Shown here: positions 1 through 64,000 of the stretch, piece after piece
Position numbering within the stretch: the first letter of the stretch is position 1
Layout: each line of letters begins with the position of its first letter
From: Macrostomum lignano
Lineage: Eukaryota
NCBI GenBank assembly: GCA_002269645.1
Contig: NIVC01003040.1
Coordinates: 1 to 64,000 of the forward strand
DNA length: 64,000 nucleotides
Reading direction: 5' to 3'
Notes under the pieces: generated by a model
Database searches by the model: none
Told to the model about the DNA's origin: nothing
The model's input: only the letters and a program-made list of their open reading frames with translations
Position numbers and translations under genes: made by a program

Positions 1-3000
1 CGTCGGAGTCTTTGTCCAAATGTCGGGAATGCGTCGCCATCCGAGTCCTCAAGATGGTCGGGGATCCCATCTCCGTCGGAGTCGCGTTCCAGAGTAATCT
101 AGCAAAGAATAAAGCAGGACAACCATTTCAGCTATGGCACTACACATGAAATCTCATTGAGAAACCCCAGTGACAACCGCTAGGGCAGGCAAAATGGGGC
201 GTTCTTTTCCAGACGGTGCCCAATGCAGCTATGAAAGCAACTCCCAATGTCTGTGCTCAGCAGTAAACGTTCCGAAAGTCAGGGCTCTGCGCACAGTATC
301 AACACTCTTGCATATCCTCGCTCAAGAGTCAATGGAATGAGCATAGTTGCTTTAGCGCTGGTAGTGGAATGATGTTACTGATGGAGTGCCCTCAGCCATT
401 TAACAGTAGAAAGACCAGGCTATTTTTCCCCATGGGGAAAGACCACGGGGTGTATTACAAATACACACGACCCATTTCACGATAGCTCGCAAACCGAATT
501 TCCGATTTTCGTAAAAGTCCAACATATGGATCAAAATTTTTCGCCATTTCCGACGAACCAACTTTCAAAGTCATCCGACGTCAGCATCGTCGAGATATTC
601 AACGATTCTTGTCGAAGACACTGGTGGCAAGGACAACCAACACTACACTGTATAAACCCTTATGATGAATCCATATTGGCTCAATAATCTGAGTCCATCT
701 GTTGTAGAAGCCTTTGTTCTCAGCATCCCAGGCACCAGGGTCCCCTTCATCACCGTCTGGAGCATCGGCGGCGACCGTCGAGACCTTCAACAAAAGCACC
801 CGATCGGCATCTCAGAGACAGCAGCTGCGTTCCCAAAAACTGAAATGGAAGAATCCTCTTCTGCAGGCAGCATTCAGTCAGTAGACACAATCGGTGAATG
901 AAATGGACGACGGCGACCCTCTAGGCTGACATGTAGACATACAGGCGACCTTCTGGACCTTCAACGGAGTGCCACCACGCGGCCCCGACAAGCCGGCACC
1001 CCCAACATCGTGATTTTTCTTTCAAGGCACCAAACCAGGCATGTCTGCGTATTATACAATGATCCTGCACCATGTTCAGCATTCAGCTCTGTCTGGACGA
1101 CCTTCGGGACCTTCCGAGTGCACCTTGCGGCCCCGACGAGCTGACACCGCCAACATCTTGATTTTTCTATCAAGACACCAAACCAGGCATTTCCGCGTAT
1201 CATACAATGCTTTTGCACCATGTTAAATTCGAAACTGCGAACATCGTCAGCGGACTGCCGCAACGGACAAGCTCTACGGCATCCGACGCCTGTGGGACAC
1301 CTTTGTCAGTCAGCTGCGCCATCCTGTCCTTTCCGGCCGTACCTCTGCTTCGACGAAACTCTGGTTGTCTACTGGGGTGTGGACTGTGACTTCACGGTCT
1401 TTCTAAAGGAGAAGCCCGGTCTTCTTCTTCCATTCGGGCGCGCTCGGGCCAGGGCCCATGGCACCGGGCGTCAGATCGCGCCCGCCTTCCCGAGGAAGTT
1501 CAACACCGCGGTGCAGTTCTCGAAAACTGCCGCGGGATCCGGGCTTGGCCCCAACGGTCGCAATGGTGCCAAGCTGTTCCTGCTGACATCGACTGGAAAT
1601 CCAGAGATTCAGGATGACATGGACATCCGCTATGTGTTCAATACGGAAATCTGCACTGGCAAAGGGCACTGCTGTCCACTACTTTTGCATCACAGGAATC
1701 CGATGCTCGGCTGGCCAAGGGCTCAGAGGTGTGGAGTGGTAGGCAAGTTGTTTGCGATCATGGCTGATCCATTCAGAGGACACTGGTACAGCATCACATG
1801 TGACAGATTCTTCTCGAGTCCAGCGCTGGCCAATCACTTTTACCGGGAAAAGGGATTCACGTTTCTTGAACAGTGATGCGCACTCGTGGTGGCCTGCAAG
1901 CCGATCTCAAGAATTCAACTCAAAACATGGCTCCACACACGAGCGAATTCCGGTTTTCTGAGAAGCTCACGTGTGTGTCCTACTGCCTGTTCAGATCCTT
2001 CTGCTCTGAATTTGCTGTAATATCATTTTTGACATACTGTAATATCATTTTTGACATACTGTAATATCATTTTTGACATACTGTAATATCATTTTTGACA
2101 TACTGTAATATCATTTTTGACATACTGTAATATCATTTTTGACATACTGTAATATCATTTTTGACATACTGTAATATCATTTTTGACATACTGTAATATC
2201 ATTTTTGACATACTGTAATATCATTTTTGACATACTGTAATATCATTTTTGACATACTGTAATATCATTTTTGACATACTGTAATATCATTTTTGACATA
2301 CTGTAATATCATTTTTGACATACTGTAATATCATTTTTGACATACTGTAATATCATTTTTGACATGCTGTAATATCATTTTTGACATACTGTAATATTAT
2401 TTTTGACATACTGTAAAATCATTTTTGACATACTGTAATATCATTTTTGACATACTGTAATATCATTTTTGACATACTGTAATATCATTTTTGACATACT
2501 GTAATATCATTTTTGACATACTGTAATATAATTTTTAACAAATTAAATATTTTTTTTCAGTCGCTAGTTAAATCTGTAACTCTCCAATTTAACATGGTAC
2601 AAATGCATTGTAGAATATGCAGACATGCCTGGTTGGAGCCTTAATAGAAAAATCACGATTTTGGTGGTGCCAGCTCGTCGGGGCCGCGTGGTGGCACTCC
2701 GTTGAGGGTCCCGAAGGTCGCCTGTATGTCTACAGGTCAGCCTAGAGGGTCGCCATCGTCCATTTCATTCACCGATTGTGTCTACTGACTGAATGCTGCA
2801 TGCAGAAGAGGATTATTCCATTTCAGTTTTGGGAACGCAGCCGCCTCTGAGACGCCGATCGGGTGCTTTTGTTGAAGGTCCCGACGGTCGCCGCCGTTGC
2901 TCCAGACGGAGATGAAGGGGACCCTGGGGCCCGGGACGCTAAGAACAAAGGCCTCACGACCGATATGCATAGTTTGTTGAGCCGACGTGGTTTCATGATG

Positions 3001-6000
3001 AGATTGTGTGAGCAGAAAAATTTTGCCAATGTTGGTGGTTTTTGCCACCAGACACCCCGAGGAGAATCGCTGAATATCTCGACGATGCCAATTTTTCGTG
3101 ATTCTCAAAGTTGCTTCATCAAATAGAGCGGACAGACAGACAAAGGAAAAATGTGTGCATTTGAAATACACCCCATGGTCTTTCTACTGTTTACCAAATC
3201 TACTGTTGCCAGCTATGATTGGTTGGTGTAGTTTTGAGTAAGAATATAAGAGATGAAACTGCCTGTTTGGGCGAGGGATTGTGAGTGCTCTACTCCCAGT
3301 GTTTGTTTTCATGCTGCAACAGCTCATACGAACGAAGGTTTCGATTGGATTGCGACTGGCTCAGAAAATTGATTTGTGCAAAAAGTTTTCCATAACTCTA
3401 AAAATGATTTGCTAGTTGTGTTGCGCTTGAGGAATGAACAAAGTAAATATTGAGCTCCACTTACTAGGAATGCCGTCCCCATCGTCATCCTCTAGATAGT
3501 CTGGAACTCCGTCGCCATCGCTGTCGCCCTCCAGGTGGTCTGCCCGAGCAGGTCAGTCGAAATAATTCGGAACATATTTTTATCCCCACCAAGATCAGTG
3601 AAGAAGGGCGAACAAGAAAGGAAAGGTCACTGTATTGAGAGACAGAAAAGCTCTAGCAACTACAAGGTAAGACTCTTGCAGTGCCCTCCTGGTAGAGGAA
3701 ATGCGGCATGAAATACCAGCATGAAAGCTCGCGGACAAAGTGTTAGAAAACAAAAAAATACGAGTATATTACGAAAATTTGCTAAGAACTATTGGCAGAG
3801 CTGTAAAAGAACGAACGAGGATCTAATAGGATGTCTAAAGGTAATCTAAACATACGTAGCAAAAAACAGCAAAATCAACTTCAAGACTTCTCGAAGGTTC
3901 TGATCTCACATACCCGGAATTCCATCGCCGTCTTCGTCCTCCAAGTAGTCAGGAATGCCGTCGCCATCACTGTCGCCTTCAAGGTGGTCGGGGATGCCGT
4001 CGCCGTCTGAATCAGGGGTTGCTGGAGCCGGGGCAGACTTCTTGGAGGCTTTTGCTGGCGGCGGCTTCTTGGCCCCTGCCTTACCGCTAACTTTGACTGC
4101 TTCAGCCTCCTTCATCAGCTTCTTCTTCTGTTTTTGAGCCTCCCGAATGGCTTTATCGTCGGCGGCTTCGACACCAAACCAGCCTCCGCCACCACTGGGG
4201 CCACTACTTCCACTGCGAGGTTCCCTAACGGCACCGACGCTGTCACCCTGAGCTTGCTGACTGCGCATTCGGGTTACGGTGTCCTGGATCTGCTTGAAGT
4301 CCGACCGACAGTCTGGGATGCCATCGCCGTTACGGTCCGGATCGTCTGCGTCTGGAATTCCATCGTTATCGTCGTCGTCATCTACGTGGTTCATGACGCC
4401 GTCCATGTCGCTGTCTTGAGTGCGGTCGATGTAGCCGTCGTTGTCAATGTCCACATCGACGTCGTCCGGCACGCCGTCGCAGTCGTGATCATCAGCAAGC
4501 GACTTGAGCTTGCGCGTCTGCGGCTTCTTCTCGGCTTTTTCCGGCTTTGAGACCGTCTTGGTCGGGGCCGGCTTTTTCGGTGGAGTTGCAGCTTTTTTCG
4601 CCTCCTTTGCAGCCGGCTTCTTGGCTTGTGGTGGCGAAGCGGCTTTAGCTGGTTTTGCAGTCTTCTTTGCTGGAGTTGGCGGCGCGGGTGCTTTCTTAGT
4701 GGCCGCCGGCTTCTTTGCCGCAAGTGTCGGCTGAGTTGGCTTTTTTGCCGCTGGAGCATCGGGCTTCTTTGGGACAGCCTTAGCTGGCTTGGGTGGTGGC
4801 GGCGGCGGTGGCGGCGGCGGAGTTGCCTTCTTGGCTGCAGGCTTTGCCGCCGGAGGAGCTTTTTTAGTTGCGGCTGGTGCAGCCGGCTTCTTCTTATCTT
4901 CCTTCTTAGTATCCGGTTTAGAATTTTTCTTCTTATCCTTCTTGTCAGGTGATTTGCTCTTCACCTCCGCCTTCTTGTTGGCCGCGAGTTTCTTCTTGCT
5001 ATCAGGTTTGCTTGGTGCTTCAGCCTGTTCTGCCACTTCTTCCGGCTTCTTTTTCTGCAGCTTGATGCGCGTGTGCATCATGGGATCCTTGATGCGGTTG
5101 CCCAAGCCTTTCTTGTGAATCTCGTGCGCGGACACCTGCGACTTCTTGGCCTCGATGAGTTCCTGTTCTTCCTCGGCCTCCTTGCGCGAGATCAGCACCT
5201 TTTGGACCTTGCCTTTGCCGGAGCGGACCACCTTGTAGAGAATCGATTCGTCGCGACGGCAGTCGGGCACTCCGTCGCCGTTGGAGTCCGGATCGCGCTC
5301 GTCCGGGATGCCTGCGAGGTTTGTAGATGTGTAATCTCGATCAATAAAAGCCGACCAGCCAAACCCAACCCGATGCAACCTTTCTACCATTTTTGCAGAT
5401 AAGTTTGCATGGGGCCTTGTTGTTTGTTTTCGAGTGGGTTGGTCGTGGCGACTTCTCTTCCACGGTTCTCGAAGTTCTTTCGTGTCGCATAACTTGCTGC
5501 ATTCTATCGTTTCCTAACCTACAACCCAAGCAACCCAACTTCTCCCACCGTCGTTGTCATCGTCCTCGTCAACGTGGTTGAGCTGCCCGTCCCAGTCGGA
5601 GTCCTGAGTCCTGTCCAGCTTGCCGTCGTTGTCGTTGTCATCGTCCTCCTCGTCCGGGATGCCGTCGCAGTCGCGGTCACCCGGGTCGCCAAGGTTGGCC
5701 TCGTTGTTGGCGTTTGCTCGGGCCTCGTCAGCTGCGGGCAAGACGAAACAAAAATGCTGCTTTCAGGAACTGTATGAGAGTACAAACTCTGGTTGTGAGT
5801 GCATGGCAGTTACTAATTGTTAGCACACAGTTCAGTATCTTCCTCGGTTTTTAATTTCCAAGTGGCTCCGATGTTTGAGCAATAGCTATAATTCAGAAAC
5901 TTAAAATAATTCACGGAGTGAGCCTTCAATATTGCACCAAAGTCACAAAAAATTGTTAGAATTAGATGAGATGCTTTTGTTAGGCAGATGAGTGGCCGGC

Positions 6001-9000
6001 ACCGCTAAACGCCTTGACAAACTCTTGGATAATTCGAACGCATTGCGTTATCAGCTGCGAGCTCAAGTAAAAACAAACTTCGGAAACTGAAAACTGGTGG
6101 ATGGCTTGCCACCAAGCTGGGCATCTGTGACAAGCTTAAGGTTGGGAAAATTTTTATTCCGGTTAGTATTAAAAAGGATTGCTGAGTTGGGCAGCTGAGA
6201 GCTGGATAAGAGTGCCATACGAGTTCCTTCCCTTGAGTCCGTACGCCAACCCAATGAGAATTTGTGTCCTGTGCACCTTGTTTATCTAGCTTGTCTATTC
6301 CAGTCATTGTTAATGAAATAATACCAGGACAAAACACTGTTAGATTTGCAAATTAATTCCACACTTTAAATGAGAATTTATTCTAGAAACAATTGGGATT
6401 CACCAAAGTTAAAAAAAATTGAAAATAATTTCTTTTTCGATAAATGAAACAAAAGCTGTCGCGTCTCTTCAACTAGTGCTCGGGCTTTGAGTCGAACAGA
6501 ACGTCCATCAAGAAAACTTGTGCAGAAAAAAAAAATTGTATTGTATCACTAAAAGTACTTTGTTGGCAGTTACCTGACACGAATGCAGCTGAAAGGAGGC
6601 GAAAAGCATGTTGATGGGCGTTAGCTATGAATGAAATTATTGACGTTGGCACTGATAACGTCTACGATATCTTAGGCTTGGTTAAAGTACAATTAATTTA
6701 GTTGCACACATCATTGAACAACACATTACACTCGATTATATGGCTCGTAAAAATGAAAAAAACATTGCAAATGTTGCCTACAGTTTGTTGTTGTTGTGAT
6801 GGGTCCTCCGAGAGAGTTGGAACCCTTGTGGGGCTTGGGTGTCCTATCTGGCCTATGATCCCCCGTTATCTGGTTGGTCTCACTGACAGTGTGTACAACT
6901 TCTGGGGCTCATGCCTTCCAGGTGCTCCATTTACCAGCTCCCTTTGCAGGTAGGTTCACCTAGCGCAATGACCTCTCATAGGAGCATAGAGAGTAAGTTT
7001 ATCAGCCAGGCCGCCCAGTCACACAATGTACCCTCCCGGTGGAGTGCGCCAAACAGACAATCATAATTGAGACCGTCTTTACGGCCTATGTTGCCTACGA
7101 CTCAGACTAAGCACAGCAAGTCAGTTAAACTAAAAAAACGTTAAAAAACAATAAAAAAACTAAGCTAATAAGAAGAAACTAATTAACTTGAAGGCACGCC
7201 GTGCAACTAAAAGAAGTTGTAAGCGTACTTGCTACTGTCAATTGAAGCAAATCAATGCTCAACATTAGTAAGCCCATGTGAATAAATATATGATGTCGAG
7301 TTATGTCAGCTGACTACTGAATCGGTTTACACTACTCAATGCTGCCTACTGGGTGGGGATAACTTAAATGAAAATTAAAATCGGAGCAAACTAAAATCGC
7401 CACCACAGCCAAAACAAAAGATCAAATTGAAAGTGTATGAGGGGGAGCAAATGTGGGCACGAACTGGGATTCGGGAAGGGACCAACCATTTAGAACGCTT
7501 GAGTCCCCCGTCTCAGGAGGCGGAAGTCCTTCCGGATACCTCAGCGAGTAGTAGTTCATTTTTTTCTGCAACTTCCTAATGAGCAAATGCTCTGGAAAGA
7601 CAGGATCAAGGTAATGTACTTTGGAAAGCAATTCGGGGAAGTTTCTAATATACATTGCTATTTTGGCAAATACAATTCCTATCCTGTGCAGAATTTCATA
7701 CGCATTCATTCCAGTATTACACGGAAGAACTCTTGGGGCTGTAATTAGATTACATTGACATGGTGAATTAGTACAAGCATCTAAAAACTAATATAAGGTA
7801 GTAGCATGATATGCACCAAGCAGTTCTGCCGCATGAATCCAATAAGTTTTATAATCGCATAAATGCAAATTATCGAAGGCTAATTGCGCTGCTGTTATCG
7901 GGCAAAAAGCGCGCGAGCGAGCGAAGCCGCAGCGCAGTGTTGGCGTTCAATCTACAGGATAGCGGCTAGAGGCGGGACGGCTTTGCTACTAGCAAACTGC
8001 TGTTGAAAACGCGCGCATTCTTATCAGGGACCGTCAATAGCAGCTGCCGCGGGATCAGACAAAACGGAATCCACACGGAGCGTCTCACCTGGTAAAGCGT
8101 CCACGGCGTCGAGGTTCTTGTACAGCAGAAACGACATGGAGTCCGGGTCGAGGTGGTCCGGCACGCCGTCATTGTCGTCGTCGTCGTCCAAATGGTCGGG
8201 AATTCCATCGCCGTCGCTGTCTCTTGGCACGCAGTCTATGATCCCGTCGCCATTTGAGTCTTCGTCATCTCTGTCCGGGATGCCGTCATTGTCGTCATCG
8301 TCGTCCCACTCGTTCAGGACGCCATCGTTGTCGCTGTCCTGCTTGTTGTCAAGGTAGCCGTCGTTGTCATCATCGGGATCGATTATATCTGGGATGCCAT
8401 CGCAGTCGTGGTCCTGCAGGTGGTCGGGTATGCCGTCGTTGTTCATATCATCATCGATGCTATCCGGGATGCCATCCCCGTCCCGGTCGGGGAAAAGATC
8501 GGCCTGTCCGTCACCGTCCGAGTCTGCGTCAACGTTGTCTGCATGAAGATTAGAAAGGGATATCCAAATTTATTTTTAATAGCTTCAAAAACTTTCTAAG
8601 TATTTGCAGCGTCTGAGAATTTTCCAGACTGCCTACTCGGAAAAGTAGAATATAGCTCGTATTGTAAAGCTCGTTTTACAACTGGGTTATAAATATCAGA
8701 CTGGAGAGAAAATTTCTGAAGATCGCTTTTGGAAGACGTATGGCCGCAGACCTGGGGACTGAAAGCTGGATGTGTTCGATCGATATGCGAAAGGCTGCAT
8801 ATGGAACCAAATGCACTGGTGCAAGTACAGCGGAGGGGATAGAGAGTGTAAGCATCGCGACCTTTCGAATGCAGCTGCAAGGGAGCGTTTGTTCCCGGAT
8901 GGCTGCTTGCTTGTGCAGCACCACCCCATGGCTTCTAAACTAGTTCGACAGCTGCTTCCATCCGCTTCTGACCTTCGTATACCTCCCGTCCTCCCGTTGC

Positions 9001-11391
9001 TTCCATTCATTTTCTACCTTAACTCTGCCTTCGATACTCCCTTCATTTAGAAAGCGCTGCATGTAGATGACTTATGAGGGCTGGCTGATTGTGACGCGTT
9101 CGGGCTCTCCAGACAGCAGTGCCGAGTGCAAGGGCAAAAAGTGTTGAAGTAAGGGAAGGATGAACGTTTCAGAAATTCCCGACTTGAAAAATATTGCTTG
9201 CTGACATTCATAGCAAGTTGCTGCTACTCATTGTTTACCTGGAATTCCGTCGTTGTCATCGTCGTTGTCAATAGAGTCCGGAATGCCGTCTCCATCGGAG
9301 TCTTTAAAAAAATTGTACAGCCGATGGTTGGGATCCTTCAGGTCAGGAATGCCATCGTTGTCATCATCAGTGTCAATGTGGTCTGGGATGCCGTCGCCGT
9401 CTGAGTCTTCCATGACGCACTCGGGCTTACCGTCGCCGTTAGAGTCTTCGTCCTCCCAATCTGGGATGCCATCGTTGTCGTCGTCATCGTCCCATTCGTT
9501 GAGGACGCCGTCGTTGTCGCTGTCCTGCTTATTGTCCAGGTAGCCATCATTGTCGTCATCCGGGTCAAGGAAGTCCGGGATGCCGTCACAGTCACGGTCA
9601 TACCAACCCATGTCTTCGAGGTCCGCGATAAGGTCCTCAACCTCAGGGCCATCTGAACATAGAATGGAAGGGCAGTGAGAAAACGAGCACCTGAAAACAT
9701 CTTTTCTGCTTTTTGTTGGCAATTTTAATAAGAAGAATTCCTAAGTATTGAAGTGACAGCTTCCCAGAGTATCAGACCATTGCGGCACTCACCTGTGGCA
9801 TCGTATTTGCTGGTGTCCAGTAGATCGGGTATGCCGTCTCCATCGGAGTCCTCCAGAACATCCGGAATGCCATCACCATCGTCGTCCAAGTCAAGATAGT
9901 CCGGAATTCCATCATTGTCCGCATCACCCTCCTTCTTGCGGTTCCGGTACCGCAGTCGCTTCTCATTGTCCGATGTGTCCTCGCGGCAATCCGGGATGCC
10001 GTCACCGTTAGCGTCCGGGTCCTCTACATCCGGAATACCGTCGTTGTCGTCATCGTCGTCATTTTGATTTGTCTCGCCGTCCCAGTCGGAGTCTTGCGTC
10101 CGATCCAGCAGGCCGTCGTTGTCGATGTCATCGTCCTGATCGTCCGGGATGCCGTCGCAGTCGTGGTCGTTCGGGTCTTCGCTTAGCACCATCGGCTGTT
10201 CGGCGGCCTCGTTTTCAACTTGCATTTTGGGCGGCTTCGGCGGACCGCGGCCCTTTCGTCGACGTCGGCGACGACCGCCATCGTCTCCAGATTCCTCGTC
10301 AGTTTCGTGAGAGTCTTCATTGGTAGTGGTGGCGTTGTTTTGCAAGAATTTGACTTGGGCTAATAGAGGGTCGGAGCGACTCTCCTAGCTTTTCTGTCAG
10401 GCGTTTTGTTAATTTTGTGTAGCAAAGTCGCAATTGAAATTAAGTTATGGTTAATCGTATTAGTGAGCCCCAATTAGTTTTATGATTCCCCAGAAGCCGA
10501 TATACGCTCGTAGTAAAATGAGCATGAAAAATGTTGTAAGTGGGACTCTGGTGCACAGGGCTCATTCAAAGAAAAAGCCAAGGAATCAAACTCAAATACG
10601 TAACCCGTGTTAGAGTTCAATGGATCGGATGACCAACATAAATGGCGAGAAAAATGATGGATTGATGGTGGGTGAAGGTGGGTCTGATGAAATGCTTATC
10701 AAGAAACTCAAATCCACTCAAATTAGTGAGCATACAGTGTATATGTACTTGTAAATACCTGTCTTGTGAATTGTAATATTTAAGCCTGCGATCTATTTTT
10801 ACCCGGATTATCTTCGACTGCTGCAGCTTCTTCATCTGCCTCCTCATCGGAGGACTCCGCCGGTGCCTCCTCCTCCTCCTCCTCTTCCGCTTCCTCCTCT
10901 TCCTCTTCGGCCTCTTGCAGAAGGCGGCGCCGTCCGCCAGACTGCAGTGGTGGTGAGGGTGGGTCATCTCGGGCTGGTGGTCCAAATTTTTAGTTATTGC
11001 GCGATCACGATGGAGAGAAATGATTTTATTGGAGTTGGGAAGTTTAGAGTTAAGTTTTGTCGTCGAGGGTCGATGTTTACTAAAGCATTACATAATTTTT
11101 TATAACTTACGAGAGCCTCTACAAGAGGCTTTAGGAGGGAAGTAAGGATGTTTGGTTTACTAACCAGTATTGAATCGACATTATTCAAGGCCGCCTGCTC
11201 ATCCGCTGCTTCAACGAGGCAGCAAACCAAAGCGATGCCTGTTTGTTGAATGTGTGATGAAAAATGGTGCGAATAATTAATTAATAAACGGCTTAAAACA
11301 GTGCCTCTTTGTGTGTTTTTTCCTCACCTAGAAACAGGAGGCACAAGGGAGCCACCAAAGACGGTCCTCTTCGCTGCCTGGGTGCCACCAT
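1..11391 (-). CDS. Secreted Asp-rich calcium-binding repeat protein (thrombospondin type-3-like DxDxDGIPD repeats, five Cys-flanked modules, Lys/Ala/Pro-rich block); 3' end lies outside the window
   Basis: Hand-built exons (minus): 11391-11328, 11238-11161, 10973-10803, 10359-9793, 9652-9239, 8538-8089, 5731-5549, 5311-3914, 3539-3465, 98-<1. All introns are GT-AG and phase 1, and internal exon lengths are multiples of 3. The N-terminus [32 protein letters not shown] looks like a signal peptide. More than 1100 aa lie in the window. The exon at 98-1 carries apparent 1-bp indels. Confidence 0.85.
1228..1987 (+). pseudogene. piggyBac transposase fragment (central DDD-domain region), frameshifted, with a 138-bp insertion
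   Basis: Matches 58939-59563 of the long copy. Motifs: [31 protein letters not shown]. Confidence 0.9.
2014..2540. repeat. 22-bp tandem array (CATACTGTAATATCATTTTTGA), about 24 copies, at the inner end of the right arm of the transposon
   Basis: Direct reading. Reverse complement of the 56857-57322 array. Confidence 0.95.
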
Positions 11392-13519
11392 TTTTGGTAA
11401 ATGTCGCTGACAAATTCTGTGCACTAGTTTCAGCTGATCCAATTCGGTTGCAAGCCAAAACTACAGCAACCAGGGTTGGGATACCTGGGCACTGACGCTG
11501 CTGAGGCTTTATAGAAGTTCGGCGAAAAGAAAGGGGAAAGGGGAAAAGGGAAATGGGAAGAGAGAGGAAAAGTAAAGTTGGAAGCAAAATAGCGAACGGG
11601 TTTTGATCCGAGTGTTCCGACCTCTCTCATTGGTCAAGCGTTTTTGGACTAGTGTGGTAGATGGGTGGAGCATCGATCCAAGTTGGACACTCGATAATTT
11701 CGATCTCTATAATTTAGTCGGGAATTCGAAAGCTGTGTAGCAAGCTGTGTAGCAAGAGTTCAAAACAAGTTAAATACACGAGTCCATGTAATTTATGTTT
11801 CCATAAATTCTCTACTTTCGGCATAGATGTGGACATAAAGTTCCTCAACAAACTAAAGCACAGTACATTAAATTCCATATCCAAACAAATTTGCATGTAC
11901 AGATATGACAACAACACAAGCAAAAAGCCTGGAAATAAGCTTTAAAAGCAAATATTTTAAGTTAATAGATCTCTACCAACAATTTTATGTGCAACACACC
12001 AGAAAATTCTTAAATATAGCTTCGGTTTTTATGAAATAAGCCGGACTGTTTCATTTATAATAATCCACAAATAATCTATTTGATCTATTCATGTTAGGTT
12101 GTCTGTACTCTTGATAGAGAAGTGCATGAACAGTAATAGGATGTTTCGCACAGAAAAAATCAACCCTTTTACATTTATTTGTGTTATTGATAATGGTAAT
12201 AAACCCTGATAAATAATAATTTATGAGTTTTTAATTCGTTTATCCGTTTTGCGAATTAAGACATATTTTACTCCGCAAATCTAATGTTTTAACAAATTTT
12301 ACTTCTATATTTAAACACACGCACAGTTGTGAAGCCCTTTAAATAATATAAATCAAATTAAACAATTTTTATAGCAAATAAAGGACTCACATTTTTATTT
12401 TAATTAATATTTGTGTTGTTAAGGTCCAATATACAAAATTTAACACTAGCAACGAAATTTTTTTGATTTGGTAACTATCTATCTTTCGCATATATCGCTG
12501 ATCGCAACACCTTCAACAAAGAAGTACACGAGCATTCAATAATTTTACGGTATGTAGATTATACGTAAAGCAGTGTGTCCTTTGAGTTTAAATCTTGATA
12601 TCTGTGTTTACTTTAAATTCGCTGTTAGCAAAAAATATAATTTTTAGTATAAATGCAGAACGATATAGAATCTCGTTCACAATGACCAGCTATTTCCATA
12701 TACCAAAAATGATTTGTCGGTAGATAGGTATCTATGTGATCAGTAGAGAAAAATGGCTCAACCGATTTTCTTCGAACGTGCACTTTTCGATCAGAATTTT
12801 TTTCGTGACGGTACATGCATTGTGGCTAAGAAATTTAAAATACTAAAATCAATCAAATCAACTACTAAAATAGTGCGAAACAGTGGTTCTGGTTCTTTTT
12901 GTGCTGCTCTTCATAAAGATGCAGTTGAAAAATAGTCTATCAGACAAAAATTGAAATGCTAATTTATTTTTAATTTCTTCTTTAAAGTCCATTTTAGTCT
13001 AATACTCTAAATTTCTGAAATTTTACAAGTTAGATTTATGCAACAACTCAAAATTTATACCAAAGAACTATTTTAATGGTATTAATATGAGTTTCCTTGC
13101 TGTGTCATTTAATTTCAAAGATCTGTAGAAAACTTTCTGTTGGCTTGCTAGCAAGTGGATAATTTGAAATTTTAATTAAGTACAGATATTGTATTTCTTT
13201 AAAAAATCTTTGTTTTATTCACATGTCTGGATGATAATTTTTTAATGTTTCCTTTTAGGATCTTAAGCAAAATTAATTTCTTTACAACTTGTAGCACTTT
13301 CTAATTTCGAAGTATGGGATTCAAAACTGCTTGTAGTCTAAAATACATTAGGTTGCTTTTAAACAATGTGTTAAACAAGGACAAAATAGTATTGATGAAA
13401 AATAATGGAAGCTATGAAAATTAATTTTTATACATGTACTATTTGGAACTCATTGATGCATAAATGCTAAATCATCAAGATGCTCATGTTTCAGCCCAAA
13501 GCTCCCACAGCAGCAAGCC

Positions 13520-16500
13520 ATGGCCAAGGTCGTGAACCCACCGCCGCGCTACACCCACCCCGAGTGGACATTCAGCAACAATCAAAAGTATCGCAACGCC
13601 GAGCTCGAGCGGGCCGCCGCCGAACGGCTCAAAGCCGAGTCGGACCGCATCATCGAGGAGACGGCCAAGAAGACGGCCGCAGCCCAGGCCGACGTTGATA
13701 AGAAGCTGAGTGAGTGCAGATTCAGTGCAGATTGGATGGTAGATTCAGTGCAGATTGGGTGGTAGATTCAGTGCAGATTGGGTGGTAGATTCAGTGCAGA
13801 TTGGGTGGTAGATTCAGTGCAGATTGGATAGTAGATTCATTGCAGATTGGGTGGTAGATTCAGTTCAGATTTGGTGGTAGATTCAGTGCAGACTGGGTGG
13901 TAGATTCATTGCAGATTGGGTGGTAGATTCAGTTCAGATTGGCTGGTAGATTCAGTGCAGATTGGATGGTAGATTCAGTGCAGACTGGGTGGTAGATTCA
14001 TTGCAGATTGGGTGGTAGATTCAGTTCAGATTGGCTGGTAGATTCAGTGCAGATTGGATGGTAGATTCAGTGCAGATTGGATGGTAGATTCAGTGCAGAT
14101 TGGATGGTAGATTCAGCGCAGACTGGGTGATAGATTCAGTGCAGATTGGGTGGTAGATTCAGTGCAGATTGGGTGATAGATTCAGTGCAGATTTGGTGGT
14201 AGATTCAGTGCAGACTGGGTGGTAGATTCAGTGCAGATTGGGTGATAGATTCAGTGCAGATTTGGTGGTAGATTCAGTGCAGACTGGGTGGTAGATTCAG
14301 TGCAGATTGGGTGATAGATTCAGTGCAGACTGGGTGGTAGATTCAGTGCAGATTGGGTGATAGATTCAGTGCAGATTTGGTGGTAGATTCAGTGCAGATT
14401 GGGTGGTAGATTCAGTGCAGACTGGGTGGTAGATTCAGTGCAGATTTGGTGATAGATTCAGTGCAGATTTGGTGGTAGATTCAGTGCAGATTGGGTGGTA
14501 GATTCAGTGCAGACTGGATGGTAGATTCAGTGCAGACTGGGTGGTAGATTCAGTGCAGATTTGGTGGTAGATTCAGTGCAGATTGGGTGGTAGATTCAGT
14601 GCAGATTGGATGGTAGATTCAGTTCAGATTGGATGGTAGATTCAGTTCAGATTGGATGGTAGATTCAGTTCAGATTGAATGGTAGATTCAGTTCAGATTG
14701 GATGGTAGATTTAGTGCAGATTGGATGGTAGATTCAGTGCAGATTGGATGGTAGATTCAGTGCAGATTGGATGGTAGATTCAGTGCAGATTGGATGGTAG
14801 ATTCAGTGCAGATTGGATGGTAGATTCAGTGCAGATTGGATGGTAGATTCAGTGCAGATTGGATGGTAGATTCAGTGCAGATTGGATGGTAGATTCAGTG
14901 CAGATTGGATGGTAGATTCAGTGCAGACTGGGCCTTAGATCCAGGTCTACCGTGGATAAGTACTTCCATCGAATAAAATCCGAAAATGATTTTTTTCTTT
15001 TCTTACCTCCCAGACCAGCGTCTCAACGACGTGAAGTACTGGCGCGAGGAGGTCGACGAGAAGCTCGCCGGAGTCAGCGGCGAGATTGACAGGCTGGGCG
15101 CCTTCATCAGCCGAGTTGACAAAGCGCTCGAGTCGTACCAGGAGCCGCTGCACATCTCCCAGCAGTGCCTCATCAACCGGTGAGGAGAAGCGCCAGTAAT
15201 AAATATTATAGAATACCTCATACTGAATAATATTAATGATAATTGATTACACCTGTCCCAATTGGGCCAGATGTCGGTGCAACCGACAGCTCAGCCGCAG
15301 CTATTGCGCGGCGCATTTGAAGGCTGCGTATGGCTGTTCAGTCCAAGGACTCGGGGGGGGGGTGGGGGTCGCCACACACCCAGCTAATGCTGGCACCCAT
15401 TTTACAGCTGGGTGAACTGAAGCAATGCAGAGTTGTGCCTTGCTCAAGGGCAAGAACTGAACCCCCGACCTTTCAGTCGTGAACCGACGCTCTGAACACT
15501 AGGCTACAACCCCCTACTGAAAGAGTAGCAAGCAAAGAATGTGAAGCGGTTCTCTGATAGTGTCTGATAGTGTCTGGTAGTGTGTGGTAGTGTCATAGTA
15601 GTGTCTGGTAGTGTCTGGTAGTGTCTGGTAGTGTTCTGATAGTGTTCTGGTAGTGTCTGGTAGTGTTCTGATAGTGTTCTGGTAGTGTCTGGTAGTGTCT
15701 GGTAGTGTCTGGTAGTGTCTGGTAGTGTGTGGTAGTGTCTGGTAGTGTCTGATAGTGTCTGGTAGTGTGTCCTCCCTGCATCTTCTACTTGAGTAGTCAG
15801 TTAGGGATTACCTAAAAGCTCATCAACCCCGCAGCGAGGGCCGCATCGGAATCGACCTGGTCCACGACGATGTCCAGAAGGAGCTGCTGAAGGAGGTGGA
15901 GGTGAACCAGGGCGCCCAGGCGCTGCTCTTGAAGACGCTCGAGCAGGCCAAGGAGCAGCTCAGGCTGAACCGCAAGGCCAAGTACCAGCTGGAGAAGGAC
16001 ATCGCCGACAAGCGGAGCGCCGAGCAGCTCGACTCGCACTGCGTGGCGCTCAAGGGCAACTCGGCCGGCCTGGGCAGGTCGCCCTGCGCCGTGGGCATCG
16101 ACAGCAAGTTGGTGGCGCGCTCTTTGGCTTTTTGAGTTTGCATCTGTTGTTCTGCATCTTGTCCGATTCATGACTCAGGCCTTGTGATTTCTGTGAAACT
16201 TCCTCCGTCTCTCTCCCCGCTCATCTCCCTTCCTCTCCGCCCCTCTCCCTTCCTCTCCGCCCCTCTCCCTTCCTCTCCGCCCCTCTCCCTTCCTCTCCAC
16301 CCCTCTCCCTTCCTCTCCACCCCTCTCCCTTCCTCTCCGCCCCTCTCCCTTCCTCTCCACCCCTCTCCCTTCCTCTCCGCCCCTCTCCCTTCCTCTCCGC
16401 CCCTCTCCCTTCCTCTCCACCCCTCTCCCTTCCTCTCCGCCCCTCTCCCTTCCTCTCCGCCCCTCTCCCTTCCTCTCCGCCCCTCTCTTCCTCTCCGCCA

Positions 16501-18201
16501 CTCTCTTCCTCTCTGCCCCTCCCTTCCTCTCCGCCCCTCTCCCTTCCTCTCCGCCCCTCTCCCTTCCTCTCCGCCCCTCTCCCTTCCTCTCCGCCCCTCT
16601 CTTCCTCTCCGCCACTCTCTTCCTCTCTGCCCCTCCCTTCCTCTCCGCCCCTCTCCCTTCCTCTCCCCCCTCTCCCTCTCTCTCCGCCCCTCTCCCTCTC
16701 TCTCTCCGCCCCTCTCCCTCTCTCTCCGCCCCCTCCCTTCCTCTGAGGCTTCTCAGCTTTCAAAGCTCAGCATCCAAGTCTTCTCTCACCTCGCTCTGCT
16801 TCTCTCTTCATCTCTCACCCTTTTCTGCGGAAAATGCACTAAAAAGCCGACTTCAAAGCCCGACTGTCCCCACCCGCCATTGCAGGTCCGTCAGCCCTGA
16901 GGAGTGGCAGGAGTTAAGCAACCGCAACATCCTGGAGGCTGAGAAACAGCGCCAAAACTCCGCCCACATGTGCTCCATCGTTGACGGCATCCTGCAGGCG
17001 GTGGCCAACGACTTGGAGAAGCAGAAGAGCTGCGTCGATATCGCCGTGAAGCGCCGAGTCGCCGAGACCCGAGACTCCAAGGCCAAGCTCGAGGAGCACC
17101 TCGCCCAAGTGCTGGCCGAGGTCAAGGACATGGAGGTCAACATCGACAAGCTGGAGTCGGCCATCGCCGAGAAGGAGCAGCCGTTGAAGGTGGCGGAGAC
17201 CAGGCTGAAGGTCCGCGGCGCCCGACCCAACGTTGAGCAGTGCCGCGACCCCGCCCAGTTCAGGTAAGGATGAGGAGAGCCAAGGGGGCAGGGTTTGCTT
17301 GCTCAACCAGTTGAAAGGAAGTGACTCACTGCCTATCATAAATTTTCACCTGGCCATAAGAAACTCTTTGAAAAAACCGCAGCAGAAACTGTGTCGACCG
17401 TTCAAAGCTGGACTGCGTTGGATTCAGGTTCGACTGCGAGGGGAGGGCCGGTTTCCAAGAGCCCTGCACTTGCTTTCTCGATCGTTAAAATCTTTTCAAA
17501 GTGCCTGGACACTTTATTATATAGTTGTGTAGAGAGCTAAGTCTTAATATAGTTTGCTTGGATACTAAGCTATTCTATTCTAAATTCTATTCAAATTTAC
17601 TTTGGAGGTAAGTTATATATCTCATCTAGGTGGCTTAAATAGTAACCTAGCTGCTTGGAGAGTAAAGTGTAAGGTAAACTCTAGTCTAGGTGCCTCGAGA
17701 GTAAAGTACACTCTAGTCTAGGTGCCTCGAGAGTAAAGTACACTCTAGTCTAGGTGCCTGGAGAATAAAGTACGCGTGTAATCATTTAAAAGTACAAGCT
17801 TATATCTAAGGTCAGTGGTTTCTACGACTCGCCTGTAGGTTCAATCTCAGATTAAATTTAATATTTATTATCTTTATTAACAGCGCCGCTAATCCCTCAG
17901 CATCGCCGGGCTTATTCCGTACACTCAGCTGTGTCTGACGCGATTTCACAACTAAAATATTTACAAAAAAAATATTTTAAAAATGCCATTTCCTCCCAGG
18001 CTCGTCGAAGAGGTGGGCGGCATCCAGGCCTCGGTGGAGGCTCTCTCGCAGCGCCTGGCCGCCAGCCGCGACTCGCTGAAGGGGCTGCTGAGGCGGCAGC
18101 TGGACCTGGAGGAGGAGATCCAGATCAAGGCCAACACGCTCTATATTGATGAGGTGCAGTGCGGCGGCCTGCGGGGCAGCATCCAGATTCACTCCTTCTA
18201 A
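13520..18201 (+). CDS. TEKT1: Tektin-1 (tektin C-type) axonemal filament protein
   Basis: Exons 13520-13709, 15014-15179, 15835-16107, 16886-17263, 18000-18201 join in phase. The N-terminus MAKVVNPPPRYTHPEW..SN..KY parallels TEKT1. Tektin signature RPNVEQCRD. IQIKANTLYIDEVQC near the C-terminus. AATAAA near 18358. Confidence 0.92.
13714..14930. repeat. 23-bp minisatellite (AGATTCAGTGCAGATTGGRTGGT), about 53 copies, tektin intron 1
   Basis: Direct reading. Starts immediately after the 13710 splice donor. Confidence 0.95.
15250..15514 (-). mobile_element. Probable tRNA-derived SINE with a CORE/Deu(Nin)-like central domain
   Basis: The minus strand reads GTAGCCTAGTG (A-box-like) ... GGGGGTTCAG (B-box-like), then CCTTGAGCAAGGCAC..TGCTTCAGTTCACCCAGCTGTAAAATGGGTGCC, which resembles conserved SINE central domains. 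3' boundary approximate. Confidence 0.6.
15556..15770. repeat. 10-bp repeat (GTGTCTGGTA)n, tektin intron 2
   Basis: Direct reading. Confidence 0.9.
16200..16740. repeat. CT-rich about 20-bp minisatellite (CCCTCTCCCTTCCTCTCCGC)n, tektin intron 3
   Basis: Direct reading. Confidence 0.9.
17680..17760. repeat. Short 32-bp tandem repeat (GAGAGTAAAGTACACTCTAGTCTAGGTGCCTC), about 2.5 copies
   Basis: Direct reading. Confidence 0.75.
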
Positions 18202-19159
18202 GAGCAGCGGACCAGCAAAGCGGAAGCACTTCCGCTGGGGAACTCAAAAAAAGTTTCCTTCTTCTTTCTGTTGTCCCCAGCGAGCGCTTAAACAACTTTT
18301 TTCCTTCTCGTTTTGAATTTATTTTGATATCTCCGTTTTTAATGGTTCGTAGAGAATAATAAAGCAAATGTTCGACATCAACTACTGAATTAACTACTGA
18401 TGTAAATGTACAGGCTGGGGTCGGGCTGGGCGGCGCTTGTTGGCACCAATAAAGTACACTGTTCCTCCTCCTGTGTTTCTTCTGTCACTAGACACCTTGA
18501 GTCCCCGGCCTACTCCACCGCCAGCTCCAAGTTTAAAGTCTGTTTTTACCATGCATAAGTTAAGCTTATTGTACTTTTTTCTGCATAAACTATCAAATGA
18601 ATTGAGTTTGCTACTGGTAATTAACTATTATTAAATACAAATACAATAGAGGAATAAAGCAAATAAAAGTTGACGTTGATGCTACACTGACTGCTCGTAT
18701 TTTAACGGCACATTTAAACAATTTTTCTAATCTAGACTACTTTAAGTAGACAAATTGAGATGGTGGATGAAGTAATAAGTCTGGAGAGGAAATAATACTA
18801 GAATGTTGCTTCTTGCTCCCACAAACCCTCGCATAATAAGTCTCCCTTATTGAAAGGAATTCAAGCTTCTTCTGAAATTTGAGATGCAGCTTGGAGATCC
18901 GCGACTATTTTCTCTCGCGGCAAAGACCCAGATTGAAGAAAGTGGGAGAGAAGCCGCTGACGAGCTCTGAAGGACCGCCTCCGCGCCCTGCTGGCACTTC
19001 TGGTGTCCGTCCGCGATTTAGGATTGTGGTGACTTTTTCCCCTGACTGCTCTCTGCCTCTTTTCCATTGGTTTCCAGTCTGTTTCTAAGAAATCATCAGG
19101 CTGCGTTGAAATCGAATTCCAATGCTTGTTTCCTCTCATTGCTGCTTTTAGCTAACCGA

Positions 19160-19600
19160 CTCCCACACTCCCTAATCCTCTCCCACACTCCCTAATCCTC
19201 TCCCACACTCCCTAATCCTCTCACACACTCCCTAATCCTCTCAAACACTCCCTAATCCTCTCACACACTCCCTAATCCTCTTCCTCACTCCCTAATCCTC
19301 CTACACACTCCCTAATCCTCTCACACACTCCCTAATCCTCTCACACACTCCCTAATCCTCTCACACACTCCCTAATCCTCTCACACACTCCCTAATCCTC
19401 TCACACACTCCCTAATCCTCTCACACACTCCCTAATCCTCTCACACACTCCCTAATCCTCTCACACACTCCCTAATCCTCTCACACACTCCCTAATCCTC
19501 TCACACACTCCATAATCTCTCCCATTCCCTAATCCTCTCACACACTCCCTAATCCTCACACACACTCCCTAATCCTCTCACAACCTCACTAATCGCCTTC
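19160..19600. repeat. 20-bp minisatellite (CACACTCCCTAATCCTCTCA)n
   Basis: Direct reading. Confidence 0.95.
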
Positions 19601-20851
19601 CACAGTCTCTAATCCTGCAAATAACATCAGTGAACTGTTTTAATTCTCAGCCTACTCATTGCGCTGACTTATGCTCCAAGGACGCTCTGCCTGTGTTTGA
19701 CTTAAAGCAATCCAACACAAGAAGCCGCCCCGCCAGACCTAAACAGCTGCAATAATTTTTCACCTGTGGCGCTTCTCACCAAAGGGAAATTTGGTTTGAC
19801 TCTTCCTGAAAGACAGGGGGAAAAGGCAAATATTTATGAGCAAACGCGGAGTCCGAGCTGAGAGAAACGACTGAAGGCCGGGAAGTGCCGGAGCAGCGGT
19901 CCACAGACAGTGAGGCAGACAGCAGAGGGCAATGAGAAACAAGACAGAAGTCACGGGCTGCAGACAGGCATGTCGCAGAAATCTCGATAATTTTGGAATA
20001 GAAAAACGACAAAAAAATTATTGAGAATGCTGTGCGGGCTTCTCCACCTGGCAGAAAATATCCCCGCGGACAATGGCTTGGGGTTGGTGGTTCGACTCCC
20101 ATTTACAAGCGCGGGCCGCCGGGCTTCCACGGCCGCATGCTGGCTGCAATAAAGTCCCCGGCCTTTCCGCATAATTTTATAGTGAGCACCAGCGGCCGGT
20201 TTTTATTTCGGTACATGGACTGCTGCGACATGGACTTTTAAAGCTAGAAATCTGGACTTGAAACTCTGGACACAATATTTCAAACTTCAATTAAGAGATG
20301 TTGCATCTGTCCGCATCAGAGTCTCCCTTGACGGAATCCAAACAAAGACCTCACTTGCGAATCACTGACTGCGAATCGAGTGTGCTTGTTTCTATTCAAC
20401 ACGATGCATCCAGACATTAGTTAGAGAATTCCATGACTCAACCAGTTGGGGAGGTGGGCAAAGAGAGTTAGTTTTTATTGTCGGCGACTTAATCTACTGA
20501 GAGAGAGAAAGGCAGGGGGTGGTTGGCGATTTCCTAATTTGGCTGAGTGGGGGCGGCGGGCTCCCGCAAAGAACAGGATCAGTGCGTTTGGGCCGAGTGC
20601 GTGCAAATTAACTTTTATTTAAGCATTTTTTAGCAATAATAGCAGCAGTCAAGTGACCAGATAAGAAAATTTGCTGTCAAAGCAATTATCCACCTGGATA
20701 TGGCTGGGTGCATACAGACCCTTGTAGGGTTCAGAGTGACAGAATGACAGCTTAACAAGCAAAACTTCAGCGCTAAAATTATCAGCCGCTTGACTAGATA
20801 GGAATGTGGACTGGAGGCTGACAACTCATGTGCGATTCCTGTGTAGCTTTG

Positions 20852-21355
20852 GCTAGATTAGCAATCCACAGTATAGATTAGCAATCCACAGTATAGATTA
20901 GCAATCCACAGTCTAGATTAGCAATCCACAGTATAGATTAGCAATCCACAGTCTAGATTAGCAATCCACAGTATAGATTAGCAATCCACAGTATAGATTA
21001 GCAATCCACAGTCTAGATTAGCAATCCACAGTATAGATTAGCAATCCACAGTCTAGATTAGCAATCCACAGTATAGATTAGCAATCCAAGTATAGATTAA
21101 CAATCCAAGTATAGATTAACAATCCAAGTATAGATTAACAATCCAAGTATAGATTAACAATCCAAGTATAGATTAACAATCCACAGTCTAGATTAGCAAT
21201 CCAAGTATAGATTAACAATCCAAGTATAGATTAACAATCCAAGTATAGATTAACAATCCACAGTCTAGATTAGCAATCCACAGCGTAGATTAGCATCGAG
21301 TTTAGATTAGCAATCCACACCATAGATTAGCAATCCACACCATAGATTAGCAATC
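20852..21355. repeat. 19/20-bp minisatellite (TAGATTAGCAATCCACAGTA)n just downstream of the RA-domain gene stop
   Basis: Direct reading. Confidence 0.95.
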
Positions 21356-21372
21356 CCCAGCCCCCCAGTCCG

Positions 21373-22062
21373 CTACACCAGAGTGGCGTAGAACACCAGG
21401 TCACAGCAGCGCTCCGTCTCCGTGCCGAAGCCGCTGTCGCCAGCGTCAGAGGATGAAGCGGCCGCGGCAGCTGCTTCGCCTTCTTCAGCCCTCGGTCCCA
21501 GAAGGTTGAGCCGGCGCATCCAGTCGCTGATGATGTCCTCCTCCGGATTGTTGTCGACTGGTGGTTGAGCCGCGGCTGCCGTGGCAGCGGAAGCGGACAT
21601 CCGGTGGGAGCGCCGCGGTCGAACCTGCAGCTGCGGCGGCCGCGACCTGCCGCAGGCGCTCCATCGACGCCGAAGGAGGTTGGCGACCCGCAGCAGCGGC
21701 AGGTGGCCGCGGGCGCGCTTCGCTCGGCCGTCGGGCATGTCGGCCAGCAGCTCGAAGTCGGCCGCCGCCTTCCAGATCTCCGACGCCGAAGATGTCGCCG
21801 TCTGACTCCGCCGTCGCTCGCGGTGCCACAGGAGGGCAAAAATCGCGTCCCGGCATGTCGTGCCGCTGCTCAGCCCGGCGAGGGCGAATCGGCGACCTTC
21901 GAATGCCACGACGCAGACGTCGGTGCCAGCGCCGGTCATCGCCGATGGGGCCTTCTGCCGGCGTCGACGCCGACTTTGGCGCTGGCGCGGTGGCTCATCG
22001 ATGGCGTCCTCGGCAGCGGAATCCGAGGAGACTGATGAGGCGTAAGGGAAGCTGGAGCTCAT
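21373..22062 (-). CDS. Intronless 229-aa protein with an N-terminal-RASSF-like Ras-association (ubiquitin-fold) domain
   Basis: ATG at 22062 (MSSSFPY). CVVAFEGRRFALAGLSSGTTCRDAIFALL...FELLADMPDG.AKR..GHLPLL....W.....QLQVR follows the RA-domain pattern of RASSF7-10 (xVWVxGxxKxVxGxxxxTTCxDVIxAL). GC-rich codon usage. Confidence 0.7.
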   Translation of the reverse strand: MSSSFPYASSVSSDSAAEDAIDEPPRQRQSRRRRRQKAPSAMTGAGTDVCVVAFEGRRFALAGLSSGTTCRDAIFALLWHRERRRSQTATSSASEIWKAAADFELLADMPDGRAKRARGHLPLLRVANLLRRRWSACGRSRPPQLQVRPRRSHRMSASAATAAAAQPPVDNNPEEDIISDWMRRLNLLGPRAEEGEAAAAAASSSDAGDSGFGTETERCCDLVFYATLV

Positions 22063-22313
22063 TTCCCCACCCCTCAGTGAGCTCCGGAGGTTTGGGTGGC
22101 GCACGGTAGATTGATTACTTTGTACGGTAGATTGCAAGCGGACTTACTTGCAAGGTCGCTTCCCATTGGCCCCGAGATCCCCTGGCCCTTGGCAGCTTTG
22201 GATTGGACTAAGGCGCTCTGTGAGCGAACTGGCCCTCTGTCTGGGCTTCAGCTTCAGCCACCTGAAGCTACCTACTGAAGTGTGTTCTTTTCCACAGAAT
22301 TTCGTGGTATCAA

Positions 22314-22730
22314 CCTCCTGAAGGTAAAGCTCTCAGCCTCCTGAAGGTAAAGCTCTCAGCCTCCTGAAGGTAAAGCTCTCAGCCTCCTGAAGGTAAAGCT
22401 CTCAACCCCCTGAAGGTAAAGCTCTCAGCCTGCTGAAGGTAAAGCTCTCAGCCTGCTGAAGGTAAAGCTCTCAGCCTCCTGAAGGTAAAGCTCTCAGCCT
22501 CCTGAAGGTAAAGCTCTCAGCCTCCTGAAGGTAAAGCTCTCAGCCTCCTGAAGCTAAAGCTCTCAGCCTCCTGAAAGTAAAGCTCTCAACCTCCTGAAGG
22601 TAAAGCTCTCAACCTCCTGAAGGTAAAGCTCTCAACCTCCTGAAGGTAAAGCTCTCAACCTCCTGAAGGTAAAGCTCTCAACCTCCTGAAGGTAAAGCTC
22701 TCAGCCTCCTGAAGGTAAAGCTCTCAGCCT
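22314..22730. repeat. 23-bp minisatellite (AAGGTAAAGCTCTCAGCCTCCTG)n
   Basis: Direct reading. Confidence 0.95.
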
Positions 22731-23002
22731 CATCCTAAGCTCTGATCAGAAAACAAGCAAATGAAAAACAGAAGTCGCACATTTAAAATCCTTCAGTTTC
22801 TCCATAGCAACAAACTGCGAGCTAACAATGCGAAAAATTGTTTTGTAAAGAGGCCACGAGCTAAAAGACTGACAAATCTACCATGAAGGTGAGCCGCGCA
22901 GTAAAATACGCGATGATGATCTGGAGAAATGCACTGCTAGACATAACTAAGAAATGGCGCAATTTCGAGTTGGCAACAAATTGTCTGGCCAGTTTCAGAC
23001 TT

Positions 23003-23016
23003 GTCACCATGGCAAC
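23003..23016. promoter_or_regulatory. RFX X-box-like motif GTCACCATGGCAAC
   Basis: Exact fit to the 14-bp GTHNYY-AT-RRNAAC consensus. A half-site CCATAGCAAC lies near 22803. Located upstream of the RA gene and in the P450 3' flank. Confidence 0.45.
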
Positions 23017-23052
23017 AAGACTGTCAGTGTGTACAGAATAAAAAATTCGATT

Positions 23053-25178
23053 TCAATCATCGATTTTTTCATCGCTCCAGTCGACGCGGGTGATCCGCAG
23101 GCGATGGTCTCCGGGGGCTCTGATGAGGCCGATTGATCCCAGCATCAGCTCCTCCAGCCTCTCCGGCTCGGCTTTCTCGGCGTCGCCCAGCTCAAATCGG
23201 AAGCGGCTGAGCAGCGAGCCGAAGAGGGTCAGCAGCTCGCGCTGCGCCAGCTGCTCGCCCAGGCAGGCCCGGCGCCCGATGCCGAAGCTCACGGCCTGGT
23301 CCAGCCGGCGGCAGCGCCCGGACTCCGGCTCGATGAACCTCTCGGGATTGAACCGCTCCGGCTCCGGGAAGTGCTCCGGGTCCCGGTGCGTGGCGAACAG
23401 GTTCAGCATCACGAAGTCGCTCGGCTCCACGGTGCAGCCCAGCACCTCCGTGGCCTGGGCAGTGCAGGTCAGGGGGCATGGTAGGGAGGGGCTTTTAGCG
23501 TATTTTGACCCCCCCCCCCAAATCCAAACCTTAGCTGCTGACCCGCCAGCCCTCACCCTGGGCTGCTGATCCCCCAATCCTCACCCTGGGCTGGTGACCC
23601 CCCCAGCCTTCACCCTGGGCTGCTGACCCCCCCTCCCAGCCCTCACCCTGGGCTGCTGACCCCCCCAAGTCCCCACCCTAGTGACCCCCGAGTCCTCACC
23701 CTGACTACGCGGCTGTTGACCCCCAGTGGCAGCGGTACCACCAGGCGCAGAGTCTCCTCAATGAAGGCCCTGGTGAACGGCAGCTTCTCTCTGTCGGCCA
23801 TGCTGACTGGCCTCCAGTCGGTGCCGATGGCGGCGGCCACCTCCAGGCGGCAGCGACGCTGCATGTCGGGGTGCAGTGCGGCCATGAGCAGCAGCCAGCG
23901 CAGGCTGTTTGCGGATGTCTCGGTGCCGCCCAGGTAGATGTCGTAAGCGGAGCGGTACAGCTGGTAGTCGTCGAAGGTGCCAACGCTGCCGGTCTCCCGG
24001 AGCTGTCGCTGCTGCTCCAGCAGGTAGGCCTCGACATAGTTGGCCGGCTGGCTGTCCGGGTCCGTCCAGAAGTTCGGATCCAGCCGGCCGGCCCGGACAG
24101 CCTCCACTCGGGTGCGCATGAACTCCAAAACCCAATTGTTGCTGCGGTCCAGAGCTCGAGCCCCGGACGACAGGGCCAGCATAGGCCGGATGGGGAGCCA
24201 GGGGTAGCAGGTGATGAGCAGGGTGACAAAGTCTCCGTGGGTCAGCGTGCTGAGGTGGGACACGTACTCCGACAGCTCACTGTCTGAGTAGTCGGCTCGG
24301 GTTGAGAAGAGCAGCTGAGAGATGACGTTAACAATGGCCCGCGTGATCAAGTCTGAAGGCGGGGAGGGGGGCGGGTGAGCAGAGTTTTCAGTAGAATAGG
24401 GCACAGCAAGAATGCAGTCAAGCCAGATAAAACTGCTCCAATCTGAACTCTTAAACCAGAAAATGCGAATGACGCACGAGACGGCCATTGGGGCAAAGTA
24501 AAAATTTGGCCAAGTAAGCTGGACGGAAAACTGGTCAGACTGAGATTTCAAAGTTCCAAATGCTCTCTGCTCAGTACTGGAAGCGCGCACTCGAAAAGTT
24601 CGAAATTCTAAAAAAATTTCCTTACCACTCGCGTCGACTTCAGCCGACGCGCGGCCGTCGAGGGCGTCGGCCAGCGCATCCAGCAGACTGCGGCACTCCG
24701 CCTCGATCAGCGCCTCCGCCTGCGGCCCGCCGAGGCCCAGCCGGCGGAAGGCGCGCACGGCGAATCGACGATGCTCCGCCCAGAGAGGCCCGTCGGACAT
24801 GGCGAGGCCGCGCTTCCTTGACAGGTAGCGGAAGAACGGCGTGTCCATGCGGTAGCCAAAGGCGTCGCCGCGGCCGATCAGCGCCTCGCGCAGGGCGGCG
24901 TGGCCGCTGATGAGGACGAAGCGCTGCGTGCCGAGCCGGAAGGCCGTCACGGGGCCGAAGCGGCGGCTCAGGCCCTGCAGGTACAGGTGGAAGCGGAAGC
25001 GCCGGCCGAACCGCAGCGCTTTGGCAAAGAAGGCCGGCAGCTGGCCGAGAAATGGCGGCCCGCCGGGTCCTGGCGGAGTCCGGCCGCTTGAGAGCCGCAA
25101 CTGCCGCTGCCGCTTCTGCAAAAGCAGCAGCAGCAGCAGCAGTAGAAAGGACAGCGACAGTGCGAATTCGAGCAACAT
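23053..25178 (-). CDS. Cytochrome P450, clan 2 (CYP2-like), about 535 aa
   Basis: Exons 25178-24626, 24352-23700, 23454-23053 join in phase. N-terminal TM anchor plus PPGPGG hinge, WAEHRRF (WxxxR), I-helix GGTETSANSL, EETLR (ExxR), PERF, heme motif FGIGRRACLG. Confidence 0.95.
23550..23700. repeat. About 30-bp repeat (CCTCACCCTGGGCTGCTGACCCCCC..) in P450 intron 2, reiterating the splice donor
   Basis: On the minus strand each unit contains AGG/GTGAGG, the same as the real donor at 23700/23699. Confidence 0.8.
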
Positions 25179-25334
25179 GTTTGGCACTTCTTAGCCATGA
25201 AGGCTGGGCAGTGCAGGGCTTTCCCGGTGCTTTTATACCTTAATTAGCTCACGTGAGCAGAGTGCGGGCTGGGGTGCGCTGCTAGTCGTGCTCTGCCTCC
25301 CAGGTTGGATACAGACAGCTGACCCGCCCACGTA

Positions 25335-25732
<398 letters not shown>

Positions 25733-26334
25733 CCTTCCTACTTTTACGGAATCGATTAGCCCAGTAAACTGTAACAACCAGGCTGTTGTAGGCCAAGAAC
25801 TTTTAGCGCAGTGCCCAGTGGCTTTCTGAGTTGCACCTGTGTGCTGCTGACGCATGAAAAGAATTTTTTTCCTACGGAAAAATACTTCCACAGCTGAGCA
25901 ACCCCTTCGGTCACAAGGCGCGGCCCAGCTCAAAAGCAACAAAAGACTTGCACTTTCCAATAAGATAATGGACCGAGGGACTGGGGGGGGGCAGTGACGC
26001 AGGGCTGACTCAGTTGGCCAGGTTGAGCAACAGGCGAGGCGAGGAAAGGCCAAAATGCTCAGCTCAGACGCAGAGACGGGGCGCTCGAAATGAAGCGAAC
26101 TGTGGGTTTGAAGAATGGCATTTCTATTCACGCTTGCCACTCTGTGAACTGTTGACGGGTTCGCATTTTTTTGAGTGCTTTTCTTATGTTTTAGCAGGCA
26201 GGTAACTGTTGCTGTGGTGGATTGAGCACAGGTTGGCTGCTCAGTTCTACGCTAGACAGTGCTGCTGATTGCCTCGCCTGCTTCTCCGATCTTGCAAATT
26301 TTTCTGGCAGAAATTATCTCCGACGTATGCAAGG

Positions 26335-27420
26335 AAATCACCCATCAAAAATAACCTATCAAAAATCGCCCATCAAAAATCACCGATCAAAAATCACCCA
26401 TCAAAAATACCCATCAAAAATACCCATCAAAAATACCCATCAAAAATAGCCTATCAAAAATCGCCCATCAAAAATCACCGATCAAAAATCACCGATCAAA
26501 AATACCCATCAAAAATAACCTATCAAAAATCGCCCATCAAAAATCACCGATCAAAAATCGCCCATCAAAAATACCCATCAAAAATAACCTATCAAAAATC
26601 ACCCATCAAAAATCACTGATCAAAAATCACCCATCAAAAATACCCATCAAAAATAGCCTATCAAAAATCGCCCATCAAAAATCACCCATCAAAAATCACC
26701 CATCAAAAATCACCCATCAAAAATCACCCATCAAAAATCACCCGTCAAAAATCACCCATCATAAATGACCTATCAAAAATCCCCCATCAAAAATCCCCCA
26801 TCAAAAATCGCCATCAAAAATCACCTATCAAGAAACGCCCGTCAACAATCGCCCGTCAAAAATCGCCCATCAAAAATACCCATCAAAAATCGCCCATCAA
26901 AAATACCAATCAAAAATCACCCATCAAAAATCACCGATCAAAAATCACCGATCAAAAATCACCCATCAAAAATCGCCCATCAAAAATACCAATCAAAAAT
27001 CGCCCATCAAAAATACCAATCAAAAATCACCCATCAAAAATCACCTATCAAAAAACGCCCGTCAACAATTGCCCGTCAAAAATCGCCCATCAAAAATACC
27101 AATCAAAAATCACCCATCAAAAATCACCCATCAAAAATCACCCATCAAAAATCACCCATCAAAAATCACCTATCAAGAAACGCCCGTCAACAATCGCCCG
27201 TCTAAAATCGCCCATCAAAAATATCCATCAAAAATCGCCTATCAAAAATCGCCCATCAAAAATATCCATCAAAAATCACCCATCAAAAATCACCCATCAA
27301 AAATCACCCATCAAAAATCACCTATCAAGAAACGCCCGCCAACAATCGCCCGTCAAAAATAACCCTTAAAAATCACCCATAAAAAATCCCTCATCAATAC
27401 TCGCCCATCAAAAATCGCCC
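26335..27420. repeat. 14-bp minisatellite (CACCCATCAAAAAT)n with variants
   Basis: Direct reading. Confidence 0.95.
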
Positions 27421-27894
27421 TAAAAACCCTTAATAAAGCCTTTAATAAAAAAAGTATCACCCTTGTCCACGCAGAATCAAAGCAAAAATCTCCCAGAGAT
27501 CAACAAGTGAGTTCTGCGGTTTACTGCAAGAAACAATGCAGCACACGCATTCCTACAGGTGTACTTTCAGTAGTGAGCAAAGAGCAGTGGCACTCAAACT
27601 GCAAGGGCAATGAGTGTCTCAGCAAGGCAATCTCGAACCCATTAGGCTGTTTAGCAATCCCCCTGTCCATTAGCCTCTCATGCTCTCGTAATTCCACTTT
27701 TCGCTTTTGCATACCGGAGTCAGTCCGGCGGCTAATTACTCCTGCCGGCTTCATCTTCTGCTCCGTCAACGGCGAGTAATGCGAGATGCGGCTGAACCGC
27801 CTGTGCGGCACTGAAGTGCTCCTGACGTCTTCTGTGGGAGCGGCTGACTGCTGAGGCTCGCTGCTCGCACTCTACCGCACTCACACTCGGACTC

Positions 27895-28535
27895 TCATTC
27901 TCACTCTCAGTCTCACTTTCAATCTCACTCTCAGTCTCAATCTCACTTTCAATCTGACTTTCAAATCTCAATCTCAATCTCAATCTCACTCTCTCAATCT
28001 CAATCTCAATCTCAATCTCAGTCTCAGTCTCACTTTCAATCTCACTCTCAGTCTCAATCTCACTTTCAATCTGACTTTCAAATCTCAATCTCAATCTCAA
28101 TCTCACTTTCAATCTCAATCTCACACTCAATCTCTCTCTCTCAATCTCACTCTCAATCTCAATCTCAATCTCAATCTCAATCTCAATCTCAATCTCAATC
28201 TCAGTCTCAGTCTCACTTTCAATCTCACTCTCAGTCTCAATCTCACTTTCAATCTGACTTTCAAATCTCAATCTCAATCTCAATCTCACTCTCAATCTCA
28301 ATCTCACTCTCATTCTCAATCTGAATCTCTCTCTCAATCTCACTCTCGATCTCAATCTCACTCTGACTCTCAATCTCTCTCTCTCAATCTTACTCTCAAT
28401 CTCAATCTTAATCTCAATCTCAATCTCTCTCTCTCTCTCAATCTAAATCTCACTCTCAATCTTAATCTCAATCTCAGTCTCACTCTCACACTCACTCTCA
28501 CTCTCAATCTCACTCTCACTCTTAATCTCACTCTC
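27895..28535. repeat. Degenerate hexamer repeat (CTCAAT/CTCACT)n
   Basis: Direct reading. Confidence 0.9.
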
Positions 28536-28914
28536 CAACCTCGCTCTCCTTGGCGTTCGCCTAGTCGTTATGAATGTCTAAATTAAAATTTTAATTTAAT
28601 TTAGACATGCAGACCGTAGCTTCTATTATTCATTTCGAACTCTGCAGTCTCACAAAGCTCCCTTAGTTGAGCATTTTTTCAGGCGGAACGGCAGGACTGA
28701 GAATGCAAGTCAGGGCGGCCCCTCAGGGACTCGTGCTCCCGCTGAATCGGGGGGTGGCTCAGGTTCAGAATGGCACGGTCGAGGCGAGTGACTGCTAGCC
28801 AGACTGCGGCTGAGTCTACTCAAATGTTGATTGAAGAGAGAAAGATGGGGATGTTCAGGACAGCGGGGCGAGTTTCACTCTGCAAAAAAACTTTTTTTCT
28901 ATCCAGAAATCCCC

Positions 28915-30213
28915 GACTCCGTGACAGCCTCGCCAAGTCCCATCTGTTGAGGGCTGTTTTTACACGGGCTCAGGACAGCCTCGCCAAGTCCCATCTGTTG
29001 AGGGCTATTTTTACACGGGCTCCGTGACAGCCTCGCCAAGTCCCATCTGTTGAGGGCTGTTTTTACACGGGCTCCGTGACAGCCTCGCCAAGTCCCATCT
29101 GTTGAGGGCTGTTTTTACACGGGCTCCGTGACAGCCTCGCCAAGTCCCATCTGTTGAGGGCTATTTTTACACGGGCTCCGTGACAGCCTCGCCAAGTCCC
29201 ATCTGTTGAGGGCTGTTTTTACACGGGCTCCGTGACAGCCTCGCCAAGTCCCATCTGTTGAGGGCTATTTTTACACGGGCTCCGTGACAGCCTCGCCAAG
29301 TCCCATCTGTTGAGGGCTGTTTTTACACGGGCTCCGTGACAGCCTCGCCAAGTCCCATCTGTTGAGGGCTGTTTTTACACGGGCTCAGGACAGCCTCGCC
29401 AAGTCCCATCTGTTGAGGGCTGTTTTTACACGGGCTCCGTGACAGCCTCGCCAAGTCCCATCTGTTGAGGGCTGTTTTTACACGGGCTCCGTGACAGCCT
29501 CGCCAAGTCCCATCTGTTGAGGGCTGTTTTTACACGGGCTCCGTGACAGCCTCGCCAAGTCCCATCTGTTGAGGGCTGTTTTTACACGGGCTCCGTGACA
29601 GCCTCGCCAAGTCCCATCTGTTGAGGGCTATTTTTACACGGGCTCCGTGACAGCCTCGCCAAGTCCCATCTGTTGAGGGCTGTTTTTACACGGGCTCCGT
29701 GACAGCCTCGCCAAGTCCCATCTGTTGAGGGCTATTTTTACACGGGCTCCGTGACAGCCTCGCCAAGTCCCATCTGTTGAGGGCTGTTTTTACACGGGCT
29801 CCGTGACAGCCTCGCCAAGTCCCATCTGTTGAGGGCTGTTTTTACACGGGCTCCGTGACAGCCTCGCCAAGTCCCATCTGTTGAGGGCTGTTTTTACACG
29901 GGCTCAGGACAGCCTCGCCAAGTCCCATCTGTTGAGGGCTGTTTTTACACGGGCTCAGGACAGCCTCGCCAAGTCCCATCTGTTGAGGGCTATTTTTACA
30001 CGGGCTCAGGACAGCCTCGCCAAGTCCCATCTGTTGAGGGCTGTTTTTACACGGGCTCAGGACAGCCTCGCCAAGTCCCATCTGTTGAGGGCTGTTTTTA
30101 CACGGGCTCAGGACAGCCTCGCCAAGTCCCATCTGTTGAGGGCTGTTTTTACACGGGCTCAGGACAGCCTCGCCAAGTCCCATCTGTTGAGGGCTATTTT
30201 TACACGGGCTCAG
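28915..30213. repeat. Highly homogeneous 51-bp tandem array, about 25 copies
   Basis: GACAGCC recurs at 28923 and 28974 (period 51). Translates as a 17-aa pseudo-repeat. Confidence 0.95.
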
Positions 30214-30559
30214 GAATGAGGCGCTGTGTCCCAGCCTCCCTTCTCCCCGCGCTGTCCCCGCTTCATCATTCCCGTCCCCCTATCATCATGGCTAGGCTGC
30301 TTTCACGGCAGTCCTTTGCTCTACTTGTCATTCGCTCACCGTGTGTGAGCACCGGCGGAGCTGGGAAGCTGGATTTAATGTCACTTTTCATTCTTTTATT
30401 CGATAGTGCAGTCTCGTTTCAAAACAGATTGAATGAAACATTGACCAACAGTTACGGGGTAGCGACGGGCGATGAAGGATGCCTGTACTTATGGTTTCTG
30501 TACTCTGGTAACTGGCTTTCATGCTTATCACCCGCCCATCTCCAGCTGCCCTTCTTCTT

Positions 30560-31220
30560 TGCCCTTTCTCTACCCTTTTCTCTACCCTCTTGTTTACCCT
30601 CGTCTGTACCCTTTTCTCTACCCTCTTGTTTACCCTCGTCTGTACCCTTTTATCTACCCTCCCCTTCTACCCTTTTCTCTACCCTCCCCTCTACCCTTTT
30701 CTCTACCCTCTTGTTCACCCTCGTCTCTACCCTTTTCTCTACCCTCCCTCTACCCTTTTCTCTACCCTCCCTCTACCCTTTTCTCTACCCTCCCCTCTAC
30801 CCTTTTCTCTACCCTCTTGTCTACCCTTTTATCTACCCTCCCCCTCTACCCTTTTCTCTACCCTCCCCTCTACCCTTTTCTCTACCCTCCCCTCTACCCT
30901 TTTCTCCACCCTCCCCCTCTACCCTTCTCTCTACCCTCTTGTCTACCCTTTTATCTACCCTCCCCTCTACCCTCCCCTTTACCCTTTTCTCTACCCTCCC
31001 CTCTACCCTCCCCTCTACCCTCCCCCTCTGCCCTCCCCTCTACCCTCCCCCTCTACCCTCCCCCTCTACCCTTCCCATCTACCCCTCTCCCTACCCTTCT
31101 CTTTACCATCTCCCTCTAACCCCCTCTACCCCTTTCTAGCCCCCCTCTACCCTCTCCCTCTACCCTCTCCCTCTTCCCTTTCCTCTACCCTTTTCTCTAC
31201 CTTCCCTTTACCCTCTGTCT
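30560..31220. repeat. CT-rich low-complexity repeat (CTACCCTCCCCTCTACCCTTTT-like)
   Basis: Direct reading. Confidence 0.9.
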
Positions 31221-31619
31221 CTCTTCTAAGACTTTGAAGTAAAAGTGTGGGCAGACTCACTGGCAGATGAAAAGCAAGAGTAAAAAACAGCAACGCTCAC
31301 GGAAAGCCAATAAAATACGTTTAAAAATGACAAAAAAACAGATTAAAAAATATTGCTAGTAAGTGCTCAGTCAGTGGTTCTGGCGCGCGACTGATGCAGG
31401 ACAAAATAAACTTCAAATAAAAATTGTCAACTCAGACCAGAGCCCCCACACAGTTCAACTGAATTATAGGGGAAACAGTGCGCAATTAAATTATCAGTGC
31501 ATGCGGGCGCCAACTCTCATTTCCATTATTGCTCCTGATAAGTGTTCTTTAATCGGACAGCCTTTCAGTATTTCAGTAACTACGAGTAGCTCTTCATTCC
31601 CAGTCCTTTTATTTGTGCC

Positions 31620-32190
31620 TAACCCTTACCCTAAACCTAGCCCTATCTCTAACCCTAGCCCCACCCCAACCCTAGCCCCCACCCCAACCCTAGCCCCACC
31701 CCAACCCTAGCCCCCAACCCAACCCTAGCCCCCACCCCAACCCTAGCCCCACCCCAACCCTAGCCCCCACCCCAACCCTAGCCCCCACCCCAACCCTAGC
31801 CCCCATCCCAACCCTAGCCCCACCCCAACCCTAGCCCCATCCCAACCCTAGCCCCACTCCAACCCTAGCCCCATCCCAACCTTAGCCCCACCCCAACCCT
31901 AGCCCCACCCCAACCCTAGCCCCATCCCAACCTTAGCCCCACCCCAACCCTAGCCCCACTCCAACCCTAGCTCTACCCCAACCCTAGCCCCACCCCAACC
32001 CTAGCCCCACCCCAACCCTAGCCCCACCCCAACCCTAGCCCCACCCCAATCCTAGCCCCAGCCTTACCCTAGCCCCACCCCAACCCTAGCCCCACCCCAA
32101 CCCTAGCCCCACCCCAACCCTAGCCCCACCCCAACCCTAGCCCCACCCCAACCCTAGTTCCAGCCCAACCCTAGCTCTAACCTTAGCCCT
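31620..32190. repeat. 18/19-bp C-rich minisatellite (CCCCACCCCAACCCTAGC)n with telomere-like AACCCT cores
   Basis: Direct reading. Starts with degenerate CCTAAC/CCTAAA/CCTAGC hexamers. Confidence 0.9.
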
Positions 32191-32300
32191 AGTAGACACA
32201 ACGTCAAAATTATATTTCGCTCAAGCCCCTCAGCGACTCCGCAGGGCAGGCAGGCAGGCAGGCAGGCAGAAGTTCACAGCTACCAGCCCCAGCCCATCAA

Positions 32301-32750
32301 TCAGTCCTGCTCTTTGATGGAGCCGAGATTCTGCAGCGCGACAAAATCGAAGGACTTTCGCCTGGCCCGATTAGCGTCCGGCGGCAGCGGCATCGTGTCG
32401 ATGGCCAACCGCTGCGCCGGGCTGGCCGGTTGTCGGGCCGACGCACCGCTCGTGTCGCCGCCGATGCCGGAGGCCGCTGCCGCGGCGCTCAGTCGCTCCA
32501 GCCGGCGCCGCAGCTCCTCCGGCTCGGCGTTCTCGTGCACCGCCGGCAGCGAGCGCGAGCGCGAATTGCGCGGCGACGGCGGCGTCAGGCGCTGAATGCA
32601 GCGGCGCGGCTCCACGATGTCCTCGTCGTCGGGCGCAGCGGCGGCGGTGGCGGCGCTTGCTGCACCCGAAGAGGGGCCCGCCGGCGCCTCGCCAGAGTCT
32701 TCGAGCTCAATGCGGATGCCCGGCAGGTTGGGGGCGGCCGGCGGCTCCAT
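32301..32750 (-). CDS. Hypothetical 149-aa low-complexity (probably disordered) protein
   Basis: ATG at 32750 (MEPPAAPNL). GC-rich codon usage like neighbouring true exons. A putative 5'-UTR acceptor (aatctcccag) lies near 32820. No recognisable domain. Confidence 0.55.
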   Translation of the reverse strand: MEPPAAPNLPGIRIELEDSGEAPAGPSSGAASAATAAAAPDDEDIVEPRRCIQRLTPPSPRNSRSRSLPAVHENAEPEELRRRLERLSAAAAASGIGGDTSGASARQPASPAQRLAIDTMPLPPDANRARRKSFDFVALQNLGSIKEQD

Positions 32751-34875
32751 GCTGGCAGCTCCCAGTCGAGTTGCTGCTGCGAGTTCAGGCGAAGGACGAT
32801 CTGTCAGGCCTGACAACCTGGGAGATTCCTCGGAAGCTGATGGGATTTTGCTATGCGCTACTCCCGCCTCGACTTCGGTAAAGGGATTTCTCTACTTTGC
32901 GGCTCGCCTTTCTATAATCCCTTTCTAGGAAACCTGGCCCTTATTAGTCGCGGGTATCTGTCCCGGGCCCTCTGTTCCTCCCCTTCGTCTTTATGGCTCT
33001 GCTCGGCCTTTGAGCCGGGCTTCCTCCGGGGCTGAAAAGAGAGGGGAAGAGAAGCCGATGGGAGAATGCGGCGGGTCGTTTTGATTCTCCCCTCCGCTCC
33101 CGTTCCCGCCGACTCCCCCCCCCCCCTGCATGCGGATCGCCCGCCTGCCTGTGAGCAGTCATTGGGCGCGGGGAGAATTCTTATGATCTGGGAGCTGGGA
33201 CAGCGGCAGCCGCACAATCCGGCACAGAGACCGCCTCTTGCGGCAACCCCTCGTCCCATCAGGAGGAGGCTGCAGCAGCGAGCTGAGCGTCAGATTACAC
33301 ATCTCCCGCTGTAGGGCTGGAGAACTCTGAAGTAAACTGCTTTGCAGCTGCTAAATGGGATTTCGAATTTACGGGGATCTGCGATTGTCCGTTCGTCACC
33401 TGTTTCGAAGCTCAATCCTTTAAAAATACCGATCCCTTTCTCCAACGCTCCTCATTCTCTACTCTCTCCACCCCATGTCATTTCTTCACGTCCAGAGGAG
33501 CGCTTTTCTCCGGAGTCATTTCCCCTCTCTTCCCCGCATAGCAGCTCGGCAAAGCAGTGTAGCCACACCCTCCCATAATGCACCGCTTCAAGCACATTCT
33601 GCGGCCATCTGCTCAGCGAATCGCACGCTGGCAGGTAAGGCCGGGTGCTGGTTGCTGCCCGATTCCGCCCCGCCTGCTGCGGCCCAGCCAAATAATGTCA
33701 CTTCTGTTCGCTCTGTCTGCCTCCTGAGGATGATGCGGTGGGACGGCCGCCCGGCAGAGATTAGGGAGAGCTTTGCTGCTGGCTGGGCGGCAGTGTGGCT
33801 GTCACAGGCCGCGGGCTGTTCCGAGCTGTCTGGAGATATACTTTGTCAGCGAGAGGTGGATGGGAACGGTGACAAACAGAAAGGGAGATGGGGAGGGGAG
33901 AGAAGGATCGAGAGAAGGGAGAGATGATGAGGGAAGAAAGGGGAAAAAGAGGGAGTATTCTATGGCGCGTTTACCGTCTCGAATAACCGCGTGTACTCCA
34001 ATTTGTACTTCGAGCTGTGTGAAAAGCAACCATCCAGTTGCCCCACAATGTATTTGCTGACCTCGGGCATGCCAGAATACCGGTACAGTTATGCTGTAGT
34101 TCGCGCAGGGCAGGACGGACTTCATTTAGAAAAATACAGTAAAAAGGAAAGGCAGGCGAAGATGAAGAGCAGTACAGAGCTGGAGCGCAGGAAACGAAGG
34201 ATCAGCGGGCCCGAGAGCAGGTGTTCCAATGAATGAATCTTACAGGGTCGGATTTCTAAGAAAATCGTACTTCGAATTTTTTTCTTCGAAAGCATTTTCT
34301 TGTCCGGATTAGCGATGGAGATCCGGGCTTGTGTAAGCCGAATAAATACATGAAAAATGATCCTTCTCAATTAGTTAATATACTTTTTAATTAGCAGAGG
34401 CCGGTGAGTGCTTCATGAGCTCTGCTTTCATGCGCCCGTTTTGGCCGTGTCTCGTAGCATTTCCTTACTCACCGCGCTGCCCCAACGAGAATAATTTGCA
34501 GCAAACAGAGGCTGCAGGCTGACTGCCTGTCAAATGGCCACAGAAAGGGCCGGGTGGAGGGGACGGGGTGAGAGGGGGGTTCAAGTCGAGAAAAGTTTTG
34601 CAGCGCAGGGACAGTTTGTTCGGCGAAGCTTCTGTCTGTCTCAGCCTCTCGCCTCTGGCAGTGCAAGCGTAGACCAAAGAGAGGGGGTTTAAAGACTTCT
34701 TGCTCAGCTTAAATATCATCATCTCAGCTCTGCTCAGCTGTCATTGCACTGCATCTTCTGGTTTTACTCACTCTGTAAAAGCAGCCAACAAGGTAAGTCG
34801 TTTGGACTCGATCGTGTCCTTCTTTACGTTTCGAGTAAAAGCCAGCCTGCTCAAAACTTTGCAGCCTCACACCAA

Positions 34876-35436
34876 ATGTCGGCATCGGCAGCCGGTTTCG
34901 CTCCCTTCAACCCGATGCTGGTGGAGTCGGACTTCCAGCTCAGGGCCGCGGTTGACAGCCTCAAGTGGCAGCTGGGCCAGCCGCTGCCGCCGCCGCCGCT
35001 GTCCCTGTCTGACTGCGCCCCGCTGGGCCTGCCGAGGCCGTACTATTGCTATGACGATTACTACTGCTATGGAGACCCGTACTACATGAACCGGCTGGAC
35101 CGCCTGCACTACAGCCAGGGCTACAGGGACGGCCTGGCTGCCTTCGCCCGAGGCGACCGCACCGACAAGGCGACGGCCGCTGACGCTACGCCGAGCCGTC
35201 CAGCGTCCGCTGCTCAGTCGGCGTCGAGCGCCAGTGGCGGCGCCAAAAAGATGTCGGCAGCCGCCGGCTACCCTGGCGACCTCATGGAGTTCCCGTCGGC
35301 CAGCTATCGGCGGCCTGTGGGCCCCGTGCCCGTCTCCAACTGCACCTCCTACGATGACCTGACGGCCGGCTGGCCCTACGGCTGCAAGCCGTTTTACTTC
35401 CGTCGCGCCGATCCGCCAAGCGTTCGCTACTGCTAG
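34876..35436 (+). CDS. Hypothetical 186-aa Tyr/Pro/Ala-rich protein
   Basis: ATG at 34876 follows a short 5'-UTR intron (gtaagt donor near 34792, tttgcag acceptor at 34864). GC-rich codon usage. No recognisable domain. Confidence 0.6.
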   Translation: MSASAAGFAPFNPMLVESDFQLRAAVDSLKWQLGQPLPPPPLSLSDCAPLGLPRPYYCYDDYYCYGDPYYMNRLDRLHYSQGYRDGLAAFARGDRTDKATAADATPSRPASAAQSASSASGGAKKMSAAAGYPGDLMEFPSASYRRPVGPVPVSNCTSYDDLTAGWPYGCKPFYFRRADPPSVRYC

Positions 35437-36176
35437 CTGCTGTTTAAATTTGGACAGGCACATGCTAATTCTGCTACTGCTAAAGAGTAGCGTATCGACG
35501 CGAAATTCTCTAATTCGGCCCGGAGCTGATTTGAGTCGATTTGCATGACTTCCAATCGATAGATATTTCTATTTTTATTTTTCACTCTTTCGCACTCATT
35601 TCTACTGTTAGTAGCGATAATGAAATTCTATATGGTAGATGCGGCTGGATTGGGAAATAATCTATAACGGAACCATACTGTTTTGCATGTACTCAGCTCT
35701 TCTCTATCCGCACGCCTAAAATGTACTCCATTACTGCAGCCAGTGAAATACACATTCATTGAGAGTAGTCTTATACTAAAATGTTTTCTAATTATAAAGC
35801 TGCCAAGGTTTGTATTTTTGGGTTGCTGCTATTCTTGTAAATTGATTACCTCTGTTGTTCAGAGCACAGCTCAACCCAGAGCATAAATCCCCCATGACTG
35901 TCTGACTCTCAATTGGACAGCAAGAGAAAAGAAGGCTGGAATGGAAAAGGAACTCTTGAGGAGCTTCAAGTGTTAGTCATTTAGTTCCGTATTCGTCAAT
36001 TTGTCCTACCAGCAATTAAACATCACTAAACAAGCGAATCTTCCACAATATTAATTATCCAGGACTGTTTCTAGCTGCAAGTAGGTTTAGCAGGCATTGA
36101 AAATTGAGCATTGCAGTTTGTTAGGACTAAAAAACAAAATAAACCTGACCTCGTAAAGATTATTATTAATTTTTAG

Positions 36177-37980
36177 ATGGCCTCCTCAATGAAAATGGAC
36201 GGCGGAAAGGAGATCGTGGATTTTTTCTGCGAGGTTGGCACATATTTGCGATCGCTGCTGCAAGCTCGAGGAGAGGCATGTATAATTTCTGTTTTTTTAC
36301 TCTTGTGTTATTTGTTCACAGCTATGGATCGTAATTTTAAATGTACAAAACTGACACCTTTCAGAGGACCTGGTGCAACAGACTTTTGAGAGACGTTCCT
36401 GTAAGTTATGATTAATCCGTGTGCAAGAGGGTTTTGAGTACTTTTGTTAGATGCTGTTGTGTACGATTGATTAGACGTTCTTAGATCGTGTGAACCACCG
36501 TACTTCAGGTTGAGTTGCAGCGAGACATGGAAAATCTGGCGAAACCCTGCATGGAGTTTCTCTTAAGTCCAAGCAAGTTGCTTGAAAGACTTAGCAAAGA
36601 TGGCGAGGCACTGAAAACTCTACAGAGCTGCCTCAAGTGAGTGTGAACGATGAGTTGCTGATATTGATGCCATCTTCGAAAAAAGTTGAATAGTGAAATG
36701 TTTCTTTATAAATTGCGTAAATTGCTACAGATCTTTTGGCCGCCTGTATGAGAACAGCAATGCTTTTAAAACGTCAAAAGTGTCTCTGTGCATCGTGGAG
36801 CTGGTGCTGTGGATGCTGAAGTCGTCTGATGGCAGCCTGACGGACTGGCAAAACGAGCTTCAGGCGAATCTGGATGAATTTTTGCGAAATGCGTCAGGTT
36901 TACTGCACTTCTACAGAGAGGATAGCCTGTCCGATAAAGAGAGAAAACTTCTGGATGATTTCAAATCTTTTTCGGACAAGGACGCCAAAAGTCTGTATAA
37001 CAACCCTTTGTTTTTGAATGCTTACGCCAAAGGGGAAATGCCGAAGAAGTTGAGAATATTCCGGGCAACTTTTAGCAAGATAATTAGGGAACGGCTGTCC
37101 CAAGGTACCGGCAAGTTCCGAGTACTTTCGCTGGGTTGCGGCCCCGGCAGCGACTTGCTGGCTGTGCTGGAGCTGCTGGCTGAGAACCACAGCCAGAGAC
37201 AAGTGCAGTGCGTTGGCGTTGACCAGCAGTGGTGGCCAAGAGGCGGCTTCTTTGTGCAGCGACCGAACACCCTGCCAAGTGCAGCCGTTTCGTTTGTTCA
37301 AGCGGATATCGAAAGTTTTGTGACATCAACTCGGGAGAAGTTCAACCTGGTATTGCTGAGCTTCGTTGGAGTCGGTCAAATGCCAGAGTCAATTCTGAAG
37401 GAGGGTCTTCAAAGTCTACTGACGGACGATGGGACAGCCTGTGTCGTAGACAAGTATACAGACGACGTTATTCGGCTGACAGAACTGCCTGCTTTTCAAC
37501 CCACTGCTGTGTGGCTGTCGAACGACCAAGCTAACGAGAAATACCCGATTATGATTGCACTGTGCATGCGGAAGGATCAGGAAATGGTAAGTTTACAAAA
37601 ATATATAGAAGATGAGAGACTTTCGAGTCGTGTAGATCAGCTAAATCGAATGTAACCAATCAGAGACAGTCGAGTTTGCCAAACTGTATTTTCAGGTCAT
37701 GCGGGATGTTCGAGTCTTTTATGTCCGCGAAGAATTTGTTGACTTGACAGTCAATGACAGCAACATGTCATTGTGGATGCAACTGGAAGCATTTGTGTCT
37801 TTTGCTCAGAGCCTCAAAAGCCAAGAGCAAAGCTTCGAGCAGAAGCTGCAAACAAAATATCCCAGCTACATCTGGAGCAAAAACGAGGCAACTGATGAAG
37901 GCTGCCTGTATCTTGACTTCCGCTTCGTACAGAAAGACATCAGAATCTTGCTTCTCGGAAAGGTAATCCAAGCAAGGTAA
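36177..37980 (+). CDS. Class I SAM-dependent methyltransferase-fold protein, substrate unknown (3' end uncertain)
   Basis: Exons 36177-36233, 36365-36400, 36509-36636, 36731-37586, 37696 to about 37961/37980 join in phase. Motif I RVLSLGCGPGSD, beta2 CVGVD, FVQADI, FNLVLLSFV. Confidence 0.75.
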
Positions 37981-40908
37981 ATTTCATTAGCTAGTTACAA
38001 GCCAGATTAATCGTGAGAATTAATACTCATTAACGTCCATCATTCGTGATTGAACCAAATATTTTAGCTCCAATAAAAGATCCAATAACCCTGCTACCGG
38101 CGATGTAAGTTGCATCTTACGTGCATTTTTCTACTTGAAAGACATGAACGATATGCCGCATCTCTGACCGATTCCAGAGGGTTTCAAGCCCGCGTGTTCC
38201 CGAGAGAAAACTAGCCAGGCAGGAAGGCCACCAAGGCCGACAGCCTGCGCGAAGTACCCATCGTCGAAGTCTGCTGGCAGCAAACGAAGACCAGCCGATT
38301 CCAGATACTTTGGACAATATTTGAGCCGGCCGCCTTCCACTGGCCCGTTGAAAACGAGGGTTAGTATTGTGGGGGCTAATGAACCAATCTAGCTTGAAGG
38401 TTGATTCACGCGACTGTAGGTGAATAAAGTTACTTTACGCAGCGTCATAATGATGGAGGGTAAATTTACGAGCAAAGTTAAATTAAATTTACATTTGTCA
38501 ACCGAAATTAACCTACAAAGTGTTTGTGGTTATTTAACAAAAAAATTACTCTTTGGAAATTTTAACTGCGGTAAAGTAATCACCTAAATATTAATTTTAG
38601 TTCATTTACTTTAAAGATTAACCCTGGGGTGTAAATGTGTTCGATTAGTTTTTTACTGAGTGAAAGACTTGCACTTCATTCCCTTTTTTGCTCTCCTCCT
38701 GGTGGTTTTTTATTTTACTCTCGGTATAGGATCGTCCATGTCGCCCCCGCTGAGCTGCGTTTTCTCCCCATGGTTTCCTGTCCATTCCACCTGCTGGTTC
38801 CACACGATGTTCCTCCTTTTTCACTTGGCGGTTCTTGTTCTCCCCTGAGACTGAGGAACTCAGCAGCCGGAGCTCCGGGCACCGATTTAAAACGCAAAAA
38901 TTCCCGTCAACGACAGCTCCCGGCAAGCCAGGAGGGAACCACCGACCACCCACCAATAAATCCAACTCCCCATCTTCACTTACGCTCGTAAGATCCGAAA
39001 TCGTTTCAGAGCGGCAGCAGCAGTTAACGACTAAGGATCAGCACCAGCACCCTGCTTGGTGGTGTCTGTCACAGTGGACTTCCTGGTCACCGGCAGCTCG
39101 AAACTCTGATTGGAGTTTAAATGAAGACCTTACAAAAGCCCTTTCTGACCCTGCATGGTCCATGCTATCCATTCCTTGCAGTGTCCCTTTAATCAGCTGT
39201 GGCTTCAAGAATGACAGCTAAAAGACATTGGTTGGCAGGTTGGCTCCGAGCGGCCCTTCTATTCGGAATTACGCGATTTCGAGAGAGCTGGTTTGGTCAG
39301 CCAGTTCGCACGGTTTAGGCAGCAGCTTAGCTTAATATTCAGAATAGCTATAACTATAAAATACTCATATATGAGTCATTAGATACATGGACTCTTAGTA
39401 AATTCTTTAACGCTAAAGTAGTCTTATTCTTGATTTTCAAGTTGATCAGATAGCTTTTAGAACTGATATCGGTAAAATTGACGAAGTCGGTTACTTTTGC
39501 CTCCATTAAGGTTATATATCCGGATATCTTTGTTACGGCCGGTCACTTTTAGATACGAATTACTAAAAGATATAGACTTTTTCAAGTAATCGCGTGGAAT
39601 GAAACAAAGATTATGAACAAAGAACAAATATTTGGGCCTTGTTTGTCACTCTGCGAAAAAAAATTGATATGCATGGATTTGCCATCATAAAGTACGAATG
39701 GATCCGAGCCGACCCGATTCGATCCGTCTATTAGTAAGACCCGAATAAGAGCGGAATACGACTCGTAGACTTCTGTTACCGATCGAATTTCCTCGAGCCT
39801 TGATTATAACACAAGCATGAGTTTTCTTATTCTATTTGTTCGTCTATGAAGTAAATAAATTTAGAAAATAAAAAATAAAATAAGACTTAATTACTTTAGA
39901 AAGCTATTAAGAGCTAAGTGGGTGATATATCTTTGGACGCCACACTTCGTTTGACTTGGAATCCCGTTCTGTATTAATTACATGTAAAGCAAATATAAAA
40001 TGCAGCTATGCATAATTCCTGCGGGATTGCTTTTAGCATGACGCCATGGTCAGCATCTTATAGTCTTGTTGTTGATTGACTGATAGTCAGACTCATAGTT
40101 AAGTTGGGTAGGTGTACATAGTGAAGGACTTCCGTTTTACTACTTTTATTTAAAAGTGTATCGATACCGATACACATAGTTCGACTTTTTGATCAACGGT
40201 CGATACCCAGTTTTCTATGTTTTTCTAATGCGAACGAAAAGCTGGAGCGCTCAAAGCCTGGTGCAATGGAATTTTATGTATTTTGACAGTTTCTTTTGCT
40301 ATTTATTTTACATTTCCTGCTTCCTCTTATGCTTAACAAACATTATATTATTGAACTAAACTATAAACTATTAAATATATAAATTGTCAATATTCTTTCA
40401 TTATTTCTGTCGCTTTAAGTGTAAAGATCAGTCTAAAGACTAAAGCAAAATTAAAAACGTAATGTAAATTCATATAATATGCCTAAAGTACTTTGTACAA
40501 GCGATTTAATTGTTAGACCAAAGGAAAAGAAATTATTGGATATAAAAATTATATAAATAGTTATACAATTATAATTAAATATTAAATAAAATTGGTGTAT
40601 GCAGTTAGAAAATTATAGAACTTAAATATACAGATAGCACATTGAAAAAAGAACAAAATGGCAGGCTAAATTACAGGCTAAATATATGTGGATAATTTTT
40701 ATGCAAAGTAATCTGCAAGAATTACAGCTTTTTGTGATAAATCAAAGTTAAATTTAAATTATTTTAATATTTTGTTCTCCATTGAAGCAGATCATTACAT
40801 ATACACTACAGTATATTTTTACTATTAGGAGTCATTTTAGAAAAAAAGCCTAGCAAATTTCATGTAACTTAAGCTTTTATTTAACAAATATTACAGAAAA
40901 CTGGTTTC

Positions 40909-47096
<6,188 letters not shown>

Positions 47097-47294
47097 TGCG
47101 GCTGATGTTGCCCCTCAGGCATGCAAAAACTTTAGATCCAAATTGCCTTTCTCACCGACTGCTTTCACTGGCGGGGGGCCAAACAAATTCTAACTTTTCA
47201 GTTTCAAACTGTGTTTTATGTAGTGTGCGTAGTCTGCTAACGTCTATCAATATGTTTGCTTTGATTTCTTGCTAAAGCAGGTCAAAACAACTCA

Positions 47295-47940
47295 GAGGGA
47301 GGGCAGGCACCCCACTGAAGGACAGAGGGGGGTAGGCACCCCACTGAAGGACAGAGGGGGGTAGGCACCCCACTGAAGGACAGAGGGGGGTAGGCACCCC
47401 ACTGAAGGACAGAGGGGGGTAGGCACCCCACTGAAGGACAGAGGGGGGTAGGCACCCCACTGAAGGACAGTGGGGGAGGGCAGACACCCCACTGAAGGAC
47501 AGAGGGGGGGTAGGCACCCCACTGAAGGACAGAGGGGGGAGGTTAGGCACCCCACTGAAGGACAGAGGGGGGAGGTTAGGCACCCCACTGAAGGACAGAG
47601 GGGGGAGGGTAGGCACCCCACTGAAGGACAGAGGGGGAGGTTAGGCACCCCACTGAAGGACAGAGGGGGGAGGGCAGACACCCCACTGAAGGACAGAGGG
47701 GGGGTAGGCACCCCACTGAAGGACAGAGAGGGAGGGTAGGCACCCCACTGAAGGACAGAGGGGGGGGGGGGGTAGGCACCCCACTGAAGGACAGAGGGGG
47801 AGGTTAGGCACCCCACTGAAGGACAGAGGGGGAGGGCAGGCACCCCACTGAAGGACAGAGAGGGGGGTAGGCACCCCACTGAAGGACAGAGGGGGGGGAT
47901 AGGCACCCCACTGAAGGACAGAGGGGGAGGGCAGGCTGCC
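47295..47940. repeat. About 27-30-bp G-rich minisatellite (GGCACCCCACTGAAGGACAGAGGGGG..)
   Basis: Direct reading. Confidence 0.93.
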
Positions 47941-48919
47941 CACTGAGTGGCAGGTGCATGTTTACTCATATTTAATATTGAGTTTCACGCAGAGAAAATA
48001 ATCTCTAGCTGCTTCCGCATGCCAAATTGCTTCTCACAAAAGGCGATTAATTACTTAGTTACTAATGACTGTTTGATTCACTGAGCGATTGAGTTCTGAA
48101 TTGAAGTCTAACCTTTCAGAAGCAAACAATTTTGATCACAAGCAAAGCAAAATGCTAAAAACACATTTTCACACCTCTCTCCTTAAACTTTCAGCAAGGC
48201 AGCAGGGTGACAGGTCAGTGAGGTCACTGAGATTTCCTGGGCCTTGGAGATGAACAGAGGTTGAACAAGTTTTTCGCTTTTAAAAAAAATTAAGCTGTTG
48301 TAACCCACGTGTCATTGCGCTTTTTAAATTGCATTTTCACTTAATTGTTTAAATACATTACTGTTAGTAGTTGGCATGCAAACTTTTTTTATAGTATGTT
48401 TACTTTTTGTGCCTTAAATTAAAGGTTTTTATGTCTGAAGTTCTGAACTCTATGGAACTGTACTATCGAAGGTTATTTTTACTGCAAGGACACTGAAAAC
48501 CCCAACTTCTAGTGGTCCTTGAAATTTTAATAGTCCTTGAATATTATCTCTGCCAAATTTAGCTAGATGATGAGTACATATTTGCAGGCGCTTCTGTTGT
48601 CAATTTAGCGAATATGCGGTTAAATCGAGCTGAGAGATTTCGCAGTTTATTACATTTTTCATTCCTGAATGAAAACATTTAACAGTTGTTTGCTCAGAAC
48701 TGAGTTCAGCTCTGCTTTGTCAGCTATTGGAAGTCACACTCACTCAAAATGTCACACTGTGTCAGTCACAGCCTCAGTCACGCTACTGACGCAATAGCAG
48801 TCACACTAGACTTGAAACCATCGCTCACACTTTTAAGTCACACCGTCCATCACACACTAAATTAAAATCCGTTTTTGTGAGGCATTGGCCACACTATCGC
48901 TTTTATAGCCTTTCACTCG

Positions 48920-49975
48920 GTATGTCACACTATTAGTCACACCATCAGTCACACTATTAGTCACACTATTAGTTACACCATCAGTCACACTATTAGTGAC
49001 ACTATTAGTCACACTATTAGTCACACTATTAGTCACACTATTAGTAGCATTATTGGTCACACTATTAGTCACACTATTAGTCACATTATTAGTCACACTA
49101 TTAGTCACACTATTAGTTACACCATCAGTCACACTATTAGTCACACTATTAGTTACACCATCAGTCACACTATTAGTGACACTATTAGTCACACTATTAG
49201 TCACACTATTAGTCACACTATTAGTAGCATTATTGGTCACACTATTAGTCACACTATTAGTCACATTATTGGTCACACTATTAGTCACATTATTAGTCAC
49301 ACTATTAGTCACACTATTAGTCACACTATTAGTCACACTATATTGGTCACACTATCAGTCACTATTAGCCACACTTTTATTGACACCATCAGTCACACTA
49401 TTAGTCACATTATTAGTCACACTATCAGTCACACTATTAGTCACATTATTAGTCACACCATCAGTCACACTATTAGTAACATTATTGGTCACACTTTTAG
49501 TCAAATTATTAGTCACACTATCAGTCACACTATTAGTAACATTATTGGTCACACTATTAGTCACATTATTAGTCACACTATCAGTCACACTATTAGTAAC
49601 ATTATTGGTCACACTATTAGTCACATTATTAGTCACACTATATTAGTCCCACTGTTAGTCACACCATCAGTCACGCGATTAGTCAAACAATTAGTCACAC
49701 TATTAGTCACACTATATTAGTCACACTATTAGTCACACTATTAGTCACACTATTAGTCACACTATATTGGTCACACTATCAGTCACACTATTAGCCACAC
49801 TGTTATTGACACCATCAGTCACACGATTAGTCAAACAATTAGTCACACAGTTAGTCACACTATATTAGTCACACTATTAGTCACACTATTAGTAACATTA
49901 TTGGTCACACTATATTAGTCACACTATTAGCCACACTGTTAGTGACACTATTAGACACATTATTAGTCACAAAAT
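48920..49975. repeat. 12-bp minisatellite (AGTCACACTATT)n
   Basis: Direct reading. Confidence 0.95.
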
Positions 49976-50479
49976 TACCTGTAACCTACGACTGCAATGA
50001 CCTTCAATGTCTCAGGCCGACTGTCTCTGGATTCCAGCGCCCATTTTTCTCGTTGAAACTTCTGGCGCTCCTCATCGACCCAAAAGTCCCTCACAGAGTC
50101 TCCCACAGTGCTTCACTTTGTGCCCCCCCCCACTCTCAACCCGCTTATCCCCCGCTGCGCCGAGGCGAGGTTGGACGATTCGATCTGCCGGGCGCACCTG
50201 AGCCGGGCTCCCACAGACCTGAGCCTCGCAGTTATCGCCCGCGCTGAATTCCGCCTTCGATTCACTGAGCCAGCCTGCTGTGACTGCCGCTGCGATTCTC
50301 TCGGCAGCTCTCACCTGCCCCCCCCCCTCCCTGCACACCCGAGCTCGGCCGGATCGAACTCCCCTCGATCGAACCCTGGCAGCTCATGCAGGCAAAGTGG
50401 TCGCTTCTGAAAGTTCGATTCGGCATTGATAGTTGAGATGCTAGCGCGATGCACTTTAAAGAGATTAGGAAGAAAATTT

Positions 50480-51595
50480 CGAAGAAGTCCAGTTTCCAGT
50501 GATTTCGAAGAGGTCCAGTTTCTAGTGATTTCGAAGAGGTCCAGTTCCTAACGATTTTGAAGAGGTCCAGTTTTTAATGCTTTCGAAGGGGTCCAATTTT
50601 CAATGATTTTGAAGAGGTCCAGTTTCCAGTGATTTTGTAGAGGTCCAGTTTCCAATGATTTTTAAGAGGTCCAGTTTCCAAGGATTTTGAAGAGGTCCAG
50701 TTTCCAGTGATTTCGAAGAGGTCCAGTTTCTAGTGATTTCGAAGAGGTCCAGTTCCTAACGATTTTGAAGAGGTCCAGTTTTTAATGCTTTCGAAGGGGT
50801 CCAATTTTCAATGATTTTGAAGAGGTCCAGTTTCCAGTGATTTTGTAGAGGTCCAGTTTCCAATGATTTTTAAGAGGTCCAGTTTCCAAGGATTTTGAAG
50901 AGGTCCAGTTTCCAGTGATTTTGAAGAGGTCCAGTTTCCAGTGATTTTGAAGAGGTCCAGTTTCCAGTGATTTCGAAGAGGTCCAGTGTCTAGTGATTTC
51001 GAAGAGGTCCAGTTTCCAGTGATTTTTAAGGGTTCCAGTTTCCAGTGATTTCGAAGAGGTCCAGTTTCTAGTGCTTTCGAAGCGTTCCAATTTTCAATGA
51101 TTTCGAAGAGGTCCAGTTTCCAGTGATTTTTAAGGGTTCCAGTTTCCAGTGATTTCGAAGAGGTCCAGTTTCTAGTGCTTTCGAAGCGTTCCAATTTTCA
51201 ATGATTTCGAAGAGGTCCAGTTTCCAGTGATTTCGAAGAGTTCCAGTTTCTAGTGATTTCGAAGAGGTCCAGTTTCTAGTGATTTCGAAGAGGTCCAGTT
51301 TCTAGTGATTTCGAAGAGGTCCAGTTTCCAGTGATTTCGAAGAGGTCCAGTTTCCAGTGATTTTTAAGAGGTCCAGTTCCCAGTGATTTTTAAGAGGTCC
51401 AGTTTCCAATAATTTCGAAGAGGTCCAGTTTCCAGTGATTTCGAAGAGGTCCAGTTTCTAGTGCTTTCGAAGGGGTCCAATTTTCAATGATTTTGAAGAG
51501 TTCCAGTTTCCAGTGATTTTGAAGAGGTCCAGTTCCCATTGATATTGAAGAGGCTCATTTTCCAGGGATTTCGAAGAGGTCCAGTTTCCAGTGAG
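50480..51595. repeat. 26-bp minisatellite (TTCGAAGAGGTCCAGTTTCCAGTGAT)n
   Basis: Direct reading. Confidence 0.95.
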
Positions 51596-52111
51596 TTCGA
51601 TACGGCTTATTTATTAATATTTTAAAGTCCCAATGTTGACGCGGAGGTGGCATGGTCTTATTCGATCTTGTTATTCGATTGCTAATTTTCAACAACAGCT
51701 CATCCGGGCATTTCCTCTGCTCTCTTGCTTGACAAGTCGGCCTGTTTTTTTCACCTGAACAAACAAGCTGTTTGTTTTTTTACTCGTTTTACAAGAATCG
51801 GCAGTCAGTTGAAATCCCATTGATTGCCGGACGTTCGCTTCCTATTTTGGCGGCCGCCGCCGCTGCTGCAAGCTCCCCAGAGAGACGGACAGCCGGGCTG
51901 GGGAGATTAGGGCTTCGGCTGAGATCCGGGCAAACCTTTAATTATTGATTTTGCCCAGCAGGACTCGGACAGAGAGAGAGAGAGATTGATGAAGGCGACT
52001 CTCTGGCTTGACAGTACAAAATTTAAATGAACGGCACTGAAGCCGGCATTTTTGTACCAGTTGCTTGCGAAAGAGAAACTTTCCAACTGGGTACCAAACT
52101 GTAGGAGAGCG

Positions 52112-53340
52112 CTTTGAGAACACTGGGATGCCAGCTTTGAGAACACTGGGACACCAGCTTTGAGAACACTGGGATGCCAGCTTTGAGAACACTGGGACAC
52201 CAGCTTTGAGAACACTGGGATAACAGCTTTGAGAACACTGGGACACCAGCTTTGAGAACACTGGGACACCAGCTTTGAGAACACTGGGATGCCAGCTTTG
52301 AGAACACTGGGACACCAGCTTTGAGAACACTGGGACACCAGCTTTGAGAACACTGGGATGCCAGCTTTGAGAACACTGGAATGCCAGCTTTGAGAACACT
52401 GGGACACCAGCTTTGAGAACACTGGGATGCCAGCTTTGAGAACACTGGGACACCAGCTTTGAGAACACTGGGATAACAGCTTTGAGAACACTGGGATGCC
52501 AGCTTTGAGAACACTGGGACACCAGCTTTGAGAACACTGGGATAACAGCTTTGAGAACACTGGGACACCAGCTTTGAGAACACTGGGACACCAGCTTTGA
52601 GAACACTGGGATGCCAGCTTTGAGAACACTGGGACACCAGCTTTGAGAACACTGGGACACCAGCTTTGAGAACACTGGGATGCCAGCTTTGAGAACACTG
52701 GAATGCCAGCTTTGAGAACACTGGGACACCAGCTTTGAGAACACTGGGGGACGCCAGCTTTGAGAACACTGGGATGCCAGCTTTGAGAATACTGGGATGC
52801 CAGCTTTGAGAACACTGGGATGCCAGCTTTGAGAACACTGGGACACCAGCTTTGAGAACACTGGGGGACGCCAGCTTTGAGAACACTGGGATGCCAGCTT
52901 TGAGAACACTTGGATGCCAGCTTTGAGAACACTGGGGAACGCCAGCTTTGAGAACACCGGGATGCCAGCTTTGAGAACACTGGGACACCAGCTTTGAGAA
53001 CACTGGGATGCCAGCTTTGAGAACACTGGGGGACGCCAGCTTTGAGAACACTGGGACACCAACTTTGAGAATACTGGGATGCCTGCTTTGAGAACACTGG
53101 GATGCCAGCTTTGAGAACACTGGGACACCAGCTTTGAGAATACTGGGACACCAGATTTGAGAACACTGGGACATCAGCTTTGAGAATACTGGGATTCCAG
53201 TTTTGAGAACACTGGGATGCCAGCTTTGAGAACACTGGGGGACGCCAGCTTTGAGAACACTGGAACACCTGGGACACCAGCTTTGAGAACACTGGGATGC
53301 CAGATTTGAGAACACTGAGACGCCAGCTTTGAGAACACAC
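52112..53340. repeat. 23-bp minisatellite (GCTTTGAGAACACTGGGATGCCA)n
   Basis: Direct reading. Confidence 0.95.
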
Positions 53341-53994
53341 GCAATAAGTCTGAGTGCACAAGCACCAAATCTCAAGAACAAGGGTGCTGTGACGCCAGCT
53401 TTAAGAACGGGTGCACCAACTTCAAATCAGGAGACGCCAAACTTTTACGATTTCGACTAAATATGAACCCTCAATCCGCTTGAAATAATTCTAACTCAAA
53501 TCTGTATTGATGAAGCTGGCTGCAACCGCAGTCAGTCGGAGATTTAACTCGCGATAAGCCGGGCGCCACATCGTCTGCCTTGGTGGAAATTCTTTCATAA
53601 ATTTCGATCTTTTTACTTTGACAAAAATGAAACAACAACGTATTTGTGTTTTTCTCAAGTGCCATATAAAAAAACTTCTCAAGAGCAGAGTCGGGTGGCG
53701 GTGAGTTAGCAGACTACGGGCATCTCTCCCGCTGTGCTTCAGTCTCTTTCTTCTCCATTATTGCTGTAAAAAACGATGTCGAACAGCAAATGACGACAAT
53801 AAGACGGAGCCGTACGCTTCTGCTGCCAGGGCAGGGTGGGTGGCAGCCAATCCGAAGCGGGGGGCCGCGCACTGCAGGGTCTGGGGGCGGGGCGGTCTCG
53901 GGGGAGGGCTGCGCTGCTTGTCTTAAGCTGTTGAAACCCTGCAGCTCGGCACTGCTCCTCCATCTGACCGCCCGGCTCCCCAGCTCTCAGCAGG

Positions 53995-54483
53995 ATGTCC
54001 GCCCATCGTTCTGCCGCCGCAGCAGCTCCGAACGAGCTGGACGCTGAGACTGTCGGCTTCCTGATGGAGGCCAGCCGGCTCAGCGCGGAGGAGCTGCGGT
54101 CGCTGTACGCGCAGTTCAAGGCCTCGCAGCCTGGTGGGCGAACCTCGGACTTCATGAACTACGTGTCCAAGTCGCAGAGCTCCAGCGCGCAGCTGCGCAA
54201 GAAGGCGCACCAGTTCTTCGACCTGTTCGACAGGAACAAAGACCGCAGCATCAGCCGGGACGAGGTGCTGAGCATCATGCACTCCGTGTTCCTCACGGCC
54301 AGGGACCGCGGCGTCCAGCTCAACAGGCAGCCCGAGGACGTCTGTGACGAGTTCTTCAGCAAGCTGGACGTCGACGGCAACAGCGAGATCTCCGAGGAGG
54401 AGTTCGTCCAGGGCGTGCTGTCCGAGCCCGACCTGCTGAAGATCCTGCAGAATCCCGAGGTGATGAACACTCTGAGCAGCTAG
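53995..54483 (+). CDS. Neuronal-calcium-sensor (recoverin/frequenin family)-like EF-hand protein, 162 aa, shortened
   Basis: The N-terminal helix pattern LDAETVGFLMEASRLSAEELRSLYAQF..QPGG matches NCS proteins. EF loops DRNKDRSISRDE and DVDGNSEISEEE. C-terminal EFVQGVLSEPDLLKIL. Putative TATA near 53664, 5'-UTR donor at 53701, acceptor at 53990/53993. Confidence 0.8.
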   Translation: MSAHRSAAAAAPNELDAETVGFLMEASRLSAEELRSLYAQFKASQPGGRTSDFMNYVSKSQSSSAQLRKKAHQFFDLFDRNKDRSISRDEVLSIMHSVFLTARDRGVQLNRQPEDVCDEFFSKLDVDGNSEISEEEFVQGVLSEPDLLKILQNPEVMNTLSS

Positions 54484-54923
54484 CCGCGGTCTGGCTAGCT
54501 CTTGACTTTCGCCGCCACCTGCACAGAGCGCTGCGCTAACACAGCCTGTGCACCGCTTCCTCCCTCCCTGCCCGGGCCTTTGCGCTGGAGTCCTGGCTGG
54601 CAGCGAGCCTGCCGCCCTCCCTCCCTGCCCCCCCCCGTATCTTGTCAGCGTTGGATGCGACGTGCACAGAATTGCACAGTGCAGCCCCTTCGTCTCTGTG
54701 CAGCCCAGCGCATCTTTTCTGTCTGCCTCTCTTACCGCCCGGCAGTCCTCTGCTACTAGCTCTGTCTGTCTTTTGTAAAGCTCTTTCGACTTGAACAGGT
54801 AAATGTTTAATAACAAATATTTGCAACTTGAAATTCTGCGCCTACAAACTGTGCTAAACGTTATTTTTTGTTGAAACTTTTCACTTTTACTGCGAGAAAG
54901 AAACTCAACCGTCTCTATCGACT

Positions 54924-55435
54924 AAGGGGCGTCGCCATGGTTTTTTTGGTGAGGGGGGGGACAAAGCCAGGAATTCTACATGTACATTTTTTCAGAATCG
55001 GTGTTGTAAGCGCTCATTTTGGCGCCACAGGCACTCATTGTAGCTCCACAGGCATTAATTTTAGCGCTGCAGGCACTCATTTTAGCGCTGCAGGCACTCA
55101 TTTTAGCGCCGCAGGCACTCATTTTAGCGCTGCAGGCACTCATTTTAGCGCTGCAGGCACTCATTTTAGCGCTGCAGGCACTCATTTTAGCGCTGCAGGC
55201 ACTCATTTTAGCGCTGCAGGCACTCATTTTAGCGCCGCAGGCACTCATTTTAGCGCCGCAGGCACTTATTTTGGCGCCGCGGGCGCTATGTTGAGTCGCT
55301 CTGAAGCAAATTTTTAAATTTCCAAATCGGATCACAAGGTGGGGGTGGGAGGAGGACAAAGGATTGGCATGTCCCCGATAGCTTTTACTGGGGGGACATG
55401 TCCCCCCTGTCCTCCCTCCGGTGGCGACGCCCCTG
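54924..55435. mobile_element. MITE-like element with 13-bp TIRs and an internal 21-bp tandem array
   Basis: AGGGGCGTCGCCA (54925-54937) and TGGCGACGCCCCT (55422-55434). Subterminal GGGGGGACATGTCCCCCC palindrome. (CACTCATTTTAGCGCTGCAGG)n at about 55010-55280. TSD only partly preserved (ctatcgact vs ggatcgagt). Confidence 0.7.
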
Positions 55436-56856
55436 GGATCGAGTTTGTTAAGACAAAGGGGGAAGGCCCGTTTCACTGAACCCTGAGCATTCGGGTTGAT
55501 GCGTACGCTGGCTCATTTTCACATAGGATCTGAGTAGAAGTGAGTACGGCCGCTAACAGAATCGAACTTGGTAAACTCGACTAGTGCCTCCCCTAAGCCT
55601 TCTGGACTCAAAATTTAATGGTGATTTTAATATGCTTTGAGCCCCCCTCTCGATAAAAGCTGCTGGGCTGCAGCGGTCCAGCTAGCAGTAATTAAAAAGC
55701 CGTGGCGGAACGGAGCTGCGAGTTCCTTGGGCGACGAAAACGATTTATTTTTCATTAAAATATCAGCGGCGACGAATGCGCAGTTAATGCAGCGCCGCGG
55801 GTTTCTGGCGCGAGTGGGGTGGTCGGTTTAAAAATGCAGCTTTCCGCTTTTGTCTCTCCGCCGGAATTTCTGCTTCCATTTGCCATTTTCCTCCATTTTT
55901 TCGGGAGCCGGGTTGAGGAAGAATAGCAGTTTTTTGGGGGATTTTTGTAGCTCGCGCTACAATGGGATCGGTGAGCTGTGGCGGCCACCTCATCACCTCT
56001 GCATCCGCGATGTCTGATCTGTGAGCAGGAATTGAGCGATATATCCGATATATTTTATTTCAAGCAATCAAAGCTCATTGCTACGGTTGAATGCACTGGG
56101 AGCGTGACTATTTTATCGATTTTTTAACAGTAGAAAGACCAGGCTATTTTTCCCCATGGGGAATTGACCACGGGGGTGTATTACAAATACACACGACCGC
56201 TTTCACGATAGCTCGCAAACCGAATTACCGATCTTCGTAAAAGTCCACCATATGGATCAAACTTTTTCGCCCTTTCCGATGAACTAACTTTCAAAGTCAT
56301 CCGACGTCAGCATCGTCGAGATATTCAACGATTCTTGTCGAAGACACTGGTGGCAAGGACAACCAACACTACACTGTATAAACCTTTATGGTAAATCCAT
56401 ATTGGCTCAATAATCTGGGTCCATCTGTCGTAGAAGCCTTTGTTCTCAGCATCCTAGGCACCAGGGTCCCCTTCATCTCCGTCTGGAGCAGCGGCGGCGA
56501 CCGTCGGGACCTTCAACAAAAGCACCCGATCGGCATCTCAGAGGCGGATGCGTTCCCAAAACTGAAATGGAAGAATCCTCTTCTGCATGCAGCATTCAGT
56601 CAGTAGACACAATCGGTGAATGAAATGGACGATGGCGACCCTCTAGGCTGACCTGTAGACATACAGGCGACCTTCGGGACCTTCAACGGAGTGCCACCTT
56701 GCGGCCCTGATGAGCTGGCACCACCAACATCGTGATTTTTCTATCAAGGCACCAAACCAGGCATGTCTGCATATTATACAATGATCCTGCACCATGTTAA
56801 ATTGGAGAGTTACAGATTTATCTGGCGACTGAAAAATAGAAAATATATTTAATTTG

Positions 56857-57322
56857 TCAAAAATGATATTACAGCATGTCAAAAATGATATTACAGCATG
56901 TCAAAAATGACATTACAGCATGTAAAAATGATATTACAGCATGTCAAAAATGATATTACAGCATGTCAAAAATGATATTACAGCATGTCAAAAATGATAT
57001 TACAGCATGTCAAAAATGATATTACAGCATGTCAAAAATGACATTACAGCATGTCAAAAATGATATTACAGCATGTCAAAAATGACATTACAGCATGTCA
57101 AAAATGATATTACAGTATATCAAAAATGATATTACAGCATGTCAAAAATGATATTACATCATGTCAAAAATGATATTACAGCATGTCAAAAATGATATTA
57201 CATCATGTCAAAAATGATATTACAGCATGTCAAAAATGATATTACATCATGTCAAAAATGATATTACAGCATGTCAAAAATGATATTACATCATGTCAAA
57301 AATGATATTACAGCATGTCAAA
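56857..57322. repeat. 22-bp tandem array (GTCAAAAATGATATTACAGCAT), about 21 copies, at the inner end of the left arm
   Basis: Period 22 (56943, 56965). An inverted about 3-copy counterpart lies at about 60130-60195. Confidence 0.95.
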
Positions 57323-57397
57323 ATTGATTCGCCTGGGTAGAGGCAACTTTGCAACGGTGAAGTCTTCTACTTAAATCAATTATAGCAAATCACTGAG

Positions 57398-57739
57398 TCA
57401 TGTTCTTCGAAGCTTCCGAATGACCAGGCGAATGAACTGTTCAGCCGTGATGTTCTCGTGGACCGCAGGTGGGGCTGAATCCACAACCTCTCCACCGGTA
57501 ACACTTCGCAGGTAGCGCTTGATTTCTTCTGGGTAGTTAAACTGCATGACGGCGAACTGTTCCTGCTTACCAAATCGCTTCAGATATCGGGCCCAGATTG
57601 TGTACGCATCATGTCTGCCAGCCTTGCTGTTGCAATTTCTATAGCGCTCGCACCAGGAAATGAAGCCCTTGGCGTCGTTGTCTGTGGCTCCATTTTCTAT
57701 GAGATATCTGTGCAACAGTTGCACCTCAGTGACTGCCAT
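57398..57739 (-). CDS. Transposon passenger ORF, 113 aa, function unknown (weak KolX/P2X7-ballast-like motif)
   Basis: ATG at 57739 in good context (acaATGg), TGA at 57400-57398. Uninterrupted and non-repetitive, with globular-looking composition. A TATA box lies upstream. Confidence 0.65.
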   Translation of the reverse strand: MAVTEVQLLHRYLIENGATDNDAKGFISWCERYRNCNSKAGRHDAYTIWARYLKRFGKQEQFAVMQFNYPEEIKRYLRSVTGGEVVDSAPPAVHENITAEQFIRLVIRKLRRT

Positions 57740-57934
57740 TGTGTAAGGACGCAACCGGTTTGTGAATGGGATTTTAGCAAGATTCCGGAAAGACTGAAGA
57801 ACTGAAGATGTGCTGGTTTTTGTAACAGTGCAATCTCTCGCCTCGCTTTGCCTCCCTTTCTTCCAGGCGGTTATTCTTTCTTGATTCCCGAGCCTGAGGG
57901 CTTCGCGATGGCTGCTCTGAAAGTTCTGTGACTA

Positions 57935-57944
57935 CTTATATATA
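57935..57944 (-). promoter_or_regulatory. TATA box (TATATATAAG) for the passenger ORF
   Basis: Minus-strand TATATAAG about 25 bp upstream of an Inr-like TCAGAG (57920) and about 200 bp upstream of the ATG. Confidence 0.5.
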
Positions 57945-58453
57945 GTGCCTACAAAGGTATGTACTGATTTCACTGTGGGACGCAGGCGCATGCATTTTAT
58001 GCCGGGATTATATGTATGTTCCACCGCTGGTAACGATGAATAATCTATTGAAGCTTGGAAATGTCGTCCCTCCTGTTGAGTTTACTGTATCTGGGGCGGG
58101 GGGGGGGGCAACTGTTACTAGGGGGTTTAGCCACAGTCGGTCGGTCCCTGGAGGGGGTGGGGGGGTGACTCGCGTTCAGACTAAGAATATCTAACTCACG
58201 ACTCTCAATCCTGATTAGCTAGATTACCCCTGCAGGTATACCATCACTTCGTCTCAACTTCCATTCTGACGCACGTGTCCGCTGGGCCCATTAATTTAAT
58301 TAGTTTAATCTTTCTGATACTATTCAGCTTAGCTTCGCCAAATCTCTCGCACGTGGCAGAAACTGTTGCTGCTTGGGTAAACGTCTTATAAATTCTGCTT
58401 CTCGTCCAAACTGGCACACATCTATCCGGTAGAACAAATTCTCCTGCTTCTGA

Positions 58454-60128
58454 ATGGCAGAGACTCTTGCTGACAGCGATTCGGATGAAGAGTTTTCTCC
58501 AGATAAGAGTGGTCCAGATGAAAGAAAAATTCTGTTCGACATTTCTCATGACCCAATCAACTCCCCCCACATCCAAGACGATGGGCTAGTGACAGTTTTT
58601 CTCGGTTGACAGACGAACTCAATCTACGCATTAATTGGAAGGAGTGCGCTGAAACGGAGAGCGGCACACTGATGGGCTTCTTCGATGACTCCATGCTGGA
58701 TTTGATCACAGCTGCAACGAATGAGAGCATCAGCTCAACATGTGGAGACTCAGCTGAGCTGGCAAGCAGAATGGAGATTGAGGGGCTAATCGGTGCTCTA
58801 CTGTACAGCGGAGCCAACGATCTGCGCAATGTCGCCCTGATAGACTTGTGGAGCACTGATGTGAATTCTGGCTACCATCCACTGCTGCAGTGTGCGTTCA
58901 GCCGAAATCGATTTCTACTACTTTGGTGCAACCTGTGCTTCGAAACTGCCGAACATAGTCAGCGGACTGTCACAACGGACAAGCTCTACGGCATCCGACG
59001 CCTGTGGGACACCTTTGTCAGTCAGCTGCGCCATCCTGTCCTTCCCGGGCCGTACCTCTGCGTCGACGAAGCTCTGGTTGTCTACTGGGGTGTGGACTGT
59101 GACTTCACGGTCTTTCTGAAGGAGAAGCCCGGTCGCAATGGTGCCAAGCTGTTCCTGCTGACATCGGCTGGGAATCCAGAGATTCAGGATGACATGGACA
59201 TCCGCTATGAGTTCAATGCGGAAATCTGCACTGGCAAAGGAACACTGCTGTCCACTACTTTTGCATCATAGGAATCCGATGCTCGGCTAGCCAAGGGCTC
59301 AGAGGTGTGGAGTGGTGAGCAAGTTGTTTGCCGCTTGGCTGATCCATTCAAAGGACACTGGTACAGCATCACATGTGACAGATTCTTCTCGAGTCCTGCG
59401 CTGGCCAATCACTTGTACCGAGAAATGAGATTCACGTTTCTTGGAACAGTGATGCGCACTCGTGGTGGCCTGCCAGCCGATCTCAAGAATTCAACTCAAA
59501 CCATGGCTCCACACACGAGCGAATTCCGGTTTTCTGAGGAGCTCACGTGTGTGTCCTACTGCCCTAAGGCGGGCCGAAACGTGATGTTGCTGTCCACCAT
59601 GCACCACGACAGACAACTGCTTCCCAATGGCAAGCCTGTAGCAATAGGCACGTACTACAATTCTACCAAGAGTGGCACGGACACCTGCAACAGGATGTTC
59701 CGCACATCCGACTGCAAGCGAAAGTCCGACTCATGCGAGAAGGCAATCTTCTCCGGCGGCATACTCAACATAGCAGCTGTGAATGCCGCTGCCATCTGGA
59801 GACTGGCGCACCCGGAGCTCTGCGCCTCGCCGAACTATCGCAACGAGTTCCAGCGCAAGGCAGCTGCGCGACATCTGCAACCTCTGATCGAGAAGCGCTC
59901 GCAATCGGCCGCTCTTCTTCAGAATCTGTCCAATCATCACCGGCTGATGATCCAGCTCGCAGGTTGTCAAATCAACGACGAGCAAATGAAGGAACAGGCA
60001 AGCGTGCCTTGAGTGCGACAACAAGGAAGTGTTGCATATGTGATGAAGGAATTTGCCGAAGACACACTGCGATGAAAATTGACTCCGCTTTTGTGTCTAT
60101 GTGTCGGTGTTCAGATCCTTTGCACTGA
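58454..60128 (+). pseudogene. piggyBac (PGBD/DDE_Tnp_1_7-type) transposase, disrupted
   Basis: Acidic N-terminus MAETLADSDSDEEF (ATG at 58454). Catalytic motifs [16 protein letters not shown] and KSGTD, plus [15 protein letters not shown] and VMLLSTMH. C-terminal Cys-rich remnant CLEC..KCCIC...IC RRH. Lesions: frameshift near 58500-58560, nonsense TAG at 59269-59271 (CAG in the other copy), frameshift(s) near 59990-60030. Confidence 0.92.
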
Positions 60129-61479
60129 ATTTGCTGTAATGTCATTTTAGACATGCTGTAATATCATTTTTGACATGCTGTAATATCATTTTTTACAAAT
60201 TAAATATTTTATTTTTTCAGTCGCCAAATAAATCTGTAACTCTCCAATTTAACATGGTGCAAAAGCATTGTATAATATGCAGACATGCCTAGTTTGGAGC
60301 CTTGATAGAAAAATCACGATTTTGGGGGTGCCAGCTCGTCGGGGCCGCGTGGGTGGCACTCCGTTAAGGTCCAGAAGGTCGCCTGTATGTCTACAGGTCA
60401 ACCTAGAGGGTCGCCATCGTCCATTTCATTCACCGATTGTGTCTACTGACTGAATGCTGCATGCAGAAGAGGATTATTCCATTTCAGTTTTGGGAACGCA
60501 GCCGCCTCTGAGACGCCGATCGGGTGCTTTTGTTGAAGGTCCCGACGGTCGCCGCCGTTGCTCCAGACGGAGATGAAGGGGACCCTGGGGCCTGGGACGC
60601 TGAGAACAAAGGCCTCACGACCGATATGCATAGTTTGTTGAGCCGACGTGGTTTCATGATGAGATTTTGTGAGCAGAAAAATTTTGCCAATGTTGGTGGT
60701 TTTTGTCACCAGACACCTCGAGGAGAATCGTTGAATATCTCGACGATGCCGATAATTCGTGATTCTCGAAGTTGCTTCATCGAATAGAGCGGAAAATTTT
60801 AGCCCGTGTTCTGGATTTTCATGGCAATCGGTTAAATATTCTTGGAGATCCAGACAAAGGAAAATGTGTGTATTTGAAATACACCCCCATGGTCTTTCTA
60901 CTGTTAATGCGACTGGGTCCGCGAGTTACCGATATCCCTAGTGCCTTTTGGAGTGACTTGAGAGTGACTGCGGGAGAGACAGCGAGAGTGAGCTCATTGG
61001 CGACTCACATCTTTCTGCCAGCTAAGCAGGCGGGAGGGCCTTCGGGCGTGGTCCCGATCTCCTTCGATCGGCTCAAGTCGCAGGGAGCAGAAGAGGATGA
61101 ATGGAGGGCAAAAGCCGTGAAATTCGAGTTGCAGCCCTGAATGGGATGGAGAATTGGGAGATCAGCAGAGACGATAAGGCTCGGGAACGGGATGCGCGAG
61201 ACAAATAGGAGAGAAGAATTCAGAGAGAGAGATCAGGAGGCTTTAATCCGATTTAATCTGATTAAGGACCTGTTTACCGGTCAGGTGTGACACAAGGATC
61301 ACCTTAGAATAACGAATTCAAAAGCAGCATTGGGAAACTACAAGTGCAGAACTGAAATTGCATGAGCCTAACATTAATAAAGTAACAGAATCTGTCGTGA
61401 GACTTTCCGCTTATAATTTGAGTATATTTTTACTGGAAATGTGAGTGTGACGTTGCTCAGAATACATGCAGCATAGGAA

Positions 61480-61880
61480 TTCCCCTTAGCATGCTAGAGA
61501 AGCGTTCCAAGGTCACTCAAAATAGCATTGGAATTCCCTCAGCAGGGGGCAAGGAAGACTTGCCAAGTTCTACAAGGAATGCATTCGAATAAAATCACTA
61601 GACATGTGTGTAACGTCGCCAAGAATATATGCATTCCCCTTAGGAATTCCCCTTAGCATGCTAGATAAGCGCGTCTAGGTCGCAAAGATTAGATTCGGGA
61701 TTCCCCCAGCATGCACGAGAAGCGTGCCAAGGTCGCAAGATTCGGGATCCCCCCCACTATGCGCGAGAAGCGTGCCAAGGTTGCAAAATTAGATTCTGGA
61801 TTCCCCACAGCATGCACGAGAAGCGTGTCAAGGTCACAAATATTTGATTCGGGATTCCCCCAGCATGCAAGAAAGGCGTG
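61480..61880. repeat. Degenerate tandem repeat (GGATTCCCCCAGCATGCACGAGAAGCGTGCCAAGGTC-like)
   Basis: Direct reading of recurring ATTCCCC..AGCATG..GAAGCG..CAAGGTC units. Confidence 0.7.
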
Positions 61881-62337
61881 CCACAAGGTCAGAAAAAATG
61901 CATTCGAGATTCCCTCAGTATGTAAAAAAACGTATCAAGTGTCAAGGCCACAGCGGAGACTTTTTCACTACGTTTTTTCCTTTAGTCTAAGATTGCAGGC
62001 AGAAAAATTGTGTGATATGTTGAACTCAAACGAAAACAAAACATTTCATTCATACTACTTCATAAAAGAGTAGTACCATAAATGAAAAATAATTTTTCTT
62101 ACAGATCATAGATCTAATAACCAGCTTGAAATAACTAGCACTTCAGAACTGCTCATTAGCTGAGGTGCTGCTCTACTAATCCTCATTTGGAAGAGCTCTC
62201 AGGGCGCACGGCACGGGCGTAGCTTTTTTTAAGTTTGCTTTTTGCAGTTGCAGCCTGACCTGATTTTTTATTTTCAGAATTTCAAGCATTCAAGTTCGTG
62301 CTATCCTGGACTTGTTCTCAGCCTGTTTTCTTCACCT

Positions 62338-62857
62338 TGCTGTTGATGCTGTCACTCTGTCTGTCCCGCTCTCAGCACTCTGTTCACTCCTGCTGCTGTT
62401 GATGCTGTCACTCTGTCTGTCCCGCTCTCAGCACTCTGTTCACTCCTGCTGCAGCTGATGCTGTTACTCTGTCTGTCCCGCTCTCAGCACTCTGTTCACT
62501 CCTGCTGCTGTTGATGCTGTCACTCTGTCTGTCCCGCTCTCAGCACTCTGTTCACTCCTGCTGCAGCTGATGCTGTTACTCTGTCTGTCCCGCTCTCAGC
62601 ACTCTGTTCACTCCTGCTGCTGTTGATGCTGTCACTCTGTCTGTCCCGCTCTCAGCACTCTGTTCACTCCTGCTGCTGTTGATGCTGTTACTCTGTCTGT
62701 CCCGCTCTCAGCACTCTGTTCACTCCTGCTGCTGTTGATGCTGTCACTCTGTCTGTCCCGCTCTCAGCACTCTGTTCACTCCTGCTGCTGTTGATGCTGT
62801 TACTCTGTCTGTCCCGCTCTCAGCACTCTGTTCACTCCTGCTGCTGTTGATGCTGTC
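62338..62857. repeat. 56-bp tandem array, about 9 copies
   Basis: TGTTGATG recurs at 62341 and 62397. Confidence 0.95.
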
Positions 62858-63609
62858 AAGCACCAGTGCAGTATTTACTTTTCCATAAAGGCAGGTTAGT
62901 GCTCGCAAATTGACTGGAGTAGCCAAGCTAGTTACGGAAAGGACAAAACCTGTGTGCCTGGAGCGGCACGAACAGCAAACAAGGTCAGGACCGAGCCGCC
63001 ATGGAAATTGCTGGGTTTTCGGAGTCGCGCGCTTATGGCAAAGATGTTGCTGCTGCTCAGAGGTTGTAAAAACAGCCATCAGTGACCCCGCTACTTATCG
63101 TATGCGAAGGGGCCCCCGGCTGTGGGAGCATTAATCTTAAAACTGTACCTCAAATTCATAGTTTTGAGGTCTGCTCACCACCTGATCCCAGCACTGGCAA
63201 ATCCTTCGCTGCCGCAAAATGCACTGCCGAAATGGGAAATTTTCAGCATTTGGCAAAAATCGACCGAGAGGGTTGGTTCGCGCGTTTGCTAATGTGCTTG
63301 CCAGTCTTCAATTTACATGTACTTTTGAATCAAACCCAGGCAGTACTTCAGTATACAGATGATAAAGCTGAAGAATGCAGCCGTCAGTTAACTCGAAATC
63401 CTTCATTTTCAGCTGCACTGCTTTTTTGTACGGGTTGGATTTATTGTGGACAAATGTATTGTACAATGCGCATCTGGCAAGTGCTTAAGAACAGGATCAA
63501 TAAGACAATGCTTTAGACTCAGTCTGAAGAGATGCGGAAGAGAGTTCTGGCAGGTAAATTTGCAGACTTTTTCGAATAGTAAGTGATTATCTCCCTCTTC
63601 TTAAGTGAT

Positions 63610-64000
63610 TATTTCTCTCCCCTCTTCTCTCTTCCACTCCTTTATTCTCTCCCCTCTTCTCTCTTCCATTCCTTTATTCTCTCCCCTCTTCTCTCTTCCA
63701 CTTCTTTATTCTCTCCCCTCTTCTCTCTTCCATTCCTTTATTCTCTCCCCTCTTCTCTCTTCCATTCCTTTATTCTCTCCCCTCTTCTCTCTTCCACTCC
63801 TTTATTCTCTCCCCTCTTCTCTCTTCCACTTCTTTATTCTCTCCCCTCTTCTCTCTTCCATTCCTTTATTCTCTCCCCTCTTCTCTCTTCCATTCCTTTA
63901 TTCTCTCCCCTCTTCTCTCTTCCACTCCTTTATTCTCTCCCCTCTTCTCTCTTCCACTCCTTTATTCTCTCCCCTCTTCTCTCTTCCACTCCTTTATTCT
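63610..64000. repeat. 32-bp CT-rich tandem array (TTTATTCTCTCCCCTCTTCTCTCTTCCAYTCC)n running off the window
   Basis: Period 32 (63673, 63705). Confidence 0.95.

What the first reader, a model, noticed from the sequence alone, without database searches (positions are those of the whole stretch)
56128..60903. Foldback-like about 0.7-kb inverted arms whose identity is highest at the inner end
Seen: the left arm (56128 to about 56860) and right arm (about 60195-60903) are inverted copies. The inner part is nearly identical (8 mismatches in a 174-bp stretch counted by hand; 56433-56606 vs 60443-60616), while the outer about 250 bp are much more diverged except for the TIR and one palindrome. The copy at 404-3189 has the same arms. 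Established: piggyBac ends are normally short TIRs plus short subterminal repeats, and long arms are typical of Foldback/Galileo-type elements. Inference: inner homogenisation by arm-to-arm gene conversion or a recent duplication, with potential for a large cruciform or dsRNA from read-through transcripts.
Basis: partly seen in the sequence, partly recalled or inferred. Interest (0 to 1): 0.7.

Follow-up and report, generated by a model that had tools for sequence, protein, structure and literature searches.

The report
piggyBac-like transposon with long inverted arms
This is a decayed piggyBac-type jumping gene whose two ends carry unusually long (about 0.8 kb) inverted copies of each other, and the nearly identical inner part was already present in the ancestor of both copies in the window, so it does not come from ongoing copying between the arms.

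Summary
Window 56128-60903 is a TTAA-flanked piggyBac-like element (PF13843 transposase, now a pseudogene) with inverted arms of about 790 bp. Arm-to-arm identity jumps at about 56436: K2P distance 0.55 in the outer ~300 bp and 0.066 in the inner zone.

Three corrections:
- The outer arms are still homologous, about 62% identical.
- Identity peaks in a core (56461-56680), not at the innermost end.
- A 22-bp satellite sits, inverted, at the inner edge of both arms.

The second copy (404-3189) is an independent insertion with the same arms and the same step. A four-arm comparison gives 11 inner-zone left/right differences shared by both copies. No site shows the two arms of one copy sharing a copy-specific change. 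The step is therefore ancestral and is not maintained by arm-to-arm conversion in these copies.

The likeliest cause is one inward extension or re-homogenisation of the arms in the master element, as described for Galileo. The extreme ends are canonical piggyBac: a 14-bp TIR, spacers of 0 and 29 bp, and a 22-bp subterminal repeat. piggyBac elements with TIRs of 200-528 bp are already published. No further copies could be retrieved. Modest interest.

The parts
56124..56127 (.). Left TTAA target-site duplication of copy 2
   Evidence: TTAACAGTAGAAAGACCA matched at 56124-56141
56128..56141 (+). Left 14-bp terminal inverted repeat CAGTAGAAAGACCA
   Evidence: Found only at the four element ends in the window; 0.06 matches expected by chance
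56142..56170 (+). 29-bp spacer present only at the left end (28 bp in copy 1); contains CCCCATGGGG
   Evidence: Four-arm alignment: absent from both right ends. It gives the asymmetric TIR-to-subterminal-repeat spacing typical of piggyBac
56173..56194 (+). Left 22-bp subterminal inverted repeat GGGGTGTATTACAAATACACAC, itself palindromic.
   Evidence: Four matches, only at the four ends; 0 expected by chance
56196..56432 (+). Left outer, side-specific zone, about 62% identical to the right outer zone
   Evidence: K2P 0.55 left vs right in both copies. 54 side-specific sites shared by both copies. Homology is significant outside the conserved boxes (z=13.1 and 5.4 vs shuffles)
56310..56335 (+). 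26-bp box GCATCGTCGAGATATTCAACGATTCT, identical in three of the four arms (R1 has one mismatch); right-arm copy at 60724-60749
   Evidence: alignment; it lies inside a zone that is otherwise 62% identical. Candidate protein-binding site (inference)
56433..56854 (+). Left inner arm, near-identical to 60198-60616; core 56461-56680 is 96-100% identical
   Evidence: It carries two copies of CGACCKTCGGGACCTTCAAC, 170 bp apart (56498, 56668)
56855..57328 (+). 22-bp satellite TGTCAAAAATGATATTACAGCA, 21.6 units, at the inner edge of the left arm
   Evidence: TRF; inverted with respect to 60132-60197 (pairs I3-I25)
57329..58453 (.). Unique internal spacer. A minus-strand ORF (57398-57754, open upstream to about 57930) has no firm family assignment
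   Evidence: 27 of 28 residues match the C-terminus of a Macrostomum lignano UniRef protein
58454..60131 (+). piggyBac transposase pseudogene. ATG at 58454 is in a different frame from the core. Core frame 58552-60012 has an in-frame TAG at 59269-59271. The cysteine-rich C-terminus is in another frame up to 60128
   Evidence: PF13843 at E=1.2e-25 and 9e-16. 42% identity to P0001 residues 63-506 in one frame. Copy 1 has CAG at the TAG position
60132..60197 (-). Same 22-bp satellite, 3 units, inverted, at the inner edge of the right arm
60198..60616 (-). Right inner arm, near-identical inverted copy of 56433-56854
60617..60862 (-). Right outer, side-specific zone
60866..60887 (-). Right 22-bp subterminal inverted repeat, directly next to the TIR (no long spacer)
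60890..60903 (-). Right 14-bp TIR
60904..60907 (.). Right TTAA target-site duplication of copy 2
404..3189 (+). Copy 1, an internally deleted, independent insertion flanked by TTAA and TTTA. Left arm 404-1076. Extra degenerate partial arm unit 1098-1232. Transposase fragments 1228-1421 and 1555-1987. Foreign 134-bp insert 1422-1554. 22-bp satellite 2015-2540 (23.9 units) on the right side. Right arm about 2541-3189
   Evidence: Its flanks are unrelated to those of copy 2. It is 94-95% identical to copy 2 throughout

Best explanation
The feature is a real, family-level trait of a piggyBac-like DNA transposon. Both copies in the window are decayed: one is a near full-length pseudogene and the other an internal-deletion derivative.

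Each end has three layers:
1. A canonical asymmetric piggyBac terminus. It has a 14-bp TIR, then 0 bp (right) or 28-29 bp (left) of spacer, then a 22-bp subterminal inverted repeat.
2. About 250 bp of old, side-specific sequence. It is still homologous between the ends but only about 62% identical, and it holds one conserved 26-bp box. This layer is probably the functional left-end and right-end domain that the transposase recognises (inferred).
3. About 420 bp of near-identical inverted sequence that ends in a 22-bp satellite.

The jump in identity arose once, in the master element, shortly before the two copies' lineages split. Either sequence next to one arm was recruited into the other arm (inward TIR extension, as described for Galileo), or an older full-length inverted duplication was re-homogenised over its inner part. 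After that event the arms simply decayed independently. No arm-to-arm conversion is detectable in either copy. The satellite arrays then expanded or contracted independently by slippage.

Shown: the anatomy, the step, its presence in both copies, and the absence of copy-specific shared changes. Inferred: the nature of the single event, the binding role of the outer zone and the boxes, and any role in silencing.
For: Element identity:
- TTAA/TTAA flanks and the TIR occur only at the four ends.
- PF13843 transposase, 42% identical to a full-length 580-aa piggyBac-family protein. Aspartates sit in the CVDE, TCDRF and GTDT contexts aligned to those of that protein.
- The subterminal repeat occurs only at the four ends, with a left-only 28-29-bp spacer.

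The step:
- Change point at 56436, 2*dlnL = 109. K2P left vs right is 0.55 outer and 0.066/0.087 inner.

Ancestral rather than ongoing:
- Inner-zone site patterns are S=11, C=0, X=2 and private=25. Outer-zone patterns are S=54, C=0.
- Inner left-right distance in each copy equals the shared ancestral 3% plus that copy's private changes.
- The copies are independent insertions. They are 3-6% diverged everywhere, so decay has been uniform and neutral since insertion.

Outer arms are homologous beyond the conserved boxes, so the arms have at least two age strata: local-alignment z = 13.1 and 5.4.

Satellite dynamics: right array 3 units in copy 2 against 23.9 nearly identical units in copy 1.

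Precedent:
- Galileo TIRs grow by recruiting internal sequence and by tandem-repeat expansion inside the TIR (PMC3573991).
- Long-TIR piggyBac elements exist.
Against: - Only two copies were available, so 'family level' rests on their common ancestor alone.
- There is no outgroup. Some sites scored as private to one arm could be ancestral left/right differences erased by conversion in the other copy, so a low level of short-tract conversion cannot be excluded.
- Two X-pattern sites (56676, 56723) are unexplained. They may be homoplasy or old polymorphism.
- Extension and re-homogenisation cannot be told apart with these data.
- The hint of three strata is weak, because the counts are small: core S 3 of 267, innermost S 6 of 120.
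- The two distant relatives inspected (L001, L002) show no long arms. The trait may therefore be confined to a narrow lineage.
Confidence: 0.6

Rival explanations
1. Ongoing concerted evolution: the two arms of each inserted copy keep converting each other over the inner zone, for example through intrastrand pairing or cruciform repair.
For: The inner arms are long and similar enough to pair. The identity profile looks patchy, with a 96-100% core flanked by 84-94% sequence, as a conversion tract would. Sites scored as 'private' could hide converted ancestral differences.
Against: There are zero copy-specific shared sites, against 25 private changes in the inner zone. All 11 ancestral left/right differences are retained in both copies. 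Inner left-right distance in each copy (0.066, 0.087) is not lower than the between-copy distance (0.031-0.054).
Confidence: 0.1
2. Selective constraint: the inner arms stay alike because nearly every base is functional in the active element. Possible functions are repeated transposase-binding motifs, an inward promoter, or a hairpin RNA. Under this view the outer zones drifted or were selected to differ.
For: A 20-bp motif, CGACCKTCGGGACCTTCAAC, occurs twice per arm, 170 bp apart, with 0 expected by chance. Subterminal repeats bind transposase in other superfamilies (discussion in PMC3573991).
Against: Constraint on about 420 contiguous non-coding bases on both arms is implausible. The arm ORFs (72 and 88 aa) have no family match, and 3-bp and 1-bp insertions in the left arm of copy 1 disrupt that reading frame. 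In piggyBac the essential cis sequences lie at the outer ends (established knowledge, not tested here). The motif accounts for only 40 of about 420 bp.
Confidence: 0.12
3. Artefact or composite: the arms come from a foldback assembly error, or the unit is two separate elements in inverted orientation around an unrelated transposase gene.
For: Long-read assemblies can contain palindromic chimeras (general knowledge).
Against: Two independent loci, about 5% diverged, carry the same architecture. The TIR and the subterminal repeat occur only at the four outer ends, and no internal termini or TTAA-bounded sub-elements were found.
Confidence: 0.03

Closest known systems
piggyBac-like elements with long TIRs: PiggyBac-2_Cvir of Crassostrea virginica (528 bp) and bee elements with TIRs of 200-201 bp (Bombus) and 489-493 bp (Exoneura robusta) (PMC10813416, PMC10140906)
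   Same: piggyBac-family transposase with inverted termini of hundreds of bp. The bee elements also keep the TTAA duplication. The family is otherwise dominated by TIRs shorter than 25 bp.
   Different: PiggyBac-2_Cvir has an atypical TATG duplication, whereas this element has TTAA. The high-identity part here is subterminal: it starts about 300 bp in, behind a diverged outer zone, and ends in a 22-bp satellite. The papers do not describe age strata or satellites in the arms.
Trichoplusia ni piggyBac (type element)
   Same: TTAA target. Short TIR (13 bp there, 14 bp here). Subterminal inverted repeat (19 bp there, 22 bp here) at unequal distances from the two TIRs: 3 and 31 bp there (from memory), 0 and 28-29 bp here. 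DDE_Tnp_1_7 transposase.
   Different: The long spacer here is at the end upstream of the transposase gene. There is about 0.5 kb of extra near-identical inverted sequence plus a satellite. The TIR starts CAG rather than CCC.
Galileo (P superfamily) and Foldback-type elements of Drosophila
   Same: Long, internally repetitive inverted arms, with tandem repeats inside or at the inner part of the arms whose number differs between the two arms. Arm growth by recruiting internal sequence (PMC3573991) is the best analogue for how the inner zone arose.
   Different: The transposase superfamily differs (piggyBac, not P/THAP). The target duplication is TTAA, not 7-9 bp. The arms make up about a third of the element, not most of it. 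This is convergence in architecture, not membership.

Membership tests
piggyBac superfamily | TTAA target-site duplication | tested here: met
   TTAA on both sides of copy 2. Copy 1 has TTAA and TTTA, one substitution
piggyBac superfamily | DDE_Tnp_1_7 (PF13843) transposase | tested here: met
   E=1.2e-25 and 9e-16 on the two halves, covering profile positions 5-163 and 191-348 of 349. 42% identity to P0001 over 474 columns
piggyBac superfamily | Catalytic DDD triad | tested here: inconclusive
   Aspartates lie in LCVDEAL, ITCDRFF and KSGTDT, aligned to the same contexts in P0001. They were not mapped onto an experimentally characterised transposase here
piggyBac superfamily | Short TIR plus subterminal inverted repeat with asymmetric spacing | tested here: met
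   14-bp TIR, 22-bp subterminal repeat, spacer 28-29 bp on the left and 0 bp on the right, in both copies
piggyBac superfamily | C-terminal cysteine-rich domain | tested here: inconclusive
   Only a weak match in a shifted frame (RKCCICDEGICRRH, E=0.042)
piggyBac superfamily (autonomous member) | Intact transposase reading frame | tested here: not met
   In-frame TAG at 59269. The N-terminal and C-terminal parts are in other frames. Copy 1 is internally deleted
Foldback / Galileo-type elements | Long inverted arms with internal tandem repeats | tested here: met
   Arms of about 790 bp, with a 22-bp satellite at the inner edge of both arms and unequal unit numbers
Foldback / Galileo-type elements | P-superfamily (Galileo) or Foldback-type transposase | tested here: not met
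   The only transposase match is PF13843, piggyBac
Foldback / Galileo-type elements | 7-bp (Galileo) or 9-bp (Foldback) target-site duplication | tested here: not met
   The duplication is the 4-bp TTAA. TSD lengths for Galileo and Foldback are from memory

The most novel reading that the evidence does not exclude
A piggyBac lineage has converged on a Foldback/Galileo-like architecture. In the active element, the inner arms are repeatedly re-homogenised by hairpin-templated repair during transposition. They then freeze once a copy is inactive. The resulting 0.5-kb perfect hairpin feeds the host small-RNA pathway, so the arms act as a built-in self-limiting device. The two fossil copies studied here cannot exclude this, because they report only on what happened after insertion.
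Probability: 0.1. Interest if true: 0.55.

Novelty: new member of a known kind. Interest (0 to 1): 0.3.

Why it matters
It adds a well-dissected example to the few piggyBac elements with long inverted termini. It also shows that 'long TIR' can hide layers of very different age: a canonical asymmetric piggyBac end, an old diverged duplication, and a younger near-identical extension capped by a satellite.

The four-arm site-pattern test separates an inherited identity step from ongoing conversion. That test can be reused for any long-TIR element.

Practically, such arms can seed inversions and hairpin RNAs and can confuse assemblers and TE annotators in a repeat-rich genome. The arm-borne 22-bp satellite, 3 units in one copy and 24 in the other, is a small case of a transposon carrying an expandable tandem array.

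Tried and rejected
- More copies. Exact-pattern scans of metagenome contigs and genome contigs, using a 23-mer identical in all four arms and a two-unit satellite pattern, found nothing.
- Close protein relatives. The best transposase hit is only 42% identical (P0001). Its 3.6-kb contig shows no element ends and no long inverted repeats. A more distant relative on a 131-kb contig also has no long inverted repeat around the gene. Neither belongs to this family, so neither bears on the family consensus.
- Host identification. A 320-aa methyltransferase-like ORF had no homologue at E<=1e-5 and no exact record. P0007 has no contig on record. Rfam found nothing in the window.
- Arms built from larger tandem subunits. 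Rejected: within each arm only the 22-bp motif repeats, at 170-bp spacing. The exception is a degenerate extra unit in the left arm of copy 1.
- Coding function of the arms. The 72-aa and 88-aa arm ORFs have no Pfam match.
- Internal termini or a composite of two elements. Rejected.
- Literature on endogenous piggyBac elements in Macrostomum. Nothing was found in the transgenesis paper or the TE paper.
Full report
**1. What is there**

The region 56128-60903 is bounded by TTAA on both sides. It starts and ends with the 14-bp inverted sequence CAGTAGAAAGACCA. In the 64-kb window this sequence occurs only at these two ends and at the ends of a second copy, 404-3189, with 0.06 matches expected by chance.

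Inside lies a piggyBac-family transposase gene on the + strand.
- Pfam PF13843 (DDE_Tnp_1_7) matches the two halves at E=1.2e-25 and 9e-16.
- The frame 58552-59961 aligns to residues 63-506 of a 580-aa piggyBac-family protein (P0001) at 42% identity.
- The gene is dead. It has an in-frame TAG at 59269-59271, where copy 1 has CAG.
- The ATG-containing N-terminus (58454 onward) is in another frame.
- The cysteine-rich C-terminus is seen only weakly, in a third frame.

The element is therefore a decayed, near full-length piggyBac-like element.

Copy 1 (404-3189) is an internal-deletion derivative of the same family, 94-95% identical wherever it aligns. It is flanked by TTAA and TTTA. Its flanks are unrelated to those of copy 2, so it is an independent insertion.

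**2. The observation**

The arms are real. Collinear inverted pairs are listed, and one BLAST HSP runs 56166-56920 against 60894-60132.

A two-rate change-point analysis of the left/right alignment gives:
- a step at 56436, with support interval 56423-56440;
- 41% differing columns outside and 6.6% inside;
- 2*dlnL = 109.

K2P distances between arms are 0.55 in the outer zone in both copies. In the inner zone they are 0.066 (copy 2) and 0.087 (copy 1).

- The outer zones are not unrelated. Outside the conserved islands they still align far better than shuffled sequence (z=13.1 and 5.4), at about 62% identity. The whole ~0.8 kb is therefore an old inverted duplication with a younger-looking inner part.
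- The best identity lies in a core, 56461-56680 (96-100% in windows from 56465 to 56611). The innermost 56680-56860 is 84-94% identical and has small indels.
- The arms end in a 22-bp satellite (TGTCAAAAATGATATTACAGCA), inverted at the two inner edges. Copy 2 has 21.6 units on the left and 3 on the right. Copy 1 has 23.9 nearly identical units on the right, and its left array was lost in the internal deletion.

**3. Anatomy of the ends**

In both copies the left end reads: TIR, then a 28-29-bp spacer, then GGGGTGTATTACAAATACACAC. The right end reads: TIR directly followed by GGGGTGTATTTCAAATACACAC.

A short TIR plus a roughly 20-bp subterminal inverted repeat at unequal distances from the two termini is the classical piggyBac arrangement. 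In the Trichoplusia ni element the values are 13-bp TIR, 19-bp repeat and spacers of 3 and 31 bp (from memory, not tested here).

Further in, a 26-bp box (56310-56335 / 60724-60749) is identical between the two arms of copy 2. The left arm of copy 1 also matches it exactly, and the right arm of copy 1 has one mismatch. It lies within sequence that is otherwise 62% identical.

Each inner arm carries two copies of CGACCKTCGGGACCTTCAAC, 170 bp apart, with 0 expected by chance. These are candidate protein-binding sites. That is an inference.

**4. Is the inner identity maintained by conversion?**

I aligned the four arms: L1, L2, and the reverse complements of R1 and R2. Variable sites were then classed as follows.

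| Zone | Sites compared | S: left differs from right, shared by both copies | C: the two arms of one copy share a copy-specific state | X: crossed pattern | Private to one arm |
|---|---|---|---|---|---|
| Inner (56433-56798) | 364 ungapped columns | 11 | 0 | 2 | 25 |
| Outer (56196-56432) | 183 ungapped columns | 54 | 0 | 0 | 18 |

If the arms of an inserted copy had been converting each other, two things would follow. Some of the 25 private changes would have been copied across, giving C sites. Some S sites would also have been erased in one copy only. Instead, every S site persists in both copies. The inner left-right distance of each copy equals the ancestral ~3% plus its own private changes.

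The step in identity was therefore already present in the last common ancestor of the two copies. Nothing but independent decay has happened since.

One caveat applies. Without an outgroup, a few sites scored as private could be erased S sites, so rare short tracts cannot be excluded.

**5. Most likely mechanism**

One event in the master element made the inner ~0.5 kb, satellite included, identical on both sides. It occurred shortly before the lineages of the two copies separated. The ancestral inner divergence is ~3%, against ~3-6% between the copies.

Two versions fit.
- Inward extension: sequence adjacent to one arm was recruited into the other arm.
- Re-homogenisation: the inner part of an older, longer inverted duplication was made identical again.

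The first has a documented precedent in Galileo. There, TIRs lengthen by recruiting the region just inside the TIR, and tandem repeats inside the TIR vary independently between the two arms (PMC3573991).

The outer ~300 bp would have escaped because piggyBac needs differentiated left and right ends. This is an inference from established knowledge of piggyBac end asymmetry.

The satellite arrays then changed length independently. The 24-unit array of copy 1 is 98% homogeneous, while the copy as a whole is ~5% diverged from copy 2. That array therefore probably expanded after insertion (inference).

**6. Consequences**

A transcript reading through both arms could form a long duplex. RNA cofold of the arms gives -1139 kcal/mol against about -448 for shuffled controls, and 463 of 488 inner-arm bases pair with the other arm. 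Whether this happens in vivo, or triggers small RNAs, could not be tested here.

**7. Comparison with what is known**

- Membership in the piggyBac superfamily is met on target site, transposase family and end architecture.
- Autonomy is not met.
- Foldback/Galileo membership fails on transposase family and target duplication. The resemblance is architectural only.
- Long-TIR piggyBac elements are already reported: 528 bp in Crassostrea virginica, 200-201 bp in two Bombus species, and 489-493 bp in the bee Exoneura robusta (PMC10813416 and PMC10140906). A long-armed piggyBac is rare but not new.
- I did not find the layered age structure or the arm-borne satellite described in those papers.

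**8. Limits**

Only two copies were available. No further copy was found in the collections that can be scanned by DNA. The nearest protein relatives are too distant to inform on this family.

The host is a eukaryote with a cytochrome P450 gene and many minisatellites. A single match of 27 of 28 residues to a Macrostomum lignano protein suggests a macrostomid flatworm. That is a lead, not proof.

**9. Verdict**

- The 'recent duplication' reading holds at the level of the family's ancestor.
- The 'gene conversion between arms' reading is not supported for these copies.
- The element is a new member of a known, uncommon kind.
- Interest is modest.

Noticed in passing
window 57398-57930, minus strand, inside copy 2: An antisense ORF (118 aa from its first start, open for about 177 aa) lies between the left satellite and the transposase gene. 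Over residues 78-105, 27 of 28 match the C-terminus of a Macrostomum lignano UniRef protein (A0A1I8HFR5, 'HTH_38 domain-containing'); overall the match is 57% over 67 residues. Pfam gives only a sub-threshold DUF7254 hit. It could be a second element gene, a captured fragment or a nested repeat. It is also the only clue to the host.
   Followed up: partly
window 1098-1232 (copy 1, left arm): A second, degenerate partial copy of the innermost arm segment lies next to the internal-deletion junction. It is 84-86% identical to every other arm, which is more diverged than the left and right arms are from each other. Its state at the side-specific sites is mixed. It may be an older tandem duplication of the arm or filler DNA from repair.
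   Followed up: partly
window 1422-1554 (copy 1): A 134-bp GC-rich insert interrupts the transposase fragment of copy 1 and is absent from copy 2. Its origin is unknown.
   Followed up: no
whole window, e.g. 13718-14932, 26335-27420, 28917-30211, 48924-49971, 50476-51600, 52111-53263: The window is packed with minisatellites. TRF lists 63 rows, including dozens of distinct arrays with periods of about 10-95 bp and lengths of 0.3-1.3 kb, each with a different unit. The 22-bp satellite of the transposon occurs only inside the two element copies.
   Followed up: no
window 31618-32191: An interstitial telomere-like array (CCTAAC / CCCTAA variants and a 17-bp derivative, ACCCCAACCCTAGCCCC).
   Followed up: no
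window 3906-5390 (-), 8317-8488, 9725-10345 (-), and 25-68: Several ORFs encode Asp-rich DxDxDG-type repeats (DSDGDGIPD...). By eye they resemble thrombospondin type-3 calcium-binding repeats, and they suggest a locally duplicated gene family. Pfam gave no hit at E<=0.001.
   Followed up: partly
window 23643-25187 (-): A cytochrome P450 (PF00067, E=7e-46) is read as one long ORF, apparently through an intron-like middle segment. It resembles the animal CYP2 clan by eye.
   Followed up: partly
window 36693-37655 (+): A 320-aa ORF has a weak SAM-methyltransferase signature (PF13847, below cutoff). It had no homologue at E<=1e-5 among 5.8 billion proteins. It is either lineage-specific or not a real gene.
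   Followed up: partly
window 58096-58106 and 58155-58168 (inside copy 2): Two G-runs (10 G at 58097-58106; 58155-58167 reads GGGGGTGGGGGGG) lie in the unique spacer upstream of the transposase start.
   Followed up: no

What the first reader, a model, noticed from the sequence alone, without database searches (positions are those of the whole stretch)
57398..57944. piggyBac element carries an intact, separately promoted passenger gene with a KolX/P2X7-ballast-like motif
Seen: inside a TTAA-flanked piggyBac-like element, a 113-aa ORF (MAVTEVQLLHRYL...RHDAYTIWARYLKRFGKQEQFAVMQFNYPEEIKRYLRSVTGG...) lies head-to-head with the transposase and has its own TATA box. Established: canonical piggyBacs encode only a transposase, whereas Kolobok transposons (also TTAA-targeting) encode a second protein, KolX, related to the P2X7 cytoplasmic ballast domain, whose core I recall as R-H-x-A-Y-R-x-F-x-x-W...L-G...I-P-x-C-V-x-x-x-I-R. 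Inference: this ORF keeps that spacing (RHDAY, aromatics at +3 and +6, FG, then PEEIKRYLR = P-x-x-I-x-x-x-L-R), but it lacks the full N-terminal Cys cluster (only WCxxxxxC). It may be a divergent KolX-like accessory protein on a piggyBac chassis, a two-gene system I do not know to be described.
Basis: partly seen in the sequence, partly recalled or inferred. Interest (0 to 1): 0.85.

Follow-up and report, generated by a model that had tools for sequence, protein, structure and literature searches.

The report
Orphan second gene in piggyBac transposon
A flatworm piggyBac transposon carries, beside its now-broken transposase, an intact 113-aa gene from a previously unannotated protein family that travels and co-evolves with piggyBac transposases in several marine animals, but it is not detectably related to KolX or the P2X7 ballast domain.

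Summary
Window 56128-60903 (Macrostomum lignano contig NIVC01003040.1) is a TTAA-flanked piggyBac element. It has 14-bp TIRs, a DDE_Tnp_1_7 transposase on the + strand and a 113-aa ORF (57739-57398, minus strand) head-to-head with it.

The ORF is a real gene family. About 45 standalone proteins of roughly 110 aa turned up in marine metagenomes and unnamed long-contig assemblies. In six further independent elements a family member sits next to a piggyBac transposase, once inside perfect TTAA/CCC... TIRs. ORF and transposase divergence track each other. One close pair gives dN/dS of about 0.05.

The KolX/ballast interpretation failed every test. No member hits Pfam P2RX7_C. hhalign gives probability 0.3-0.8%, at the level of a reversed control. 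Foldseek finds no P2X7 match. Positive controls with published KolX proteins passed strongly.

Kojima & Bao 2022 had already reported KolX-like second proteins in a few piggyBac families, so that idea was not new either.

In this copy the transposase is dead. It has a private CAG>TAG nonsense codon plus frame changes, so intactness of the ORF here proves little by itself.

The likely role is a small helical protein with a conserved basic helix that acts as cofactor or regulator of transposition. This is inferred, not shown. Verdict: a new variant of a known kind, of moderate interest.

The parts
56124..56127 (.). left TTAA target-site duplication
56128..56141 (+). left terminal inverted repeat CAGTAGAAAGACCA
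   Evidence: The identical sequence starts the deleted copy at 404.
56166..56920 (.). left long subterminal inverted-repeat region, pairing with 60132-60894
   Evidence: 83-96% complementary blocks
56855..57328 (.). 22-bp tandem array (TGTCAAAAATGATATTACAGCA x21.6), subterminal, between the left arm and the 3' end of the ORF
   Evidence: Three inverted units sit at the right arm. These are candidate protein-binding sites (inference only).
57398..57739 (-). 113-aa accessory ORF (piggyBac 'ORF2' family member), ATG..TGA, intact and full length relative to the family
57740..58453 (.). divergent intergenic region between the two genes. It contains a TATA-like motif at 57936-57942 and G-runs.
   Evidence: Promoter function not tested.
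58454..60012 (+). piggyBac transposase pseudogene. The acidic N-terminal ORF (58454-58609) is in a different frame from the DDE core (58606-60012). There is an in-frame TAG at 59269-59271.
   Evidence: The TAG is CAG in the deleted copy.
60013..60128 (+). remnant of the C-terminal Cys-rich domain (..KCCICDEGICRRH..) in another reading frame
   Evidence: Compare L017 ..VCCFKCHKGVCKDH...
60132..60197 (.). three inverted units of the 22-bp repeat in the right arm
60890..60903 (-). right terminal inverted repeat
60904..60907 (.). right TTAA target-site duplication
404..3189 (+). internally deleted copy of the same element family (94-95% identical). It lacks the ORF and the 5' half of the transposase and is flanked by TTAA/TTTA.

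Best explanation
Window 56128-60903 is a copy of a two-gene piggyBac transposon in Macrostomum lignano, and this copy can no longer move on its own. The 113-aa minus-strand ORF is the local member of a previously unannotated family of small proteins of about 110 aa. These proteins are encoded inside piggyBac elements next to the transposase, in either orientation. They have been inherited together with the transposase for a long time and are kept by strong purifying selection.

So the ORF is an element-encoded accessory protein, not a random passenger, and it is not a detectable KolX/ballast homologue.

The mechanism is inferred. The protein is predicted to be a compact helical domain (five helices and a tiny hairpin). 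Its most conserved feature is a basic amphipathic helix, R-Y-x-x-Y-R-L-W-A-R-L-L-R-x-R-R-T-P. I propose that it acts in the nucleus as a cofactor or regulator of transposition. It would bind either element DNA (subterminal repeats) or the transposase, whose N-terminus is highly acidic. The analogy is the Myb-like second protein of PIF/Harbinger elements.

Shown: family, linkage, position inside the TIRs, co-divergence, selection. Inferred: expression, binding partner, and whether the effect on transposition is positive or negative. My probability is about 0.85 that it is a true transposon accessory gene, and about 0.35 for the specific cofactor mechanism.
For: Family:
- phmmer against 1.8 billion representatives finds 15 relatives, E down to 3e-21, all 81-141 aa except one chimeric model.
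- Profile searches raise this to about 45 clusters, all standalone with no Pfam domain.
- The window ORF aligns end to end and keeps the near-invariant residues R42, Y46, W49, A50, L53, F67, R78, G83, D87 and F102.

Linkage to a DDE_Tnp_1_7 transposase:
- L002 head-to-head (E=1e-42); L003 head-to-head.
- L014-16 head-to-head on contigs of 0.75-2.8 Mb.
- L024 head-to-head with an intact 636-aa transposase.
- L017/18 tail-to-tail, 164 bp from an intact 769-aa transposase.
- L001 tail-to-tail.

Inside the element:
- Shown for the window.
- In L001, perfect TTAA|CCCTTCGTCGGTAACG ends at 8520/14098 enclose both genes.

Co-divergence, relative to L024, as transposase identity / ORF identity: 47/48, 42/44, 42/43, 39/43, 28/34, 27/28%.

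Selection:
- L020 vs L022 give dN 0.10 and dS about 2.1 (pN 0.094, pS 0.71). DNA similarity stops at the ORF borders.
- All other pairs have saturated pS (>=0.66) with pN 0.27-0.51.
- Among Tara contigs the ORF shows 0 mismatches while the flanks differ by 1-9% (the contigs were selected for identical protein).

Structure: AF2 with the family alignment gives pLDDT 74 and pTM 0.67, an all-helical model.

Charge: there is a conserved basic block at positions 39-62, plus K74 and R78.
Against: - No expression data for the flatworm gene.
- The window copy is a fossil: its transposase has a private nonsense codon and frame changes. An intact 342-nt ORF in a copy that is about 5% diverged is expected by chance.
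- Only one ORF-bearing copy is in the window. The second copy has lost the ORF.
- One 8.2-kb contig (L023) has a decayed family member without any piggyBac transposase, next to P-element-like fragments.
- Two abundant Tara paralogues (P0026, P0041) show no transposase within the 1-1.4 kb of flank available. A domesticated or solo state in some hosts is therefore not excluded.
- The family is only mildly basic overall (median pI 8.2).
- The predicted fold has no neighbour in PDB or BFVD. The DNA- or transposase-binding role is therefore analogy, not evidence.
Confidence: 0.6

Rival explanations
1. The ORF is an extremely divergent KolX / P2X7-ballast-like protein. On this view it is related to the KolX-like second proteins already reported in a few piggyBac families.
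For: There is a precedent: Kojima & Bao 2022 report KolX C-terminal-like proteins without most Cys residues in piggyBac-2_GrCh and piggyBac-14_PI. The motif R-H-x-A-Y-x-x-aromatic is shared. The local helix-loop-helix order is compatible.
Against: hhalign probability is 0.3-0.8% with score 13-15, against 11.9 for a reversed control and 75 (97.8%) for piggyBac-2_GrCh_2p. None of 19 members hits Pfam P2RX7_C at E<=1. The PDB profile search finds no P2X7, although a KolX-only profile finds P2X7 at 1e-18. Foldseek finds no P2X7. There is no conserved Cys cluster, no P-x-C and no G-x-Y-x-G-F. The family also has an extra conserved C-terminal helix that is absent from KolX.
Confidence: 0.07
2. The protein is an element-encoded regulator rather than a helper. 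It could be a self-limiting inhibitor of transposition, or a factor that counteracts host silencing of the element, in the manner of VANC proteins of plant VANDAL elements, which bind tandem motifs in their own element.
For: The genetic evidence is the same as for the best explanation. The gene has its own transcription unit in variable orientation relative to the transposase. Long tandem arrays lie inside the elements: 22 bp x21.6 here and 146 bp x5.6 in L014.
Against: Nothing in the sequence distinguishes an inhibitor, an anti-silencer or a cofactor. The tandem arrays are unrelated between elements, and minisatellites are abundant throughout this genome. There is no similarity to any known regulator.
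Confidence: 0.25
3. The ORF is a captured or domesticated host gene, or a neutral passenger, that merely sits in or near piggyBac elements.
For: P0026 and P0041 contigs from many Tara samples show no transposase in the flanks available. L023 lacks a piggyBac transposase.
Against: ORF and transposase divergence track each other across seven elements. The ORF lies inside the TIRs in two unrelated elements. No family member is fused to, or embedded in, any host-type protein apart from one evidently chimeric gene model. Selection is strong.
Confidence: 0.05
4. It is a chance open reading frame with no coding function.
For: ORFs of 99-110 aa occur by chance in other frames of the same element.
Against: There are homologues at E down to 3e-21, and 1e-41 with profiles. 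Length and motifs are conserved, and dN/dS is far below 1.
Confidence: 0.01

Closest known systems
piggyBac superfamily DNA transposons (PF13843 DDE_Tnp_1_7 transposase, TTAA target)
   Same: TTAA duplication, short TIRs (CAGTAGAAAGACCA here; CCCTTCG... in L001), subterminal repeats, a DDE_Tnp_1_7 transposase with an acidic N-terminus, and a Cys-rich C-terminal remnant.
   Different: It carries a second, separately oriented conserved gene. In this copy the transposase is a pseudogene.
KolX-like second proteins of Kolobok (Kol0) and of a few piggyBac families (piggyBac-2_GrCh_2p, piggyBac-14_PI_2p; Kojima & Bao 2022, PMC9587614), related to the P2X7 cytoplasmic ballast (Pfam P2RX7_C)
   Same: A small second protein encoded by a TTAA-targeting cut-and-paste transposon, of unknown function. 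The short R-x3-Y-R-x-aromatic motif is shared.
   Different: No significant profile, Pfam or fold similarity. There is no Zn-binding Cys cluster, no P-x-C and no G-x-Y-x-G-F. The N-terminal helices and the conserved C-terminal helix (F-V-K-Y-V-V-R-x-L-D-D-A-F) are different.
PIF/Harbinger two-component transposons (transposase plus Myb/SANT-like DNA-binding protein)
   Same: A eukaryotic cut-and-paste element that encodes a separate small helical protein co-inherited with the transposase. This is the functional analogy for a cofactor that binds subterminal repeats or the transposase.
   Different: Different transposase superfamily. No Myb/SANT domain was detected. The functional parallel is inferred only.
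VANC anti-silencing proteins of VANDAL (Mutator-like) elements
   Same: An element-encoded accessory protein, with tandem repeats inside the same element that could be its binding sites.
   Different: No sequence relationship, a different superfamily and kingdom. This is purely an analogy for the regulator rival.

Membership tests
KolX / P2X7 cytoplasmic ballast (Pfam PF20478 P2RX7_C) | Significant sequence or profile similarity to P2RX7_C / KolX | tested here: not met
   0 of 19 members hit at E<=1. hhalign gives probability 0.3-0.8% and E 0.07-0.19, against E 0.32 for a reversed control. Positive controls: piggyBac-2_GrCh_2p hits Pfam at E=1e-5 and hhalign at 97.8%. A KolX-only profile finds P2X7 in PDB at 1e-18, while the ORF-family profile finds none.
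KolX / P2X7 cytoplasmic ballast (Pfam PF20478 P2RX7_C) | Seven conserved Cys residues coordinating two Zn ions | tested here: not met
   Only one Cys column is conserved in the family (C30, 77%). Members have 1-6 Cys in non-conserved positions. The published piggyBac KolX-like proteins also lack most of these Cys, so this feature alone would not exclude membership.
KolX / P2X7 cytoplasmic ballast (Pfam PF20478 P2RX7_C) | C-terminal core R-x-x-A-Y-R-x-F ... L-G-x-G-x-R-x-[VI]-P-x-C ... I-R-x-x-F-P ... G-x-Y-x-G-F | tested here: not met
   Only R42-x3-Y46-(R/T)-x-W49 matches. The family consensus continues A-R-L-L-R-x-R-R-T-P ... F-x-F ... L-K-x-Y-L-R ... G-G-x-V-V-D. The L-G-x-G, P-x-C and G-x-Y-x-G-F motifs are absent.
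KolX / P2X7 cytoplasmic ballast (Pfam PF20478 P2RX7_C) | Ballast fold (structure of P2X7 residues 475-595) | tested here: not met
   Foldseek of the AF2 model (pLDDT 74, pTM 0.67) against PDB gives a best E of 6.3 and no P2X7 chain. Caveats: the model has only moderate confidence, and Foldseek is weak on small sub-domain matches.
piggyBac superfamily element | TTAA target-site duplication and terminal inverted repeats | tested here: met
   TTAA at 56124-27 and 60904-07, with a 14-bp perfect TIR. A second copy has the same ends.
piggyBac superfamily element | DDE_Tnp_1_7 transposase with the catalytic DDD | tested here: met
   PF13843 hits at E=1e-25 and 9e-16. The alignment to the L017 transposase retains D in VDEA, CDRFF and GTD. 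The residue assignment to the triad is from my own knowledge of T. ni piggyBac.
piggyBac superfamily element | Autonomous element with an intact transposase ORF and an in-frame Cys-rich domain | tested here: not met
   The TAG at 59269-71 is CAG in the sister copy. There is a frame change between the N-terminal ORF and the DDE core, and the Cys-rich remnant is out of frame. The two frame changes could be long-read homopolymer errors. The nonsense codon is unlikely to be one.
piggyBac-linked ~110-aa 'ORF2' family (defined here) | Full-length alignment with the conserved core R-Y-x-x-Y-R-L-W-A ... F-x-F ... L-K-x-Y-L-R ... G-G-x-V-V-D ... F-V-x-x-V-V | tested here: met
   E=3e-21 to the closest relative. 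The ORF aligns from M1 to the C-terminus. The window protein deviates at R-R-T-P (F-G-K-Q) and at the acidic tail (R-R-T).
piggyBac-linked ~110-aa 'ORF2' family (defined here) | Encoded within a piggyBac element next to the transposase | tested here: met
   Found in the window plus 6 further independent elements. One exception is L023. The short contigs are uninformative.
PIF/Harbinger-type Myb-like partner protein | SANT/Myb/trihelix DNA-binding domain | tested here: not met
   No Myb/SANT Pfam hit for any of 19 members at E<=1. This is a functional analogy only.

The most novel reading that the evidence does not exclude
The family is a new-fold, obligatory or strongly stimulating cofactor of one deep piggyBac lineage, or a transposon-encoded counter-defence factor. 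That would make these elements true two-component piggyBacs and would offer a handle to modulate piggyBac-type transposition.
Probability: 0.3. Interest if true: 0.7.

Novelty: new variant of a known kind. Interest (0 to 1): 0.55.

Why it matters
piggyBac is usually treated as a one-gene transposon and is a major tool for transgenesis, including in M. lignano. This work points to a conserved, strongly selected second protein that co-diverges with the transposase across hosts and has no Pfam family, no structural neighbour and no name. That suggests part of piggyBac biology is still undescribed: a cofactor, a regulator or a counter-defence factor. The hypothesis is directly testable with cognate intact pairs, namely the L024 and L017 elements. 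The work also corrects an attractive but unsupported link to KolX and the P2X7 ballast. Finally, it separates this family from the KolX-like piggyBac proteins that are already published.

Tried and rejected
- The weak Pfam hit of the window ORF to DUF7254 (E=0.006, below cut-off) is not shared by any of 18 other members, so I treat it as noise.
- Single-sequence AF2 was poor (pLDDT 54). Only the model built on the alignment was used.
- Foldseek against PDB and BFVD found nothing with E<3.
- phmmer of piggyBac-2_GrCh_2p alone against PDB did not find P2X7. That test is insensitive for single sequences, so I replaced it with a KolX-only profile control.
- A TIR search in L017/L018 was inconclusive. 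The two contigs are the same sequence, so no boundary could be read.
- An apparent breakpoint among the P0041 contigs turned out to be an indel in homologous non-coding DNA, not an element end.
- A 24-nt GT..AG 'intron' at 58588-58611 does not restore the transposase frame (inspection).
- Scans of JGI metagenome contigs and IMG/VR with a sub-family profile found no relatives. The first attempt with the diverse alignment had no usable conserved stretch.
- Literature searches for second ORFs in piggyBac, and for endogenous piggyBac in M. lignano, gave nothing beyond Kojima & Bao 2022.
- dN/dS between most family members is uninformative because synonymous sites are saturated. One closer pair had to be fetched.

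Full report
**Origin of the window.** A single-exon EF-hand ORF of the window (53995-54483) is found with identical sequence and coordinates on NCBI GCA_002269645.1 contig NIVC01003040.1. The only named relative of the ORF under study is a Macrostomum lignano UniProt entry (A0A1I8HFR5). That this assembly accession is an M. lignano assembly is my own recollection. The tools confirm only the accession and the M. lignano relative.

**The element.**
- The sequence reads TTAA (56124-56127) | CAGTAGAAAGACCA ... TGGTCTTTCTACTG | TTAA (60904-60907), which makes an element of 4776 bp.
- Inside the 14-bp TIRs are about 700 bp of subterminal inverted repeats, 83-96% complementary.
- A 22-bp tandem repeat is present 21.6 times in the left arm (56855-57328) and three times, inverted, in the right arm (60132-60197).
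- A second copy at 404-3189 is 94-95% identical. It has the same termini in different flanks (TTAA / TTTA). It has lost the ORF and the 5' half of the transposase, and it carries 23.9 repeat units in its right arm.
- Two insertions with identical ends show that these are real transposon termini.

**The transposase.** ORFs 58606-59271 and 59305-60012 are in the same frame. They match the first and second halves of PF13843 DDE_Tnp_1_7 (E=1e-25 and 9e-16). They are separated by TAG at 59269-59271.
- In the deleted copy this codon is CAG, so the stop is a private C>T nonsense mutation.
- The acidic N-terminal ORF (58454-58609, MAETLADSDSDEEF...) is in another frame. The switch must fall between 58543 and 58609, where a C7 run sits.
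- A Cys-rich remnant (KCCICDEGICRRH; compare VCCFKCHKGVCKDH in the intact L017 transposase) lies after the stop at 60012 in yet another frame.
- The two frame changes could be long-read homopolymer errors. The nonsense codon is not likely to be.
- This copy is therefore non-autonomous.

**The ORF.** The ORF runs from ATG 57739 to TGA 57398 on the minus strand, 113 aa. It is divergent from the transposase ATG, which lies 714 bp away. A TATA-like motif (minus-strand TATATAA, + strand 57936-57942) lies about 200 nt upstream. ORF length alone means little, because chance ORFs of 99-110 aa occur in other frames of the element.

**Is it a gene?** Yes.
- A word-indexed search found nothing. A full phmmer scan of 1.8 billion representatives found 15 relatives, with E from 3e-21 to 3.5e-4.
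- All are 81-141 aa except one 236-aa M. lignano model. That model fuses a diverged copy to reprolysin-like sequence and is probably chimeric.
- Profile searches extended the family to about 45 clusters, with E down to 6e-41. All are standalone, none has a Pfam domain, and almost all come from ENA or Logan marine metagenome assemblies, including Tara Oceans.
- The family consensus is: M..(9)..YLR.GGAT..EI.DF.DWC...(8-16)..K..RY.VYRLWARLLR.RRTP.....F.F...LK.YLR..TGG.VVDA.PP..AI.V....FVKYVVR.LDDAF.
- The window protein aligns end to end and keeps R42 (invariant), Y46, W49, A50, L53, F67, R78, G83, D87 and F102.

**Selection.**
- Between most members, synonymous sites are saturated (pS 0.66-0.91) while pN is 0.27-0.51.
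- A closer pair (L020/L022, 85% amino-acid identity) gives 59 synonymous differences in 84 sites against 25 non-synonymous differences in 267 sites. That is dN 0.10 and dS about 2.1, so omega is about 0.05. Nucleotide similarity between the two contigs stops exactly at the ORF borders.
- Among 10 and 8 Tara contigs carrying two paralogues, the ORFs have no nucleotide difference while the flanks differ by 1-9%. These contigs were selected for identical protein, so only the lack of synonymous changes is informative.

**Linkage to piggyBac.** Every contig with enough flank, except one, has a DDE_Tnp_1_7 transposase beside the ORF:
- L002: head-to-head, E=1e-42.
- L003: head-to-head, tblastn E=2e-22.
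- L014-16: one locus in three assemblies, on contigs of 0.75-2.8 Mb, head-to-head, with a decayed transposase.
- L024: head-to-head, 278 bp apart, with an intact 636-aa transposase.
- L017/18: tail-to-tail, 164 bp apart, with an intact 769-aa transposase.
- L001: tail-to-tail.

In L001 both genes lie between perfect canonical ends TTAA|CCCTTCGTCGGTAACG (8520-8539 and 14098-14117). In L014 they lie between inverted arrays of a 146-bp repeat.

The exception is L023 (8.2 kb). It has a decayed member (N-terminally short, W49L) and no piggyBac transposase, and it sits next to THAP / P-element-like fragments. Contigs of up to 3 kb for P0026, P0041, P0010 and P0018 are uninformative.

**Co-divergence.** Relative to the L024 element, transposase identity and ORF identity fall together:

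| Element | Transposase identity (%) | ORF identity (%) |
|---|---|---|
| L002 | 47 | 48 |
| L001 | 42 | 44 |
| L014 | 42 | 43 |
| L003 | 39 | 43 |
| window | 28 | 34 |
| L017 | 27 | 28 |

. This is what long-term co-inheritance as a two-gene unit predicts. It argues against repeated capture.

**Test of the KolX/ballast idea.** Kojima & Bao 2022 (PMC9587614) define KolX as the second protein of Kol0 Kolobok elements. It is similar to P2X7 residues 476-595 (two Zn ions, seven Cys). [quoted passage not shown] So a KolX-like gene on piggyBac is already described. I used these data as positive controls.

| Test | Published KolX-type control | ORF113 family |
|---|---|---|
| Pfam P2RX7_C | piggyBac-2_GrCh_2p hits at E=1e-5, above cut-off | none of 19 members hits at E<=1 |
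| hhalign against KolX/P2X7 profile | piggyBac-2_GrCh_2p: 97.8%, E=8e-13, 74 columns | 0.3-0.8%, E 0.07-0.19, score 13-15 |
| PDB profile search | KolX-only profile finds P2X7 chains (9e3m, 8tr5, 6u9v) at 2e-18 to 4e-17 | nothing related at E<=10 |

- The reversed control in hhalign gave score 11.9 and E 0.32.
- The AF2 model built on the family alignment has pLDDT 74.3 and pTM 0.67. It has helices at 5-15, 20-34, 39-56, 71-81 and 99-110 and a two-residue hairpin. It has no Foldseek match in PDB (best E 6.3) or BFVD (best E 3.2).
Statistically, though, it is noise, and the defining L-G-x-G, P-x-C and G-x-Y-x-G-F motifs and the Cys cluster are absent.
- I therefore do not file the ORF under KolX. 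Residual probability is about 0.07.

**What it probably does.** Nothing in the tools gives a function, so this part is inference.
- The family is small and helical. Its most conserved surface is a basic amphipathic helix (positions 39-62, >=60% K/R at eight columns, plus K74 and R78). It is flanked by an acidic second helix and an acidic tail, and the median pI is 8.2.
- The associated transposases have very acidic N-termini, and the elements have subterminal repeat arrays.
- The best-known precedent for a co-inherited small helical partner in a eukaryotic cut-and-paste element is the Myb-like protein of PIF/Harbinger. That protein binds subterminal repeats and the transposase (my own knowledge).
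- I therefore favour a cofactor or regulator that binds element DNA or the transposase (about 0.35). An inhibitor or anti-silencing role is the main rival (about 0.25).
- The overall claim that this is a transposon accessory gene has a probability of about 0.85.

**Novelty and score.** Two-gene DNA transposons are known (Harbinger, Kolobok, and a few piggyBacs with KolX-like proteins). This is a different, unannotated protein family on the piggyBac chassis. It is conserved from a flatworm to unidentified marine eukaryotes, and no fold neighbour was found. It is a new variant of a known kind. Interest is 0.55: a transposon specialist would want to test it, but the window copy itself is a fossil and no function has been shown.

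Noticed in passing
window 404-3189: Internally deleted copy of the same piggyBac family, flanked by TTAA/TTTA. It keeps about 630 bp of the transposase middle part (with a 134-nt insertion between 1421 and 1555) but lacks the ORF and the transposase 5' half.
   Followed up: partly
window 56855-57328, 60132-60197, 2015-2540: The 22-bp subterminal repeat varies strongly in copy number between arms and copies: 21.6 left and 3 right in the full copy, and 23.9 in the right arm of the deleted copy.
   Followed up: partly
window 13718-64000 (many sites): The window is packed with minisatellite arrays (more than 25 arrays with periods of 4-170 bp, several longer than 1 kb). Long ORFs overlapping them are artefacts, for example 45850-46965 and 51907-53361.
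   Followed up: no
window 23643-25187 (-): A 514-aa ORF with a cytochrome P450 domain (PF00067, E=7e-46), presumably a host gene or a large exon.
   Followed up: no
window 53995-54483 (+): Single-exon 162-aa EF-hand protein gene. It was used to identify the contig as NIVC01003040.1 of GCA_002269645.1.
   Followed up: partly
window 3906-5390 (-): A 494-aa ATG-initiated ORF just downstream of the deleted piggyBac copy, with no Pfam hit.
   Followed up: no
P0004 (UniProt A0A1I8HFR5, M. lignano): This gene model ends in a diverged copy of the ORF family (83% identical over 36 aa) fused to reprolysin/ADAM-like sequence. It is probably a chimeric prediction. It shows that at least one more diverged copy of the ORF exists in M. 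lignano.
   Followed up: no
L023:77-2781: A decayed family member (W49L, short N-terminus) lies 1.1 kb downstream of THAP and TNP-like RNaseH fragments of a P-element-like transposase. No piggyBac transposase is present on the 8.2-kb contig.
   Followed up: partly
L004-L013 and L025-L032: Two paralogues (P0026, P0041) recur in the same Tara Oceans samples. Their ORFs are identical at the nucleotide level, while the flanks differ by 1-9%. No transposase was seen in the short flanks, so they could be multi-copy elements or domesticated genes of an abundant planktonic eukaryote.
   Followed up: partly
L014:10519-11340 and 7054-7496: The ORF-bearing element on the 2-Mb contigs has inverted arrays of a 146-bp repeat enclosing both genes. 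This subterminal-array architecture parallels the flatworm element but uses an unrelated sequence.
   Followed up: no
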